46,129 nucleotides of DNA. It comes from a virus. How positions within the stretch are numbered: position 1 is the first letter of the stretch; each line of letters opens with the position of its first letter. A program made the translations under genes and the position numbers. The notes beneath the pieces were generated by a model. The model was not told the origin of the DNA, searched no databases, and saw only the letters and a list, made by a program, of their open reading frames with translations. The stretch lies in the UHGV virus genome UHGV-0313764. One strand, written 5' to 3'. Positions 1 to 46,129 of this stretch are shown here, one piece after another.

Positions 1-130
1 CAGTGCGATAGCTCTTGCCGCGCGGAGGTGGTTGATTTGTAGAGGAAAATTTGTGTTTTGGATTTGGATTTGCCATGTCTATTGTGTTCTTTGAGTAACT
101 CACATACGTTAATTTTAACACATAGACGTA

Positions 131-159
131 GATAAAAAAGAACCCGCACAAGGCGGGTT
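131..159 (-). terminator. Rho-independent terminator ending the minus-strand early-gene block
   Basis: Hairpin ACCCGC-acaa-GCGGGT at 142-158. On the minus strand it is followed by the U-tract formed by the reverse complement of gataaaaaag (131-140). Confidence 0.5.
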
Positions 160-645
160 AAAGGTTGGGTGATGATATGAGTGAAAGAAATAGTGGTTAT
201 GCACTTATTGTACACCATGATTATCACGCTTGCCAGCATAGCACCATGCATTTTCTGTTCGCGTCTGCACATGAACTATTTCAAGCGCATCAGGGAATGT
301 CTTTGCGACCTTCGCGATAAAATCGTCAAGCTCGTGCTGCTTTGCGAGTTGCCAGACTTTCTGTTTAGTGGTTTGCATTTTCGAAAGCCCTCGTTGAGCA
401 CATATACTTAATGTCATGCACGCCAGTATCAGGCACAACCTCAATTCGATTGCCGAGCTGCACCATCATGTAGTGACACGTCATCATACCGTCCCAGTAG
501 CGTTTCCACATAAATTCCATTGCGGCGTTGATGTCATCAAACATAATGCACAACTCCTGCAATAGCTGCTACCAGCGCCAGAGCATAAACAGCAAGTAAG
601 ATTTTAGCGCCAGTGGTGTAGCTGCGTCGTTGGTGTCTGGTCATG

Positions 646-897
646 TTACCCATTGTTAACCTCTCTTAACTCAGCCGTAAGAGCCATAATCATCCCATCT
701 TCTCTTTCCCATAAAATCTCACCACCCTCAGACATCACAAGCTGCCATACAATCTGTGAAGCCTCTTCCGTCACATCTCTTGGAGGTTTATTACCAACAC
801 GAATTCGCATTCCTGACTCATGTTCTTTCATCATAGCAAGAACAATTTTTTTACTTAACTGAGAGAATCCAAGCTGTAATTTTGGCGTGCTGCTCAT
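646..897 (-). CDS. hypothetical protein (83 aa)
   Basis: ORF from the six-frame track in a compact minus-strand array of small ORFs. No family recognised. Confidence 0.35.
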   Translation of the reverse strand: MSSTPKLQLGFSQLSKKIVLAMMKEHESGMRIRVGNKPPRDVTEEASQIVWQLVMSEGGEILWEREDGMIMALTAELREVNNG

Positions 898-960
898 TTG
901 TAAATCTCCACTAAAGCGCGCGCCACATAGAGCGCACCGATAATTAATATGAACGGGTAG

Positions 961-1326
961 CTATTCACTTTTAGCCAGGCTTTCGAATTGCTGGCTGGTG
1001 GTCTCGAAAGCAATATTTGCGTTAGCCACACCATCATCCTTCAGATAACGGCCTGCTACAATGCTATTTATGATACTGTCAGTGCATGGTGTAGAGAGCT
1101 GCGCTTCTCCAGCCATTTTCATGATATCGACATCAGAATACCTGATGCCAAGGTGTATAAGACCGGATATCCCGGACTTGAGTCGAATATTCTCACCAAT
1201 CAGTTTTTCTAATTTTGATTCCAGGGCCGCGTAATCTTCGTAGTCAACATAATCACCGCATGGCGATTCGTAAGACTCAACGCCACCAAGTGAAACTCTC
1301 ATGTCATAACGCTTAACTTCACTCAT
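961..1326 (-). CDS. hypothetical protein (121 aa)
   Basis: Long ORF whose start overlaps the stop of the upstream ORF (1323..1559), suggesting an operon. No family recognised. Confidence 0.45.
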   Translation of the reverse strand: MSEVKRYDMRVSLGGVESYESPCGDYVDYEDYAALESKLEKLIGENIRLKSGISGLIHLGIRYSDVDIMKMAGEAQLSTPCTDSIINSIVAGRYLKDDGVANANIAFETTSQQFESLAKSE

Positions 1327-1559
1327 ACCCTAACCCCCACAATTTCTTCGTAATAACCATCTTCTTCAAACTCAATCTTTGCGATTGTGAGCGCATCCTC
1401 ATCGGTGATGTCAACCGCTTTGAATTTGCACTTTGCTGTCACAGTGTAAAGCGCCAATAAAATAGGTTTGTTCCACCAGTGAGCGCGCTTTATGTTTTTG
1501 CGCACTTTGCAAAATATACTTGTGCAAAACCAGAACTCGTATGTTTTTACTTTCGCCAT
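1323..1559 (-). CDS. hypothetical protein (78 aa)
   Basis: ORF in the minus-strand operon downstream of the promoter at about 2136-2164. Confidence 0.4.
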   Translation of the reverse strand: MAKVKTYEFWFCTSIFCKVRKNIKRAHWWNKPILLALYTVTAKCKFKAVDITDEDALTIAKIEFEEDGYYEEIVGVRV

Positions 1560-1595
1560 ATCATCACCATTAAAAATAAGAGCGCTGAATCGAGG

Positions 1596-1778
1596 TCAAA
1601 ATACGATAATCAGCTCATCCATCACTCTTCGCTTGCCTTCACCGTTAAACACGCGCACAACGCGATTTACGCGGATAGATTCCATTGCATTGCGTGCCTG
1701 CTTGCTCATAAAGTTCTGCGCGCCAACATGACCGAGTTCCGGTTCCAGTTTCTCGCGACGATAGATAGTCTTTGCCAT
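1596..1778 (-). CDS. hypothetical protein (60 aa)
   Basis: ORF in the same minus-strand operon. Confidence 0.3.
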   Translation of the reverse strand: MAKTIYRREKLEPELGHVGAQNFMSKQARNAMESIRVNRVVRVFNGEGKRRVMDELIIVF

Positions 1779-2135
1779 TTGTTACACCTCGTAAGAGTTA
1801 ATGATTACCTTAATGCGACGGCGACACCACTGCATGATGTGCTCGTTATGCCAGTTGGTCATTTTGTTACCCCTTATATCCTGATTTAGAAACTGCAACT
1901 GCGATAATGATGAATTCCACGATAACCAGACTGGCGATAAGTTCGAATGATGCGCCTGTCATTTTCTGAGTCCATACGCTGAGATTAAAGCCTGCATTGC
2001 TGCGTTCCAGAATGCTTCGGCAGGAATTCTGTTGTTTGTGCGCTCAACTGCAATGCGTGCCATAGACTGCGCATCTTCAAATTCTTCACGGTCTTTGATT
2101 TTCATCTCTTCACCCTCGTTTGTTCCGATGAGTTC

Positions 2136-2164
2136 AATCTACATCAGTTGTGATTCTACGTCAA
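2136..2164 (-). promoter_or_regulatory. sigma70-like promoter of the TTGACGTAGA/TGTAGATT family
   Basis: Read on the minus strand: TTGACG - 17 nt - TAGATT. Reverse complement of CGTCAA at 2159-2164 and AATCTA at 2136-2141. It drives the minus-strand small-gene block. Confidence 0.5.
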
Positions 2165-2379
2165 CACGCAGAGAAAGAAAAAGTACGACTGAAAGTTAGT
2201 GAACGTTAGCTTACATACATAGTTACATACATTACTAATAGTAACCTTTGTTTATTACCTCTATAAAGTATATTAAGATCTTCTTTATATTTATTATAGA
2301 TATTAATACCTTACGCTACAGAAACACGAAAACCAGCAATTAAGCTGGTTTATTTGTTAATGAATTTGGTTAGTTTTGA

Positions 2380-2650
2380 ATCCCAAGTTATCGGGAAGCG
2401 AAATTCCTTTTGTTTTCAGTATTTTCCGTTCGCTTCCCAGCTTCCCGAAAATACCCCCCCTTTTTTTTATGATTAGCTTTTGTTTATCCATTTTTTTGAC
2501 TTGGGAAGCGAACACATAAACTATTGATTTTGCTTAATATTGGCTTCCCGAGAATTTTTCTCATTTACCTATATACTATTGAAAGATAAAGGAAAAATTA
2601 AGCTCTGAAATATTAATACGCTTTTTCTGGAAGCGTGTCAACTCAGGAAG
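2380..2650. repeat. iteron cluster (GGGAAGCGAA core in both orientations) within an AT-rich intergenic region; putative replication origin
   Basis: Copies of the core are at 2391-2400 (GGGAAGCGAA), 2431-2440 (inverted TTCGCTTCCC), 2443-2449 (CTTCCCG), 2504-2513 (GGGAAGCGAA), 2543-2550 (inverted) and GGAAGC at 2629 and 2645. A C7T9 tract lies at 2453-2469. The flanks are very AT-rich. Confidence 0.45.
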
Positions 2651-2757
2651 CAAAGTATGTAGGTTGCTATTAAGTGTTTCTTCGTGCACTTGCTGAATTA
2701 TAGAAAAGTTGATATATTAAATTGAGTTTACTGTTGATTGATTCTCTGGAGGTTGTC

Positions 2758-2973
2758 ATGTACAGGTTTGGTAGCGCAATGGCTGAGGTGTATGAGTTTG
2801 TTGGCGGGATGTCGATTGGAGAGGTGCGATTTTTTGTGGTAGATGATTTCCGTGCCAATAACAGTATTGAAAAATTCAGGGCGAGCCTGTGTTGTGTTGC
2901 GAAAGATAATTCGTGGCTTTTTGTAACCAGAAAGATGGAAGAAGGCGAAGTGTCTGTTCGGAGAATTAAATGA
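2758..2973 (+). CDS. hypothetical small protein (72 aa)
   Basis: An internal ATG at 2758 is preceded by GGAGG. The stop overlaps the primase ATG (ATGATGA). Confidence 0.35.
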   Translation: MYRFGSAMAEVYEFVGGMSIGEVRFFVVDDFRANNSIEKFRASLCCVAKDNSWLFVTRKMEEGEVSVRRIK

Positions 2974-5303
2974 TGATTGGTTATGAAGATTACCGCAAAT
3001 GTGGCTTCCCTATTATTGGAATCCATGCAATGGATATCGACCGCAATTGCACATGCGGTGATCCAGATTGCAATGCTGCTGGTAAGCATCCGGTTATGAG
3101 TAACTGGCAGCTTGGAGTTATATGGGCTGATGACCAGATTGAGAATATGGCTGAATATGGTCAATTGCAGTCATTCGGTGTCCTTGTGAATGGTTATCTG
3201 GTAGTTGATATTGACCCACGCAACGGAGGTAATGATGGATATGAATCGCTTTGTGATGCCTTAGACGTAGAGCTTGCTGACGAAGCAGGTTTTACGGTCA
3301 AGACTGGTGGCGGTGGTCGCCACATCTATTACAAACTTCCTGAAGGAATAAAGCTGCGCTCTCATGACAGAAGGTTTAAGGGTATTGACTTTAAATCCTC
3401 TGGTTTTGTTGTTGGCTGCGGCTCATTCCATAAGTCAGGTAACTTTTATGAAGCTGAGCATGGCTCCCCTTCAGAGATAACTGAATGTCCATCTGAACTT
3501 ATTGATCTTTTGTTGCGCCCTGAGAGAACGGAAGACGAGGTTTTCACGCTTGATAGTAAAAATTACAGCATTGCCGAAATGGAGGATATGCTCAAATACA
3601 TCAAAGATGGTGATGAGTATGACCCATGGCTTCATGTGGGTATGGCTATCCACGAAGCTACAGAAGGCAATGGTTTTGAGCTTTGGGATAGATGGTCATC
3701 GCAGTTCAGCAAGTACAGAGCTGAAGAGATGGATGCAAAATGGCATTCCTTTGGAAAGGACGGTGTTAGTGAAAAGATAACTGAAGCAACGCTGGTTTAT
3801 CTTGCGCAAGAGGGAGGGTGGGTAAGGCAAGTAACTTTTGAGGCTACTCCAGAGGAAATTGAGAAACTTGAGTTTTTCGAGCGAGAGATGGCAATGGGTG
3901 TTGGTGAATGCCCTGTAGAGTACAAAAGTGTTGATGTCCGTTATCCGCCTGGATTTGTTGGTCGCCTTACGTCGTGGATTAATAAGAACTGTGCAGAGAA
4001 GCGAGAGAACATTGCAGCACTTGCCGCATTGCATGCCGCATCCATGATTTGCGGAGCGTCATCTGATATTTACCTTACAAACAGGAAGGCTTTACCAAAC
4101 CTTTTTGCTGTTGGTATCGCTGGTTCAGGTTCAGGTAAGGGTGATGTCCTTGCTGCGCTACAAAAGATAATTGATTGCTCAGGATTGAGTAAGACTGTCG
4201 CCGGTAAGATACGCTCAGAGCGTGCGATATATGAAGGTCTTTGCGCTAACCAAATGTTTAATATCATCATGGATGAGATTGGGATAAAACTTGGTAGTGT
4301 TGTTGGTCAGAAAGTAAGCGAGTACAACATGGCAACCGCTGGTGCGATTATGGAGGCTTACACGTCAGAAGTTCTTTATTGTGACCAGCGGGTTACTGAG
4401 GATTTCATTAAGTCTTTCGAAAAGAGAAAGGCTATGCTGTTGATGGCTATTGAGGAAAATGAGATACAGGCAGACCCCGTTGACATTAAGTGTCAGTTTG
4501 ATGATGTGATAAACAGAATTGACGGAGCTATAAGGAATCCATTTTTTTCAATCTTTGGTGTGTCTACTGATGATCAGTTTAAGCGCCTTATTACTGAAGA
4601 AAACATTAAGTCAGGTCTTATGGGTCGCGCAATGATTATGCAGGAGTTACAGGAGATTGCTGACGAAAACGAAAACGTTAACTACTGTGATCTACCTATG
4701 GATATGCAACTGACCATAAAAACAATAATAAATGGTGGAACGGCTGGGCACAAAAACTGGACAGACTCAATAATCAGTCAAAAAGAAAGACGGATTATAA
4801 AAGCTACGCCTGAAGTTTCTCAGCTCGCTAAGGAGTTCTTCTCATGGATTAAAACCGTTGCAAGAAAGCATGTAGAAAATGGTACTGGTTATCACCCATT
4901 GATAAACAGATGCGCCGTGAAGGTGGCAAAGATTGCTGGCATTCTCGCGTGCGATACTGGCGTCATAACCATGGAGCACTTGAGGTATGCGGTAGCATTA
5001 ACAATTAAATCAACAAGCGATCTGATGATGCGTGCTGACAGTATCGCCGGAGCGAAGTCTAAAGCTATGGAAGAACGAATTGAAGGTATTTTCTCCATGG
5101 TTAAAGAATATGTGAAGCGTGGAATGACCAAAACAGCAATGGTTAGAGGGGTAGCAAAAGAAGGTGGGTATAAACGTGCTGATGTCGAGAGGTGCGTAGA
5201 GAAGTTGTTATCAGATGGTATTATTTGCATTGATGAAAATGCAAAAAGAACATCTCACAACGTAATAATTTACAAATTAACAAATGATGAGGTTGAGATA
5301 TGA
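2970..5303 (+). CDS. DNA primase-polymerase (archaeo-eukaryotic primase-like N-domain plus PriCT-like domain plus C-terminal NTPase-like region)
   Basis: 777 aa. The N-terminal region (LVVDIDPRNGG, hhDhD acidic motif) matches the PrimPol family. A PriCT-like region is present (YDPWLHVGMAIH...WDRWS). A glycine-rich loop GIAGSGSGKGD follows, a degenerate Walker A. It sits directly downstream of the iteron region. Confidence 0.7.
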   Translation: MMIGYEDYRKCGFPIIGIHAMDIDRNCTCGDPDCNAAGKHPVMSNWQLGVIWADDQIENMAEYGQLQSFGVLVNGYLVVDIDPRNGGNDGYESLCDALDVELADEAGFTVKTGGGGRHIYYKLPEGIKLRSHDRRFKGIDFKSSGFVVGCGSFHKSGNFYEAEHGSPSEITECPSELIDLLLRPERTEDEVFTLDSKNYSIAEMEDMLKYIKDGDEYDPWLHVGMAIHEATEGNGFELWDRWSSQFSKYRAEEMDAKWHSFGKDGVSEKITEATLVYLAQEGGWVRQVTFEATPEEIEKLEFFEREMAMGVGECPVEYKSVDVRYPPGFVGRLTSWINKNCAEKRENIAALAALHAASMICGASSDIYLTNRKALPNLFAVGIAGSGSGKGDVLAALQKIIDCSGLSKTVAGKIRSERAIYEGLCANQMFNIIMDEIGIKLGSVVGQKVSEYNMATAGAIMEAYTSEVLYCDQRVTEDFIKSFEKRKAMLLMAIEENEIQADPVDIKCQFDDVINRIDGAIRNPFFSIFGVSTDDQFKRLITEENIKSGLMGRAMIMQELQEIADENENVNYCDLPMDMQLTIKTIINGGTAGHKNWTDSIISQKERRIIKATPEVSQLAKEFFSWIKTVARKHVENGTGYHPLINRCAVKVAKIAGILACDTGVITMEHLRYAVALTIKSTSDLMMRADSIAGAKSKAMEERIEGIFSMVKEYVKRGMTKTAMVRGVAKEGGYKRADVERCVEKLLSDGIICIDENAKRTSHNVIIYKLTNDEVEI

Positions 5304-5722
5304 TCAATTACAAGTATCTGGTGATGAGAGGTTTGTATGACTATTTTGAGTCAGAAAATCCTGAGCGCGCACATGATAACGCAATATCCATGATGACAGG
5401 GAAACACCTGATGGAAGTTTACTACTGGAAAATGCCCGTATTCCGCTGCAATATGGGTATCTGCATTGATGATGACGTACTGTTTTGTCGAATACAATAT
5501 GAAAACAATGTAGGTATAGTGACAGCATCGTACAGGGATGTTGCAAGAAAATCCGGGAACTGGCATCCAAGCGAAGTTTTTGCGGGTGACGCACTATTTA
5601 ATTTCTGTAAGGCGTTTGGTGTTTTGTATGAGGATGTAAGCAAAGAGTATAGCGGAAGGCGTGAGAAAGATAGCTTGAGTTCCAAGGGCGTGACTAACTA
5701 CAAGGATAAAAATCATGGCTAA
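5300..5722 (+). CDS. hypothetical protein (140 aa)
   Basis: ORF overlapping the primase stop (ATGA). No family recognised. Confidence 0.4.
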   Translation: MINYKYLVMRGLYDYFESENPERAHDNAISMMTGKHLMEVYYWKMPVFRCNMGICIDDDVLFCRIQYENNVGIVTASYRDVARKSGNWHPSEVFAGDALFNFCKAFGVLYEDVSKEYSGRREKDSLSSKGVTNYKDKNHG

Positions 5723-6020
5723 CCTACATCTTGCCGTCAAAGGCGTATACTTCGATGCCATGCTCCGTGGAGAGAAAACTGAAGAGTATCGCCTTTTTAA
5801 TGATTCCTGGAAGAAACGCCTTGTTAACTTTAAAGATAGCGGACAGATTGGAAGGAAGTACGAACGGTTAATTATCACAAAAGGATATCCAAAGAAGGAC
5901 GATAAATCCAGGCGGATTGAAATCCCATACGAGGGATGGACGGTTAAAACCATCACACACCCTCACTTCGGCCCTAACCCAGTGGAAGTGTTCGCAATAA
6001 AAGTTAACATCAAAGCATAA
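5715..6020 (+). CDS. hypothetical protein (101 aa), possibly a PUA/ASCH-like beta-barrel domain
   Basis: ORF with start overlapping the previous stop. Weak resemblance to ASCH/DUF3850-type small proteins (N-terminal hLhhK..YF.AhhpGpKp.EhR). Confidence 0.35.
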   Translation: MANLHLAVKGVYFDAMLRGEKTEEYRLFNDSWKKRLVNFKDSGQIGRKYERLIITKGYPKKDDKSRRIEIPYEGWTVKTITHPHFGPNPVEVFAIKVNIKA

Positions 6021-6052
6021 CAAAAAGCCCGCAAACGCGGGCTTTATTATTT
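6021..6052. terminator. bidirectional Rho-independent terminator
   Basis: Hairpin AAGCCCGC-aaac-GCGGGCTT flanked by an A-run upstream and TTATTATTT downstream. It lies between the convergent plus-strand gene (stop 6020) and the minus-strand regulator (stop 6047). Confidence 0.6.
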
Positions 6053-6289
6053 AACAATCCATTTTGTAACAGCTGGCCTCAAATCTTCCTTTCTGAAAAC
6101 TCCACCAGTAAGCGCCTCGGCATCAATTGCTGCTGTAGCGCTAATTCTTCCTCTTGACACCCACTGATTGACAGCCTGTTTTGACACACCAAGAAACCTT
6201 GCCAGTTGTGATTGCCCTCCAACATAATCAATCAGCTCTGACAGCTTCGTCTGTTCCATTTCTCTTATCTGTTCTGCGATGCTTTTCAT
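6047..6289 (-). CDS. Cro/CI (XRE-family) helix-turn-helix transcriptional regulator
   Basis: HTH motif GGQSQLARFLGVSKQAVNQWV. The internal start MKSIAEQ has an AGAGG RBS. It is divergent from the Sak4-like operon. Confidence 0.6.
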   Translation of the reverse strand: MKSIAEQIREMEQTKLSELIDYVGGQSQLARFLGVSKQAVNQWVSRGRISATAAIDAEALTGGVFRKEDLRPAVTKWIVK

Positions 6290-6423
6290 GTGTTTACCTC
6301 TGCTATCTGTATGCAGCAATAATGAACTCAAAAAAAATTTTCGTCAAGGTATTGCGTTTACCAACACGTTGACGTATCTTTAAGTCACACCAGCGATATG
6401 CTGAGTTAAATCGAGGGGACACT

Positions 6424-7266
6424 ATGAGCTTATCAATGATTCAAAAACCAAAACCAGCAGCGCCAATCATAACATTGGTTGGTACTCCAGGTGTAGGCAA
6501 GACAACTCTTGCGGCGCTATTCCCAAACCCAGTGTTTATTCAGGCTGAAGAGATCACTGGTGTTTTTGATGACTGGGATGATGAAAAGAAACCAGATTCA
6601 TTTCCTGTACTGAAGCGAGCTGATGCTAAACGCAAAACAAGCACAAAGGATGATTTGCTGTCACAGCTACGCGCATTAATTACTGAGGAACATAATTACA
6701 AAACGCTTGTAATTGACTCAATCACAAGCCTGCATTCAATGTTTGAGCATGAGGTTTGTGAAAATTACGGTGTTGACAACGTAGGTTCTGCGGCTGGTGG
6801 TTACAACAAAGGATATATTGTTGTTTCTGAAATGCACGCTGAAATAATAAATGCATGTAAGTATCTTCGCAAAGAAAAAGGGATGAGCATTATTTATCTT
6901 GCACACGCAGGTGTTAAAAAGATGAAAAATCGCCCTGATGCTGATGAATACACTGTTTACACACTTGACATGCATGATGCTTCTGTTTCTGGCTATGTGA
7001 ATCTTAGCGATGCTGTTATTTACATCAGGAATGAGGAGTTCGTGAAAGGAACTGAGACTGATAAGAAAGGGCAGGTGACCAAGTTTGGAAAGGTTGTTCA
7101 GACTGGTCAGCGAGTTCTTATTACATCTGGCGATGGTAGAGTTGGATATGTTAATGCAAAAAACAGATACAACCTTGAGCCTGAAATTCCTTTTGAAAAA
7201 GGTGAGAACCCACTTTTGAGTGAGATTAAATATTATGCATCTCTACGAGATAACCAAACAGCTTAA
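6424..7266 (+). CDS. Sak4-like RecA-fold ATPase (AAA_24-type recombination/annealing-associated ATPase)
   Basis: Walker A LVGTPGVGKTT near the N-terminus. Size and context (next to Gp157-like and SSB-like genes) fit phage Sak4 modules. Confidence 0.65.
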   Translation: MSLSMIQKPKPAAPIITLVGTPGVGKTTLAALFPNPVFIQAEEITGVFDDWDDEKKPDSFPVLKRADAKRKTSTKDDLLSQLRALITEEHNYKTLVIDSITSLHSMFEHEVCENYGVDNVGSAAGGYNKGYIVVSEMHAEIINACKYLRKEKGMSIIYLAHAGVKKMKNRPDADEYTVYTLDMHDASVSGYVNLSDAVIYIRNEEFVKGTETDKKGQVTKFGKVVQTGQRVLITSGDGRVGYVNAKNRYNLEPEIPFEKGENPLLSEIKYYASLRDNQTA

Positions 7267-7714
7267 TGAACTGATGGCGATGGAGGATATTCCACGGGAG
7301 CAGATTGAAGATACCATCAATCTTATTGAAGAGGAGTTTGAAGGAAAAGCTGAAATGGTCGCTGCTTACATTCGTGAGCTTGAAGCTGATGAAGCTGGAC
7401 TTAAATCCGAGATTGACCGCCTTTCTGAGCGTAAGCGTGTTTTAGTTGCGAAGATTGATAACCTTAAAGATTATCTTTGTCAGAACATGATGGCGTCAGG
7501 AAAGACAAATATCAAAGGTAAGTTGTTCAGTATCACTCTTGGCAAACCGTCACCAGTTCTTGATGTGTTTGTCCCTGTTGAACAGCTTCCTGAGCAGTAC
7601 CGCGTTGTGAAAGTGTCGGCAGATAAAGCAGCAATTAAAAATGCGATAAAAGCCGGGATTGAAATTAATGGTTGCGCCATCACCGACGGCAAACCGAAAC
7701 TGATCATCAAATAA
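7235..7714 (+). CDS. Gp157-like protein (siphovirus Gp157 family), coiled-coil N-terminus
   Basis: ATG at 7235 overlaps the Sak4 3' end. Acidic coiled-coil N-terminus and neighbourhood are typical of Sfi21-type Sak4/Gp157/SSB modules. The family call is an inference. Confidence 0.45.
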   Translation: MHLYEITKQLNELMAMEDIPREQIEDTINLIEEEFEGKAEMVAAYIRELEADEAGLKSEIDRLSERKRVLVAKIDNLKDYLCQNMMASGKTNIKGKLFSITLGKPSPVLDVFVPVEQLPEQYRVVKVSADKAAIKNAIKAGIEINGCAITDGKPKLIIK

Positions 7715-7731
7715 ATCGAGAGGACACAAAA

Positions 7732-8253
7732 ATGGGTTTCTGGAATCTTTCTGACGGTAAAGCTGTTGAATCTAAATCTGAATTTGAACTGGGTGGTGGT
7801 TTCGAAGTAATTCCTGATGGCAGTCGTGTTCTTGCTGCCGTTGAAGAATGTAAAGACGACCAGTGGGAAGGTGAGCGATTCTTTAATCTTAAGTGGCGAA
7901 TCCTTGAGGGTGAGTATAAAAATCGCATCATCTTCCAGAAGCTGAAAGTATTTAGCTCAAAAGAAAAGCAGCGCGACAATGCTATCACTATGCTTGCAGC
8001 AATTGACGCAAACGCAGGTGGCAAGCTGATGGCTTCAGGTAAGGAGCCGACTGATTTTGCTATCGCCAGTGCGCTTGCAAATCGCCCAATGATTCTTCTT
8101 TTGCGAGTTTGGGAGTCTGAGGATAAGCAAAAAACTGGTAACTATGTGGCTGGCGTTTTCAGTCGTCAACAGACAAAAGCAGCGCCTGCTCCTAAGCAAT
8201 CTGCACCGTCTAACGAACCTCCGATGGATTTTTCTGAAGATGTGCCGTTCTGA
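7732..8253 (+). CDS. putative ssDNA-binding protein whose C-terminal tip mimics E. coli SSB
   Basis: ATG at 7732 is preceded by the conserved AAATCGAGAGGACAC motif. The C-terminus ...QSAPSNEPPMDFSEDVPF closely matches the E. coli SSB tail ...SAPAAPSNEPPMDFDDDIPF. The N-terminal domain is not E. coli SSB-like. Confidence 0.55.
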   Translation: MGFWNLSDGKAVESKSEFELGGGFEVIPDGSRVLAAVEECKDDQWEGERFFNLKWRILEGEYKNRIIFQKLKVFSSKEKQRDNAITMLAAIDANAGGKLMASGKEPTDFAIASALANRPMILLLRVWESEDKQKTGNYVAGVFSRQQTKAAPAPKQSAPSNEPPMDFSEDVPF

Positions 8254-8267
8254 TTAAGATTGGAATG

Positions 8268-8295
8268 ACAGGGCCATTCGTGGCCCTTTTTTATT
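8268..8295 (+). terminator. Rho-independent terminator or attenuator upstream of the helicase gene
   Basis: Hairpin GGGCCA-ttcg-TGGCCC followed by TTTTTTATT. It lies 13 nt before the helicase ATG, so partial read-through is required. Confidence 0.55.
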
Positions 8296-8307
8296 CGAGA
8301 GGACACT

Positions 8308-10176
8308 ATGAAAGTACAGCTTAGAACATACCAACAAGAAGCTGTTGATTCTGTTATAGGTCATATTCGTTCAAGCGTTTCATCATGCATGATCATTTTG
8401 CCTACAGGGTCTGGGAAAAGCGTTGTTGTTGCATCAATAGCCGATTGGGTTTTTAAAAATACTGGCAAGCGCGTTTTGTGTGTTGCCCCAACAAGTGAGT
8501 TAGTTGTGCAAAACAGGCAGCGTTATCTTTCTCTAACAGGAGAACCAGCCAGCATGTTTAGCGCTAAAGCTGGCCCTAAAAATCTTCGCCACCCGGTAGT
8601 ATTTGGCTCTCCTGTCACAATAAAAAATTCTATTGAAATGTTTGGTGATAAGTATGGCGCTGTCATTATTGATGAATGTGATGGAATAACGCCAACCATT
8701 AAATTTATTATTAATGAGATGAAGCGTCGCAATCCAAAACTGCGTGTTATTGGAATGACCGCTACGCCTTATCGCCTTGGAACTGGATACATCTACAAAG
8801 AGCACTACCTCGACGGTCCTACAGATGAAGAAACAGCCATAGAGCCATATTACGACAAAGTCGTTTATGAGCTTGAAGCTAAATTTCTCATAGAAAACGG
8901 ATACCTTACTCCTCCAGTGACAGAGCCTGTTTTTGACGAGTATGATACGTCTTGTCTTGAAAAGGATAAGTTAGGTCGGTACACGACAGCTTCAGTTGAA
9001 AAGGCGATGGTTGGAAAAGGAAGAAAAACATCACGTATTGTTGAGGATATTATCCGTCGCTCTGTTAATCGGCGCGGAACGATGATTTTTGCCAGCACCA
9101 AGAAACACGCTATGGAGATAATGGAGTCACTTCCTCCCGGTTCTTATAGTTATGTTTTTGGTGATATGCCAACAGCAGATCGCAACAAAGCAATATCAGA
9201 CTTCAAGGCGCAAAAGGTTAAATACATCGTTAACCAGAATATCCTTACTGTAGGGGTGGATGTTCCTCATTGTGATCACATAGCAGTAATGAGAGCCACA
9301 GAATCACCAAGACTCTACCAGCAAATAATTGGCAGGGGGACGCGTCTTTATGAAGGCAAGAAAGACTTTCTTGTCAGCGATTACGCAGGCAATATTCAAC
9401 GTCACTTTTCTGAGACCGGGGACTTGTTCACTCCAGAAATAAAAGCAACAAGGAAAAAACCATCAGTCCCAATGGATGTTAAATGCCCGTTATGTGGCTT
9501 TATCAATGAATTTGGTGTGCGTCCTAATCCTGAAAATCTTGAAGTTGACAAGGAAGGTTACTGGCTTGATTTGGCTGGTGACAGGGTGATGATTGATATT
9601 TTTGATAAATCAGGTGAAAAAATTGGAAGCAAGCCTATGCCTGCTCATTTTGGGAGGAGGTGTAAAAACTACGTTATGCATGGGCCATTAAGGGAAATGC
9701 ACAGGTGTACTTATAAGTGGTCGGTGAAAGAGTGTCCTGATTGTGGATTTGAAAATGATATAGCGGCAAGAAACTGCACATCATGCGGCGCTGAAATCAT
9801 TGACCCAAACCAAAAGCTAAAAGAAGAAGCTGACAGGCTTGATTCTTCTCCTTATGCAACAAAGCAATCAAGCGTAACCATGATGAACATCATGAAGCAT
9901 TACGTTTCAAGCGGTGAAGATTTAGTGCACGTAAAATTTGCTATTGAACAGAAACCATTTTTTGTTAGCAAGTTCTACAATCCAAACTCTGAGAAGGAAT
10001 GGATGAAGAAGGAGTGGGAAGAGTTTTGTGGGAGGTGCTTTGGTGAATCTGGCATGTCAATTGATGACGCAATATCTAAAAGAGATGAGGCTGTCGCGCC
10101 ATCAGTGATTATGTTCAGAAGAGATAAAGGAAGTAAATATTTCAACGTTAAAGGCATGTATTGGGGTGTATTATGA
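8308..10176 (+). CDS. SF2 DEAD/DEAH-type helicase with C-terminal zinc-ribbon inserts
   Basis: Motif I ILPTGSGKS, motif II IIDECD, motif III GMTATPYR, motif VI QIIGRGTR. C-terminal CxxC pairs (CPLCGF..., CPDCGF...CTSCG). Confidence 0.75.
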   Translation: MKVQLRTYQQEAVDSVIGHIRSSVSSCMIILPTGSGKSVVVASIADWVFKNTGKRVLCVAPTSELVVQNRQRYLSLTGEPASMFSAKAGPKNLRHPVVFGSPVTIKNSIEMFGDKYGAVIIDECDGITPTIKFIINEMKRRNPKLRVIGMTATPYRLGTGYIYKEHYLDGPTDEETAIEPYYDKVVYELEAKFLIENGYLTPPVTEPVFDEYDTSCLEKDKLGRYTTASVEKAMVGKGRKTSRIVEDIIRRSVNRRGTMIFASTKKHAMEIMESLPPGSYSYVFGDMPTADRNKAISDFKAQKVKYIVNQNILTVGVDVPHCDHIAVMRATESPRLYQQIIGRGTRLYEGKKDFLVSDYAGNIQRHFSETGDLFTPEIKATRKKPSVPMDVKCPLCGFINEFGVRPNPENLEVDKEGYWLDLAGDRVMIDIFDKSGEKIGSKPMPAHFGRRCKNYVMHGPLREMHRCTYKWSVKECPDCGFENDIAARNCTSCGAEIIDPNQKLKEEADRLDSSPYATKQSSVTMMNIMKHYVSSGEDLVHVKFAIEQKPFFVSKFYNPNSEKEWMKKEWEEFCGRCFGESGMSIDDAISKRDEAVAPSVIMFRRDKGSKYFNVKGMYWGVL

Positions 10177-10628
10177 TTTTTCCAGAAGGCGTTAAGGTAT
10201 ATGGCGATTTAGATTACAGAAACAAAAAGTGCCCGTCAGAAGATGCTGAACTGGAGACTTTTGTTAATCAGATAAGGAAGCTATATCCTGACTTTGCAAG
10301 AGTTATGATTCATGTGCCAAATGAAGGCAAGCGTAAAGGGTATGAAGTTGAAAACCTGAAGAAAAAGGGCGCGTTAAACTTCGGTGCCTCGGACATCATT
10401 ATCATCGGAAAGCAATCATTCGTTATGGAGATGAAGAGAATGGATCACACTTTATCAAAGTGGCAACCAGGGCAAATGGCATACCTCAAGGCTGCAAAAG
10501 AATTAGACTCCTTCGCGTGTGTATGTCTAGGCTGGGAAGCGGCAATGATGGCATTTAACGACTGGAGAGCAATAAATTACCCAAACTATAAAAAACCATC
10601 AGAGCCATTAATATTTGATGGTTTTTAA
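10173..10628 (+). CDS. VRR-NUC (PD-(D/E)xK) nuclease
   Basis: ATG at 10173 overlaps the helicase stop (ATGA). Motifs HVPNEGKRKG...GASDIIII...EMK match the VRR-NUC catalytic core. Confidence 0.6.
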   Translation: MIFPEGVKVYGDLDYRNKKCPSEDAELETFVNQIRKLYPDFARVMIHVPNEGKRKGYEVENLKKKGALNFGASDIIIIGKQSFVMEMKRMDHTLSKWQPGQMAYLKAAKELDSFACVCLGWEAAMMAFNDWRAINYPNYKKPSEPLIFDGF

Positions 10629-10748
10629 CAACAACGCCAGCAATCAGGACAGCAACCTCAACGTCAACAACAGCAGCAGACAAAACAACAAAGCCCACAA
10701 GGAGTCAATGAGCCACCGATGGACTTCGATGATTCAATACCCTTCTGA
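10629..10748 (+). other. ORF-less segment, in frame after the VRR-NUC TAA stop, encoding an SSB-type Q-rich linker plus acidic tip
   Basis: Translation in the VRR-NUC frame gives QQRQQSGQQPQRQQQQQTKQQSPQGVNEPPMDFDDSIPF*. The only in-frame ATG is 9 codons before the stop. Confidence 0.5.
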
Positions 10749-10934
10749 TGATAAAACTAACCCCGCCGAAGCGGGGTTTTTCGTGCTCAAGCGCTCAACT
10801 CGTCAGATGTAGACATGCCAACAACACACCAGTAGTCGTAGTTGACGTCATAGACCAGGGAAATACCACGATGTCTCCCGGCAGCAGGAGGTGTTTGTGT
10901 TGAAGGTAAAGCTGATGGAATACTGCAAAACGAA

Positions 10935-10965
10935 AAAGCCCCTCAATCGAGGGGCTTATATTTTA
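10935..10965. terminator. bidirectional terminator between the replication module and the tailspike gene
   Basis: Hairpin AGCCCCTC-aatc-GAGGGGCT with an A-run upstream and TATATTTT downstream. It overlaps the tailspike stop. Confidence 0.6.
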
Positions 10966-12798
10966 AATCGCAGTGACACTGTAATTACCAAATGAGTCAG
11001 CGGTTATCCGATTGGTGACAACTATCTCCCCTGTAACCCTGTTACCCCACGCTGCATTTTCAGCTGTTTGACCTGGATTCCCATTAGGATCTTCTAACCT
11101 AATATCCCCCCCGATATGGTTATTGTATGCAACATGACGTTTAGGTCCGCCAGTACCCTGGGAGTTCGTAGTTGCTCGGATGCCGTAATCAGTCTCTACC
11201 AGAGATGGTATTATATTTCCGTCATAGATAGCTCCAGACCCGGAGGTTCCTGTTGAACCGACATCCGCCCATATCCCGCGCTGGAGCTGACCAACGCCTC
11301 TGTTTCTGGAGAACCGGGGTGTGTTAATGGAGGCAAACCTAGCAATATCGAAAGTGTTTACACATAGATTGTCTTCGTAATCGAACGTCCCACCATATGC
11401 AAGAAAGACAGGTCTGAGCTTTTTACCAATAGAAGTCGCATCGAAAAATATATTAGAGCTTATTTTGCATCGATGTGTGTATTCTCGAGAATCTGTACGT
11501 ATTGCTGTAGTGTTAACTCCGGTGTAGTCGTCAGTCATAACAAACCAATTCCCATGCACCAGCATATCATCGTCAGATGAAAGGTTGTATATGCAACCTT
11601 CACCAGCAAAAGAATCAACAAAAAAGTTATCAGATATAGTTGTACGACCAAGCAAATCTTCAAGATGGATCGCGCTATCGCCAGCAGTCCTTCGAATTAA
11701 GTTGTTTGAGATGGTGACGTCTTCAAGCTCAGTCATTCCAACGAATCTTTGTTCCGTAGCTAGAGAGTTCCAGTTATCAGCCCCGTCGTATATATTAGAC
11801 AAAATCTGCCACGATCTGGTGCCAATAGATGCAGAGTTAGCTTCAACAAAGTCATATTTCATATTTCTGGCGTTATTATTAATTATGCGAACATTATTAC
11901 TAGCATATCCAACCTGCTGTATAATACCGTACCCTGTACCATCAAATACATTGTTTGCCACGGTCACATCTGAACATGCCAGCAATAGCACAATTTGGTT
12001 TTGCCCATTGAAAAAGTTACCAGATATACAAACATCCACAGCTCCGTTGTACGGAGAAATGACGGCAGGTGATAAGCCAGTCAACTTGAGACCAGAAACG
12101 GTCGTCCGAGAATTCATCCTGATAATGCTGGCAATGTTCGCGCAAACGACAGACGGGCGGCCATAACCAAGTAGCTCGAAATCGTCAGGCAGTTCCATAA
12201 TCGACGATATGTTGTAGGTACGGTCGCTCGTCACGAACAGTGATTTGACACCGTCAGCAGCAGCACGGTTAATTGCGAGTGTTAGATTCGTCTCAGACGG
12301 TAGCATATAGTCATTGGCTGTTGGGACGTCTTTTAGCTTATCTCCTACAGTGCGAGGAACATCATCAACGCGAGAAAAACCTACCATCAGCGACCCTAGT
12401 TTACTAGAGAGTTGCTGACGCAGTGATGCATCACCAACACTAACCCATGCACCAAGACCAACACCACCTGTTGTTGCCGGAGTTGAACCAGCTGGCACTG
12501 TTTTTGGCAGGTCGCCATCCCAACGGTAATACTCGCCAGTTGCCTCATATCGCAAAACCTGATTAGGAAGTGTCAGTGTCGAGCCATCTTCGAAGCTATC
12601 CATTGTGATATAGCCATAGTTGCGAATCGCTTCTTCTGCGGTGTATTGGAATCCAGCAATAGTCCAGCGGCGCACACCGAAACGATCGGTATAGTAATGC
12701 GATTCAGATGTCACTACCTCGTCAATTTTCCCAGCATTAAATTTAAGGTCGCGAGGGTCTTCTGACGGAATTGGTTTATTAGTTGGGGTGGTAGCCAT
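10963..12798 (-). CDS. tail fiber/tailspike with right-handed beta-helix (pectate-lyase fold); candidate depolymerase
   Basis: 611 aa. N-terminal conserved anchor region (GEYYRWDGDLPKTVPAGSTPATTGGVGLGAWVSVGD). Central repeats rich in N/G/I/V (NNVFDGTGYGII..., VRIINNNARN...) typical of parallel beta-helix. Confidence 0.65.
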   Translation of the reverse strand: MATTPTNKPIPSEDPRDLKFNAGKIDEVVTSESHYYTDRFGVRRWTIAGFQYTAEEAIRNYGYITMDSFEDGSTLTLPNQVLRYEATGEYYRWDGDLPKTVPAGSTPATTGGVGLGAWVSVGDASLRQQLSSKLGSLMVGFSRVDDVPRTVGDKLKDVPTANDYMLPSETNLTLAINRAAADGVKSLFVTSDRTYNISSIMELPDDFELLGYGRPSVVCANIASIIRMNSRTTVSGLKLTGLSPAVISPYNGAVDVCISGNFFNGQNQIVLLLACSDVTVANNVFDGTGYGIIQQVGYASNNVRIINNNARNMKYDFVEANSASIGTRSWQILSNIYDGADNWNSLATEQRFVGMTELEDVTISNNLIRRTAGDSAIHLEDLLGRTTISDNFFVDSFAGEGCIYNLSSDDDMLVHGNWFVMTDDYTGVNTTAIRTDSREYTHRCKISSNIFFDATSIGKKLRPVFLAYGGTFDYEDNLCVNTFDIARFASINTPRFSRNRGVGQLQRGIWADVGSTGTSGSGAIYDGNIIPSLVETDYGIRATTNSQGTGGPKRHVAYNNHIGGDIRLEDPNGNPGQTAENAAWGNRVTGEIVVTNRITADSFGNYSVTAI

Positions 12799-12837
12799 TA
12801 TAATAAATGCTCCTTTGTGAATTTGATGTATATTGTA

Positions 12838-16639
<3,802 letters not shown>

Positions 16640-16780
16640 GTGAAATCCTCTTCGCTTTGTTGATGTATTTTAGCACGTAGACCATTAGAGTTATTTATCG
16701 TCACGATAAGGATTCGGATTTGAAGCATTCGTATTTTAAATGGATACTAAGTTTGCCAAAAAAATATGAGGGATTTAATC

Positions 16781-16948
16781 ATGGATTACCATAAACTGAT
16801 TGCTGCATTTATTAATAATGGCCTCAACGAAAAAGATGCCTTTGATGCTGCGTATGCGTACAGAAACTGCGATCTCATGCTTGAAGGCGATTCGCAAGAA
16901 GACTATGACAAAGCAGTACATGAAGAAATTAGTTGCTGGGAAGCATGA
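16781..16948 (+). CDS. small hypothetical protein (55 aa) on the opposite strand between tail genes
   Basis: ATG at 16781 with RBS TGAGGG. Candidate promoter TTGAAG-17-GATACT upstream. Followed by a terminator. Confidence 0.3.
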   Translation: MDYHKLIAAFINNGLNEKDAFDAAYAYRNCDLMLEGDSQEDYDKAVHEEISCWEA

Positions 16949-16952
16949 TAAC

Positions 16953-16978
16953 AAAGCCCCTTCCGGGGCTTTTCTCAT
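16953..16978 (+). terminator. Rho-independent terminator
   Basis: Hairpin AGCCCC-ttcc-GGGGCT followed by TTTCTCATT. It overlaps the tape-measure stop codon. Confidence 0.5.
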
Positions 16979-19917
16979 TCCGTTGCTCTTCTGTTGGTGT
17001 TGTAGTTTCTTGAGATGGCTTGCCCTATCGGGCCATTTTCCGAAATATCACTCACAATAGTCTCAATCGTCACGCTACCGTCACCATTATCTCTGGCACT
17101 GCTGCTAACCTGAGCAGAACTATTGTTGATAACGCTATTATAAACCACAACGCCACTACCACCTCCGGTAATGTCTTTGTTGCTGATAACTGAGCCATCG
17201 TTGCCTGGAATCATGTACTGGCGACCGTTGGACGCCTGGAATATCTCAGGCAAGCCATTCTCGCCTACTTCGTACATACCTCCTGCGCTAACTGGGCCGC
17301 CATTTTTACGCTTGCCAGCAATACCCATCGCCAGCGCCCCGAGAACGGCACCGACCCCAATTGCAGCCGCCCCGCCGAATGAGCCGATTGATGCTACGAT
17401 TGCCGCAGGAGTCCATGCTGCCGTGGTGGTGGCTGCTGCCGCAGTGGAAGCTGCTGTTGTGGTTGCCAGTCCTGCTGTTTGCGCCGCTGTGGTTGTCGCT
17501 GTGGCTGCAACCTGTGCTGTCTGCCCCATAACCGCAGATTTCACCCACTGCACGCCCATCTCGACGAAGCTGTTTACCAGTGAGTTAAGCACCGTGGAGC
17601 CTAGACTACGCATGGCATCCTGAACGCTCATTGTTCCGGTAAGCAATCCGGTAATGCTGTTTGATGCTGTGCTCATTGCCGAATCAAGCGCAGTGCCGAA
17701 AAGTTGAGCGCCGAGGCTTTGTTGCTGCCATTCAGCCCACATCGCATCCATTCGCTGCTGGCGGTATTGTGCTTCAATTGCTGCGCGAGTCTTTTCAATC
17801 TCCGTGATTTTTTGCGGATATGCTGCGGCGTAGGCATCAAGGTCAGCCATGCGTTGCTGGTATTCACTGTCAATGCCAGTCGTTGGTGACGCAATGGCAC
17901 GTAATCCCTGATATGATTTTTCTACGCGCTGCCTTTCCTTCTCCGCTTCCGCCTGTTCCTTCAGCGCATTCTTCTGGTCCCAAATCTTAGCGGCGTACTC
18001 ACCAGCCAGTTTTATTTGCTCCTGAGTGGCGGCCTTGCCAAGCGATTGCTGCGCGTTGAGGATGGATTGCTCGCGGGAGAGTTCTTTTGTTGATTCTGCC
18101 TGACCAGCAAGTAATGCCTCGTCACGAAGTTTATTTAATTTCTGCTGGATTGTTTCCTGTTGCTTTAATTCCGTTTTTAGCTGGTTGTTTGCATTGCGTT
18201 CATCTTTCGCTGCCTGAGCGTTTTTTTCCTGTTGGCGATACGTTTCAAGACGAACGTTATAGTATTCACGGAATGCAGCAGTGTTTTGTTTTAGACCCTG
18301 CGCCTCCGCATCACGCCAAGCCTGAGCCTTTAACCTTTCATCACCTGTCTGTCTTTCAATGAATAGCGTTTGTCGTGCAGTTTGTAGCGCCTTATCCTGA
18401 CTTGACGTTAAGGAATTCGTCATCTCCTTAAGAGCTTTCAGACGCATTGTTGCATCAGTTGTTGTGGTAGCAATTTCCAGCAAACGAGCAGCATATTCTC
18501 GTGCCTTTTGCGCGCCAGATGACTGCCCTTCACCTACCTTTTGCAGAGTAACAATTAAAGCATTAAGTTTTTCATTGCTTGGGTTTTTAGCGATTTCAGA
18601 GAGCTGCTTGGCGAACTCGAAAGCCTGCTGGTCGGTCAGGTCAAATCTACTCGCAAGAGCGCCAACGGTGGCAATCATGCTGTTCATCGTTGATTGCCCG
18701 GCAAGTCCAGCAGATGCGGCCTGCTTCATCGCTTCACCGAAATCATTGGTGGTGATATTCATCATGGACAGGTAATCATTAAACGATTTAACGCTGACAT
18801 TAGCTCCTGACAATGAAGCAAATAGGCGATCGCCAAAGGTGACGAACTCACTGGATGCTTTTGATACTTCCTTAGATACCTTTGAGAGCGCCGCCGAAAG
18901 TTCAAGTTGTGCTTGCTGGCGCATCAGTGTTGCAACGGTTGCGTTGGCTTTTGCTAGAGCTGCAAACTTATCTGAGTATGCTGCCACGCCATTACTTGAA
19001 ACGCTGATAACCTGATCCATTGCAGAAATGGCATCCTTCATGGCGTCAATGGCATTCTTACCATTGCTTAGCGAGGCCATCAGTGAGCCAGCGATAACTG
19101 TCGCTATTGTTAACACTGCGCCAGCAACAGGGCTGAATATAGATGCAAGTTGCGAACCCTGCTGACTGAATGCAACAAGCGCAGACTGACCACCCTGAAC
19201 CTGAACAATAAAGTCCTGAACCTGATAGCCACCCTGCTGTAGTGCGTTCCTGAAAACGTTTGTGGATTTGCCAGCCGACTCTGTACCGTTTTTCATGTCG
19301 TACAGTCGACCAGTCAGCTCAGCAATCTTGGCCTTTTGCGCATCAGTTGCGCCATCTCCAGCTCTGAGTTGCGCCGCAAGAATTGCCGCACTTCTCGCGC
19401 CGTTTTCCATTTGCTCTTCAAGAATTGCAACCTGATTACCGAGGCTTTCAATTAATCTTTCTGTGCCAGATATGCTTGCGCCAGCGCCGCCAGTAGATGT
19501 ACCAAGCTCACGAATAGCAGTCGTAACAGCATTAATTGAGGTTTCCAGTCTGCCAGTAGAAACAGCGGCTTGTTGCTGTTGCTGCTGCATCATGGCGAGT
19601 TGTTGATTTAGAGCGTCGATAACCTGATTGGCTGACTCGGCAGATTGCGATGTTGATTTGACAGCGCTTGCCGCACCATCACTGGATGCCGCCATCTTGC
19701 TTAGCGTGGCATCAATGCTTTTAACCACGGAAACAAGGGAAGAGAATGCCTTTCCGGCTGAGTCAGCCTGACCATCAAGTTTATTTAAATTCTTCGTGGA
19801 GCCACTTACAGCGGAGTCAAATTTTGATAACTCTGATTCCGCTGAGCTTGCTCCTGCTTTAAGCCCGGATACATCCATCCCGACTTCGTAGACAATCCCA
19901 CCGACTTCTTCGGCCAT
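16975..19917 (-). CDS. tail tape measure protein
   Basis: 980 aa with long alpha-helical coiled-coil regions and a Gly/Ala-rich hydrophobic C-terminal region. Position is between the chaperone gene and the minor tail genes. Confidence 0.8.
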   Translation of the reverse strand: MAEEVGGIVYEVGMDVSGLKAGASSAESELSKFDSAVSGSTKNLNKLDGQADSAGKAFSSLVSVVKSIDATLSKMAASSDGAASAVKSTSQSAESANQVIDALNQQLAMMQQQQQQAAVSTGRLETSINAVTTAIRELGTSTGGAGASISGTERLIESLGNQVAILEEQMENGARSAAILAAQLRAGDGATDAQKAKIAELTGRLYDMKNGTESAGKSTNVFRNALQQGGYQVQDFIVQVQGGQSALVAFSQQGSQLASIFSPVAGAVLTIATVIAGSLMASLSNGKNAIDAMKDAISAMDQVISVSSNGVAAYSDKFAALAKANATVATLMRQQAQLELSAALSKVSKEVSKASSEFVTFGDRLFASLSGANVSVKSFNDYLSMMNITTNDFGEAMKQAASAGLAGQSTMNSMIATVGALASRFDLTDQQAFEFAKQLSEIAKNPSNEKLNALIVTLQKVGEGQSSGAQKAREYAARLLEIATTTTDATMRLKALKEMTNSLTSSQDKALQTARQTLFIERQTGDERLKAQAWRDAEAQGLKQNTAAFREYYNVRLETYRQQEKNAQAAKDERNANNQLKTELKQQETIQQKLNKLRDEALLAGQAESTKELSREQSILNAQQSLGKAATQEQIKLAGEYAAKIWDQKNALKEQAEAEKERQRVEKSYQGLRAIASPTTGIDSEYQQRMADLDAYAAAYPQKITEIEKTRAAIEAQYRQQRMDAMWAEWQQQSLGAQLFGTALDSAMSTASNSITGLLTGTMSVQDAMRSLGSTVLNSLVNSFVEMGVQWVKSAVMGQTAQVAATATTTAAQTAGLATTTAASTAAAATTTAAWTPAAIVASIGSFGGAAAIGVGAVLGALAMGIAGKRKNGGPVSAGGMYEVGENGLPEIFQASNGRQYMIPGNDGSVISNKDITGGGSGVVVYNSVINNSSAQVSSSARDNGDGSVTIETIVSDISENGPIGQAISRNYNTNRRATE

Positions 19918-20633
19918 TATGTATTCCTCGCTTTTTTCGCTTTGCGTTCAGCCAGTGCTTTCATGCGCTCACGGTCTGCTTTAGCCTGGTCGTACTCTGC
20001 CGCACGCTCTTCTTTCGTTAACCCTTTCGGCTCTGGATATTTATTCTTAATCATCATCTGAAACTCTGTCATAGACAGGTTTTCTGCCTCATCGCGCGTC
20101 ATGTCGAAATGCGTGCGTGCTGAGATGATGTATTGCGACGCATGAAACTCGTTTGTGGTTTTCTTGCTCTGCTCTTCCAGTCGTTCGGGGACTTTTAGTG
20201 GCGACTTGCCGATGATGCCGTGCTGCATCAGGTTACGCGCAATAATAATAATGTCGCTCACTGGCATAATGCCAGGCACATATCTCACGCCGCGCGGAGT
20301 TGGCTTCCAACCGCCAATCAATACGGAAACATCATCTTCACAGCACGACTGCATGACAATATAGGCCGCACTCAGCACATGCCGACCATACACTGGCTTG
20401 CTGATGGTCTTCATAACCTGCATCTGTGCGCCAAATGGCAGGTATTCTACGTGCTGCAATGGCGCAACATAATCAATGCCATTGAGCTTAGCGTATACCT
20501 CGACGATTTCTTTTGGTGTGCCGATTTCATTCATGGCGCGGAATGATGGCTTAAAGAAAAAACTCCTGTCGGAAAGCGAGATGCGCATCTCCCCGATTTC
20601 TGTTAGTGGCGTGCGATTGCTCATGTTTTGCAT
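19917..20633 (-). CDS. tail assembly chaperone (G/GT-like position)
   Basis: 238-aa ORF whose stop overlaps the tape measure start, with a highly charged C-terminus. No separate frameshift ORF was detected in the track. Confidence 0.45.
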   Translation of the reverse strand: MQNMSNRTPLTEIGEMRISLSDRSFFFKPSFRAMNEIGTPKEIVEVYAKLNGIDYVAPLQHVEYLPFGAQMQVMKTISKPVYGRHVLSAAYIVMQSCCEDDVSVLIGGWKPTPRGVRYVPGIMPVSDIIIIARNLMQHGIIGKSPLKVPERLEEQSKKTTNEFHASQYIISARTHFDMTRDEAENLSMTEFQMMIKNKYPEPKGLTKEERAAEYDQAKADRERMKALAERKAKKARNT

Positions 20634-20673
20634 CCTGAATTTGACTGATGTTGATTATATCATCTCAGTGGTG

Positions 20674-20702
20674 TTGACACCTGCGAGGTGGTGATGTAGA
20701 TT
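20674..20702 (+). promoter_or_regulatory. sigma70-like promoter (TTGACA-17-TAGATT), promoter-family member
   Basis: GGTGTTGACA cctgcgaggtggtgatg TAGATT. It drives the plus-strand moron cassette. Confidence 0.6.
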
Positions 20703-20737
20703 CAAATCATCGAAACGAGATATGAATGAGGTGAGTT

Positions 20738-21031
20738 ATGAAAATTAAAATGTTGATTGCATCTGCTTTACTGGTTTCTTCCTTTTCCGTCAGCGCAACT
20801 TCAGAGATGTGCAAAAACATCGGAGAAATTGCCATGAATACCGCCGATGTTCGCGACAACGGTATCAGTAAGAATCTTGCCGAGGTGGTAGTAAAAGGCT
20901 CAGCAAAAAACAACGAATCAGCAGAAATAATCGGCCTTGCTATCGTAGAAATGGTTTATGCACGCAAGGATATGACAAAAGAGCAATTGCGTGATGTATC
21001 TGTTGCTTTGTGCGAAAAGAATGGAATGTAA
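20738..21031 (+). CDS. small secreted protein (signal peptide)
   Basis: N-terminal MKIKMLIASALLVSSFSVSA followed by a TSE cleavage-like site. First gene of the moron cassette. Confidence 0.5.
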   Translation: MKIKMLIASALLVSSFSVSATSEMCKNIGEIAMNTADVRDNGISKNLAEVVVKGSAKNNESAEIIGLAIVEMVYARKDMTKEQLRDVSVALCEKNGM

Positions 21032-21063
21032 TATAAACAAGTTATTAACAGTTGAGGTTAGCT

Positions 21064-21258
21064 ATGGACGTTGTTATTTTGTTGTTTTTTGTTGGTTTGG
21101 TGATATTTGCGTACCTTCTGCCATCCTTTGTGGCATTGCAAAGAAAGCATACAAATACGACCGCAATCTGTGTGCTAAATATTCTTGTCGGATGGAGTTT
21201 TGTTGGGTGGGTTGCAGCACTTGTTTGGGCATTAGTTAAGAGTGACAACAAGAAATGA
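21064..21258 (+). CDS. superinfection immunity (Imm-like) small inner-membrane protein
   Basis: ATG at 21064 with GAGG RBS. Sequence LPSFVALQRKHTNTTAICVLNILVGWSFVGWVAALVWAL matches the Imm_superinfect family pattern (LPS..A..RKH.N..AIfvLN.lLGWt.iGWv.AliWAl). Confidence 0.5.
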   Translation: MDVVILLFFVGLVIFAYLLPSFVALQRKHTNTTAICVLNILVGWSFVGWVAALVWALVKSDNKK

Positions 21259-21398
21259 ACGAACAAACAAAAGCAGACCTGATTTTCTACACTGATTTGT
21301 ATGTCGATGCGGGTTACGACTATGAAGAAGCTGAACGCATGGCGAAAGACTTGCTTCGTGTGATTGGTGTGATTTTTGATGAGGATAAGGTGATATGA
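21255..21398 (+). CDS. hypothetical small protein (47 aa)
   Basis: ATG at 21255. Its stop overlaps the next ATG (ATGA coupling). Confidence 0.25.
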   Translation: MNEQTKADLIFYTDLYVDAGYDYEEAERMAKDLLRVIGVIFDEDKVI

Positions 21399-21589
21399 GT
21401 CAGTGGATTAAGTGTAGTGAGCGGATGCCAAACGAAGAAGATGTTTTGGTTTATTGCTCAGACACAAAAGAGCAGATGGTTGGATTCCATAAGGGGAAAG
21501 GACTATTCCAATTTTTCTATATGAATGGAGTTGAAGGAGTCTGTGAGCCAACATACTGGATGCCACTACCGCAGCCACCACAAGAATAA
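21395..21589 (+). CDS. DUF551-like phage protein
   Basis: 64 aa, MSQWIKCSERMP...YWMPLPQPPQE. The W....E.LP... YWMPLP.PP pattern is typical of DUF551. Confidence 0.45.
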   Translation: MSQWIKCSERMPNEEDVLVYCSDTKEQMVGFHKGKGLFQFFYMNGVEGVCEPTYWMPLPQPPQE

Positions 21590-21591
21590 AA

Positions 21592-21620
21592 CAAAGCCCC
21601 TTTCGGGGCTTTTTCTTTAT
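21592..21620 (+). terminator. Rho-independent terminator closing the moron cassette
   Basis: Hairpin AGCCCC-tttc-GGGGCT followed by TTTTCTTTAT. Confidence 0.6.
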
Positions 21621-22336
21621 CAGGATACGGTGCAAGCCGTACTGATAATAATTTCCGGGTCAGTAGATGAATCAGTCACCGTAACGGTATACACACCAGC
21701 GGTAGGGCTTGCCAGTGTCGCACCAGATTCGCTACCGACAACCACGCCATCTTTGCGCCAAACGTAGGTGTAAGGAGCAACGCCACCTTCAACAGCAACA
21801 GTTAACGGGCTGCCAGTGCTGCCAGTTGATGGCAGGTCGGTGGTAAACGCCAGAGGTTCAAGGCTTTCTACGGTAACGCTGTCGGAATCGTAAACTTTGA
21901 ACTCAAGGCTGCCGGTTACGATGTCGTTCGTGCCGCCTTCGTAGCTGATGCTGGTGATGTTGCAGTACGCTGTAACGATAGTTGCACCAGTAACCTGACG
22001 CACCCACAAAGAAGGCTGGCGACGCGCTTTCAGTTCAGTGGCGTAAATCTCAACAAGACGATGGAAGCCAAACTCATCGCTCGGGTCATTCTTGCGGATT
22101 TCAACCTCTGCGCTGATGGTCATATCAGAGCTGGTAACGAGAGTGGAAACAAAGCCGCCAGCGGTATCCGCTTCCGACGTAGTGGTCTGCGGCGAGTAGT
22201 CCACGCCTTTACTGGTGGTTGAGCCTAAATATTTCCAGTCTCCAGCTTCAGGAACTGCGTCACCGCACCCTTCAGCAAGGAACAGTCGGGTCATGCGACC
22301 GACCAGAACGCCCTTATCATTTGCACAAATAGCCAT
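21620..22336 (-). CDS. major tail protein with C-terminal Ig-like (Big_2-type) domain
   Basis: 238 aa. The C-terminus PLTVAVEGGVAPYTYVWRKDGVVVG...GVYTVTVTDSS is Ig-like, as in lambda gpV-type tail tube proteins. Confidence 0.6.
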   Translation of the reverse strand: MAICANDKGVLVGRMTRLFLAEGCGDAVPEAGDWKYLGSTTSKGVDYSPQTTTSEADTAGGFVSTLVTSSDMTISAEVEIRKNDPSDEFGFHRLVEIYATELKARRQPSLWVRQVTGATIVTAYCNITSISYEGGTNDIVTGSLEFKVYDSDSVTVESLEPLAFTTDLPSTGSTGSPLTVAVEGGVAPYTYVWRKDGVVVGSESGATLASPTAGVYTVTVTDSSTDPEIIISTACTVS

Positions 22337-22387
22337 TTCGATCTCCGAATTGTGTTAGCTGCCAACGTGGTGATTATATCACAGGTG

Positions 22388-22416
22388 TTGACAGCTATTA
22401 TTTTGTGGTGTAGATT
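22388..22416 (+). promoter_or_regulatory. sigma70-like promoter (TTGACA-17-TAGATT), near-duplicate of the 20674 promoter
   Basis: GGTGTTGACA gctattattttgtggtg TAGATT. Confidence 0.6.
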
Positions 22417-22422
22417 GTATTT

Positions 22423-23135
22423 CAGATAGTTTTCGTAAGCGACTTTGCGGACTTTTTAGAAACTGACCACAAAGATAAATGCAAACGATGATGTTGTTCT
22501 GATGGCGGCGTAATAGCCTTTAAGTCAGCAAGGTCTTCCGACTCCTTGTAAACAAATTCGGCGCAGTGGCCCGCTGTGATTAATAATGGGCACCTACCAA
22601 TGAGAGCATTATGATTGATCGTCGTTCTTGCGCGCAAAGTCTGTTCGAAGATAGTGCTCTCTTTAGTGGGTAACAACGGGCACGTTGCCTTAGTAAATCC
22701 CGCACAGGTGCAGCGAATAATCCGGTAATGTCGTTGTCGTAAGCCACACGAAACGTGGCACACAACAGGTAAGAGCATTGAGTCGATAATCGTGAAGAGT
22801 CGGCGAGCCTGGTTAGCCAGTGCTCTTTCCGTTGTGGTGAATGCGCAGGCTGATGCGCTAATCAGGTGAACGAGAGCTTGTCTGGTAGTTGGTGTGTAGC
22901 GCCAACCGTTTCAGAAGATGCAGGCAAGACCACGCAGCCTGGTGATAAACGTAGTGGCTGCTGGACAAGATGTAAAACGAGGCGTCGTTACACGCCTATC
23001 GTCACTAAGCCGGAGATCAGCACCGGCCACCACAACACTTAATATCCAGCATTGTCGCAATCATATATATGGGTATGTATGGGTTACGGGGACTGGATAT
23101 TAAGAAAGCACGCTGGCAATGCTTAAACCAGTGAT
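22423..23135 (+). ncRNA. candidate large structured noncoding RNA (about 0.7 kb), promoter-to-terminator, no plausible ORF
   Basis: The transcript is bounded by the 22388 promoter and the 23135 terminator. The plus strand has only ORFs of 61 aa or less. The antisense 118-aa ORF is Cys-rich with no RBS. The segment has many short GC stems (for example GCCAC-acgaaac-GTGGC, GCGCA-ggctga-TGCGC, GCCGG-agatcagca-CCGGC, AGGCG-tcgttac-ACGCCT). It is GC-richer than its flanks. Confidence 0.4.
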
Positions 23136-23168
23136 AAGGCCGCCTAATGCGGCTTTATTTATTTCACA
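23135..23168 (+). terminator. Rho-independent terminator
   Basis: Hairpin AAGGCCGC-ctaat-GCGGCTTT followed by ATTTATTT. Confidence 0.6.
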
Positions 23169-23533
23169 ACCCGCAAAAGCAACTCATGCACAGGTCGCTT
23201 CTCTTCCGTTAACATCGGTCTACCGAGCGGAGCCTGCAACTGGATGTAGTTAACGCATGAATCAATCGGGTGAGTTTTGATGTATTCGATAATCTCATTG
23301 GCTTTAGCGTCAACATCAGCTACATTGTATTGTCCATGCTTCCCAACAACGTACAACGAGAAATAGAAATCACCACCTAGACCATCCATAACCTGCGTGC
23401 CGCCGTTTGATTGGAGGACAATAAATTGCTCGCTTCCATCTCCGGTATCATTCCAGAACTGCAACTGCGAAGTCCAGCCATCATACAATCCTGCATCCTG
23501 AAGATATGCATCAACTAGTTCAAGCATATTCAT
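23159..23533 (-). CDS. tail completion/terminator-like protein
   Basis: 124 aa, positioned between the gp10-like gene and the major tail protein. Assignment is positional. Confidence 0.4.
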   Translation of the reverse strand: MNMLELVDAYLQDAGLYDGWTSQLQFWNDTGDGSEQFIVLQSNGGTQVMDGLGGDFYFSLYVVGKHGQYNVADVDAKANEIIEYIKTHPIDSCVNYIQLQAPLGRPMLTEEKRPVHELLLRVVK

Positions 23534-23943
23534 AGTTTCATCTCCTCCTTAATCGCCTTGTCAACCAAACTCTTTGTTTTTTCACCAGCTTTTGCGAGGA
23601 ATTTTGGCTCTCCGCTTTTATCCCACACGTTACCAAGACCCTTTAGTTTTCCAGTTCGTGGAATATTCTTGCCGAGAAGCCTCCCCGGCGCATTGTGAAC
23701 ATAAATTGCGTAGTTTGCTGAATACCCCACCTTTCCGGTTACGCGAGTTCCATTCACCTCAATTGATTCGAACTGGCTGTTGATTAAGGTTGATGTGGCA
23801 ATCGGCGTCATCGTGGCGCTTTCTAGTCGTATTATATACGTTGCTGATTTCAGTGCCCTGACAATCTTCACCGCTGTAATTTCATCTACAATCTGCGATG
23901 TTTTGGCTATCGCCTCTTTGATGCCTCTTAATTTCGCTGGCAT
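23530..23943 (-). CDS. HK97 gp10-like tail component
   Basis: 137 aa. Position and the motif NAPGRLLGKNIPRTGKLKG are typical of the gp10 family. Its start overlaps the upstream stop. Confidence 0.45.
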   Translation of the reverse strand: MPAKLRGIKEAIAKTSQIVDEITAVKIVRALKSATYIIRLESATMTPIATSTLINSQFESIEVNGTRVTGKVGYSANYAIYVHNAPGRLLGKNIPRTGKLKGLGNVWDKSGEPKFLAKAGEKTKSLVDKAIKEEMKL

Positions 23944-24284
23944 TATGTCACCAGTGCGAAATCAGGTGGCTCAGTTCGATTGAACGTATTGCCGTAATTG
24001 ATCACATTCAGAATCTGGTTTGCGCCAGCAGCCAGCGGGTCAGCTTCTGTTAACGTGCCAATCATGATGTAATCACCAACATTAGCGCCAGTGTATTCTG
24101 TCCAGAAGGTATTCTTCTGCACAATCTCATTACCTTTCGCATCGGTCGATACATCATCGTTAAAGCCGTAATCACACATGATGCTTACTGGCGCATCAAA
24201 AGTCGGCTTACCGTACTTGTCTGTGCCGCTTTTGTGCCAGATGGTGCATGGCTGCGTGTAGGAAAAACGGGAAATACTCGTCAT
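23943..24284 (-). CDS. head-tail adaptor / head closure protein
   Basis: Internal start MTSISRF (ATG at 24284). Positioned between the connector-like gene and the gp10-like gene. Confidence 0.4.
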   Translation of the reverse strand: MTSISRFSYTQPCTIWHKSGTDKYGKPTFDAPVSIMCDYGFNDDVSTDAKGNEIVQKNTFWTEYTGANVGDYIMIGTLTEADPLAAGANQILNVINYGNTFNRTEPPDFALVT

Positions 24285-24405
24285 GATGCCTTCTCGATAG
24301 TAAACATCCACTTTGGCACAGGAATACGCAGTAGTACAAGAACAGCCATAGGCCATAAGCAATGTCTACGTACACCAATTTTTACTTTGATTTCACCAGT
24401 AGTCA

Positions 24406-24804
24406 TTATCTACCTCCGCAACGTGAACCACGCACAACCGCAAACCACGGCTTACCGCTTCCGTCAGGGTCTTCCACTAAATCGCCAGTGCATCCGGCTG
24501 TGTCCAGTAGTTTCATCTGATTGTACAGCGCCACCCACGGCTTACTGCCATAGGCGAATGATTGTGATGCGCCAGATGGTGCGCTCTGGCTGGTGACGTA
24601 GCGCCCGGCGGCATTTGCGCTAATCAGGATTGAAGCCCACAACATGATCGCATTTTGTCGGCATTCATCGTTTGGATAGTTCAGTTCAAGGCATTCACTG
24701 ATTGATGCCACAAGACACAGAATGCCAGACGCATCCGTCGTGGTGATAGTCATCCCACGGGATGCCATCTGGCTTACTAATTCTTCAGGTGTTGGTGCTG
24801 CCAT
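24406..24804 (-). CDS. head-tail connector (gp6-like) protein
   Basis: Internal start MAAPTPEELV (ATG at 24804). Positional assignment. Confidence 0.4.
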   Translation of the reverse strand: MAAPTPEELVSQMASRGMTITTTDASGILCLVASISECLELNYPNDECRQNAIMLWASILISANAAGRYVTSQSAPSGASQSFAYGSKPWVALYNQMKLLDTAGCTGDLVEDPDGSGKPWFAVVRGSRCGGR

Positions 24805-25069
24805 TTTTTTTCGACTCCCGGACCTTCCACCACATTTCAAAGAGGTTTTTTATTACCAGAGATAGCGCACCAAGTATTGATGCAACTGCCGCCCACTCTG
24901 TCAGGCTGTGTGGAATCATCGCTTCAAAATAAGATTGCGTGACAGGTGTTTGCTCTGCAACTTTCAGGCCAATGCCAGTGCCAATAGAAGCATATCCAGC
25001 CTTATCAATCACCTGCCCTGCCGTTCCGCTTATAATCTGCTCTGCGGCCTGCCTTAGTGCTCCGTTCAT
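24785..25069 (-). CDS. hypothetical protein with C-terminal transmembrane segment
   Basis: 94-aa ORF. Hydrophobic stretch AAVASILGALSLVIKNLF. Confidence 0.35.
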   Translation of the reverse strand: MNGALRQAAEQIISGTAGQVIDKAGYASIGTGIGLKVAEQTPVTQSYFEAMIPHSLTEWAAVASILGALSLVIKNLFEMWWKVRESKKNGSTNT

Positions 25070-25101
25070 TGTGCGTCTCGCTGATGATATGTTTCCAGCA
25101 C

Positions 25102-25542
25102 TTATAGATTTGAATCAGCGAAAAAACAATGGCGACCACGCCAAGAATAATGTCCAATTTCGCCGCCCCATTTAAAAGTGATGGAAAGGATGAACAGATG
25201 GATGCCGATAATAATAAATGCGTACTGCGCATGAAGCGGCGTTTCTACAGGCGTGATAAATTCCCATACGAATGACTCTATCGCAACCAGCCATTCGTAA
25301 AGGCTCATCGTCAGCACGCAGAGCGCCATCTTTGTACTTTTGCGCAGTGCAATGGCCGGAAGCAACCAGGCCATAGACTGCGCAAGGTAATACAGATATT
25401 CGGCGGGAAATGAATCAACAAGCACCCATCCAAGATACACAGACATCACCATTGCCGGAATGAACACCAGAAACGCAACCATGCCCGTGCAGGCGAAACC
25501 CAGCACATACATGATCATGATGGCAATATCTGCACCGAACAT
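25102..25542 (-). CDS. integral membrane protein (about 4 TM)
   Basis: 146 aa with four hydrophobic helices. Its start is translationally coupled (TAATG) to the upstream 39-aa ORF. Confidence 0.5.
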   Translation of the reverse strand: MFGADIAIMIMYVLGFACTGMVAFLVFIPAMVMSVYLGWVLVDSFPAEYLYYLAQSMAWLLPAIALRKSTKMALCVLTMSLYEWLVAIESFVWEFITPVETPLHAQYAFIIIGIHLFILSITFKWGGEIGHYSWRGRHCFFADSNL

Positions 25543-25661
25543 TATTTTTTACCGCGCGACGGTGAGCGGGTAGAGCCGTTTGGCTTCACTGCGCCAGTTT
25601 TGCCGCCAGTTTTGGTGTTGCCAGTAGCGCGTGAACGAGACGGACTGTTTGTTGAACCCAT
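25542..25661 (-). CDS. small basic Ser/Thr/Gly-rich protein (39 aa)
   Basis: ATG at 25661 with AGGGGA RBS. Sequence MGSTNSPSRSRATGNTKTGGKTGAVKPNGSTRSPSRGKK. Its stop overlaps the start of the membrane protein gene. Confidence 0.35.
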   Translation of the reverse strand: MGSTNSPSRSRATGNTKTGGKTGAVKPNGSTRSPSRGKK

Positions 25662-25708
25662 GTTTAAATCCCCTGTTGTTTGATTAGCATGATTTTAGCA
25701 TATTCCTG

Positions 25709-25737
25709 TTGACGTAGATTGACGGCATGTTTATAGT
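25709..25737 (+). promoter_or_regulatory. sigma70-like promoter TTGACG-17-TATAGT (promoter-family member)
   Basis: TTGACGTAGATTGACGGCATGTT TATAGT, followed by AATGACGTAGAA. It drives the 25777-28229 island. Confidence 0.6.
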
Positions 25738-25776
25738 AATGACGTAGAAACAAAAATAAATGTTAGAGGTGATGAG

Positions 25777-25965
25777 ATGAAAGATGAATTTATTGATTAT
25801 GACGTTAAACGCCAAGAAATGGCTTCTGATGCAACGTTGCGCGATTATTTTGCCGCAAAAGCAATGCAATCTCTATTAATTACATCACCAAATATGGGTT
25901 ATGGCGAGAAGGCTAAACATGCTTACCTTATCGCAGAAAGAATGATGGAGGCGAGAATCAAATGA
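25777..25965 (+). CDS. hypothetical protein (62 aa)
   Basis: RBS AGAGGTGATGAG then ATG. First gene of the island. Confidence 0.45.
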   Translation: MKDEFIDYDVKRQEMASDATLRDYFAAKAMQSLLITSPNMGYGEKAKHAYLIAERMMEARIK

Positions 25966-26300
25966 AAGATGATTTCAAAGGCACAAAAGGTCCGTGGCAG
26001 GTTTTACCAGAAGAAGTAGATAAGCCATACATCAGAATCAGAGGCACAATTATTGGTCATCGATATAAGGTGGCAAATGTATTAACACCTGTTTATGAAA
26101 ATGTTCATGCCAGAGAGGCTGATGAAACGCGTGCAAATGCAAAGTTAATAGCCGCAGCACCAGAGTTACTTGAAGCTCTTCGTCAGATTCGCGATTATGT
26201 TGAGGATGTTTGCGCAGTATCGTCGGATGATTTTCATGAGGAACATCCATTAAATCTGGCGAACAAAGCAATCAAGAAAGCATTAGGAAAGAAACAATGA
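25962..26300 (+). CDS. conserved phage protein, FKGTxGPW...ANAxLIAAAPELL family (paralog 1)
   Basis: 112 aa. Shares FKGT(K/P)GPW, NA.L(I/L)AA(A/S)P(E/D)LL and (A)(I/V)(K/N)KALG(K/E) motifs with 37526..37816. Confidence 0.5.
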   Translation: MKDDFKGTKGPWQVLPEEVDKPYIRIRGTIIGHRYKVANVLTPVYENVHAREADETRANAKLIAAAPELLEALRQIRDYVEDVCAVSSDDFHEEHPLNLANKAIKKALGKKQ

Positions 26301-27106
26301 AGACACTAAGCAAAATCTACTCAGACAAAGAAACGCGCAACGGCATCGCTGTCAACAAAACCTATCTCGTGCCAGTGGAGCAAATCTATCTTGAGCCGGG
26401 ATACAACATCCGTGAAGCAGACGAGCAACACGTTGAATATTTCGCTCAGTGCTGGGAATCAGGCCAACCATTACCAGCATTAACGGTTATTCCAGATGAG
26501 AAGGGAATCCGCATTCTTGATGGTCAACATCGCTATCTCGGCGCATTGCGTGCCATTGAGCGCGGCGCGCCAATCGTTCGCATTGAGTGCAAGGATTTCA
26601 CTGGCGATGAGGCGGACAAAATCGCCTTCATGGTGTCATCCAGTCAGGGCAAGCAACTTGACCCGTTTGAGCGCGCAAAGGCTTACACGCGACTGAAAGG
26701 CTTTGGCTGGACGAATGAAGAAATCGCCAAGAAGGTAGGGCGCTCAGTATCTGACGTGCAAATGCATCTGTCACTGGGTGATGTTCCGGCGGAAGTAAAG
26801 GCGCGCATCAGCGCCGGACAAATCAGCTATGCAAATGCCGTAGCGGTAACGCGCGAACATGGCGATGATGCGGTTAAAGTTATCGACGAGGCAGTGGAAG
26901 AGGCCAAAGCACAAGGCAAGGATAAGGTCACGGCAAAGGTGCTGAAGTCAAAAAAGATTAAGCCAGTAGATCGCCTGATTGAGTTACTGAAGCCAGCTGA
27001 CCATGTGATTCTTCCTGCTGGTCATGTAGTTGCAGAGGATGAGGAATTCATCCAGATTCCTGTTACTGACATTCACGAGGTCATGGCAATTCTGGAGAAG
27101 ATGTGA
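26297..27106 (+). CDS. ParB-like nuclease domain (ParB/Srx N-terminal) protein with HTH
   Basis: 269 aa. Motif ILDGQHRYLGALRA (ParB N-domain GxxRxxA-type) and HTH WTNEEIAKKVGRSVSDVQMHL. No ParA partner is present. Confidence 0.55.
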   Translation: MKTLSKIYSDKETRNGIAVNKTYLVPVEQIYLEPGYNIREADEQHVEYFAQCWESGQPLPALTVIPDEKGIRILDGQHRYLGALRAIERGAPIVRIECKDFTGDEADKIAFMVSSSQGKQLDPFERAKAYTRLKGFGWTNEEIAKKVGRSVSDVQMHLSLGDVPAEVKARISAGQISYANAVAVTREHGDDAVKVIDEAVEEAKAQGKDKVTAKVLKSKKIKPVDRLIELLKPADHVILPAGHVVAEDEEFIQIPVTDIHEVMAILEKM

Positions 27107-27357
27107 TGAGTAAGTATGAAGAACTCGACGCAATGATTATGGATGAGCTTGATTATATTGAGCCAATGACGTTCATGGCTATTCATTTCTCTGGAGGCAT
27201 TCACAGCGGAATACATGCAGAGTGTGAAAAGCTGGCTACAAAACCGCATGAAGGTTTTCGTGTTCTTGACCGCAGGTTGCAAGCGCTAAGAAAGAAAGGC
27301 CTTATTGTATCTCATGGTGCAAGCAAAGGATGGGTGAAGGTAAATCATGAACGCTGA
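27103..27357 (+). CDS. hypothetical protein (84 aa)
   Basis: ORF with ATGA overlap to the ParB-like gene. Confidence 0.4.
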   Translation: MMSKYEELDAMIMDELDYIEPMTFMAIHFSGGIHSGIHAECEKLATKPHEGFRVLDRRLQALRKKGLIVSHGASKGWVKVNHER

Positions 27358-27520
27358 ACAATTCATCGAAAAACAACTTCGTGCCAAGTTGCCTGAAATC
27401 GACCAGATGGCAATTGATGCGGCGATTCAGTACTACAAGCGAAATCAGAGCGCAAAGAAGGGAGGCATTTTTGAAGAATGCCTGAAGGTTGCAAAACAGC
27501 ACATGATTAAGGTGAAGTGA
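27347..27520 (+). CDS. hypothetical small protein (57 aa)
   Basis: ATG at 27347. Coupled to its neighbours by overlapping stop/start codons. Confidence 0.3.
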   Translation: MNAEQFIEKQLRAKLPEIDQMAIDAAIQYYKRNQSAKKGGIFEECLKVAKQHMIKVK

Positions 27521-27696
27521 TGGAATTAACTGATTTAAAAGTTGGAGACAAGATAATCATTCCGGAATATGACCCGCTACCTTGCGTAGTTGAGAAGGTA
27601 GATATTGAGGACAAAATTCAACCAGTATATGTCCGATGGGAAGACGGAACCGCGACATGGCCTGAGCCTAAATATAAATTTGAGGTGATCAAATGA
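27520..27696 (+). CDS. hypothetical small protein (58 aa)
   Basis: ATG at 27520 (ATGA overlap). Its stop overlaps the ATG of the clamp-like gene. Confidence 0.3.
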   Translation: MELTDLKVGDKIIIPEYDPLPCVVEKVDIEDKIQPVYVRWEDGTATWPEPKYKFEVIK

Positions 27697-28229
27697 AACT
27701 AAAAATCAGCAAACTATTACTTGAATCAGCATTAATATTTCAGGCGCGCAATGATGTGCGCTACTACCTGAACGGCATCTGCTTCATGCCTGATGGTCGT
27801 ATTGCCTCAACTGATGGTCATCGCGCATTCATTGGTGGCAGTCATGATAATAAGCTGACAGAAAATGTGATTATCAAGATTGGCAAGTCGCCAACAAAAC
27901 GCTATGAATACGCCATAATTGATACCAAGTCGAAAATTGCAACGTATCATGATAAGGCTGGCGCGATGGTTGGTACTGGTATCTGCGAAGAGATTGATGG
28001 TCGATTCCCTGATATTGACCGCATCATTCCTCAGCAGACCTCACCAACAGAGGAAATTGACTTCAACGCTGGCTATCTTGTGGATGTCGAGAAATCTGCT
28101 AAGCTGTTTAATCCTAAATTCTGTGGTGTCAAATTTGAACTGAATGGAAATACAAATGCAGCAGCTTGCTGTCTTAGTGCGCCATCTGGCGAGATTGCAA
28201 AGATTGTTGTTATGCCTGTGCGTCTGTAG
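27693..28229 (+). CDS. truncated DNA polymerase III beta sliding-clamp (DnaN) homolog
   Basis: 178 aa. Motifs as I recall them from E. coli DnaN domain II and the C-terminus: DVRYYLNG (identical), ASTDGHRAF vs VATDGHRLAV, DGRFPDIDRIIP vs DGRFPDYRRVLP, KFCGVKF vs KFRGVRL, and C-terminal VVMPVRL vs VVMPMRL. It is about half the length of DnaN (366 aa). Confidence 0.6.
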   Translation: MKLKISKLLLESALIFQARNDVRYYLNGICFMPDGRIASTDGHRAFIGGSHDNKLTENVIIKIGKSPTKRYEYAIIDTKSKIATYHDKAGAMVGTGICEEIDGRFPDIDRIIPQQTSPTEEIDFNAGYLVDVEKSAKLFNPKFCGVKFELNGNTNAAACCLSAPSGEIAKIVVMPVRL

Positions 28230-28232
28230 CAA

Positions 28233-28265
28233 TAAAAAACCCGCATTATGCGGGTTTTATTTACT
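28233..28265. terminator. bidirectional Rho-independent terminator
   Basis: Hairpin CCCGCA-tta-TGCGGG flanked by AATAAAAAA and TTTTATTTAC. Confidence 0.6.
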
Positions 28266-28458
28266 CTGCTTTCTTTTTCTTTGTCGTCTTTTCTTGCGGG
28301 GTTGCGACTTCGAAAGACTTTTCCAGTTCTGGCATGATGCGCAGCTTTGGTAGCAGGTGCTCGTCTGGTTCGGTAATCACCTCGCCAAGCTGCAATTCAC
28401 GAATCTTGCCTTTCTCTTTAACAAAGATTCCGCGTGCGATGACTTCGTATTTGTCCAT
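28261..28458 (-). CDS. hypothetical small protein (65 aa) downstream of the capsid gene
   Basis: ATG at 28458 with GAGGTG RBS. Confidence 0.4.
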   Translation of the reverse strand: MDKYEVIARGIFVKEKGKIRELQLGEVITEPDEHLLPKLRIMPELEKSFEVATPQEKTTKKKKAE

Positions 28459-28465
28459 TATTCAC

Positions 28466-28498
28466 CTCAATTCATAAAGGGGCCGAAGCCCCCATTTT
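28466..28498. terminator. stable hairpin with UUCG-type loop (GGGGC-cgaa-GCCCC) flanked by A/T runs; likely a transcript-stabilising element or terminator after the capsid gene
   Basis: Sequence AAAGGGGCCGAAGCCCCCATTTTTTTTATT lies between the capsid stop and the next gene. Confidence 0.4.
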
Positions 28499-28502
28499 TT
28501 TA

Positions 28503-29573
28503 TTACACCGGAGTTTGCGTGCCGTAGCCGTTGAACACTTTGGATTTGCCGGAGAAATCGCGGCGAACCTGAAGCCCCATAGCAGACCACACGAGGAAGT
28601 TGAAATTAGCGTGCGGAGTGGTGCGTGGCTCTGCATAGGTGGATACCGGCTGAGCAACACGCGGACGGATGTACATGTCGTTGCGAACGTAGCCAACGAA
28701 ATGGTTACCAGTCAGCAGGAAGTTGGTGCCAATCTTACCAATGCGACCATTGCCGAACTGCGTGATGTACTGCTCAACGGTGCCACCTTTGAAGCCTGCC
28801 GCATCAGAATACGGACGCATGAAGCTGCGACGCACTGCCGGGGAAACCCACAGAGTCACCTGCTCAAATACGTTCTGCGCATCCAGAATAGCCTGGAAAT
28901 CCTGATTGAAGAAGGTCACGATTTCATCTGGCGTTGCGGTTTGCAGGTCGATATTCAGGCCGCCGGAAGCATTCAGGTTAACCTGAACAGTGTTCGGGTG
29001 GTTGGTGATGCCGTAGCCAGTGTAAACGCCGTTCACGTTCAGAGTCTGGTCACCAGTCAGCAGATACTGCGCCATATCGGAACGCAGGTTAAAGGTGACG
29101 TTAGCCTGATCGTCCAGCAGTGAGTCAAAACCTTCGGACTGCATACCCAGCAGTTCTCGCCATTCGCGGCCGTAGCCAGTTTTGAAGATTGGAATCACAT
29201 CTCCAGTGTAATCGTAGCGAGTTTTATCCAAATCTTCCGGCTCCTGACCAGACAGGGTGCGAACAACCTTGCCAGCATCGGAAGCGATGCGGCTGATTGC
29301 CACAGTCTTACCAATATTGATGTTTGCTGCGATGCCCATCAGGTCAGCCATCATGTCCTGACCAGCTTCGTTGCGGAAAACGCGGGTGGTGACGTTGTCA
29401 ACGTCGCGCCAGTAATCTTTCGTTACCAGTGCGGTAGCGTTAACGCCATAGGTTTTCGCCAGTTCAGCTTCTGCATCGCAGAACACTTTACGGTCGATGG
29501 TAAGATGTTTCCACTGGTCAGCCACCACTGCGGAGTTGGCTACCAGGTCTTTGGTAAAAATAATCTTTTCCAT
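28503..29573 (-). CDS. major capsid protein
   Basis: 356 aa. Position is immediately after the decoration gene and the protease-scaffold gene (lambda-like C-D-E order). Confidence 0.7.
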   Translation of the reverse strand: MEKIIFTKDLVANSAVVADQWKHLTIDRKVFCDAEAELAKTYGVNATALVTKDYWRDVDNVTTRVFRNEAGQDMMADLMGIAANINIGKTVAISRIASDAGKVVRTLSGQEPEDLDKTRYDYTGDVIPIFKTGYGREWRELLGMQSEGFDSLLDDQANVTFNLRSDMAQYLLTGDQTLNVNGVYTGYGITNHPNTVQVNLNASGGLNIDLQTATPDEIVTFFNQDFQAILDAQNVFEQVTLWVSPAVRRSFMRPYSDAAGFKGGTVEQYITQFGNGRIGKIGTNFLLTGNHFVGYVRNDMYIRPRVAQPVSTYAEPRTTPHANFNFLVWSAMGLQVRRDFSGKSKVFNGYGTQTPV

Positions 29574-29575
29574 TA

Positions 29576-31455
<1,880 letters not shown>

Positions 31456-31792
31456 GGTTAACTCTCCACGGTTAGTTTGTGGTCGAATTATAACACAGGG
31501 AGATATAGCACCATGAGGCGGTAGCCAGTGCAAACAATGGCGAATTGGTGAGTGCGTATAGCGTGAGAAAGAAAGTGATAGGGATTATGTTCATGGGCTA
31601 CCTCCTGATTAAATGATAGCAGCCCATGATGAACAAAAGATATACGGTGTTAGTCTGAAATCACATCATCCATGAATGCGAGCGCAGCACCTGAAAGACA
31701 GAACAGAGCGCCATAGCAAATCATCTGGTACAGAGTATCAGCCTCAAATACTCGCGCGAATGCGTAAGCTGACAATATCCACAGTAATGGAG

Positions 31793-32119
31793 TCATAACC
31801 CTGCCTCCTGCTTTGCGCGGTGCACGTATGACATAAACTTGCCAATAGGCATTTCCTTGCGGATTTGCGCCAGAATCGCTCCGTGAATCATCCTTTCTTC
31901 GCCAAAATACAGCTTATCCAGACGAGTTTTAATAAGTGCTCGCGTGCGCTTCATGTGATCGCGTGCCTTAAGTGCCTTCTCATGCCAGACGCGGTCGTTC
32001 TTCCTGTCTGCATATTGCAGTTGTCGTTCAACAGTTTCGATTTCAAACGCCAATTGCATACCATAATCTTCAAGCTGAATGATGTCTGCTTTCATAATGT
32101 CGTTTAACTGGATAATCAT
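31793..32119 (-). CDS. hypothetical protein (108 aa)
   Basis: ORF in the minus-strand accessory cluster. Coiled-coil-like sequence. Confidence 0.35.
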   Translation of the reverse strand: MIIQLNDIMKADIIQLEDYGMQLAFEIETVERQLQYADRKNDRVWHEKALKARDHMKRTRALIKTRLDKLYFGEERMIHGAILAQIRKEMPIGKFMSYVHRAKQEAGL

Positions 32120-32591
32120 TTTTTCACCTTTAAGCCTGCGTTTTCGATTGCTTCAATAACTTCATGATGTGCTTGTGCTGGTATATCAACACAGAAATCA
32201 CCCGGGGAGCACGGCTCTGGCAATTCAATCTCAATTGCTGCGCGAGATGCCTGCCATGCCATCCAGTACATCTCGACCATATTCACATATCTACTGTCCT
32301 TTGGGTTGCACCCGGTATATTCATAAAACCATTCGTTAAACTACTCTTTACTCGTCATATTCACTTCCTCCACTATCCAGCCCATCTCTTTACGGTTATT
32401 GGCAATAAACTCATCCGATGTTACAAACAGAGTTCTGCCAGATTTGTGCTTAATAGCCCATCTCATTTAGTACGTCCTCAGCAAGTTTGCGGAACATGAT
32501 TTGCACTCTTTCCACTTTGCGCCACTCAGCCTCAGTTAGAATCACATCCTCCTGCTGCGGAATTCCTGTCATTTCGCATGGCGGCAATGGA

Positions 32592-33086
32592 TCATACTCT
32601 TGCTTCTTGCGTTTTGTTTTTCCCATAATGACCTCTTGCGTTGCGAAGAAGTGAATTAAACAGATTGCTCACGTTTACTTCCTGCTCCTGCCATGAGTAA
32701 CGCCATAACTTCTTATGATGGTCATAGCTTCGCGTCACGTCACCGTTATGAAACATAATTCGGATGCGGCTTTTCACGATTCGGTAATCAATGCCAGTTG
32801 CGACGCTGATTTCTTTCACCTCTGCGCCAGCGTTATCAATCAGGTGACACTTAATTGCATCATCAATGCCTGCCGCATCGTCGGAGATAAAATACTTGTA
32901 CTGCCACTTGTTACCACGAATCACTGACTTCTCGCGGCGAATGAATCCAAGCGCAAGCATCTCATGAAGTCGATGCGTTGTGGTGCTTGAATGCTTTCCT
33001 CCGCAATGCTTTTCAATATATGCGCGAGTTGCTCCCGGGTGATTGACAATCACGCGCATGATTTGCGATTTATAGTCCATAATCAC
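32592..33086 (-). CDS. putative winged-helix DNA-binding protein (164 aa)
   Basis: N-terminal wHTH-like segment IMRVIVNHPGATRAYIEKHCGGKHSSTTTHRLHEMLALGFIRRE. Confidence 0.4.
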   Translation of the reverse strand: MIMDYKSQIMRVIVNHPGATRAYIEKHCGGKHSSTTTHRLHEMLALGFIRREKSVIRGNKWQYKYFISDDAAGIDDAIKCHLIDNAGAEVKEISVATGIDYRIVKSRIRIMFHNGDVTRSYDHHKKLWRYSWQEQEVNVSNLFNSLLRNARGHYGKNKTQEARV

Positions 33087-33315
33087 GCTCCTCTGCTGCC
33101 TGATTAAAGTCGTCAGCGGTGTAGAGGTGTCCTCCTCTTGTGTTCCATTGCGTAGCTGCTGCCAATTTGGTTACGTGAACGTCACTTGAGCATCCGCACG
33201 CACACATGGCGAAATACATCCCATTGTCGTTATATAATTTAACTTCATTGCTACCGCAGAATGGGCATTCAATCAGCATTTCATCATTCATCATCGGCAT
33301 GTGTGGCGCTGTCAT
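33070..33315 (-). CDS. Lar-family restriction alleviation-like protein
   Basis: 81 aa. CPFCGSNEV...MCACGCS...ATQWNTR matches the Lar family pattern (CPFCG...C..C....a...WN.R). Confidence 0.5.
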   Translation of the reverse strand: MTAPHMPMMNDEMLIECPFCGSNEVKLYNDNGMYFAMCACGCSSDVHVTKLAAATQWNTRGGHLYTADDFNQAAEERDYGL

Positions 33316-33542
33316 TTGGTCATATCCTTAAGTATCTTGTTCATGTTCAACTTACACAGTTTTATCAGAACTCGGTCGCGCCTGTATCTCCACTCCTTCT
33401 TATTGCGCATTGATTGTTTAAGCAGTGTGCGAAACGTAATATCCTGACGCTGATTTTTTGACTTCTTGCTTCTGCCATTGGACTCTCTGATGTCAGCTAA
33501 AATCAGGTCAACTAACGTGCTGAACTTTCTCATTTTATCCAT
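33312..33542 (-). CDS. hypothetical basic protein (76 aa)
   Basis: ORF with overlapping start/stop in an operon. Confidence 0.3.
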   Translation of the reverse strand: MDKMRKFSTLVDLILADIRESNGRSKKSKNQRQDITFRTLLKQSMRNKKEWRYRRDRVLIKLCKLNMNKILKDMTK

Positions 33543-33748
33543 TCTCCCAAGTTGTTAAATTTAGGCGTATCACCAGACCAGTCGATAACATCCCTCTGCT
33601 GACTGCGCTTGCGTTGCAGTCGGTTGCGCACTTCACGCAGTTCGCATTCAAGCCATTCGCGAGTGCGCTCAACTTCATTTAGCCGCTGGATTAACGATTT
33701 TTCGTACAGCTCATCTGTTTTCATTGGATGCTCCTCAAAATTTACCAA
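33530..33748 (-). CDS. hypothetical coiled-coil protein
   Basis: ORF. Likely internal start MKTDELYEK. Confidence 0.3.
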   Translation of the reverse strand: MVNFEEHPMKTDELYEKSLIQRLNEVERTREWLECELREVRNRLQRKRSQQRDVIDWSGDTPKFNNLGEWIK

Positions 33749-33968
33749 CCGTTGCCATTCTCAGCAGCTGAGGCAGCACCTCGGTTGAGTAATCGACCCG
33801 CCCCTGATGATAACCTTCAAGGATGGCGTTTTTGATATGCACAAGACACAGTTCAATATCTTCAGCGCTTAATCCGCGAGCTTCAAGCATGGAGCGTAAA
33901 TACTCGCATCTTTCTGTTATTACTTTTTCTACACTCATTTCCACATCACCTTTTCCGTTGTGGTACAA
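33735..33968 (-). CDS. hypothetical protein (77 aa)
   Basis: ORF. First gene of the minus-strand accessory cluster. Confidence 0.3.
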   Translation of the reverse strand: MYHNGKGDVEMSVEKVITERCEYLRSMLEARGLSAEDIELCLVHIKNAILEGYHQGRVDYSTEVLPQLLRMATVGKF

Positions 33969-34038
33969 TCTACGTCAATAAGTATTGACTAAATGATGTA
34001 GATTGGTCAACAATAATTTTCGAAAAGGAGTAGTAAAT

Positions 34039-34233
34039 ATGCCAAGACCACGACGAGAGCCGATGGACATTATCACCAGCATTGTGGAGAAGCGACAACC
34101 GCTGACACTCCGTGATGTTCGCTACTTTGCCCGTTGCTATGTGGCACTGGCTGATATGCCAAAGGATGAGATGTATGATTTGATTCGTGAGAATTTTAAT
34201 GTTGATGAAAATAACCGGGTGACGACAAAATGA
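34039..34233 (+). CDS. hypothetical protein (64 aa)
   Basis: ATG at 34039 with AAGGAG RBS. Confidence 0.45.
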   Translation: MPRPRREPMDIITSIVEKRQPLTLRDVRYFARCYVALADMPKDEMYDLIRENFNVDENNRVTTK

Positions 34234-34721
34234 AAAAATGGAAATACCTGAAAGGTTATGAGGATGATTTTGCTGGCCATGACACGGCTTGCCTTGTAGT
34301 TAAGTCAGGAAGTACTGGTGAGATTTTCTATCTAAGCATAGATTACGCTGGTCGCATTGAAGTGATTGAGGGTTGCGGGGATGTTGTTATTGCATACCGC
34401 GAGCCAATTACCGACGAGCAAGACCTCAACGATTGCATTGGTGCGCCGGAAGCAGATGCAACAGAGCAACTCATCACCGAACGCGGAAGTCGCTACGGCA
34501 AATTCAAAGATGGCGCTGAAATCATGCAGGAGTTGAAAGACGTAATGCGCGAGATGGATGGATGGCATAATCTGACACCAAGCCAACGCGAGGCGCTCGA
34601 CATGATTCAGCACAAGATTGGGCGCATCCTGAATGGCGACCCGACATATGACGATAGCTGGAAAGATATTGCTGGCTATGCGACGTTAATTGTTAATGAA
34701 CTGAACGGAGAGATTAAATAA
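34230..34721 (+). CDS. hypothetical protein with C-terminal all-alpha NTP-pyrophosphohydrolase-like (DUF6378-like) region
   Basis: 163 aa. C-terminal pattern ERGSRYGKF...W..LTPSQREALDMIQHKIGRIL resembles the phage DUF6378 / MazG-like all-alpha family. Confidence 0.35.
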   Translation: MKKWKYLKGYEDDFAGHDTACLVVKSGSTGEIFYLSIDYAGRIEVIEGCGDVVIAYREPITDEQDLNDCIGAPEADATEQLITERGSRYGKFKDGAEIMQELKDVMREMDGWHNLTPSQREALDMIQHKIGRILNGDPTYDDSWKDIAGYATLIVNELNGEIK

Positions 34722-35029
34722 TGTCATTCTGCGACATCACCATCGCGCAACGAAACGCGAACTATACCAATATTGCTGACACTTCCGCACAACTGGTATC
34801 ACTGAACAGCGACGGCAGTGCAGTGCTGAAAATCGGCACGGAAACAGCGCAATTCATCGTGCAGAATCTGTCACAGGCGAACGCGAAACAGGTGCTAATT
34901 AGCACTGGTAGCGTGCTGTTTCTGGCAGGTAATTACAATGCACCGAACCTTGAGTGTTCGCTGGTGCGCATCGTTGAGGCTGCGGTTGAGGAATCTGTTG
35001 ATGAACCAACAACGCTGCCAGCAGAGTGA
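34721..35029 (+). CDS. hypothetical protein (102 aa)
   Basis: ORF with ATGA-type overlap to its neighbours. Confidence 0.35.
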   Translation: MSFCDITIAQRNANYTNIADTSAQLVSLNSDGSAVLKIGTETAQFIVQNLSQANAKQVLISTGSVLFLAGNYNAPNLECSLVRIVEAAVEESVDEPTTLPAE

Positions 35030-35159
35030 GCCACCAAAACCATCGGCGTGGTGTGAGAAAATGGAGCGCAATGCAAAAGATGGTGATGAGGCTTATGCTT
35101 ATTTCCAGCTGAAACAGATGTGGAAGCAGAGGGAAAACTCAGAGCAAACAAATTAAATA

Positions 35160-35186
35160 CAAGCCCCATTACGGGGCTTTTTTCAT
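35160..35186 (+). terminator. Rho-independent terminator
   Basis: Hairpin AAGCCCC-atta-CGGGGCTT followed by TTTTCATCC. Confidence 0.55.
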
Positions 35187-35524
35187 CCCTTAAACTTTAT
35201 CCAGCCAAACATCCTGACACCAAGCCACATAACGCCAGCCCTCAACGATGATACTCCGCTATCCTTTAGCGCCTGCCTGAAGCAATCATCAGCGAAATGC
35301 CTGTCTGAATGGGTTGCATACAGATAATCATGAACAGCTGCCGCTTTCTGCCCCACATCACCAATAAAAGCGAACAGGTAAGGAAGCCGAGGAACGCTGG
35401 CGAAATCGGTGCGAAATCCTGCTGGCACTTTTATTTCCTGATGCCGAAACTCATAGATTAGCGGCTCAATCAGCGTCCATGTTGAGTTTTTGTTCAGCTT
35501 GACGATAAGGTCGGATTTGAACAT
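35183..35524 (-). CDS. DUF1353 family protein
   Basis: 113 aa. Motif DFASVPR...YLYA (G..TDGASIPR...HD.LY type) characteristic of DUF1353. Last gene of the lysis cassette. Confidence 0.5.
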   Translation of the reverse strand: MFKSDLIVKLNKNSTWTLIEPLIYEFRHQEIKVPAGFRTDFASVPRLPYLFAFIGDVGQKAAAVHDYLYATHSDRHFADDCFRQALKDSGVSSLRAGVMWLGVRMFGWIKFKG

Positions 35525-36013
35525 TTATTTTTGTCTCCTTGTCAGTGATTCGTATTGCTTCTGGCAGGTCAATCCTGCCTCTCTTGCCCTGTCAGCGTAA
35601 TCTGCCAGTTGTCGATTTCTCTCGACAGACTTCGCGAGCACGTCGGCAAGCAAAACTCCGGTTTCTGCGGCTGGATCGCCAATGGACTCAGTGGCGGAAT
35701 ATCCGACGAGCTGCTTGCGGATATTTGCGAGTTGTTGCTGCAACCTGCCAGACCTAGCAGCAGCATTGACAGCATCATTGCGCGCAGCATCAATCCTTTG
35801 CTGTGCGTCAGCCTGAATCTTTTGCAGTTCTGCATTACGTCGTTGCTCCTCTTTTTTGTCTGCTGCCTTTTGTTCGGCTATTGCTTGAGCTTTTCCTTCT
35901 GCGTATCGCTGGTCGCCGTACTCTGTAACCTCTCCGCGAATCCATAGCGCACCAGCAGCAACAATTATAATAATTGCCAGCGGTCGCCAGTATTTAGCGA
36001 GAATCGACATCAT
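35525..36013 (-). CDS. i-spanin (Rz-like): N-terminal TM plus coiled coil
   Basis: Start MMSILAKYWRPLAIIIIVAAGALW (TM) followed by a long charged coiled coil. An embedded lipoprotein ORF is present. Confidence 0.6.
   Translation of the reverse strand: MMSILAKYWRPLAIIIIVAAGALWIRGEVTEYGDQRYAEGKAQAIAEQKAADKKEEQRRNAELQKIQADAQQRIDAARNDAVNAAARSGRLQQQLANIRKQLVGYSATESIGDPAAETGVLLADVLAKSVERNRQLADYADRAREAGLTCQKQYESLTRRQK
35569..35790 (-). CDS. o-spanin (Rz1-like lipoprotein) embedded in the +1 frame of the Rz-like gene
   Basis: Lipoprotein signal MLSMLLLGLAGC with lipobox LAG|C, then a Pro/Ser-rich mature part. The ORF lies entirely inside the Rz-like gene. The exact start among M16, M20 and M24 is uncertain. 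Confidence 0.5.
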   Translation of the reverse strand: MLRAMMLSMLLLGLAGCSNNSQISASSSSDIPPLSPLAIQPQKPEFCLPTCSRSLSREIDNWQITLTGQERQD

Positions 36014-36153
36014 TGCGCAGCCTCCATATAAAACACCGACGAGTTGCAAACTGCACCAATTGCGAGCGACTTTTAAGTGCGCGCCACGCGGACTCAATAT
36101 CGTCTCCCCCGTTGGTTATGCGCACCCACTCCTGTACTAATATATCTCTTTGC

Positions 36154-36384
36154 TCACTCACCATTGCGCAGCCTCCGGTTTTCCTTTCTCATGCCGTGCA
36201 TCTTGCCGAGAATACCAATCAGCATGATTGAGTAGCTCACACCTTTGACCACGATTGGCGGTAGCGCTGCTTTCAGGTCGTCCGGCATCATTACCCATAC
36301 ATGCATCATTGCATCAGGCCATAGCTGCAACAGCGAGCAGAATGAAATCCATGCACCGAGCAGCCAGTTGCTTAGCTTTTTCAT
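36154..36384 (-). CDS. holin-like protein (2 TM, charged C-terminus)
   Basis: 76 aa. TM1 WLLGAWISFCSLLQLW, TM2 VSYSIMLIGILG, C-terminal tail KMHGMRKENRRLRNGE. ATGA overlap with the endolysin stop. Confidence 0.45.
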   Translation of the reverse strand: MKKLSNWLLGAWISFCSLLQLWPDAMMHVWVMMPDDLKAALPPIVVKGVSYSIMLIGILGKMHGMRKENRRLRNGE

Positions 36385-36848
36385 GCCACAGCCCCGCCAG
36401 CATCCTTGTATACCTGAATCAGCTTATCCAGTTTCTGCTCGTGCTGACCATAGCCAGCGCCCGGTAATGAAGCCCAGCGTGAGCGGCATTTATGGATGGC
36501 ATCAGCAATGCGACCAGCCTCAATATCTGCGGTGGCTTTGCATTCACGGATTAGCTGCATTGCAATGGCGTCCTGCGATGCGGGGGAGAAGTCAGGCAGG
36601 CGCAGTTGCTTTTTGTACGCGTCATAAAACTTAGCCAGTACCTGATAGCGTCCGGCGGCAGTGGATTTGATACCCAGCTTAGAAAGGCTAACCAGCTTGC
36701 GCGGATGATCGGAATAGTCGGTAAACAGTGAGCCACCGACAATCACATCATAGCCATTATTATTGGTTTTCTGTCGTCCGTTATCCGTGCCCTCACTGTA
36801 CGCCAGCATATCCAGAAACGCCTTCATGTTTTTACTAATAGCCATACC
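36381..36848 (-). CDS. endolysin, lambda R-type lytic transglycosylase
   Basis: KAFLDMLAYSEGTDNGRQKTNNNGYDVIVGGSLFTDYSDHPRKLV is almost identical to the lambda R N-terminal region as I recall it. The start MAISKN (ATG at 36848) has an AAGAGG RBS. Confidence 0.8.
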   Translation of the reverse strand, partial: GMAISKNMKAFLDMLAYSEGTDNGRQKTNNNGYDVIVGGSLFTDYSDHPRKLVSLSKLGIKSTAAGRYQVLAKFYDAYKKQLRLPDFSPASQDAIAMQLIRECKATADIEAGRIADAIHKCRSRWASLPGAGYGQHEQKLDKLIQVYKDAGGAVA

Positions 36849-37113
36849 AGTAAACCTCTTTTTCAGCCTTGCGTTTTGCTTTGTCGCCAGTCTTCTCGCC
36901 CCACACGATGAAATGCGCAACAGCACATGAGAAGCAGCGGAGATTGTGTTTCTTCAGGAGCGTTGATTTGCGGAAAGCGTCAATACCAATGTCGGTGGCG
37001 AGGCTTGTCAGTGCATCAAACTGATTCTGTGTTGTCTCGGTAGTGATGTAAGGAGATATATCTACGGCATCAGTGACTCCAAGTGTCTCCGCGCCGCGTT
37101 GCGATAGTTTCAT
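36835..37113 (-). CDS. N-terminally truncated GH24 (T4/P22-type) lysozyme-like protein lacking the catalytic N-terminal region
   Basis: 92 aa. TQNQFDALTSLATDIGIDAFRKSTLLKKHNL...FIVW..TG aligns with the P22 gp19 segment NQNQYDALCSLIFNIGKSAFAGSTVLRQLNL...FLLWKKAG. The ORF begins at roughly residue 40 of P22 lysozyme. A strong AGGAGG RBS precedes the ATG. The stop overlaps the R-like start. Confidence 0.5.
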   Translation of the reverse strand: MKLSQRGAETLGVTDAVDISPYITTETTQNQFDALTSLATDIGIDAFRKSTLLKKHNLRCFSCAVAHFIVWGEKTGDKAKRKAEKEVYWYGY

Positions 37114-37157
37114 TCTGCCTCCTGTTCAAATAATGATTAATTCTATCACAACAGGTA

Positions 37158-37188
37158 TTGACGTAGATTGAGCGGTGATGCATAGTAT
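37158..37188 (+). promoter_or_regulatory. sigma70-like promoter TTGACG-N17/19-(C)ATAGTAT (promoter-family member)
   Basis: TTGACGTAGATTGAGCGGTGATG CATAGTAT, followed by CTACATCA (inverted GTAGAT). Confidence 0.5.
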
Positions 37189-37218
37189 CTACATCAAATG
37201 ATGAGCGAGGTGATGAAG

Positions 37219-37371
37219 ATGAATCCACGCAATGTTACCTTTAGCAACGAATACGTATTTAATTCTCGTGAGTACCATTTTGCAAAGCGCCGCAACGAGG
37301 TTAAGCGTCTTATGGCCTGTGGATACACGAAGAAACGTGCGCAACAATTAGCAAAGAAGAATGGATATTGA
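37219..37371 (+). CDS. hypothetical small protein (50 aa)
   Basis: ATG at 37219 with GAGGTGATG RBS. Confidence 0.35.
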   Translation: MNPRNVTFSNEYVFNSREYHFAKRRNEVKRLMACGYTKKRAQQLAKKNGY

Positions 37372-37373
37372 TT

Positions 37374-37517
37374 ATGGTAATGATCAAATTCAAAGAAAAC
37401 GGACGCTGCGGAGTGTTCAACCTTGAGCAAGTCAAAATCCGTCCGTGCGGAAAAGTGGTTGCGCCATTTGGTCTGGTGCAGATGCGTGAAGTTGAGATTG
37501 TTGAATATATTAAGTGA
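37374..37517 (+). CDS. hypothetical small protein (47 aa)
   Basis: ATG at 37374 immediately after the previous stop. Confidence 0.3.
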   Translation: MVMIKFKENGRCGVFNLEQVKIRPCGKVVAPFGLVQMREVEIVEYIK

Positions 37518-37525
37518 GGTTGGTG

Positions 37526-37816
37526 ATGGAAGAATTTAAAGGTACGCCGGGTCCGTGGTTTTTTGATGAGACATTTAATGTTTATGAAGGTGACAGAGAT
37601 GGACATATTTGCACCGTCACGTCATGGCTTGATGAGTCAACTGCGGATGCTAATGGCTTCTTGCTTGCGGCATCTCCTGACCTGTTATCCTCGCTACAGC
37701 AACTACTGGAAATATACGACGACCACTCAGGCAAAGTCTGGACAACATCAAGCAAGCGCCGCGCTCTGGATAGTGCGCGCGCGGCGGTTAATAAAGCATT
37801 GGGAGAAACAAAATGA
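37526..37816 (+). CDS. conserved phage protein, FKGTxGPW...AAxPxLL family (paralog 2)
   Basis: MEEFKGTPGPW...ANGFLLAASPDLLSSLQQLL...AVNKALGE. Shared motifs with 25962..26300. Confidence 0.5.
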   Translation: MEEFKGTPGPWFFDETFNVYEGDRDGHICTVTSWLDESTADANGFLLAASPDLLSSLQQLLEIYDDHSGKVWTTSSKRRALDSARAAVNKALGETK

Positions 37817-38028
37817 GCTACCACCTGCAATGGCTTGAGTCTATGCACACGCTACATGGCTCTGTGGAAATTCTCTATGTTGTTGATGGCTATCAAATAC
37901 AGAGAAAATTTGATGATAGTAAAGTTGGCGAGCCAATAAAAGCAAAGACGCTTGAGGATTGCATCGACATTGCAATAGCAAACGAATGGAAGCCGCTAAC
38001 AATGAAAGACGTAAAGCCAAATTATTGA
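37813..38028 (+). CDS. hypothetical protein (71 aa)
   Basis: ORF with ATGA overlap. Confidence 0.35.
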   Translation: MSYHLQWLESMHTLHGSVEILYVVDGYQIQRKFDDSKVGEPIKAKTLEDCIDIAIANEWKPLTMKDVKPNY

Positions 38029-38040
38029 TGGAGAACAAAA

Positions 38041-38613
38041 ATGAAACTTATCGACCTGTTAGTTCAAGAATTACCTAGGCGTGGTGGGTGGCCTGAGGGT
38101 GTGACTCATATCGGACAAGATTATGACCGCGAACTTATGTTTTATGGTAGAGGGATAGTAATGACAGGAATCTTCCTTGATGAACTAGCAGCTGACCACA
38201 GAAAGTGTGGTGATGCTGGAGCAGGAATTACTCAACAACAATACGAATCAGCACTGGGAGCATCTCAAAATTCAGCATGGAACGGCGGAGGTTTACCACC
38301 AGTGGGGTGTGAATGTGAGTGTCATGTTGATGAGGGTGTAATTCATTGCATTGTGGTTGGTTATGATTTTGACGGAAAGGCTGTTGTGATGCGCAACGTT
38401 CCTGCCTGCAAATACTTCTCCATTCAAGCTAACTCAGGGCGCATAAAACCGCTGCGCACAGAAGCAGAAAGGAAGCGCGACGAGGCAGTAGAAGCCATTG
38501 GCTTTTATATGCCGGAATTTATTCCCGATACACCAAATGAGTTTTACCATGCAAAGAAAATTTACGACGCCATCGCAGCAGGCAAAATTCCCGGCGTGAA
38601 ACTGGATGATTAA
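38041..38613 (+). CDS. hypothetical protein (190 aa)
   Basis: Long ORF. Contains a Cys cluster GCECECH. No family recognised. Confidence 0.45.
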   Translation: MKLIDLLVQELPRRGGWPEGVTHIGQDYDRELMFYGRGIVMTGIFLDELAADHRKCGDAGAGITQQQYESALGASQNSAWNGGGLPPVGCECECHVDEGVIHCIVVGYDFDGKAVVMRNVPACKYFSIQANSGRIKPLRTEAERKRDEAVEAIGFYMPEFIPDTPNEFYHAKKIYDAIAAGKIPGVKLDD

Positions 38614-38687
38614 AACAATATTCAGCATCGTAGAGATATTGTGCTACGCGATAATAATATTTGTTCTGTGCATGCTGATAAGATAAA

Positions 38688-38720
38688 ACCAAGCCCTCAC
38701 TTGGAGGGCTTTTTGTTATT
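38688..38720 (+). terminator. Rho-independent terminator
   Basis: Hairpin AAGCCCTC-acttgg-AGGGCTT followed by TTTGTTATT. Confidence 0.55.
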
Positions 38721-39702
38721 GCTCTGGTTTTCCTCCGAGCTTTCTAATAATTTCTGCAGCAACGCACGGATCAACATTAAAAAATTCAGTCGCCCCATCG
38801 AAACCTGACAACCCAGCATTTAAGTCCTTTAGCTTCCTATGCGCAGCGCCTTCCGCTTTCCTTGCTTTGTAATAGCTTTCGAATGAGAACTGACACAACA
38901 AAGAGATAGAAAGACCTGATTTTTTAGTTAGTTGCTGAATCCTTAGCGGAACGTTATTTGATAAACCTATCTTTATCATTCCATCTGCTTCCAACAAATA
39001 AACCATAGTCTTTTTGAATGGGTTTCTTCCTGCGCATTTTGCACACCCGCGACCCTTGGCGTGATGGCCAGCAAACTGGCGAAAACTGCCATGAATAGGG
39101 CATATTATTTCAACCATGCTATTCATTCCACTAAAAACCACCTCATCATATAAATATTTCCCGCCATGGGCCTCTTTACATCTTGCTATGAAGGATTCTG
39201 TATCCATGCCACCTTTTCCACTGCAAACCCTGCACCCAATATTCCCTCTCAAGTGATCTCTTGCTATTTGCTGGAATTCACCATGTTTTTTGCACCTTAT
39301 GGTTATCATTGACAGCATTCCAGAGTATTTGGTTGGTGAATAATCATAAATATCATGGTTTTTACTGGGAATCATATCCATAAACTCATCATGACTGTAC
39401 CCGTTATGCATTCCCCTGCCGGGCCTGCACTTTCTGCATCCGTTGCAGCCGTTGAGGTGATCATTTGGCGTCTGTTTAAATAACACATCATGCTGAATAC
39501 ATCTAATGATTACTGGCGATTTCCTTTTGATGTATTTAGTTTCTGAATAGTCAAATTTATCGCCGTGAATTAACTTAGCGCGTGAAATGAAATCTTCTGT
39601 GGTAGGTCTTTTTGCCATCATTAACCCCGTAGCAGGCTCGTAGATTGAGGACTGCAGCAGGGTGTCTACGTTCACCTTTTCGCCTGGCCGGACTAGCTGC
39701 AC
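38716..39702 (-). CDS. T5orf172 (GIY-YIG-like) domain protein with three N-terminal Cys/His zinc-ribbon-like repeats; putative homing-type endonuclease
   Basis: Three repeats of about 55 aa each (...KYIKRKSPVIIRCIQHDVLFKQTPNDHLNGCNGCRKC; ...MITIRCKKHGEFQQIARDHLRGNIGCRVC; ...VEIICPIHGSFRQFAGHHAKGRGCAKC), plus a C-terminal MVYLLEADGMIKIGLSNN...L T5orf172-type module. Confidence 0.55.
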   Translation of the reverse strand: MQLVRPGEKVNVDTLLQSSIYEPATGLMMAKRPTTEDFISRAKLIHGDKFDYSETKYIKRKSPVIIRCIQHDVLFKQTPNDHLNGCNGCRKCRPGRGMHNGYSHDEFMDMIPSKNHDIYDYSPTKYSGMLSMITIRCKKHGEFQQIARDHLRGNIGCRVCSGKGGMDTESFIARCKEAHGGKYLYDEVVFSGMNSMVEIICPIHGSFRQFAGHHAKGRGCAKCAGRNPFKKTMVYLLEADGMIKIGLSNNVPLRIQQLTKKSGLSISLLCQFSFESYYKARKAEGAAHRKLKDLNAGLSGFDGATEFFNVDPCVAAEIIRKLGGKPEQ

Positions 39703-39713
39703 TTATGATTATA

Positions 39714-40670
39714 TCACTTCGCTTTGTGAGCTGAAAGCCACTTATCTCTTGCTGATACCATCCGGTCAAGAGAAGATTCAAGCATGATCACGTTACCATT
39801 TTCATCTAACAGGCATGGCGTTTGACCACAATGACACCGAAATCTATTTCCGTCCTTACTGTAAAACTCCTCCACCTGTTCTGGCGAGTACGCCTTAGAA
39901 TGTCTGATGGCGTGAGTTTGCCTGGTTGTTGGTAATAGCGCCGACACCCAAAATAGGGCACTATTTAGCCCTAAAGCAATCCTTGATTCCTGAATTTCGT
40001 CAGACTGCGACTTACGTAAAATGCCAGTAAGCTCGGTTTGGGCAATATTTTTTGCTCGCGATTCACTTACACCAACGCGCTTAATGATGTCTGATTCAAT
40101 ATCTCTCGGATTAGAACCAACAGCGATAGCATTCATGATCACCTGAGACAAATCATTACGTGCCGCGTCTCCAATTCCAACCCAATCGCTGTAAGTGGAG
40201 GCATTGGCAATAGACAGGCGCTGCAAATATGGCTCAGAGTAAATAATGTCTGCAATTGAACGGCGCTCAGCATAGAGTGGAGACATGGCCGCCAGTTGCT
40301 GTTGCGCCTCAACCGTACCAGCTGAATAGGCGTCAGAGACATAAATTGACATCCAGAACTGACCTGCATTCATCGGTTGTGTGTCGTCAAGCAGGATTTC
40401 ATCAATTAGCTGTTGCAATGCCTCATTAAATTGAGCTGCCCTAGCGGCTGAAAAATCATACCTGTAACCATAGGCATCAATGGAGTTAATCGCGGCAACT
40501 GGAATTGACCTGAATAAGTCTATGAGTGACGATTTAAGGCGCTTGTATCGCGCCTCAATCTGTTTGTTTGCCTTGCTTATTCTCCTGTTAGCGCCAACAG
40601 GGTCTGTTTTGCTGGTTGGTATCTTCGGGCCAACCAGTCTGGCGTTAACCTTAAAGATTTTGATTTTCAT
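39714..40670 (-). CDS. head morphogenesis protein (SPP1 gp7 / Mu F-like)
   Basis: Follows the portal gene. The C-terminal motif ...[19 protein letters not shown] is typical of the gp7 family. The internal start MKIKIF avoids overlap with the portal gene. Confidence 0.55.
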
Positions 40671-42054
40671 CGTCAGGATTACCCTCTGTGACGATCTGAA
40701 TTTCTTCAATCGGCTCCATACCAACCATGCCGCGAGCCTCATCGACGGTCAGCAACGCAGATTGGCCAGCATCAAAGAACGACTTGTTCGCAGTGGCGAG
40801 CTTGGACAGTAATTCAGCCTTATCCAGTTCCGATGGTGCCAACAAATCATCCCACTTAACCTTGTAGCCATTTGTCGGGGCTTTATCGACAATGCCGAAC
40901 TGAATCATGCGCTCAACGAACATTGAGATGACATAGTCAACCCATGTTTCGCGACGTTGCTTAGCGGTCATCGCCTCCTGCATCTTGTCTTCGTCGCTCG
41001 CAAGGCGTCCGGTTTGCTGCCCGAAAATGACGGTGAACGGAAGCGCCATAGATGCGGCGAACTGGTTGGCTGCTACCTCCCATGTTGGTTTCGGGTCGGC
41101 TGGCGTTACAGCGAGAACCTTTGCGTCAGCGCCCATTGTGAACATAGCGGCGTCGATGCCTGAGTTTAGCGCCTCAATGTTCTCATTCATGATGTCGGTT
41201 AGCTCTTCGATATCGACACCCATTGATTGAGCCAGACTTGCTGGCGTTACGTTATCCTTCGTGTAGTTAACAGCCAGTTGGCGGCTTGCATTCTTCAGAA
41301 AGCCTTCCGCAGAACTACCGGAAACTTTAGCCATGTCGATGAGGCTGTTGTAACCAGCACGCAGCATTGGGATGCCGCTGAACATACTGCCATCGAAGCT
41401 ACCCTCAGCCAGAATGATGATGCGCTCTGGATGAATCTGCACGGAACGCTCAGGCTTGCCGTCGCTGTCGAAGTCTTCCACGGCGCTTTCCTGATATTCG
41501 TACATCTCAGGCATTCCGTAGTCTTCGCTGGTTTCGTCGTTATTCCACGCACTGACTTTGAGCTGCTCCTCCCATACCGGAATAAAGCGAACGATGGATT
41601 TATCTTTAATGCGGCGGGTTTTGGTGACGTCGACAGGCTCACTCCACTGGCGACCATCGCGGATTTGCAGGATAACAGCGGAATAGCGGTTGATGGCGTT
41701 GCGCTTGTCAGCCTCTTTGATGAATGGGTATGCGCGCTTCATCATGTCGTTGATGGACAGCTCCCACGGCGATGCGGCCTCATCATCAGCTCCATCTTCA
41801 ACCACTTCAGGGTATTTCTGCCAACATTTATTAATAATGCGATTAATACCGGCAGCGGCTGCTGGATGTCGCTCGTAGGCATAACGGAACATCTCGGCGG
41901 TGATTTCCTGTGGGTAGCCACACTCCTGCCAGAGGCGATCATGCTTCTGGTCAAGATTCTTCCCGCCAGCACAAAGCCGCTGTTGCTGAAGCGCCCGATT
42001 ATTGTTCGCCACGCGGTCGCGTATGTAGGCGTTTAGTGCATCAATTTTGGACAT
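40651..42054 (-). CDS. portal protein
   Basis: 467 aa, downstream of terminase and followed by the head morphogenesis gene. Size and position are typical. Confidence 0.65.
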
Positions 42055-42062
42055 ATGTCACC

Positions 42063-42092
42063 AATAAAAAATCCCTCACGATGGAGGGATTA
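42063..42092 (-). terminator. Rho-independent terminator just upstream of the portal start
   Basis: Hairpin ATCCCTC-acgatgg-AGGGAT. On the minus strand it is followed by a U-run (reverse complement of CCAATAAAAAA). Confidence 0.45.
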
Positions 42093-42111
42093 TAGCACGC
42101 GGTGACTGGTA

Positions 42112-42363
42112 TTATGACGACAGTCCAGCCAACCTAATCCATTTTCCAACTATGCATTCCGCAAAAGCCATAGCCTCACTTTCAGTTTTGTGTTTTGTAT
42201 TTGTGACCTCACCTCTCATGCCCGGAAGATGTACTTCACCCCTGTATTTATCACTAACTTCTCTTGATGCTAAGTTTCTCGACACTGTTGCAACATGCAA
42301 CTTGCCCAGAAATAATTTCATTATGTGCGGACCATATTTAGGCTCTACTTTTCTCCAGTCCAT
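42112..42363 (-). CDS. hypothetical protein
   Basis: ORF 42112..42411 with a likely internal start at MDWRKV. Confidence 0.3.
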   Translation of the reverse strand: MDWRKVEPKYGPHIMKLFLGKLHVATVSRNLASREVSDKYRGEVHLPGMRGEVTNTKHKTESEAMAFAECIVGKWIRLAGLSS

Positions 42364-42534
42364 CACCCCACTTCTATTTGAAATATTGATACAGCAAGCA
42401 TGGCGCAACACCAGTTACCAAAGCGAAAAATGAACCGATCATGAAGTGTAGCCTGGTTGGCTCACTCACTCCGGCAGCCATAGCCCACCAGAACATAAAG
42501 TTAAATGGAATCCAGAACGACCAGAATAGCGCCA

Positions 42535-42723
42535 TCACTCCACCTTTTCTAATTTATCAATGACGACATCACGCCCTTTGCTTTCGTGGCCTCCCACCTT
42601 ATCGCAATCAAGAAACATTTCAAATGCTCTTTCTGGGTCAGCCGCTACCACAACAGCACAGAGTTTAGTGACAATTTTTCTGCCATCAAGCACTTTAGCA
42701 TGAATAAAATAAACGCTCATCAC
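42535..42723 (-). CDS. hypothetical protein (62 aa)
   Basis: ORF between the terminase and portal genes. Confidence 0.3.
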   Translation of the reverse strand: MMSVYFIHAKVLDGRKIVTKLCAVVVAADPERAFEMFLDCDKVGGHESKGRDVVIDKLEKVE

Positions 42724-42774
42724 TCACCTCAACAAAGTTCACCATCAGTTACCATCAACAACTTCTGCCATAAT

Positions 42775-42978
42775 TTATTCCTGAACATGATTAATCCACC
42801 ATGCAGAAATGGCTGAAATAATCCACAAGCCTATAACAAGCCTGAAAACCTGCCAGTCTAGAATGCCATCAATACTTGGCACCTCCCATCTAATCAGCCA
42901 GACAAACGGGACAGCAATCACCAGTGCAATGGTGTACGTAATACCAATGGATAGAAAATCCCTTGCAAATTCTCTCAT
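42775..42978 (-). CDS. small membrane protein (2 TM)
   Basis: Two hydrophobic helices (ITYTIALVIAVPFVWLI; VIGLWIISAISAWWI). Confidence 0.35.
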   Translation of the reverse strand: MREFARDFLSIGITYTIALVIAVPFVWLIRWEVPSIDGILDWQVFRLVIGLWIISAISAWWINHVQE

Positions 42979-42980
42979 AA

Positions 42981-43187
42981 TCAGCCTCTCAAAAAATCAT
43001 TCTTGCAGCAGATACCCTTATACCCGCGCTTCTCTTGCAGGTTAACGAAAACATCATCAATAACGCGCAGCAGAAAATCCTCGTCAATATCATACCGACG
43101 ACAAATCACCTCATCAGGCACCCCAGCCCGCGCCAGTGAATAAACCTTCTCTTTTTCCTCCTGTGTGAATCCTGCATAGCTGCGCAT
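42981..43187 (-). CDS. hypothetical small protein, possibly HTH-containing
   Basis: 68-aa ORF. Segment LARAGVPDEVICRRYDID is HTH-like. A promoter lies upstream. Confidence 0.35.
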   Translation of the reverse strand: MRSYAGFTQEEKEKVYSLARAGVPDEVICRRYDIDEDFLLRVIDDVFVNLQEKRGYKGICCKNDFLRG

Positions 43188-43217
43188 AGTGATATCTCCG
43201 ATAATCCTGATGTAGAT

Positions 43218-43246
43218 ATACTATGCGCTCGGTGTAGATTGGTCAA
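43218..43246 (-). promoter_or_regulatory. sigma70-like promoter (TTGACC-17-TAGTAT) on the minus strand, divergent from the 43285 promoter
   Basis: Minus-strand read: TTGACC aatctacaccgagcgca TAGTAT. The GTAGAT / ATCTAC motif is present twice. Confidence 0.5.
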
Positions 43247-43284
43247 GTACGGTGATGCTAGTTTATCGACAACAATAATAAATG

Positions 43285-43313
43285 TTGACGTAGATATGGT
43301 GGTGACGTAGAAT
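43285..43313 (+). promoter_or_regulatory. sigma70-like promoter TTGACG-17-TAGAAT (promoter-family member)
   Basis: TTGACGTAGATATGGTGGTGACG TAGAAT. Confidence 0.6.
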
Positions 43314-43347
43314 CATCTTATCGAAAAGAGATTAAGGAACAAGAGGA

Positions 43348-43503
43348 ATGTTTGAGACTAAAAAAGAATGCGAAGCGTACATTGCCGAAACTTATGGTTC
43401 TGACTACGTTAAATTTGGCATCGTTACCGCCCAGAAAGTCGGCCCAACAATCGCCAAGATGCTTGGTATTAAAGAAGGTTACTACCCATCAAATGCCTAC
43501 TAA
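43348..43503 (+). CDS. hypothetical small protein (51 aa)
   Basis: ATG at 43348 with strong AAGGAACAAGAGGA RBS. Confidence 0.4.
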   Translation: MFETKKECEAYIAETYGSDYVKFGIVTAQKVGPTIAKMLGIKEGYYPSNAY

Positions 43504-43705
43504 TTACATGCCGAGATGCCTTCGTGAAATACCGAAGGCGAAAGTGAAGCCAAGAAATCAAGCGATAAAGGAGGCAAAGATCGAGGCTTTCAATATTGCT
43601 ATTTCGATAATAAAAGATAGATGTAGAGATGAGAAGTCTGAACGCGTTAAATCAAACATGTATGCAGCTGTGAGTGATATATCAAGATTGAGAGATGAGC
43701 TTTAA
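43493..43705 (+). CDS. hypothetical small basic protein (70 aa)
   Basis: ATG at 43493 overlaps the previous stop. Followed by a terminator. Confidence 0.3.
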   Translation: MPTNYMPRCLREIPKAKVKPRNQAIKEAKIEAFNIAISIIKDRCRDEKSERVKSNMYAAVSDISRLRDEL

Positions 43706-43732
43706 GCCCTCAAGCGAGGGCTTTATTTTTAT
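43704..43732 (+). terminator. Rho-independent terminator
   Basis: Hairpin AAGCCCTC-aagc-GAGGGCTT followed by TATTTTTAT. The TerL stop lies within the T-tract. Confidence 0.6.
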
Positions 43733-45153
43733 CTCCCGCGTCGGATTAGCATCCCGCTACCACGCTGAACGATATGATCATTGAGTGCGTAGCGAACAGC
43801 ATCCCAGTAGTGGTTATATGCATCAACAATATCGGTCAGCACATTCCCGGTCAGCTTATCAACCTTATAGCTGTACATTGCCGCTTCATTCTGCATTTCC
43901 TTGCATCGCTCGTGAATGACAATGCTGTCGCAGCCTCGCAGCCACGTTACGCCATCCTCAACGCTTCCTGGCCATTTCGTGCATGGGTGAATGTCAAATC
44001 CAGAGCGCTTGATGTGACTGATAGTTTCAGGGCGCGCACAGTCGGCATACCATCTTGCACGCTTAGCCATTGGGAATGATTGCTCCATCGCAGCTGGCGT
44101 GTCAGTAATCTCAAGCCCAACCTTGCCGTACTCGCGATTAATATAAATGTTGCGCCGTCCACCTGGCAATTCTTCGATATAAACCTCAACCATTGCGGTG
44201 GGGTCCGTACTGAAACCGAAGTCCATCCCGAAGTATGGGCCATGCCATTCAGATTTGACCTCAAAGTTATCGACACGCCACTTGCCCCCGAAGACCTGCT
44301 CGTCGCTGCGCTTGTTAAATTTGCCCTCATACACCCAAAGGTAGCGATCATAATCCACAGCTTTCATCTGGTTCATGTGCTGCTTAAGTTCTTCCGTGAA
44401 CCACGGGTTGTGGACGTAGTTAACATTAACAACAACGATGTCATCATCCTGATATATGCCGTCAACCATCTTGCCGATGTAAGGCTCAACAAAGTTGGTC
44501 CACGTCGGGTCCGTCTCTTTATTTGGGTTAAAAACAATAATAATTTCAGAACCAGAGGCGCGCACCGTTGGGATTAACGTATCCCATGAAATCTGGCTGA
44601 TATTCTCAGATTCTTCACAGAATACATCTGTAAGTCCAGCCATACCCTTGATGGCGGTTATATTTCTCCACAGACCACGGAAAACAAACTTTGATTTCGT
44701 TGTGTGGTGGGTTATCTCACCATCAACGCAACGATATTCCTGAGCGTGGCCTTTTCTGTTTATCTCATCAACCAGTTCGGCATAGCTTGATTCTTTGATT
44801 GAGTTCTGTATCTCACGGAAGCATCCGACGCGGCTGTTGCGGAATCTTGCCTTTTCTATAAGGTAAGAAACAACGTTAGCCGTCTTTCCGCTGCCCCTAC
44901 CCCCATAGAACACCTTGAAACGGCGAGGATAAAGCAGCAACTCCATTCGCTCAGGGATTAATATTGTTGGCTTCTCGTTTGTTTCTGACACGCCAGTGGC
45001 TGTCATTTTAAGGCACTTAACCACATTCGGTGTACCGTCAGGCAATAGCTTGTCGACAATACCGAAAACAGAAGACTCTGGTTTTGCAGTTGAATTTCCT
45101 ACTGCTTGCTCAAGTTTTTCTATCGCAACGCTTGAGAGTCTTTTACGCGCCAT
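43729..45153 (-). CDS. terminase large subunit
   Basis: 474 aa. Walker A GGRGSGKT. C-terminal acidic nuclease-like region. Position next to the TerS-like gene. Confidence 0.75.
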   Translation of the reverse strand: MARKRLSSVAIEKLEQAVGNSTAKPESSVFGIVDKLLPDGTPNVVKCLKMTATGVSETNEKPTILIPERMELLLYPRRFKVFYGGRGSGKTANVVSYLIEKARFRNSRVGCFREIQNSIKESSYAELVDEINRKGHAQEYRCVDGEITHHTTKSKFVFRGLWRNITAIKGMAGLTDVFCEESENISQISWDTLIPTVRASGSEIIIVFNPNKETDPTWTNFVEPYIGKMVDGIYQDDDIVVVNVNYVHNPWFTEELKQHMNQMKAVDYDRYLWVYEGKFNKRSDEQVFGGKWRVDNFEVKSEWHGPYFGMDFGFSTDPTAMVEVYIEELPGGRRNIYINREYGKVGLEITDTPAAMEQSFPMAKRARWYADCARPETISHIKRSGFDIHPCTKWPGSVEDGVTWLRGCDSIVIHERCKEMQNEAAMYSYKVDKLTGNVLTDIVDAYNHYWDAVRYALNDHIVQRGSGMLIRRGR

Positions 45154-45718
45154 GATTGCAAAATTCTCCCTGATGTTTCTCCCTGAACTGTCTTATTGCA
45201 CGATCAGCATCATCAATTGATGAAAACCTACCTATTTTGTGATACTTGCCAAATAACCAGCATTGGGCTATCCACTTTCCCCTTTGATTATCCCAGCTAA
45301 CTCCCTTAATTCCAGATGTGTTGTTTTTTTGCATCCTCTTGTTCCACTGATTCTGTGATGTTGTGGCCAGTCTTAAATTTTTAATCCTGTTATCGTTGCG
45401 AATGCCATTAATGTGGTCAACTTGTTCTTCAGGCCAAGTTCCATAGACGTAAAGCCATGCCAGTCTATGAGCAAGATAGATTCTTCCACTTATTCCTATT
45501 TCCACATACCCCTTCTTAGGTTTTATCCTGCCAGCAATACTTCCAGAATTTATTCTTCTGCTTGGCTTACTTAACCACGTGAAAACACCAGTGTCTGGAT
45601 TGTAATGCAGGAGGTGTTTAAGTCTCTCTTGAGTGATGGGTAACTCTTTTAATGATGGCATGATTGAATCCTCGGTTACAGGCGGTCTATTGGTTGGATG
45701 CGGCAGCCCGGAGACCAA
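45143..45718 (-). CDS. HNH endonuclease with AP2-type DNA-binding domain (homing-endonuclease-like), between TerS and TerL
   Basis: HNH region YLAHRLAW...VDHINGIRNDNRIKNLR. AP2-like region SGIKGVSWDNQRGKWIAQ...GKYHKIGRFSSIDDADRAIRQ. Confidence 0.65.
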   Translation of the reverse strand: MVSGLPHPTNRPPVTEDSIMPSLKELPITQERLKHLLHYNPDTGVFTWLSKPSRRINSGSIAGRIKPKKGYVEIGISGRIYLAHRLAWLYVYGTWPEEQVDHINGIRNDNRIKNLRLATTSQNQWNKRMQKNNTSGIKGVSWDNQRGKWIAQCWLFGKYHKIGRFSSIDDADRAIRQFREKHQGEFCNHGA

Positions 45719-45764
45719 TCCGGGCAGGGAGCTACCCTTTGCCGCATTAATTATTATAAATCAG

Positions 45765-46129
45765 TTACTGTTGCTGCTCCAGTAATTTCTCCAGTCGCTC
45801 AAGGCGCGCGGCGAGTTCGGTGATTTCCTGAATATCAAGGCCAGACTTGATAATATCAGCCATCATCTTGCCGATGTCAGCAGGTACAACACCAGTGGAT
45901 ACACCCTTTATGATCGCATCCATTTTCTGCACCGGAGTTCCGTCAGCCGGGAAATCAAATTCCACAGGAGGAGCTACGGGCTTGGGGATTGGATTGAGCC
46001 GCAGGAATATTTCCCGCAACATGCCGGTGGCCTGAGCATCTTCACATGTCATTGCCCTATTGATGTAGTACGTGACGAATTCAATCTCATTCATCGGCGT
46101 ATTTGCGGCACGCAACGCCTCAAGTAGCA
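45765..46129 (-). CDS. terminase small subunit (5'-partial; continues beyond the window edge)
   Basis: The ORF is open to the window end. The C-terminal helix ITELAARLERLEKLLEQQQ and its position upstream of the HNH-TerL pair fit a TerS assignment. Confidence 0.45.
   Translation of the reverse strand, partial: LLEALRAANTPMNEIEFVTYYINRAMTCEDAQATGMLREIFLRLNPIPKPVAPPVEFDFPADGTPVQKMDAIIKGVSTGVVPADIGKMMADIIKSGLDIQEITELAARLERLEKLLEQQQ

Follow-up and report, generated by a model that had tools for sequence, protein, structure and literature searches.

In the virus genome UHGV-0313764, a stretch of 46,129 nucleotides to which we refer as the window, the reading frame of a small nuclease gene stays open for 39 codons beyond its own stop codon. 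The additional codons spell a Gln/Pro-rich linker and an acidic tip of the type found at the C-terminus of single-strand DNA binding proteins (SSBs). This arrangement raises the question whether the tail is attached to the nuclease by read-through of the stop codon or is the remnant of an SSB gene; both explanations were offered by a reader who had only the sequence (the sequence-only reading).

Organization of the locus

The relevant features of the window are listed below with coordinates, strand, and the basis of assignment where one applies.

2167..10626, + strand, replication/recombination module differing from the ~90% identical Akira-type backbone (blastn against Akira; Pfam, PHROG)
6424-7266, + strand, Sak4-like AAA_24 ATPase (Pfam, PHROG)
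7220-7714, + strand, Gp157 (Pfam, PHROG)
7729..8253, + strand, DUF669 SSB-like protein, the phage's own non-canonical SSB (PF05037, E=1.2e-5; phrog_9002 'single strand DNA binding protein', E=3.9e-69)
8308..10176, + strand, DEAD/ResIII helicase, stop codon overlapping the nuclease start (ATGA)
10173..10628, + strand, VRR-NUC-like nuclease (phrog_824), 151 aa with C-terminus ...PLIFDGF, native TAA at 10626-10628 and C at +4
10629..10745, + strand, 3' relic of a canonical PF00436-type SSB gene, Gln/Pro linker and tip
10707..10745, + strand, SSB-Ct tip NEPPMDFDDSIPF inside the relic
10746..10754, + strand, original SSB stop cluster TGA TGA TAA
10759..10783, no strand assigned, Rho-independent, bidirectional-type terminator hairpin AACCCCGCCGAAGCGGGGTT with a T run, the original SSB-gene terminator
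10936..10957, no strand assigned, second bidirectional terminator hairpin, just 3' of the convergent tailspike gene
10963..12798, - strand, tailspike gene convergent with the nuclease; homology to the Akira backbone returns from 12424, in the N-terminal part

The nuclease ORF ends in GGT TTT TAA followed by C, and frame 0 past this stop codon translates as QQRQQSGQQPQRQQQQQTKQQSPQGVNEPPMDFDDSIPF (39 codons, 117 nt). Both layout and translation agree with the sequence-only reading, which had described a 39-codon in-frame stretch after the TAA (UUU-UAA-C) with a Gln/Pro linker and an SSB-type tip. It had also noted the lack of a plausible independent start, and indeed no in-frame ATG, GTG or TTG occurs before codon 32, the Met of PPMDF (10722-10724). 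The relic lacks an OB fold as well as a start codon and ribosome-binding site of its own, and approximately 120 SSB codons are missing. As an independent small ORF the window offers only the 9-aa MDFDDSIPF, whose internal ATG is not preceded by a ribosome-binding site at a suitable spacing.

The family label of the nuclease requires some caution. Pfam returned no match for the window protein, which does not pass the PF08774 model; three of the 35 family members reach only E ~0.02 with this model, which is below the cut-off. The protein belongs to phrog_824, a PHROG family of unknown function. A profile of the nuclease family matches the solved VRR-NUC structure 4qbl (E=3e-4) across the D...ExK...Q core, and the residues of this PD-(D/E)xK-type core (G-x-x-D ... 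E-x-K ... Q), namely D74, E86, K88 and Q101, are invariant in the family. The VRR-NUC identity given by the sequence-only reading is thus backed at the level of the family profile and not by Pfam, and the label is a remote assignment only.

The tail is homologous to the 3' end of intact SSB genes

Window positions 10627 to ~10781 align with the last ~40 codons and the terminator of intact SSB genes at ~91% nucleotide identity (E ~6e-57). Such genes are annotated in Akira, ASO78B, Segz_1, KFS-SE2 and other phages, and the likeness is far beyond chance and reflects homology. In the canonical SSB genes (PF00436) of Akira-, ASO78B- and Segz_1-type phages, the ~91% identical DNA comprises the last 39-40 codons with the NEPPMDFDD[SD]IPF tip, the stop cluster and the terminator. 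The acidic C-terminal tip ...DFDD[DS]IPF is present in the relic in a form identical to intact alleles, and the stop cluster is likewise identical. The terminator is conserved 3' of intact SSB genes and is annotated on both strands in ASO78B. The Akira SSB matches PF00436 via residues 5-106, and these residues have no counterpart at the relic locus, where the match to the Akira gene begins in the linker.

Whole-genome blastn shows the window to be 88-95% identical to Akira over nearly the whole genome, with no nucleotide match to Akira within 2167-10626; matches stop at 2166 and restart at 10627. The sister phages as a set (Akira, ASO78B, Segz_1) are ~90% identical to the window nearly throughout, apart from this interval. 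The interval contains a primase-size ORF, the Sak4-like ATPase, Gp157, the DUF669 SSB-like protein, the helicase and the nuclease. In Akira a nuclease homologue (36% identical) is encoded directly 3' of the helicase, and an exonuclease, a recombinase and the SSB lie between this homologue and the same terminator and tailspike. Alignment with intact SSB genes puts the homology breakpoint at the nuclease stop codon. Because homology to the sister phages restarts precisely there, the tail is likely the right-hand scar of a replication-module swap of ~8.5 kb. The comparison with relatives finds an intact, separate SSB gene whose 3' end is matched by the relic, the comparative outcome that the sequence-only reading had named in advance as speaking against read-through. 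Its suggestion of an ancestral SSB remnant is strongly supported by this homology; what replaced the rest of the gene, however, is the entire module 2167-10626 and not the nuclease gene alone.

Presence and frame of the relic among related phages

We compared the relic among lineages of the 151-152 aa nuclease (loci of relatives are numbered with the prefix L). Among close relatives it proves dispensable: it is absent from ECO95 1-6-1, gmqsjt-1, L032-34 and L038-L042, is shifted to the +1 frame in L031, in L043 and in VLCpiS13b, a cultured Klebsiella phage, is interrupted by an in-frame TAG in L015, and has decayed in the phages PhAPEC5 and phi G17. In a Klebsiella group (L018-L025 and RSU-F4K5) it is in frame and joined at a different linker position. 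Two diverged nuclease lineages with 65% amino acid identity (groups 1 and 2) both have the tail in frame, and of 25 relatives with an in-frame relic, about 24 keep its ORF open. As to a source allele for the relic in the +1 frame, whose tip reads …PPMEDDIPF, none of the intact SSBs at the retrieved loci has this tip.

There are three junction types, two in frame and one in +1, and the chance of at least two out of three being in frame is ~0.26. Any one junction has a 1-in-3 chance of being in frame, and relatives do not conserve the in-frame placement. Stop contexts in relatives are UAG-C, UGA-A or UAA-A, compared with UAA-C in the window. The stop right after the terminal Phe is found at the same position in relic-less lineages, where it is followed at once by the terminator, and therefore it belongs to the nuclease gene.

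Probable exchange between the relic and intact SSB genes

The divergence of the relic is uncoupled from that of the adjacent nuclease. Within group 1, dS ranges from 0.03 to 0.45 for the nuclease and from 0.3 to 1.9 for the relic; for the pair L011 and L015, nuclease dS is 0.034 and the relic p-distance is 0.19. The nearest neighbour of a relic is an intact SSB allele, and not another relic, in eight out of ten cases, so that relic alleles nest among intact ones, and diversity along the relic equals that of intact SSB tails. L010, from group 1, and L019, from group 2, have identical sequence in the tip, in the terminator and in the first part of the region beyond it (~100 nt shown). Within relics dN/dS is low, and all observed indels are multiples of 3.

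These data suggest that the coding-like look of the relic comes from recombination with intact SSB genes, in that alleles selected in working SSB genes appear to have been copied in repeatedly. Synonymous-only differences in the tip were considered as a sign of selection on a translated tail and were dismissed on account of the uncoupled divergence and the nesting among intact alleles. The variants MDDDIPF, NEPTMDF and QGVNEPP, which could be taken for degenerate relics, all occur in intact SSBs.

The same relic and terminator are present beside a tailspike gene in the N4-like phages PhAPEC5 and phi G17, where the relic is interrupted by stop codons and altered at key residues. In PhAPEC5 the segment has its match in the siphophage ASO78B, across the 3' end of the SSB gene, the terminator and the tail-fibre gene, and the O78-type tailspike was co-transferred with the relic into the N4-like phages. 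Homology between phages breaks just 3' of the terminator, and the tailspike differs from phage to phage.

The phage's own SSB-like protein

The DUF669 SSB-like protein ends in SNEPPMDFSEDVPF, which is the first SSB-type tip in the window. The sequence-only reading took the end of the tail to be a second copy of a host-SSB-like tip. A first tip does exist in the window, at the end of the 7729-8253 protein, but the relic is not its duplicate: the resemblance is at the protein level only, with almost no nucleotide identity and a longest exact run of 8 nt. DUF669 proteins encoded beside sak4 are distantly related SSBs, and stimulation of Sak4 depends on their last 6 residues (PMC5928155). The module in the window has the same pairing as phage HK620, a Sak4 with a cognate DUF669 SSB carrying an SSB-Ct-like tip (PMC5928155). 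This parallel concerns the working SSB at 7729-8253 and not the relic at 10629-10745.

Origin of the tail and alternative explanations

The homology and its breakpoint, the synteny, the variation in presence and frame among lineages, and the uncoupled divergence of relic and nuclease lead us to infer that the 117-nt in-frame tail is very probably a piece of a canonical phage SSB gene that goes untranslated and stayed behind at the right-hand joint when a module was exchanged. The order of events would be as follows. The starting point would have been an Akira-type siphophage backbone with helicase, nuclease, exonuclease, Erf-type recombinase, SSB, terminator and convergent tailspike. This backbone would have gained a different early/replication module, comprising Sak4, Gp157, the DUF669 SSB, the helicase and the VRR-NUC-like nuclease, with the joint falling just after the incoming nuclease's own stop codon and, on the resident side, within the Gln/Pro linker of the SSB. 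The resident gene would have lost its OB fold and kept 39 codons at its 3' end, together with its stop cluster and terminator. The terminator would still be needed between two convergent transcription units, and the linker-plus-tip DNA would simply lie between the nuclease stop and the terminator, without a protein product of consequence. The relic would keep exchanging with intact SSB tails of co-infecting relatives, and would also move with the neighbouring tailspike module.

Several observations do not sit easily with a scar. The tail is in frame in two diverged nuclease lineages, with C at +4 or, in the Klebsiella group, A after UGA; the open ORF and low dN/dS would fit selection on a translated tail, were recombination not their cause; a near-cognate tRNA-Gln would put Gln into a Gln-rich linker; and basal read-through must yield some fused molecules. 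C at +4 is among the weaker stop contexts. These points lead to the alternative in which UAA (UAG or UGA in relatives) is read through at a low level by a near-cognate tRNA, producing a nuclease with an SSB linker and SSB-Ct tip that would dock onto SSB-tip-binding proteins, either host partners or the phage's Sak4. The frame shared by groups 1 and 2, the ORF open in nearly all in-frame relatives and the indels in multiples of 3 are all in line with such a product, and because the Sak4 of HK620 needs an SSB-type C-terminal tip (PMC5928155), a tip-binding partner in this module is plausible. The base after the window stop is C and not U, the +4 base that best suppresses read-through, but the stop itself is UAA, reported to be the stop codon least prone to read-through in bacteria (PMC5289835). 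Moreover, the relic is missing from at least six lineages of this nuclease, is in the +1 frame in three genomes and contains a TAG in L015. A stop-free fusion of nuclease and tail is not found in a collection of 5.8 billion proteins, in which the 57 nuclease-homologue clusters measure 119-152 aa and none covers the tail. The window contains no tRNA genes, including any phage-encoded suppressor, and no stimulatory RNA structure is evident 3' of the nuclease stop (z = -1.8). The low dN/dS is probably accounted for by allele import, and relics in the +1 frame are equally intact in their own frame, so that a relic can stay intact without being translated as an extension of the nuclease. Functional read-through is accordingly very improbable, and the nuclease with an SSB-Ct docking tail proposed by the sequence-only reading finds no support. 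We are just as doubtful that the relic is exploited through rare Gln-inserting read-through, giving a minor nuclease isoform with a flexible SSB linker and tip that would be recruited to tip-binding proteins at replication or recombination intermediates, as the reason why two in-frame lineages kept it.

The relic might instead be kept as useful DNA, with the SSB tail and terminator serving as a homology patch for exchange of the tailspike on the right and of the replication module on the left; lineages keeping it would then recombine more successfully. The break in homology just 3' of the terminator next to a tailspike that is different in each phage, the identical tip and terminator DNA extending into the tailspike side in both nuclease groups, the crossovers inside the relic implied by the divergence and nearest-neighbour data, and the movement of the relic with the O78-type tailspike into N4-like phages are all compatible with this idea. 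However, lineages that lack the relic share the terminator and can be presumed to exchange tailspikes, selection for evolvability is difficult to demonstrate, and passive hitchhiking fits the same data; we regard the idea as unlikely. It is hardly conceivable that the locus was once a true fusion, with nuclease and SSB tail joined in frame through a Gln codon, and that a C-to-T substitution turned CAA into TAA (or CAG into TAG) to give the present stop. The TAA or TAG does align with a CAA or CAG codon in the linker of intact SSB genes, but derivation of the stop from a Gln codon is ruled out by its native position in relic-less lineages, and the protein collection searched above holds no fused relative.

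Relation to known systems

Gene remnants at mosaic junctions are known from tailed phages, in which illegitimate recombination occurs at module boundaries, as in lambdoid phage and mycobacteriophage genomes. We found no earlier description of the relic in the literature, and we consider it a fresh instance of this class. Like other remnants, it shows an abrupt homology break at a gene boundary, is a truncated 3' fragment that matches a gene intact and syntenic in sister phages, and is present in a lineage-dependent manner. Unlike them, it is in frame with the upstream gene, is kept sequence-fresh by exchange with intact alleles, and also accompanies a tailspike module into unrelated N4-like Gamaleyavirus. 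The A1 coat extension of Q-beta is a case of programmed read-through at a leaky UGA, with an extension that is conserved and essential. Both loci have an in-frame ORF after a stop codon, but here the stop is UAA, and there are relatives that lack the extension or have it out of frame. The helicase-primase gp4 of T7 has an acidic, Phe-terminated tail that resembles the tail of gp2.5 and is encoded within its regular ORF. This case shows that a replication protein other than an SSB can dock through an SSB-like tail, the notion from which the read-through hypothesis starts; the tail in the window sits behind a stop codon. If read-through did take place, the locus would be a rare case in a bacterial virus of a docking tail supplied in this way, but the evidence points elsewhere.

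The locus illustrates cleanly how a gene fragment left behind by phage mosaicism can pass for a coding extension. When recombination brings in functional alleles, an open frame and low dN/dS may come with them and do not necessarily signify translation of the fragment. The SSB tail and terminator mark a recurrent exchange boundary beside tailspike genes, even between siphophages and N4-like podophages, and this boundary is useful for tracing the transfer of host-range modules. For annotation, the tail should stay out of the nuclease gene call, and the overlapping 65-aa ORF that Sf11 carries under the name gp12 is probably not a real gene.

Locus layout and the nuclease gene

The sequence-only reading had placed 39 in-frame codons with no independent start behind a TAA-C nuclease stop, and this description proved accurate when the locus was re-read from the window:

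8308-10176, helicase gene, upstream of the nuclease ORF
10173-10628, nuclease ORF (151 aa), starting with ATG at 10173 and ending GGT TTT TAA, with the stop at 10626-10628 and C as the +4 base
10629-10745, SSB-like relic of 39 codons in the nuclease frame, QQRQQSGQQPQRQQQQQTKQQSPQGVNEPPMDFDDSIPF, followed by TGA TGA TAA
10759-10778, terminator hairpin, 3' of the relic
10936-10957, second hairpin, just beyond the end of the tailspike gene
10963-12798, tailspike gene, convergent with the nuclease

No start codon occurs in the relic frame upstream of the Met in PPMDF. A 65-aa ORF in another frame (10615-10812, plus strand) overlaps the relic and crosses the terminator hairpin; it is probably not a gene, and its counterpart in phage Sf11 is annotated as gp12, "hypothetical protein".

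The nuclease ORF gave no match in a Pfam search and belongs to PHROG 824, whose function is unassigned. When a profile was built from 35 members of the family, it aligned with 4qbl, a solved VRR-NUC structure (E=3e-4), over the invariant D74, E86, K88 and Q101; the VRR-NUC identity proposed earlier is thus reasonable as a "VRR-NUC-like" label, though a remote assignment. Phe plus stop occupies the same position in all family members of 151-152 aa, including lineages in which the terminator directly adjoins the gene, and the stop is therefore native. Every member of this subfamily (P0001-P0016 in the protein collection; window 10590-10625) carries a C-terminal extension of about 20 residues, absent from more distant homologues, that ends hydrophobic-x-x-Phe-COOH (IFDGF, IDIESF, IIDNF, IQIDSF, ITINHF). 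Because the conserved terminal Phe follows an acidic or polar residue, as in C-terminal docking tails, the native end may itself be an interaction motif. In ECO95 1-6-1 (L006, ~3660-3735) a TAG lies eleven codons ahead of the usual end and so truncates the extension; the old frame runs on to the usual ...F-TAA, abutting the terminator.

Origin of the in-frame tail

Window positions 10627-10781 are ~91% identical to the 3' end and terminator of annotated single-stranded DNA-binding protein genes in the siphophages Akira, ASO78B, Segz_1, KFS-SE2 and others. These phages carry a separate intact SSB gene, which the sequence-only reading had proposed looking for in relatives, in the order helicase, nuclease homologue (36% identical to the window nuclease), exonuclease, recombinase, SSB (PF00436), the same terminator and a convergent tailspike. 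Between the window and Akira, identity is 88-95% across nearly the entire genome, with no nucleotide match for 2167-10626; homology restarts at 10627. The unmatched block encodes a different replication/recombination set: a Sak4-like ATPase, Gp157, a DUF669 SSB-like protein, the helicase and the nuclease. Alignment locates the joint exactly, with ...GGT CAG CAA CAA CCA CGC CAG CAA TCA GG in intact SSB genes and ...GGT TTT TAA CAA C[CA]A CGC CAG CAA TCA GG in the window group. Together with the homology break, this identifies the tail as the scar that an exchange of an ~8.5 kb module left on its right-hand side. The earlier proposal of an ancestral SSB remnant is thereby supported by match and synteny, and extended from replacement of the gene's 5' part to exchange of a whole module. 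It adds one more case to a familiar class, the gene remnants found at mosaic junctions of phages.

The DUF669 SSB-like protein (7729-8253) has the C-terminal sequence SNEPPMDFSEDVPF, which closely resembles the E. coli-type SSB tip, and its gene adjoins those for the Sak4-like ATPase and Gp157. The arrangement is the same as in HK620, where Sak4 depends on the final six residues of its SSB (PMC5928155). Nucleotide comparison of the tips ruled out the relic as a copy of this protein's end. In the protein collection, one SSB (P0062, 120 aa) has an internal deletion fusing the OB fold straight to the linker (…KGSQVYIECQLPRQQSG…), which again points to a Gln/Pro linker region that rearranges readily.

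Relic arrangements and the read-through question

We surveyed sixteen loci from IMG/VR, several phages in GenBank and additional metagenomic contigs, and found four arrangements. The relic is in frame in a first group (the window, Sf11, Sa179lw, YX3973, ECO111 5-P and L010-L015; nuclease stop TAA or TAG) and in a second group of Klebsiella phages whose nuclease is 65% identical to that of the window (RSU-F4K5 and L018-L025 were read; VLCpiS13c, phage 6991 and vB_KpnP_XY3 match the arrangement). In this second group the joint lies ~25 codons deeper in the linker (TGA ATG AAA CCA...), and the intact counterparts that the relic matches are SSB genes in Klebsiella phages, BUCT541 and VLCpiS13a among them. 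In L031, L043 and the cultured phage VLCpiS13b a short relic (QQPSNSPPMEDDIPF*) sits in the +1 frame, and the nuclease frame meets a stop after 11 codons. Finally, in ECO95 1-6-1, Salmonella phage gmqsjt-1, L032-34 and L038-L042 the relic is absent and the terminator directly follows the stop. The in-frame tail is not conserved across nuclease lineages; its occurrence in two of the three junction types is within chance expectation (P ~0.26). All three relic types begin CAAC[AC]A, 0-4 nt from the stop, and may go back to a single ancient join or to independent joins at microhomology.

The other explanation offered earlier, functional read-through producing an extended nuclease, is very improbable. 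A protein search with the hypothetical fusion, covering 5.8 billion proteins, matched 57 nuclease clusters, 119-152 aa in length, but no cluster reaches the tail, and the stop-free fusion sought among relatives was not found. The tail is missing or in the +1 frame in several lineages, and a TAG interrupts the relic of L015. The stop is UAA, reported to show the least read-through in bacteria (PMC5289835), the window encodes no tRNA genes, and no notable structure was found 3' of the stop. The +4 base does lean the other way, being C and not U, which suppresses read-through best (PMC5289835). Trace read-through is expected here as at any stop, and nothing indicates its use.

Side observations concern the edges of these arrangements. 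In L032 and L042 the "relic-less" spacer, made up of the ~30 nt behind the nuclease stop, is TAG CCTCTAACCACCAAAAACTAACCCCGCC. It contains CCACCAAAA(A)C, the linker codons for PPKQ of the SSB fused to AAAACTAACCCC, which is normally found after the SSB stop. This spacer looks like a relic shortened by internal deletion, so that relic-less forms may be derived and not ancestral. In the Klebsiella-phage relatives (L018-L025, ~3454-3530; L027, ~4558-4635) the relic opens with an ATG directly behind the nuclease stop (TGAATG; TAAATG in RSU-F4K5), starting a 24-codon mini-ORF, MKPSNTQKPPANEPPMDFDDDIPF; termination-reinitiation could in principle yield a free SSB-tip peptide from it. In L023 this ATG is replaced by ATT.

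Coding-like appearance of the relic

At first sight the tips of different relics show synonymous differences only. As a coding signature this is outweighed by the excess of relic dS over nuclease dS and by the nesting of relics among intact alleles. Within the first group, dS is 0.03-0.45 for the nuclease gene versus 0.3-1.9 for the relic; L011 and L015 have near-identical nucleases (dS 0.034) and relics differing at 19% of sites. For eight of ten relics the nearest neighbour is an intact SSB allele and not another relic, and L010 and L019, from different groups, share an identical tip, terminator and next ~100 nt toward the tailspike gene. The uncoupled dS, the nesting and the shared flank indicate that recombination with working SSB genes has overwritten the relic repeatedly, and that the relic travels with the tailspike module. 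Its low dN/dS would then have been acquired elsewhere, in those working genes. Along its length the relic is as diverse in nucleotide sequence as intact SSB tails are, and the apparently degenerate variants MDDDIPF, NEPTMDF, QGVNEPP and QQRQQSG all occur in intact SSBs. Relics in the +1 frame are as "intact" in their own frame as in-frame relics, so intactness is independent of translation from the nuclease. It is mildly instructive that recombination maintains the pseudo-coding signature of a relic, and that an SSB tail with its terminator forms a recurring exchange boundary beside tailspike genes.

A natural control for the coding-like siphophage relics is provided by the N4-like Gamaleyaviruses PhAPEC5 (L029, 3500-3620) and phi G17 (L030, 3500-3600), in which the same relic and terminator are intergenic beside the tailspike gene. 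Both relics are decayed (QQQ*TPKQ*NPHGGNEPTMGPDNSIPF and ...NEPPMGFSDDIPL, respectively). In PhAPEC5 the match to ASO78B runs from the SSB 3' end across the terminator and into the tail-fibre gene, which points to a tailspike module having passed from one phage family to another and taken the relic along. The relic would have hitchhiked into a phage family without a matching SSB to refresh it.

Elsewhere in the relatives, in YX3973 (L004, region 1471-2514), the helicase is annotated at 941 aa versus 622 aa in the window, and its gene has a ~1 kb block inserted near the 5' end, perhaps an intein or a homing-endonuclease insertion.

Follow-up and report, generated by a model that had tools for sequence, protein, structure and literature searches.

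A mosaic stable-RNA operon of a phage contains a tmRNA-like module with an arm complementary to host tmRNA

The region 22388-23164 of virus genome UHGV-0313764 (46,129 nt, here called the window) is a mosaic phage stable-RNA operon with its own early-type promoter. Its 5' part, designated module A (22424-22591), resembles tmRNA, with a resume context, a tag frame, a helix-5-like hairpin and two pseudoknots, and carries an antisense arm. Architecture, covariation, constraint on the frame and complementarity to tmRNA all support its interpretation as a tmRNA-derived chimera, which is put forward tentatively: module A may dock with its arm on host tmRNA, mask the tag of this RNA and supply its own. 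The hybrid of arm and tmRNA would then form in vivo and be used by ribosomes. All features of the operon described below are located on the plus strand.

Transcription is predicted to start around position 22423-22424 from a sigma-70 promoter, TTGACA-17-TAGATT (22388..22416), with 10 matches in the 12 hexamer positions. Both hexamers recur ahead of the adjacent moron (20674-20702), in line with the near-duplicate promoter described in the initial annotation. At the other end, the terminator proposed there was also detected: folding revealed an intrinsic terminator consisting of the hairpin GGCCGCCUAAUGCGGC and a U-run (23136..23164), which is absent from the consensus-scan list and overlaps the stop codon of a gene at 23159-23533. 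This gene (phrog_782) and the gene for the major tail protein on the other side (phrog_853, 21620-22336) are both encoded on the minus strand, and the operon is indeed oriented opposite to its neighbours, as had been stated. Regarding GC content, values of 0.45-0.51 in the region compared to 0.52-0.54 in the upstream tail gene and 0.44-0.46 downstream did not bear out the impression of a GC-richer segment.

Coding capacity of the region is limited. The longest plus-strand ORF comprises no more than 61 aa, an antisense ORF of 118 aa is located at 22422-22778, and a PHROGs search with the local ORFs gave zero matches. Comparison of homologues of the 5' module revealed no reading frame open throughout, and the intact protein in relatives, which had been named as an observation that would argue against an RNA, was not encountered. 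With neither a conserved frame nor PHROG matches, a protein-coding or decayed gene was excluded, and the earlier view that a credible ORF is lacking was upheld. In the relative Bas79, three evidently spurious small CDS are annotated over the region.

The predicted 746-nt transcript folds with -253 kcal/mol versus -227 +/- 6 kcal/mol in shuffles (z = -4.1), and individual helices show compensatory changes, so that the description of the region as structured holds. The whole-transcript value would also be expected for a single novel RNA of about 0.74 kb, ribozyme-like or ornate in the manner of GOLLD and ROOL, acting as a unit, and the phage and tRNA-neighbourhood context is reminiscent of GOLLD and ROOL as well. 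However, the modules occur separately and in varied order in other phages, and relatives have promoter and 3' end in common but differ in their inserts, some of which include true tRNA genes. Relatives L003 and L128, for example, keep the same promoter with a different RNA downstream, and module A is directly preceded by an analogous promoter in the Felix-like L127 and in Mordin L250. Moreover, neither the GOLLD nor the ROOL model of Rfam gave a match in the region at E <= 10 or in the window at E <= 1. A single large RNA acting as a unit is thus highly improbable. Of the uncharacterised ncRNA proposed initially, the non-coding and structured nature, the predicted separate transcription and the lack of an explanation in the protein annotation are retained, but one RNA of about 0.74 kb, or a ribozyme, has to be replaced by a mosaic of separately mobile modules. 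The Rfam search recommended at that time detected no family at gathering threshold in the region, and assignment to a known Rfam RNA family was rejected.

Within module A, the tmRNA-like part begins with a single-stranded linker and resume context, ACAAAGAUAAAU (22471..22480), which was read from the sequence and matches the consensus of the Rfam families tmRNA_permuted and beta_tmRNA. At -5 it carries a U and at -4 an A, like E. coli tmRNA with U85 and A86. Both models fall precisely on the resume context and the frame after it, although scores remain below gathering thresholds (27.7 bits versus 47 for RF04321, tmRNA_permuted; 17.7 bits versus 84 for RF01850, beta_tmRNA). The frame, GCA AAC GAU GAU GUU GUU CUG AUG GCG GCG UAA (22481..22513), specifies the peptide ANDDVVLMAA*. 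As in tmRNA, it starts from a GCN resume codon with an A/U-rich context and runs into hydrophobic residues, alanine and a stop codon.

To judge the frame, 85 distinct homologues of module A were available that had been sampled via the second pseudoknot, PKb, and hence independently of the tag. All 85 maintain ten codons and a stop. They contain 25 nucleotide versions of the frame giving rise to 17 peptides, with 5, 6 and 9 variable sites at the first, second and third codon position, respectively, so that the third position varies most. UAA, UAG and UGA are all found as stops, while the start Ala-Asn-Asp/Glu and the Ala end are invariant. Judged by this pattern of variation, the tag frame is under coding-type selection.

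The stop codon is located in the loop of a helix-5-like hairpin (22499..22528; covariation helices 1-2 in alignment A1), corresponding to helix 5 of tmRNA. Its inner helix is paired in 66% of cells, a value affected by alignment shifts. Two H-type pseudoknots follow, and compensatory changes were detected in each of their stems. PKa (22529..22561; helices 3-4) is formed by CAAGG/CCUUG and CCGA/UCGG, with compensatory changes in seven of nine pairs and 92-97% of cells paired. In PKb (22562..22591; helices 5-6), formed by CGCAG/CUGUG and GCCC/GGGC, six of nine pairs show such changes, and its stems are expanded or replaced in L002, L091, L117 and L006. Taken together, helix 5 and both pseudoknots are paired in 89.7% of cells compared to 38-48% when the helices are slid, and 16 of 26 pairs are compensatory; none of 500 shuffles reached the observed value. 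Covariation, advised as a check in the initial annotation, supports the helices of module A and also rod Sb described below.

For the 44 nt preceding the linker (22427..22470) no conserved internal partner was detected, and a counterpart of the first pseudoknot of tmRNA, PK1, is thus missing. These residues are complementary to nt 55-106 of E. coli tmRNA, a target comprising the 3' half of PK1, the linker, the resume codon at G90 and tag codons 1 to 6. With ssrA of E. coli K-12 as target, which may not represent the window's own host, 38 bp (36 Watson-Crick, 2 G.U) were predicted with -43.1 kcal/mol, the cost of opening PK1 being left out. PK1 of host tmRNA is a stable pseudoknot. Co-folding of arm and tmRNA yielded a net gain of -14.7 kcal/mol. 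The value of -43.1 kcal/mol was reached by none of 600 arm shuffles, 400 natural 363-nt segments and 300 tmRNA shuffles. A point against the proposal is that Salmonella tmRNA presumably differs by one base within the target, while relatives infect Salmonella.

Conservation of the arm follows its pairing. Among 58 arm variants, 47 pair with E. coli tmRNA from nt 54/56 to 106/107 with -39 to -51.5 kcal/mol and z between -2.7 and -8.9 (-4 or lower in 44 of the 47). Variants of other length, for example ...GUUUUCGUCACGUUAGCGACU, fill the bulge facing host nt 92-96. In contrast, divergent arms of Felix-like, Erwinia-type and L027-type loci pair only with nt 79-107 of E. coli tmRNA and at weak z-scores (-0.4 to -2.3), which speaks against the proposal. 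Paired arm columns vary in 9.1% of cells versus 33.3% for unpaired ones, and are 3.7 times more conserved. Also, about 11 nt separate the arm end and the resume codon, the same spacing as between PK1 and the resume codon in the host. The complementarity to E. coli tmRNA is therefore extended, statistically exceptional and kept across variants, as would be expected of a trans-acting antisense RNA. The occurrence of UAGUUUCGAC in L009, a genuine permuted tmRNA, had pointed to homology of the motif GUUUUCGU with the tmRNA D-loop; this was dismissed, since the whole 44 nt are collinearly antisense to host tmRNA. The initial annotation had considered a regulatory or anti-defence RNA; an anti-host role is plausible, but the tag frame and the 44-nt antisense match had been overlooked.

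Pairing of the arm may generate an intermolecular duplex of about 50 nt near the decoding site that is sterically incompatible with trans-translation, and this duplex may serve as a substrate for RNase III. In the main rival explanation, module A would be a pure antisense inhibitor, its arm blocking the host tag template or triggering RNase III cleavage, so that tagging or rescue is shut down, and its tmRNA-like part being an untranslated mimic for stability or for binding of S1 and SmpB. The complementarity is the best-supported feature, and inhibition of tmRNA has been reported for a TLD-only mimic of phage DS6A, indicating that phages do interfere with this RNA (PMC4131195, PMC11915505). 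We nevertheless consider pure inhibition unlikely, because the uniformly intact frame, its third-position variation, the use of three stops and the invariant ends would remain unexplained. The same is true for the avoidance of complementarity between the phage tag and its own arm: since phage and host tags differ at codons 4 to 6, pairing of the arm with its own downstream template yields no more than -20.4 kcal/mol.

If module A is a chimera as proposed above, hybridisation of the arm with host tmRNA would occlude the host tag template and, at the same time, tether the phage template to the alanyl-tRNA-like domain of the host RNA and to SmpB. Rescued ribosomes would resume on the phage frame, and (A)ANDDVVLMAA would replace (A)ANDENYALAA on nascent chains. 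The outcome would be a chimeric tmRNA assembled in trans, a 'tag swap'.

Downstream of module A, rod Sa (22592..22671) is built from an outer helix, ACCUAC/GUGGGU, two arms, GAGAGCAUUAU (22602-22612) and AUAGUGCUCUC (22651-22661), and, between them, a tip of 38 nt (22613-22650) with partial complementarity to the antisense arm. This tip could sequester the antisense arm in cis. As the 9-nt complement, CGCAAAGUC, is present only in the window and in L099, a general role of the tip in pairing with the 5' region was rejected. The rod also occurs in L115, where its tip consists of a D-arm and a T-arm. Module C (22666..22766) contains the hairpins GGCA..UGCC, CAGCGA..UCGUUG and GCCAC-ACGAAAC-GUGGC, which, judged by eye, are retained with altered stems in L125, L018/L115 and L089. 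Rod Sb (22768..22830) consists of GGUAAGAGCAUUG, a 37-nt tip and CAGUGCUCUUUCC, and shows 98.8% identity, across 82 nt, to the lambda/HK630 late leader just 3' of tR'. Its 13-bp helix is paired in 94.6% of cells versus 45-54% when slid, with five compensatory pairs; none of 500 shuffles was equal.

Rod Sb is followed by a tRNA-like domain (22831..23036) closed by GUUGUGGUG/CACCACAAC, in which an insert of 150 nt separates a D-like hairpin (22843-22858) from a T-like hairpin (23009-23027). The closing helix covaries, being GUUGUGCUG/CAGCACAAC in lambda and GUUGCGGUG/CACCGCAAC or GUUGUGAUG/CAUCACAAC elsewhere, and so does the 3' hairpin (GCCGG/CCGGC versus GUCGG/CCGAC). In the window, the loop AGAUCAGCA does not qualify as a T-loop, nor is the domain matched by a tRNA model; L003 contains a true D-arm and T-arm in this slot. 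A long 3' hairpin, CUUAAUAUCCAG...CUGGAUAUUAAG (23038..23104), was predicted by folding and is kept in relatives. Cloverleaf-like domains, together with the real tRNAs found in the same operon of relatives, are reminiscent of phage tRNA clusters, but the rods and tRNA-like domains fail tRNA models, and similarity to GOLLD or ROOL is not apparent. Rods and tRNA-like domains are probably co-transcribed, exchangeable scaffold modules.

An acceptor stem with G3.U70, a T-arm and a 3' CCA, as characteristic of tmRNA, are not present in the window. ARAGORN predicted neither a tmRNA nor a tRNA there, Rfam searches of the whole window at E <= 1 gave no match to tRNA or to the tRNA-like domain of tmRNA, and a T-loop motif search produced chance-level matches only and no CCA-ended element. 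The upstream side, where the acceptor piece of a two-piece tmRNA would be expected, is occupied by the promoter and the tail gene, and neither model nor T-loop motif searches uncovered such a piece elsewhere in the window. Across 23 and 44 related loci, no module A homologue was called a tmRNA by ARAGORN; its one call among the 23, in L009, is a genuine permuted tmRNA with 124 bits. A species-genome scan for a bacterial tmRNA as origin was abandoned, the pattern being too unspecific.

These results bear on a further explanation, a self-sufficient split phage tmRNA, in which neighbouring modules would provide the acceptor after RNase P and 3' processing and the complementarity to the host would be incidental. 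We regard this as very unlikely. Acceptor candidates would be the 13-bp rods (often with G.U as third pair from the tip), T-arm-bearing tips and tRNA-like domains. Although covarying rods and tRNA-like domains are found alongside module A, there is no universal 3' partner, and many loci are without an adjacent tRNA or rod. Rods as alanine-acceptor stems were rejected, given that G.U is the third pair in just 11 of 20 variants and that the 'discriminator' base varies. Cross-pairing of rod arms to yield a one-piece mini-tmRNA was also rejected, since the compensatory changes favour hairpins over pairing between units, and cross-pairing is impossible in L084 and L001. In L125, a T-arm and a closed acceptor-like hairpin follow directly after PKb, but the stem contains G3-C70. 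Felix O1 and Moogle have been reported to carry ssrA (PMC4392139, PMC4319497). In Mordin, a permuted tmRNA is called by ARAGORN; this 'gene', however, covers three tRNA genes and scores 30.3 bits in Rfam versus the threshold of 47, and was not accepted as proof of a tRNA-like domain. Finally, a D-armless tRNA-like element with G3.U70 in the Felix-like L127 turned out to be a decayed tRNA-Arg(UCU), which is intact in Mordin at the same place, rather than the missing acceptor.

Homologues of module A were detected in 743 phage records, where they are hardly ever annotated. Carriers include P1, Felix O1-like, Vi01-like and G7C-like phages as well as lambdoid prophages, and in relatives the locus sits in tRNA clusters or replaces them. 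The high degree of mosaicism and the absence of module A from some close relatives could indicate an evolutionary relic, in which part of a permuted tmRNA gene hitch-hikes in a mobile array of tRNA-like cassettes and is now without function; the genome announcement of Mushroom, a Felix-like phage, reports no ssrA (PMC4392139). Purifying selection on helices, frame and arm positions, the occurrence in at least eight phage lineages and the possession of its own promoter in several contexts make such a relic quite improbable.

Compared to tmRNA and permuted tmRNA (RF04321, RF01850, RF00023), module A shares GCA after an A/U-rich resume context, a ten-codon tag starting with ANDx and ending with hydrophobic residues and A, the stop in the helix 5 loop and tandem H-type pseudoknots. 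It differs in lacking acceptor stem, T-arm and CCA, in scoring below curated thresholds, in having two rather than three downstream pseudoknots, in the replacement of PK1 by the antisense arm, and in being phage-borne within a multi-module RNA operon. As in two-piece tmRNA, function is proposed to arise from more than one RNA piece, but the second piece would be host tmRNA and not a product of the same gene. The TLD-only RNA of mycobacteriophage DS6A is also a partial phage tmRNA thought to interfere with trans-translation (PMC4131195, PMC11915505), yet it is a mirror image: module A keeps only the mRNA-like part and adds the antisense arm. Complete phage tmRNAs, known from the Bxz1 group, Bacillus phage G and, as two-piece ssrA, from pelagiphage, are likewise phage-borne, often close to tRNA genes and behind early promoters (PMC4131195, PMC9004378). 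They possess tRNA-like domains detectable by ARAGORN, whereas detection of the module A family by ARAGORN is restricted to Mordin, with its chance T-arm on the upstream side.

Pairing with, or mimicry of, a host regulatory RNA is also known from the prophage anti-sRNAs AgvB and AsxR, which share with module A the Q-to-holin neighbourhood in lambdoid prophages (PMC4104026). The proposed target of module A, however, is tmRNA instead of an Hfq sRNA, and module A carries a replacement coding template. Pas, STnc100, AgvB and AsxR are different RNAs from the same prophage neighbourhood, and the Rfam models of AgvB, AsxR and STnc100 gave no match in the window. Our literature search revealed no paper on the tag peptides or on a phage RNA antisense to tmRNA.

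In bacteria, ribosome rescue and quality control are achieved mainly through trans-translation, on which certain phages are known to depend. Module A is possibly, and this is suggested with reserve, a member of a new class of counter-host RNA, a 'tmRNA re-programmer' widespread in model phages, which would dock through about 38 bp, silence the host template for ANDENYALAA and put its own tag template in place. The family would have been missed by tmRNA finders because these demand a tRNA-like domain, and its loci are filled with spurious small ORFs in present annotation. The rods and tRNA-like modules constitute a second uncharacterised RNA family, with one member in the late leader of phage lambda. 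If the proposal is true, it would account for a conserved but unannotated sequence of hundreds of well-studied phages that is also present in several percent of E. coli genomes. It would represent a new way for a phage to seize a host ribonucleoprotein, by pairing with tmRNA and substituting the tag, and products of stalled ribosomes would receive a C-terminal tag chosen by the phage, with altered recognition by proteases and adaptors.

The window, a siphophage sequence of about 46 kb, has Escherichia phages Bas77-79, Salmonella Saltrevirus and Skatevirus as its nearest relatives. The RNA region lies on the plus strand between two minus-strand genes, the major tail protein gene (phrog_853, 21620-22336) upstream and a conserved structural-module gene (23159-23533) on the other flank. 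The initial annotation had described one structured non-coding RNA of about 0.74 kb with its own promoter and terminator, which was largely real. The promoter, TTGACA-17-TAGATT at 22388-22416, duplicates the hexamers of a moron promoter at 20674-20702, folding revealed a GC-rich hairpin and a U-run at the end of the unit (23136-23164, plus strand), and the fold of the transcript is more stable than those of its shuffled versions (z = -4.1). No credible ORF is present: plus-strand ORFs comprise 61 aa at most, the antisense ORF of 118 aa has no PHROG family, and none of the frames stays open across homologous sequences. Two parts had to be given up, the GC-richness, the GC content of the region not being distinctive, and the single RNA, the region being a mosaic. 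The moron itself (20674-21612, plus strand) is embedded in the minus-strand tail module. It comprises four small ORFs, of which that at 21052-21258 has a match to phrog_1039 ('immunity to superinfection'), and has a bidirectional terminator at 21593-21612.

Neither ARAGORN nor Rfam at its gathering thresholds yielded a match in the window; the Rfam int-alpA RNA motif, matched at 39637-39703 on the minus strand, came near its threshold (31.4 bits, gathering score 35.8, E = 0.01). In E-value mode, the Rfam models tmRNA_permuted and beta_tmRNA align to 22404-22562, on a resume context and reading frame belonging to the first part of the transcript, module A (22424-22591). This frame, AUAAAU GCA AAC GAU GAU GUU GUU CUG AUG GCG GCG UAA, specifies ANDDVVLMAA, and a frame of ten codons and a stop is present in all homologues fetched from IMG/VR and GenBank. 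Since picking anchored on the tag would be circular, homologues were re-sampled by a pattern in the second pseudoknot. In this sample, the frame is kept in 85 of 85 distinct module sequences, 25 nucleotide versions specify 17 peptides (among them ANDEQFLAVA, ANDDLMLMAA, ANEEMYLAVA, ANDNYALAAA and ANDSEMRMVA), variable sites per codon position amount to 5/6/9, and the stop is UAA, UAG or UGA. The other two frames hold stops in 19-20 of 20 versions of the earlier tag-anchored sample. Covariation in an alignment of 32 sequences supports a helix-5 equivalent containing the stop codon and two H-type pseudoknots: 89.7% of the cells in module A helices are paired versus 38-48% with slid partners, compensatory changes occur in 16 of 26 pairs, and none of 500 shuffles reached the observed pairing. 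The module A template is of the tmRNA type and under coding-type constraint.

A tRNA-like domain (TLD) was sought throughout the window with ARAGORN, Rfam and a motif search, and none was found. The predicted transcript start lies directly before module A, independently so in Felix-like phages. Applied to 23 and 44 related loci, ARAGORN called none of the module-A homologues a tmRNA. The single true permuted tmRNA caught by the search pattern (locus L009) scores 124 bits, in contrast to the 750-nt 'permuted tmRNA' called by ARAGORN in the Mooglevirus Mordin (921-1670, tag ANDNVFLAVA), which contains three bona fide tRNA genes and scores just 30.3 bits in Rfam. Moogle and Felix O1 are said to bear ssrA (PMC4319497, PMC4392139). 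Calls of the Mordin type are probably behind these statements for Moogle and Felix O1-like genomes, so that the module-A family appears to have been glimpsed in annotation yet left unanalyzed. Surveys of phage tmRNAs describe mycobacteriophages, Bacillus phage G and marine two-piece forms, and DS6A with a TLD-only inhibitor (PMC4131195, PMC9004378, PMC11915505). The Felix-like phage allfine contains an unannotated tRNA-like RNA lacking a D-arm (1665-1746 of its locus; Rfam tRNA 31.7 bits; anticodon loop CUUCUAA, G3.U70, ACCA), probably a decaying tRNA gene because an intact tRNA-Arg(UCU) occupies the same position in Mordin.

The 5' arm of module A (22427-22470) pairs with nt 55-106 of E. coli K-12 ssrA at -43.1 kcal/mol, and of the 38 bp involved 36 are Watson-Crick. 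Arm UAGUUUUCGU faces tmRNA ACGAAAACUA at nt 97-106 (codons GAC GAA AAC UAC), GCGACU faces AGUCGC at 86-91 including resume G90, UUGCGG faces CCGCAA at 75-80, CUUUUUA-GA faces UC-UAAAAAG at 65-74, and CUGACC faces GGUUGG at 57-62. This energy was reached by none of 600 arm shuffles (mean ± SD, -26.2 ± 2.9 kcal/mol), 400 natural 363-nt segments (-24.8 ± 3.5, best -34.1) or 300 shuffled tmRNAs (-25.8 ± 2.7). Along the 0.74 kb, the 5' arm alone stands out for tmRNA complementarity, and co-folding with host tmRNA is favored by a net -14.7 kcal/mol. On its own downstream template the arm reaches just -20.4 kcal/mol, because the phage tag differs from the host tag at codons 4-6. The pairing with tmRNA 54/56-106/107 recurs in 47 of 58 distinct variants of the arm, with energies between -39 and -51.5 kcal/mol and z-scores between -2.7 and -8.9 (44 at -4 or below); these 47 derive from lambdoid prophages, P1-type, Vi01-type and G7C-type phages and Klebsiella siphophages, and longer ones such as AGUUUUCGUCACGUUAGCGACU are near-continuous reverse complements of host nt 86-105. 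In the arm columns, 9.1% of the cells differ where pairing is predicted versus 33.3% where unpaired. Divergent arms of the Felix, Erwinia and L027 types pair weakly and only within nt 79-107, the target being E. coli tmRNA and not that of their hosts. The antisense match to host tmRNA is conserved and highly significant, and its target is the part preceding and starting the template.

The main rival explanation is that the RNA is purely an antisense inhibitor of host tmRNA, but this leaves the kept tag frame unexplained. We infer instead that module A RNA would anneal to host tmRNA and mask the host resume codon and tag. The intermolecular helix would take the place of PK1, the phage resume codon would be offered at a distance of about 11 nt from the end of this helix, equal to the PK1-to-resume codon spacing of E. 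coli, and host alanyl-TLD/SmpB would bring ribosomes onto the phage template. ClpX recognizes the C-terminal LAA and SspB the AANDENY part, so a tag ending in LMAA without N6/Y7 would probably change degradation kinetics. 'Uncharacterised phage ncRNA' was right in spirit but missed the tmRNA-like identity and the anti-tmRNA arm; judged from sequence, the element is apparently a new variant of the tmRNA theme without a TLD and with an anti-tmRNA arm, all functional claims for it being computational.

Sensitive blastn detected module A in 743 phage records, among them phages of Salmonella, Escherichia, Klebsiella, Erwinia, Shigella and Citrobacter. They also include Felixounavirus and Mooglevirus, where it lies within the tRNA array, Ackermannviridae, Gamaleyavirus, and P1, P7 and D6. 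A search of 5,426 complete E. coli genomes matched some part of the transcript in 333; the best-matching stretches span module A, lie between Q antiterminator and holin of lambdoid prophages, and carry no annotation.

Megablast against 50,697 phage records gave 423 matching records, only three covering at least 80% of the query, and separate sub-segments match separate phages. Close relatives share the promoter on one side and the long 3' hairpin with the terminator on the other, and differ in the inserts between: L128 and L099 have a genuine tRNA-Met there, and L003 a tRNA-like domain in which both the D-arm and the T-arm are true. Because shared ends flank differing inserts, the locus is predicted to be both a stable-RNA operon and an exchange hot spot for RNA modules. 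In Bas79 (343-1007 of its locus), the annotation of the homologous region consists of three small hypothetical proteins encoded on the other strand, almost certainly spurious. In one IMG/VR contig (L258, ~5950-6240), a module with tag ANDNYALAAA adjoins a Phd/YefM-like antitoxin gene. Genes for tRNA-Arg(UCU) and tRNA-Met(CAU) recurrently adjoin module A (L261, L252, L285, L291, L287, L288, L301, L250); the AGA codon is rare in E. coli and prone to stalling. G7C-like phages (St11Ph5, ~1840-2240 of its locus) harbor a row of non-canonical tRNA-like genes uncalled by ARAGORN, each with acceptor stem, T-arm and encoded ACCA followed by AUU, their bodies being odd or expanded; the sole annotated one, 'tRNA-Ala(CGC)', has U3-A70, not G3.U70.

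Downstream of module A are two plus-strand long hairpins with conserved arms and variable tips, rod Sa (22592-22671) and rod Sb (22768-22830), and between them the conserved module C (22666-22766), whose hairpins, compared by eye, have changed stems in homologues. When rods were selected via flanking context alone (78 rods, 21 arm pairs, 20 tested), 94.6% of the arm cells were paired, with five compensatory pairs. The tips are shuffled families, D-arm plus T-arm 'elbows' among them. The tip of rod Sa (22613-22650) carries CGCAAAGUC and CGAAGA, complementary to arm 22433-22450, and therefore appears to mimic the host target; it could lock the antisense arm in cis. Apart from the window phage, this tip was observed only in L099, its closest relative. 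After each rod comes a domain whose closing helix, GUUGUGNNN/NNNCACAAC, covaries. As a guess, the downstream modules may act as processing punctuation or scaffolding. Rod Sb, tip included, matches the lambda/HK630 late leader directly past tR' at 98.8% identity: window 22761-22842 and HK630/lambda locus 2500-2660 share the rod GGUAAGAGCAUUG...CAGUGCUCUUUCC with an identical tip. In lambda, this leader overlaps the end of 'orf64', and the rod is followed by lambda's own form of the rod-adjoining domain, with GUUGUGCUG/CAGCACAAC as its closing strands. The late leader of lambda, a model phage, holds an unannotated structured RNA element.

Follow-up and report, generated by a model that had tools for sequence, protein, structure and literature searches.

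What is a seven-gene, plus-strand island, with a promoter and a terminator of its own, doing among the minus-strand head genes of a virulent siphophage, and is it an anti-defence or host-takeover island, as a sequence-only reading of the locus had suggested? The island lies in UHGV-0313764, a Skate-like E. coli/Salmonella phage of the Skatevirus cluster, the whole 46,129-nt stretch of which was analysed and is called the window in the following. Conservation of the locus at the nucleotide level extends to 199 phage records, and the core or variable status of its genes was determined across 80 IMG/VR loci. Of the placement originally proposed, between capsid and connector genes, the capsid side holds, with the major capsid gene at the right; the “connector”, however, does not mean the portal, because the portal gene is far off (Table 1). 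We see about an even chance that the core of the island is an early operon for phage DNA replication and genome management, equipped with cargo slots, and not an anti-defence locus.

Table 1. Features of the island and its surroundings in the window
Feature	Position	Strand	Remarks
Sigma-70-type promoter	25709-25737	+	-35 TTGACG 25709-25714, 17-nt spacer, -10 TATAGT 25732-25737
Two direct TGACGTAGA copies	25710-25718; 25740-25748	+	over -35 and just downstream of -10; candidate operator pair
62-aa ORF	25777-25965	+	variable slot; phrog_2201, E = 1e-9
112-aa ORF	25962-26300	+	variable slot; phrog_1273, E = 1e-23
269-aa ParB/KorB/Noc-like protein	26297-27106	+	core gene
84-aa ORF	27103-27357	+	variable slot; phrog_7185, E = 3e-30
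57-aa ORF	27347-27520	+	core gene; phrog_4439, E = 2e-22
59-aa ORF	27517-27696	+	variable; between 57-aa ORF and mini-clamp
178-aa mini-beta (mini-clamp)	27693-28229	+	core gene; truncated DnaN homologue
Bidirectional intrinsic terminator AAAACCCGCATTATGCGGGTTTT	28236-28258	both	10-bp-stem hairpin
65-aa ORF	between terminator and capsid gene	minus	right flank, convergent on island
Major capsid protein gene	28503-29573	minus	right flank, beyond 65-aa ORF
39-aa ORF	left flank	minus	
Two small ORFs, lipoprotein/membrane protein	left flank	minus	annotation of relatives
Further head/tail-region genes incl. HK97 gp10-family protein	left flank	minus	annotation of relatives
Portal gene	40651-42054		distant from island

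The architecture described for the island was borne out. Its seven ORFs span 25777-28229 and overlap by 4-11 nt at all six junctions, and the 62-aa ORF has a good Shine-Dalgarno sequence, AGAGGTGA. The TTGACG-17-TATAGT promoter is present and matches the consensus at 10 of 12 positions. Consensus promoter matches in the region are not above chance (6 found, 7.0 expected from shuffles); the island promoter is credible because it belongs with a group of like promoters marked by TGAYGTAGA, not because of the consensus match alone. The terminator hairpin (-16.2 kcal/mol; z = -4.15 against shuffles) was assigned to both strands because an A-run precedes and a T-run follows it, in agreement with phage Skate, the annotation of which has terminators on both strands at the corresponding position, and it ends the island as well as the convergent transcript of the 65-aa ORF and the capsid gene. 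Host RNA polymerase with sigma-70 would transcribe the island as a terminator-bounded, translationally coupled operon, presumably early in infection, to judge from the promoter type.

The designation “accessory island” fits some of these genes and not others. The 62-, 112-, 84- and 59-aa ORFs are sporadic across about 50 related loci, but the ParB-like gene, the 57-aa ORF and the gene of the truncated clamp homologue, mini-beta or mini-clamp, are present in all of them. The 62-aa ORF occurs in few relatives only, e.g. 64795_sal3, and the 112-aa ORF sporadically, at 48-59% identity; a homologue of the 84-aa ORF (86% identity) is carried by swi2 and Akira and lacking from most relatives, and one of the 59-aa ORF, which has only a weak PHROG match (E = 0.004), was seen solely in phage HC6. 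The 57-aa ORF, by comparison, was found in all Skatevirus/Roufvirus-type loci and in the distant locus L077, is located directly upstream of the mini-clamp in most relatives, and has a dN/dS of 0.041. Other occupants of the slots among relatives are a C5 DNA methyltransferase (Pfam PF00145) in HC6, a PHROG “anti-restriction protein” (phrog_14587) in 64795_sal3, and an EaC-like gene. The four variable ORFs are the sole part of the island that resembles accessory cargo.

These slots bear directly on the proposal that the island in its entirety serves anti-defence or host takeover, with the ParB-like protein acting in DNA modification or anti-defence. In common with anti-defence islands and with moron or accessory cassettes of phage genomes, the island is oriented against the surrounding late, structural genes, has its own promoter and terminator, includes variable small ORFs (four of the seven, without known function), and holds a methyltransferase or “anti-restriction” gene in the slots of relatives; moreover, phage ParB-methyltransferase fusions may serve anti-defence, according to a survey of the ParB-CTPase fold (PMC12704722). 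It differs from such islands in that its three defining genes are core, being found in every related locus examined, strongly constrained, and associated with replication modules in other phages. The ParB-like protein has the lowest dN/dS of the proteins tested (0.007; capsid protein, 0.068), contrary to what a fast-evolving anti-defence gene would show, with 99% amino-acid identity across a cluster in which nucleotide identity is about 91%, and its architecture is that of an HTH DNA-binding protein without a fused enzyme domain. A PHROG search of the seven ORFs returned five strong matches, all to function-unknown families, and none to a family labelled anti-restriction or host takeover; PADLOC, the scope of which is defence and not anti-defence systems, gave nothing above noise for the island ORFs. 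According to the BASEL study, moreover, Skatevirus phages show marked sensitivity to Old and to restriction-modification systems. The accessory-island idea is thus upheld for the variable slots only, and we regard an anti-defence or host-takeover function as improbable for the island as a whole.

The assignment of a ParB N-domain and HTH to the 269-aa product is upheld by Pfam (HTH_ParB, 44.1 bits, and KorB, 26.3 bits, both above cutoff; Pfam ParBc did not match), by a sequence match to the solved structure of Spo0J (1vz0, E = 6.5e-13), and by its AlphaFold2 model (pLDDT 86), for which Foldseek returned ParB, KorB and Noc as best matches. The best full-length superposition was with KorB (8qa9_B; TM-score 0.56 normalized by query and 0.70 by target). 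An N-terminal ParB/Srx-fold domain of the DG[QH]HR type is followed by the ParB HTH and a small C-terminal alpha/beta domain; GYN.R, DG[QH]HR..GA and SSQG are conserved in the family. Its earlier description as a ParB-like nuclease found no support; the closest solved structures are those of DNA-binding ParB, KorB and Noc.

A plasmid-like carrier state, in which this product would be the partition protein and parS and ParA would be encoded elsewhere, would be in keeping with its ParB-family sequence and fold and with its RefSeq name, “ParB-like partition protein”. However, as had been noted from the sequence, there is no ParA partner: a ParA-type Walker A motif is absent from every ORF of the window, and no ParA annotation was seen in the portions of relatives' records examined, nor was an integrase or plasmid-maintenance gene. 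A search for parS yielded no repeated palindromic site, and the single 16-bp palindrome decays in relatives. The protein scores below the TIGR00180 cutoff (38.9 vs 58.45 bits), and its CTPase boxes are replaced (GERRxRA by DGQHRYLG, and ENLQR, of the ENxxR type, by SSSQG). A partition role is thus very improbable, and the protein probably acts neither in partition nor as a nuclease. By analogy with KorB or Noc, it may instead be a site-specific DNA-binding nucleotide switch that regulates or organizes the phage genome. It shares with KorB of RK2, ParB and Noc an N-terminal ParB fold and, after it, a ParB/KorB HTH, and with KorB-type regulators and Noc the status of an orphan without ParA; its gene likewise lies in an operon which the product might regulate. 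In contrast to these CTP-dependent DNA clamps, it has lost the CTP-binding boxes, its C-terminal domain is a small alpha/beta unit, neither an operator or parS site nor a KorA/TrbA-like partner was found for it, and its gene resides in a virulent phage and not in a plasmid or chromosome.

Mini-beta is derived from a bacterial beta sliding clamp. The clamp homologue recognized in the sequence-only reading was confirmed at the levels of sequence and structure, although it is truncated (178 aa vs 366 aa for DnaN). Against solved structures, its sequence matched the Enterobacter and E. coli beta clamps (E = 3e-11), aligning to residues 136-288 and 313-365, and E. coli beta clamps were the best Foldseek matches of its AlphaFold2 model (pLDDT 97). 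The motifs DVRYYLNG, TDGHR, DGRFPD, IxFN..Y and VVMPxRL are common to both proteins, the C-terminal VVMPVRL of mini-beta corresponding to VVMPMRL of beta. Relative to DnaN, mini-beta has lost all of domain I, helix 2 of domain II, and the N-terminal half of domain III; what is left is domain II minus that helix, the II-III linker, and the rest of domain III. Its family comprises 160 clusters at 50% identity (E <= 1e-10) and is present in 296 phage records; a literature search retrieved no published study of the family or of this operon.

Could several such 1.5-domain subunits still assemble into a ring around DNA and serve as a processivity factor? The clamp fold and the GenBank name “DNA polymerase III beta subunit” would be compatible with a genuine sliding clamp. 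The two-domain short form of the E. coli protein, beta*, which keeps all of domains II and III, is said to work as a trimer, reportedly from work by Skaliter and Paz-Elizur and colleagues in 1996; mini-beta likewise begins at the boundary of domains I and II, near the start given for beta*, but lacks full domains II and III. The dimer-interface residues I78, F106, I272, L273 and E298-E304 fall in the deleted parts, so that both sides of the known ring-closing interface are gone. Three inner-channel helices would be expected of 1.5 clamp domains, but the predicted structure has two long helices only (7-16 and 126-139) and one short helical turn, the second helix of domain II being a loop in the model. 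The score against the NCBIfam DnaN model is 29 bits (cutoff, 137.65). A DNA-encircling ring of mini-beta therefore appears unlikely, and we consider a true processivity clamp quite improbable, a little more so than a cassette devoted to anti-defence.

What mini-beta has kept is the pocket for clamp-binding motifs. Fourteen of the 18 pocket residues, as listed in PMC11139829, are identical to those of E. coli beta, at an overall identity of 34%, and in an alignment of 113 family members, gathered by similarity to the query and so favouring its conserved motifs, pocket residues account for 11 of the 27 positions that reach >=70% conservation (Fisher p = 2e-6). The pocket may have been retained in part for structural reasons, since no other part of beta clamps in general is as well conserved and since it is situated at the junction of domains II and III. 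A scan of protein termini turned up no clamp-binding motif in any credible phage protein. Mini-beta is most likely a soluble, off-ring pocket module which binds clamp-binding motifs (QLxLF-type) of host replication or repair proteins, candidates being Pol III alpha, epsilon or delta, Hda, MutS/L and translesion polymerases, or of phage proteins. It would either tether such partners to phage replication intermediates or compete with the host clamp for them. Phage inhibitors of the clamp loader or the clamp are represented by N4 gp8 and Twort gp168. Mu MuC and T4 gp45 act via the clamp in late transcription (PMC12867686, PMC7892883). Mini-beta would resemble all four as a phage protein acting on the beta-clamp interaction network in infection; however, the phages known to target the clamp supply a clamp-binding motif or inhibitor of their own or a full ring, and mini-beta represents the pocket side without the ring.

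A decoy or inhibitor would use the same pocket for host takeover, the monomeric module soaking up clamp partners and thereby shutting down or rewiring host replication and repair; this proposal and the replication operon that we prefer have the pocket-binding step in common, and only its direction differs. Conservation of the pocket together with loss of the ring-forming parts is in line with a decoy, as is the reviewed finding that the binding of delta to a monomeric beta variant is about 50 times tighter than to the dimer (PMC11139829). The mini-clamp, with a dN/dS of 0.12, is under purifying selection, yet evolves faster than the other core genes. Dhillonvirus carries a mini-clamp along with an annotated DNA polymerase of its own, the polymerase being most similar to that of phage K1ind1, and could afford to disable Pol III; for the same reason, universal recruitment of host Pol III by the mini-clamp is unlikely. 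On the other hand, the large ORFs scanned in the window and the replication-gene part of the Skate annotation include no DNA polymerase, nor do the parts of Eta and the lambdoid phages examined, so these phages probably need host Pol III and clamp loading, and global sequestration would hurt phages that rely on the host holoenzyme. The lambdoid loci also place the mini-clamp beside replication genes and not beside kil-type host-takeover genes. On balance, a decoy function seems rather unlikely.

Gene context in other phages is in keeping with the replication and genome-management operon. Mini-beta is widespread in phages, usually within replication modules: the gene order is SSB, ParB-like, mini-clamp, helicase in Serratia phage Eta, and primase, dUTPase, Dam, mini-clamp in phage C130_2, and a Vibrio phage has the order Erf ... 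mini-clamp ... RepL, primase. A lambda-CII-like gene, its identity confirmed by Pfam for one representative, directly precedes the mini-clamp in nine of 34 other loci, the lambdoid ones, one of which has the gene of replication protein O directly downstream. The ParB-like gene adjoins the mini-clamp in two diverged lineages, those of Eta (32% identity) and of locus L059 (47%), and in L077 (55%) the two are separated by about 3.5 kb and lie on opposite strands. The two proteins are not obligate partners, since the majority of the distant loci have the mini-clamp but not this ParB-like protein. The conserved three-gene core would serve replication and genome management, its slots taking up variable small genes, and the ParB-like protein would regulate or organize the phage genome by site-specific DNA binding.

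Possible sites for such binding are offered by the TGAYGTAGA motif. All 12 exact copies in the window lie within six promoter regions, and TGACGTAGA with at most one mismatch gave 22 matches (6.4 expected; none of 100 shuffles reached 22). Upstream of the island the motif pair, with its 30-nt spacing, is kept in most of the Klebsiella-type relatives checked, in which nucleotide identity is only 75-78%. In several promoters it shares positions with the -35 or -10 hexamer, and the motif could serve as a promoter element recognized by RNA polymerase or another factor. It is tempting to speculate that the paired motifs at the island promoter and at the five other promoter regions are the sites of the ParB-like protein; if the protein does read TGAYGTAGA, it would be a global regulator of these operons, its own included.

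At the nucleotide level, the island region has matches in 199 phage records. Escherichia phage swi2 ranks first (about 90% identity across 82% of 3 kb), followed by the Salmonella phages Skate, Akira and 64795_sal3 and Shigella phage Sf11. These relatives belong to a group of small virulent siphoviruses termed the "Skatevirus cluster" (second BASEL collection paper). Head and tail genes of the window are encoded on the minus strand and the replication/recombination block on the plus strand. A DNA polymerase was found neither among the large ORFs of the window that were scanned nor among the annotations in the replication-gene part of the record of phage Skate, and replication of the window phage probably relies on host Pol III. 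The HNH or homing-endonuclease-like ORF of 328 aa (phrog_681, phrog_559) adjoins the head morphogenesis and portal genes; positions of HNH genes vary among relatives.

Features of the window referred to in the text
Feature	Position	Strand	Remark
TGAYGTAGA copies	2138-2163		promoter-like region
Primase gene	2970-5303	plus	
Sak4-like annealing protein gene	6424-7266	plus	
Gam-like protein gene	7220-7714	plus	
Helicase gene	8308-10176	plus	
Further cassette	about 20673-21612	plus	hairpin terminator 21593-21612
TGAYGTAGA copy	20692-20700		promoter-like region
Promoter TTGACG-17-TATAGT	25709-25737	plus	island start
TGAYGTAGA copies	25710-25748		promoter-like region
ParB-like gene	26297-27106	plus	269 aa
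57-aa ORF	27347-27520	plus	
Mini-beta gene	27693-28229	plus	178 aa
Terminator hairpin	28236-28258	both	island end
Major capsid gene	28503-29573	minus	
Perfect palindrome TTCAGGTTAACCTGAA	28972-28987		16 bp, in capsid gene
TGAYGTAGA copies	33969-34002		promoter-like region
Further cassette	about 33985-35185	plus	
Further cassette	about 37158-38700	plus	
TGAYGTAGA copies	37159-37196		promoter-like region
HNH or homing-endonuclease-like ORF	38716-39702	minus	328 aa
Portal gene	40651-42054	minus	
TGAYGTAGA copies	43208-43311		promoter-like region
Further cassette	about 43285-43723	plus	hairpin terminator 43704-43723
Large terminase gene	43729-45153	minus	

The sequence-only reading had described an accessory island with a promoter, seven tightly coupled genes and a bidirectional terminator, and these elements are all present where it placed them. 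The seven plus-strand ORFs overlap by 4-11 nt at every junction. The hairpin behind them lies between an A-run and a T-run and is predicted to act as a terminator for both strands (folding energy -16.2 kcal/mol, z = -4.15); both-strand terminators are annotated at the homologous place in the record of phage Skate. Matches to the consensus promoter number six in the region versus 7.0 expected by chance, and a single match is not significant; the island promoter is, however, a member of a promoter family in the window. Several further plus-strand cassettes lie amid the minus-strand structural genes; their promoters are of the same type, and hairpin terminators close at least some of them.

Eighty IMG/VR loci encoding a relative of the last island gene, retrieved with an alignment of 11 sequences of its product (the truncated clamp homologue, henceforth mini-beta), were searched with all island proteins; ParB-like genes in these loci were detected by phmmer on translated ORFs, tblastn having missed the orthologue of Serratia phage Eta. 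The ParB-like gene, the 57-aa ORF and the mini-beta gene occur in all of the approximately 50 region-covering loci of the Skatevirus or Roufvirus type, while the ORFs of 62, 112, 84 and 59 aa occur sporadically. The operon is thus a conserved backbone with cargo slots, and the term "accessory" suits the four small cargo ORFs, but not the three core genes. The 57-aa ORF, for which neither a recognisable domain nor a clamp-binding motif (QLxLF-type) was detected, directly precedes the mini-beta gene in almost every relative, as well as in the remote IMG/VR locus L077.

An anti-defence role had been proposed for the whole island, and the content of the slots supports it in part. In relatives, the slots hold a C5 cytosine methyltransferase (phage HC6; Pfam PF00145), a member of phrog_14587 annotated as "anti-restriction protein" (phage 64795_sal3) and a 207-aa EaC-like protein (Akira and HC6). 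The methyltransferase and the phrog_14587 protein were found in relatives, not in the window, whose cargo belongs to the PHROG families 2201, 1273 and 7185, each of "unknown function". A PADLOC scan of the seven island ORFs returned nothing, and HMM searches, suggested as a check on the anti-defence idea, gave PHROG matches of "unknown function" or DNA metabolism only. The variable slots and the genes of the relatives speak for possible anti-defence cargo; the core is constrained, and the seven ORFs of the window match no known anti-defence or host-takeover family. A reverse-strand cassette amid structural genes is not in itself a reason to assume anti-defence.

Sequence comparison of mini-beta with solved structures identified the beta clamps of Enterobacter and E. 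coli (E = 3e-11), residues 7-153 aligning with beta 136-288 and a second stretch, 119-177, with beta 313-365. The second stretch pairs IDFNAGYLVDV with IGFNVSYVLDV, and the C-terminal VVMPVRL with VVMPMRL. A piecewise alignment assigns mini-beta 1-118 to beta 130-253 (domain II and the II-III linker) and 119-178 to beta 313-366, which forms the final beta-alpha-beta-beta-beta unit of domain III; beta 1-129 (domain I) and 254-312 are without counterpart. At 178 aa, versus about 366 aa for the three-domain DnaN subunit, the protein fails both the curated DnaN model TIGR00663 (29 bits, cutoff 137.65) and Pfam DNA_pol3_beta_2 (15.6 bits, cutoff 27). The clamp homolog named in the sequence-only reading was borne out as to DnaN homology and fold, but it is truncated and scores below the curated cutoff. 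An AlphaFold2 model built with 113 family members (pLDDT 97.0, pTM 0.91) comprises only two long helices (7-16 and 126-139) and one short helical turn, with a loop in place of the second helix of domain II. The top 50 Foldseek matches in the PDB are all beta clamps, nearly all from E. coli (E about 1e-7); E. coli clamps rank first, with query-normalised TM-scores of 0.64-0.67. Among predicted viral structures, Foldseek retrieved numerous phage proteins, about 180-200 aa long, that bear the name "DNA polymerase III beta subunit".

The partner-binding pocket of the clamp consists of subsite I (R152, L155, T172, G174, H175, R176, L177, P242, R246, V247, V360, M362) and subsite II (H175, N320, Y323, V344, M362, P363, M364, R365), and the head-to-tail dimer interface which closes the ring involves I78 and F106 on one side and I272, L273 and E298-E304 on the other (PMC11139829). 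Mini-beta and E. coli beta share 14 of 18 pocket residues, compared with an overall identity of 34%; the pocket of mini-beta includes H43, M174 and P175. Pocket residues account for 11 of the 27 positions that reach at least 70% conservation within the mini-beta family (Fisher p = 2e-6), and pocket positions are more conserved overall (Mann-Whitney p = 9e-7). The dimer-interface residues I78, F106, I272, L273 and E298-E304, on the other hand, all fall within the deleted parts. Judged by these alignments, mini-beta is a clamp derivative that appears to have retained the site for partner binding and lost the ring. Less probably, mini-beta forms a ring-shaped clamp of its own, for which the two-domain beta* form of E. 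coli, described in 1996, is a partial precedent; this would have to be achieved with the known ring-closing interface deleted. Since it fails the curated DnaN model, keeps the pocket and lacks the ring interface, mini-beta, which we regard as a pocket-only derivative, is better not classed among sliding clamp subunits.

When 1.84 billion representative proteins were scanned with HMMER, 160 clusters of the mini-beta family were obtained at 50% identity (E <= 1e-10), most members being 165-215 aa in length, and tblastn located the family in 296 phage records of many lineages and hosts. Its genes frequently reside among replication genes: the order is SSB, ParB-like protein, mini-beta and helicase, with adjoining primase, in Eta; helicase, primase, dUTPase, Dam methylase and mini-beta in phage C130_2; and Erf, mini-beta, then RepL and primase, with intervening genes, in a Vibrio phage. 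A gene for a lambda-CII-like protein lies directly upstream of mini-beta in 9 of 34 other loci, these nine being contigs of lambdoid phages or prophages (L065-L068, L071, L073, L075, L084 and L090), and was confirmed for one representative (Pfam PF05269, E = 6e-36). In L084 a gene for replication protein O (PF04492, E = 5e-24) follows directly downstream, so that mini-beta there stands at the head of a lambdoid replication module. In Dhillonvirus and Kagunavirus, mini-beta is part of a reverse-strand cassette within the head genes, as in the window. The gene upstream of mini-beta in Dhillonvirus was considered as a ParB-like candidate and rejected, as it codes for a protein with nucleotide modification associated domain 5 (Nmad5; Escherichia phage rolling, locus L007, 3129-3938; Pfam E = 8e-56); the Nmad5 and mini-beta genes together make up the Dhillonvirus cassette. 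The dN/dS of mini-beta (0.12) indicates purifying selection which is not extreme.

The idea that phages with mini-beta always lack a DNA polymerase of their own was discarded, as Dhillonvirus "rolling" is annotated with one. Since mini-beta occurs both in phages in which no polymerase was found (the window phage, Eta and the lambdoids) and in Dhillonvirus, Pol III recruitment is unlikely to be its one role throughout. Related proteins are annotated as "RusA-like Holliday junction resolvase" (PHROG 3007; RefSeq, e.g. NC_054649.1). We rejected this assignment because mini-beta has no RusA domain; a true RusA gene lies upstream of the mini-beta gene in one locus, L079. A search of 86 crude gene calls for phage proteins with a clamp-binding motif returned internal matches only, among them one in the HTH of the ParB-like protein (QMHLSL) and one in a doubtful 46-aa ORF, and no convincing partner. 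A literature search for a characterised phage mini-clamp found none.

The second large core gene codes for the 269-aa ParB-like protein, which the sequence-only reading had taken for a ParB N-domain/HTH protein without a ParA partner; fold and HTH were confirmed. The protein matches Pfam HTH_ParB (44.1 bits) and KorB PF08535 (26.3 bits, cutoff 22.3), while the ParBc N-domain model PF02195 matched neither the protein nor the precomputed domains of its homologues. Residues 25 to about 200 align with Spo0J and ParB (E = 6.5e-13), and the AlphaFold2 model (pLDDT 86) retrieves ParB, Spo0J, Noc and KorB in Foldseek at E about 1e-9, the best full-length superposition being with KorB (8qa9_B; target-normalised TM-score 0.70). 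TIGR00180 is not reached (38.9 bits, cutoff 58.45), and none of the curated models for ParB, Noc and DGQHR is matched. Membership in the DGQHR/DndB family was rejected (TIGR03187, 16.1 bits versus a cutoff of 58.85), a short motif alone being in common. In contrast to ParB, with its CTP-binding boxes GERRxRA and ENxxR, the protein has DGQHRYLG and SSSQG; in the alignment, GERRYRA is replaced by GQHRYLG and ENLQR by SSSQG. The replacement motifs GYN.R, DG[QH]HR..GA and SSQG are kept throughout its family, from which we infer a nucleotide pocket that is probably functional but non-canonical. ParB-fold proteins able to bind ATP or GTP besides CTP have been described (2025 survey, PMC12704722).

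A partition role would require a cognate ParA and parS. No ORF of the window contains a ParA-type (deviant) Walker A motif, and no ParA is annotated in the portions of the relatives' records examined. A search for perfect inverted repeats with arms of at least 7 nt and for repeats over the whole window revealed no repeated palindrome, the longest inverted repeats (arms of at least 8 nt) being nearly all terminator hairpins; these searches yielded neither ParA nor a palindromic parS candidate, though a non-palindromic or single parS site may exist. The palindrome TTCAGGTTAACCTGAA in the capsid gene is exact in 23 related loci, and was rejected as a binding site because its symmetry is lost in diverged relatives; it probably arose by chance within the capsid coding sequence. 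A KorA-like partner was not identified either.

The ParB-like protein is 99% identical among phages whose genes share only about 91% DNA identity. Its dN/dS of 0.007 (25 comparisons, dS about 0.48) is ten-fold lower than that of the capsid protein (0.068), and none of the other six genes in the comparison is as constrained. Anti-defence genes usually do not show such extreme constraint, which is typical of proteins that have to match numerous fixed partners or sites on DNA. The gene is located directly upstream of mini-beta also in the diverged lineages of Eta (32% identity) and locus L059 (47%). In L077 (55% identity) it lies about 3.5 kb from mini-beta on the opposite strand, and it is absent from most of the distant mini-beta loci.

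Candidate DNA sites are provided by the motif TGACGTAGA, which is located at the -35 element of the island promoter (25710) and repeated just after the -10 element (25740). The window contains 12 exact copies of its degenerate form TGAYGTAGA, versus about 0.7 expected by uniform sequence arithmetic; with at most one mismatch, TGACGTAGA has 22 matches versus 6.4 expected, a number reached in none of 100 shuffles. All 12 exact copies fall into six promoter-like regions. They are mostly paired, in direct or inverted orientation, some overlapping the -35 or -10 element and others lying outside both; pairs are located at 2138/2155, 25710/25740, 33969/33994, 37159/37188 and 43286/43303. The 30-nt spacing of the island pair is kept in most of the Klebsiella-type relatives checked (75-78% gene identity), and the pair is missing in Eta, L059 and L077, whose ParB-like proteins are distant. 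We read TGAYGTAGA, on the basis of this distribution, as a conserved candidate operator in a putatively co-regulated set of sigma-70 promoters. The shared operator-like promoter family would imply that the island is transcribed early, by the host polymerase. That the ParB/KorB-like HTH protein is the regulator acting at TGAYGTAGA is speculation.

Mechanistically, mini-beta would act away from the ring by binding clamp-binding motifs, and may either recruit or sequester the proteins that carry them. The ParB-like protein would serve as a DNA-bound regulator or organiser. Taken together, the data prompt the tentative proposal, which we consider possible though rather more open to doubt than to belief, that many phage lineages encode soluble, non-ring, pocket-only clamp paralogues, paired in Skate-like phages with a ParB/KorB-like switch reading TGAYGTAGA. 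Candidate lineages may include Skatevirus, Dhillonvirus, Kagunavirus, lambdoid prophages and phages of Vibrio, Acinetobacter and Burkholderia. Such pocket-only modules may take proteins with clamp-binding motifs from the host clamp, and the phage may thereby control which polymerases, repair factors and regulators reach the DNA; the partner in Skate-like phages may be an orphan, non-CTPase DNA-binding switch acting on the operator pairs of early promoters.

The island is a genuine feature. Many sequenced phages carry the locus, and both of its large genes already have annotations, albeit rough and in part wrong ones. The parts worth pursuing are the mini-beta family and its ultra-conserved orphan ParB/KorB-like neighbour. 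Reading mini-beta as a clamp family would correct the propagated "RusA-like Holliday junction resolvase" misannotation, and the label "DNA polymerase III beta subunit" on a 178-aa homologue would need qualifying. The orphan ParB-fold proteins that mobile elements carry pose questions of current interest, for which the ParB-like protein, extremely constrained, from a virulent phage and without canonical CTPase boxes, is a test case made tractable by the conserved candidate operator family in the same genome. The beta clamp is a central hub of bacterial replication and repair as well as an antibiotic target, and the phage strategies known to us are binding of the host clamp or supply of a complete clamp of their own. 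The mini-beta family may represent an uncharacterised class of clamp paralogues. If the proposal holds, mini-beta, a widespread and strongly conserved phage protein, would be a natural minimal pocket scaffold for inhibitor studies, and the pocket-only fragment would constitute a different route by which phages hijack or rewire the clamp interaction network.

Follow-up and report, generated by a model that had tools for sequence, protein, structure and literature searches.

The 178-aa product of a short phage gene is homologous to DnaN, the beta sliding clamp of bacteria, and the similarity is far above chance. The gene was found in a 46,129-nt stretch of virus DNA (UHGV virus genome UHGV-0313764), and this whole stretch is called the window here. 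Its product, which we refer to as the mini-clamp, has shed those parts of DnaN that close the ring, and it has kept the pocket into which clamp-binding motifs (CBMs) dock. The gene is not new, because it is an annotated member of a known and widely annotated family; what is new here is the exact deletion architecture, the finding that conservation is centred on the pocket, and the correction of a RusA label that part of the family carries.

Homology to the beta sliding clamp

In a BLASTP comparison with E. coli DnaN, residues 7-153 of the protein aligned with beta 136-288 at 29% identity (E=4e-13), and a phmmer search of the PDB sequences returned 31 matches, which were beta clamps without exception (best E=3e-11). 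When the profile of the family (129 members) was aligned with E. coli beta by hhalign, the probability was 99.5% and the E-value was 2.8e-22. The AF2 model of the 178-aa protein was compact (pLDDT 97, pTM 0.91), and the top PDB matches found with this model by Foldseek were all beta clamps. The first-pass annotation, which was made from the letters of the DNA, had proposed this homology with the reservation that the alignment might not be significant, and the BLASTP and hhalign values settled this point in favour of DnaN. The E. coli DnaN query agreed with the residues and numbering of 1mmi in the PDB alignments and also reproduced all the pocket residue names of a published review (PMC11139829). 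The scores against the curated models were below their cut-offs, 15.6 bits against 27 for Pfam DNA_pol3_beta_2 (PF02767) and 29 bits against 137.65 for TIGR00663, which is consistent with a strongly reduced derivative of DnaN.

In Skatevirus-like phages this gene carries two labels: GenBank has 'DNA polymerase III beta subunit', and RefSeq and pharokka have 'RusA-like Holliday junction resolvase'. The second follows PHROG 3007, and the mini-clamp product did match phrog_3007 over its full length (protein 1-178; profile 1-186 of 190 positions; E=4.4e-61). What speaks for a RusA-like resolvase is this label itself (phrog_3007, RefSeq/pharokka). No RusA Pfam match appeared even at E<=1, the sole match being DNA_pol3_beta_2, and the fold, all the structure matches and the DnaN profile alignment (99.5%) belonged to beta clamps. 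The resolvase identity is thus refuted by sequence and fold, and we put its chance at practically nil.

Gene and operon

The reading frame and its 178-aa product agreed exactly with those given by the first-pass annotation (27693-28229, plus strand). The gene is the last one in a plus-strand operon (25777-28229) whose upstream genes (25777..27696) abut or overlap each other. The features of this region are:

25709..25737, plus strand: candidate sigma-70-like promoter TTGACG-17-TATAGT upstream of the operon, 10/12 consensus matches
25777-25965, plus strand: operon gene, 62 aa
25962-26300, plus strand: operon gene, phrog_1273
26297-27106, plus strand: operon gene, ParB-like/KorB HTH, phrog_1033
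27103-27357, plus strand: operon gene, phrog_7185
27347-27520, plus strand: operon gene, phrog_4439
27517-27696, plus strand: operon gene, 59 aa, an unrelated protein, overlapping the start of the mini-clamp gene
27682..27687, plus strand: Shine-Dalgarno sequence GAGGTG, read from the sequence, with the ATG 5 nt further on
27693..28229, plus strand: mini beta-clamp coding sequence, 178 aa plus stop codon
28236..28258: bidirectional intrinsic terminator with a 10-bp stem and T-runs on each strand, separating the mini-clamp gene from the head genes that converge on it

The promoter candidate at 25709..25737 is a consensus match only, and promoter-like sites in this region were not above shuffled expectation. 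The ATG of the mini-clamp gene overlaps the stop codon of the preceding 59-aa ORF by 4 nt (ATGA), and phage Skate carries a terminator annotation at the position homologous to that of the terminator listed here. The operon is wedged among minus-strand structural genes, with the tail module upstream and with a small ORF and the major capsid gene (28503-29573) convergent downstream, and the mini-clamp gene is located outside the replication module of the window phage. No PADLOC defence model matched the mini-clamp protein or its operon partners.

A short clamp-like ORF could also be the debris of an intact clamp gene broken by a sequencing frameshift. A tblastn search of the whole window with DnaN found this ORF only, and domain I was not found anywhere in the window. 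In a word-indexed search, 465 homologues were obtained; the best 120 of them were 171-269 aa long, nearly all of them 177-193 aa, and many of these 120 sit on complete phage contigs of ~46-48 kb. A frameshift or a fragment of an intact clamp was rejected, because the gene has its own Shine-Dalgarno sequence and terminator, the window holds no domain I, and the homologues are equally short. The earlier proposal of a phage-encoded DnaN homologue lacking domain I was borne out by BLASTP, phmmer, hhalign and the window-wide tblastn.

Domain architecture and loss of the ring interface

DnaN (E. coli beta; PDB 2pol, 1mmi; TIGR00663; Pfam DNA_pol3_beta_2/_3) is homologous to the mini-clamp in both sequence and fold, but DnaN is a three-domain protomer of ~366 aa, whereas the mini-clamp has 178 aa, with no domain I and only the second half of domain III. 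The hhalign result showed where the deletions lie: the family profile covers domain II and the connector DGRFPDxxRVxP (beta 113-250) and resumes immediately at beta 313-366, so that domain I is missing and, from domain III, the first half (beta 251-312). The parts of the gene are:

27693..27995, plus strand: domain II-like part, aa 1-101, beta ~129-238 (hhalign; DSSP of the AF2 model)
27753..27776, plus strand: DVRYYLNG, aa 21-28, beta 150-157, with pocket residues R152 and L155, plus Y154
27810..27824, plus strand: TDGHR, aa 40-44, beta 172-176, pocket subsite I and the H175 bridge
27996..28031, plus strand: DGRFPDIDRIIP, aa 102-113, beta 238-249, the inter-domain connector with pocket residues P242, R246 and V247
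28047..28226, plus strand: second half of domain III, aa 119-178, beta 313-366, with FNxxY (N320/Y323) and VVMPVRL (V360-L366)

The motifs DVRYYLNG (8/8 residues), TDGHR, DGRFPDIDRIIP and the C-terminal VVMPVRL (beta 360-366), which had been picked out from the sequence as DnaN-like, all aligned with their counterparts in E. coli beta. The motif KF(C/R)GV(K/R) was picked out in the same way and did not hold: the letters are present (aa 142-147 against beta 277-282), but that stretch of beta belongs to the part of domain III that the family has lost, and the profile puts this segment opposite beta ~333-340. Because the profile alignment places it elsewhere and KFxGV is not conserved across the mini-clamp family, this similarity is probably a chance or internal-repeat match. 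The protein had also been described as domain II plus the C-terminal strand. Domain II stands, but the rest is more than a strand, since the whole second beta-alpha-beta-beta-beta half of domain III (~60 aa) is kept.

In the AF2 model, DSSP assignment showed that the second helix of domain II is replaced by a short loop (aa 64-72). The AF2 model of a distant relative, P0219, retains this helix, so the helix loss is specific to the subfamily. Mutation of I272/L273 turns beta monomeric (review PMC11139829), and residue 305 adjoins residue 103 across the dimer interface (cross-link mutant, PDB 3pwe). Because domain I and beta 251-312, which contains I272/L273 and residue 305, are both absent, the ring-closing interface is gone on both sides.

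Conservation of the protein-binding pocket

Subsite I of the beta pocket consists of R152, L155, T172, G174, H175, R176, L177, P242, R246, V247, V360 and M362, and subsite II consists of H175, N320, Y323, V344, M362, P363, M364 and R365 (PMC11139829). Of the 17 mappable pocket residues, the mini-clamp shares 14 with E. coli beta and has conservative changes at 2 others, at an overall identity of 29%; nearly all residues of the CBM pocket are thus those of DnaN, including the C-terminal MPxRL. Conservation was analysed in 129 relatives, one per 50%-identity cluster, which were 26-49% identical to the query. Twelve columns were at least 90% conserved in this set (D21, R23, Y25, L26, G28, T40, G42, H43, P106, Y128, M174 and P175). 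Nine of these near-invariant columns are pocket residues (hypergeometric p ~1e-8), a result to be read together with an ascertainment bias, because relatives gathered by similarity to the query favour shared motifs, the pocket included; the other three lie within the DVRYYLNG loop. T40, G42 and H43 were each at least 92% conserved, and the values for the later part of the protein were 99% for P106, 96% for M174, 93% for Y128, 91% for P175 and 85% for R177. No second conserved surface patch stood out across the 129 relatives. The claim that the residues of the protein-binding pocket are retained was thus confirmed, and they are also the most conserved columns of the family.

Disfavoured alternatives: ring assembly or capping of the host clamp

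With the fold and the pocket of a clamp, the protein could in principle be a true sliding clamp that assembles its own ring, as is reported for the trimer of E. coli beta* (domains II+III), e.g. with half-domains paired between subunits, and is loaded by the host gamma complex. Many GenBank records do read 'DNA polymerase III beta subunit', and on geometry a lone half-domain could pair with that of a second copy. However, a 12-repeat ring cannot be built head-to-tail from units of three beta-alpha-beta-beta-beta repeats unless domain II is broken up, and the subfamily has even fewer helices than three repeats would give. Both halves of the canonical interface are deleted, no patch outside the pocket is conserved, and the monomer model is already compact.

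The first-pass annotation had raised another idea, namely a dominant-negative subunit of the host clamp. Through the normal dimer interface this is unlikely, since neither domain I nor the first half of domain III is there. In a different form, the mini-clamp would cap a host beta protomer, e.g. by letting the free edge of its domain II sheet take the position of domain I, and would thereby block ring closure and stop host replication. The structural equivalence of clamp domains fits such capping, and the truncated E. coli product beta* reportedly oligomerises by a domain II-domain III contact. Against it, the reciprocal contact would require the half of the domain III interface that is missing, no conservation was seen along the edge strands, the dimer of host beta is very stable, and the window phage itself requires a working host replisome. 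Because the interfaces are missing, both readings are disfavoured: we regard a self-assembled ring as very improbable, and the chance that the protein is a poison subunit as slim.

Distribution of the family and genomic contexts

An exhaustive search of 1.84 billion representatives gave 160 clusters at E<=1e-10. Almost all of the best 150 of the 160 representatives were 165-220 aa long, started near DVRYYLNG and ended with (I/V)MPxR(L/I/V). By tblastn, the mini-clamp family was found in 296 phage records, which came from Enterobacteria, Vibrio, Acinetobacter, Burkholderia, Xanthomonas, Proteus, Pantoea and Rhizobium. BFVD contained many phage models of 163-250 aa with the same fold and a TM-score of up to 0.89. 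Most of the matches on plasmids were full-length dnaN carried by chromids, and a few were short copies from Burkholderia. The surroundings of the gene in other phages were as follows:

Dhillonvirus: two-gene island of Nmad5 and the mini-clamp within the head module
Kagunavirus: mini-clamp as a single-gene island with its own terminator
Murrayvirus: mini-clamp between Dam and Dcm methylases, adjoining primase/helicase
Lietduovirus: gene order helicase, nuclease, mini-clamp
Metagenomic contig: mini-clamp adjoining ArdA

A conserved neighbour gene was considered and rejected, since the ParB-like gene of the window and Nmad5 of Dhillonvirus are unrelated and the other contexts differ again. The association of the mini-clamp genes with genes for DNA modification and anti-restriction was no more than loose.

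About 15/129 relatives have C-terminal extensions of 10-30 aa beyond MPxR. A Phi-x-W-Phi motif was seen in 10 of ~17 tails (GWY, GWL, SWL, EWI, LWV, EWF, TWL and similar), and several tails end in AA. In the AF2 model of P0219, the tail ...ELDLSWLAA... forms a short helix with pLDDT ~91, and this model suggests that the tail docks on the body of the protein. The WL dipeptide has been proposed as a binder of subsite I (PMC11139829). Because the C-terminus sits at the pocket and because of this WL precedent, the tails of the extended relatives may occupy the pocket, either in cis or in trans. The window protein is without such a tail.

Replication genes of the window phage

The window phage is a Skatevirus-like siphophage, ~91% identical over the region to Skate, swi2, Sf11, Akira and BASEL Bas78/79, and its Skatevirus-like relatives infect Salmonella, E. 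coli, Shigella and Klebsiella. A DNA polymerase gene was not found among the window ORFs >400 aa, all of which could be assigned (PrimPol+PriCT_2+DUF3987 helicase-primase, SNF2/DEAD helicase, tail proteins, tape measure, phrog_760, portal and terminase), and the annotation of Skate contains no such gene either. With no DNA polymerase of its own, the phage would borrow a host polymerase, presumably Pol III. The reliance on host Pol III that had been suggested for this phage is therefore plausible, but it does not extend to a general link, because the relatives in Dhillonvirus and Kagunavirus occur in genomes that encode a family A DNA polymerase. The rule that a mini-clamp accompanies a missing phage polymerase was rejected on these same carriers, and with relatives in phages that have their own PolA, a single function linked to host Pol III cannot be taken for granted.

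The window also encodes an SSB (phrog_9002/DUF669; 7672-8253) with the C-terminal end MDFSEDVPF, which we take to resemble the tip of E. coli SSB that recruits chi and other host factors. Canonical CBMs (QLxLF, QxxLF, QLxLxF) were absent from the early and accessory proteins of the window, in which two weak internal matches only were seen, and a search of PolA and the early proteins of Dhillonvirus found none in PolA. Because no canonical CBM was found in the phage early proteins or in the PolA of relatives, the CBM ligand of the mini-clamp is probably a host protein and not a phage-encoded one.

Proposed function

In the host, the clamp pocket, which is made of domain II and the second half of domain III, docks Pol III alpha, epsilon and delta, Hda, MutS/MutL and Pols II, IV and V. 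Because the ring parts were shed while the pocket stayed near-invariant across deep divergence, a soluble CBM receptor is the simplest reading. We give an even chance to the proposal that the mini-clamp is a non-ring, free-standing CBM-pocket receptor for host replisome and repair proteins, which acts as a sponge or as an adaptor. The gene, which closes an accessory operon, would be transcribed from a promoter of the host type, and its product would bind the CBM peptides of host proteins, either free in solution or at the replication fork of the phage, with no ring around the DNA. As a sponge, it would be a competitor that keeps CBM clients (repair, translesion synthesis, Hda and possibly the loader subunit delta) off the clamps. 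As an adaptor, it would hold a CBM-bearing host polymerase (Pol III) at the fork of a phage that has no polymerase. What we infer here is that the protein binds peptides, which ligand it has and how the phage benefits. A decoy for clamp-binding proteins, as the first-pass annotation had it, fits the conservation pattern. A sponge for Pol III alpha/delta would harm a Pol III-dependent phage, so the sponge version would need selectivity among its clients, which is conjecture.

The main rival of a soluble receptor is a tether of the kind of UL42, in which a non-ring monomer would bind duplex or primer-template DNA by a basic face and hold a CBM-bearing polymerase without a clamp loader; it keeps this place because of the basic pI of the family. 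The loop that corresponds to beta 148-152, which contacts DNA in the beta clamp, contains K19 (74% conserved), and K134 (76% conserved) lies on the retained helix of domain III. The pI of the query is 8.2 and the family median is 8.25, whereas E. coli beta is acidic at 5.25, so the basic pI may instead be a sign that the family binds DNA directly. A basic pI is also the criterion by which Kazlauskas and Venclovas separated non-ring factors from ring clamps (PMC3201878). In some phages the gene adjoins helicase, primase or nuclease genes. However, one third of the family (33%) is acidic, the AF2 model shows that the subfamily has lost one of the helices lining the DNA channel, and no CBM was found in the PolA of relatives. 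UL42 and UL44 of herpesviruses are clamp-fold proteins that bind a polymerase peptide and work with no closed ring or loader, and their pI is basic like that of the mini-clamp family, but they are unrelated to it in sequence and have two full domains, and their DNA binding was shown experimentally, whereas that of the mini-clamp would be a prediction. On balance we hold a DNA tether of this kind to be unlikely.

The receptor proposal can be extended to a joint reading, in which a pocket-only module would rewire the clamp network of the host; this extension is possible but rather doubtful. A monovalent soluble pocket would strip low-avidity clients (MutS/MutL, Hda and Pols II, IV and V) from the clamps on phage DNA, and the bivalent Pol III core would be spared, or Pol III would be handed to the PrimPol-helicase fork of the phage. 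The mini-clamp might then work as a homodimer, with the lone half-domains of both copies making up one full domain, and the relatives with Phi-x-W-Phi tails would be self-regulated or clamp-docking versions of the same device.

Relation to known systems and significance

The closest cellular analogue of the mini-clamp is beta*, an internal product of E. coli dnaN (dnaN*) that Skaliter, Paz-Elizur and Livneh reportedly described in 1996 as UV-inducible and consisting of domains II and III. It is said to form a trimeric ring that supports Pol III. Like the mini-clamp, beta* is truncated at the N-terminus to about the beginning of domain II and still has the pocket. However, beta* has a complete domain III, and the phage protein is without the half of domain III that makes the contact in question.

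Short phage homologues of polIII-beta were noted by Kazlauskas and Venclovas in 2011, who described them as domains II+III and gave no function (PMC3201878), and these proteins (PHROG 3007) are the same family as the mini-clamp. In contrast to that description, only half of domain III is present here and conservation is concentrated in the pocket. A later survey by the same authors (Kazlauskas and Venclovas 2016) asks what the stand-alone PolIII-beta homologues do, and our literature search found no functional or structural study of the mini-clamp family. Phages are also known to manipulate the host clamp and CBM network by other means: MuC of phage Mu binds the clamp through CBMs (PMC12867686), and the lambda sRNA LPR1/PreS raises dnaN translation (bioRxiv 10.1101/2024.10.31.621285). 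Both of these act on or through the host clamp, whereas the window phage supplies a copy of the pocket itself.

Bacterial polymerases, mismatch repair, Hda and other factors all gain access to DNA through the pocket of the beta clamp, which serves them as a hub and is an antibiotic target as well. The ring has been discarded and this pocket retained by a phage family of considerable size, which counts at least ~130 clusters at 50% identity and occurs in ~300 sequenced phages. For this family the RusA-like label in pharokka and RefSeq needs correcting. If a stable, monomeric pocket of 178 aa is confirmed, it would be a reagent for the screening of CBM peptides and inhibitors. If the proposed function is true, the mini-clamp family would be a natural tool to titrate or redirect the clients of the clamp, and this would answer the question of 2016 on the stand-alone phage PolIII-beta homologues, especially in phages without a polymerase.

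PHROG 3007 label and length variation in the mini-clamp family

PHROG 3007, the family to which the mini-clamp (27693-28229) belongs, carries the label "RusA-like Holliday junction resolvase", and this label has been passed on to the RefSeq/pharokka annotations of many phages, e.g., NC_054639.1. We rejected a RusA-like resolvase identity, since both sequence and fold were those of a beta-clamp derivative and no RusA signal was present. One relative, P0251, was of intermediate length (318 aa), with about 108 additional N-terminal residues and a C-terminal part resembling full-length domain III, so the databases contain DnaN truncation series in graded steps.

Some family members (P0203, P0213, P0219, P0228, P0236, P0257, P0263, P0266, P0269, and P0270) had extensions of 10-30 aa beyond the conserved MPxR terminus. 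A Phi-x-W-Phi motif recurred in these tails, and their last residues were frequently ..AA, similar to the ssrA tag. The tail of P0219 (ELDLSWLAA) had a pLDDT of about 91 in the AF2 model, which suggests that it docks on its own protein, possibly in a clamp-binding motif pocket.

Genomic neighbours

The neighbours of the mini-clamp varied by phage genus, yet they were repeatedly of DNA-modification or anti-restriction type:

Window 26297-27106, + strand: ParB-like/KorB gene
L009 (Dhillonvirus) 25953-26717: Nmad5
L007 (Murrayvirus) 3318-5521: Dam and Dcm methylases
L004 (metagenomic contig) 741-1265: ArdA
Some Skatevirus relatives: C-specific methylase

Elsewhere in the window, an endonuclease or HNH/homing-endonuclease-like ORF adjoined the head morphogenesis gene. 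Several HNH genes of phage Skate lay at other positions.

Window 38716-39702, - strand: endonuclease-like ORF, 328 aa (phrog_681, phrog_559)

Replication module and SSB

The replication module was compared with that of phage Skate (L001/L002).

Window 2970-10628: replication module
Window 7672-8253, + strand: phage SSB (Pfam DUF669, phrog_9002)

The window module encoded PrimPol-PriCT_2-DUF3987 (777 aa), AAA_24, Sipho_Gp157, the DUF669 SSB, and an SNF2 helicase, but that of Skate was annotated with two primases, exonuclease VIII, an AAA protein, and an SSB. The two phages are otherwise about 91% identical, and this difference points to module swapping within the Skate-like group. In E. coli, SSB has an acidic C-terminal tip (MDFDDDIPF) through which chi and further host proteins are recruited. 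The phage SSB ended in ...PPMDFSEDVPF, a close resemblance to this tip, which suggests that the phage, lacking a DNA polymerase gene, connects to the host replisome through its SSB.
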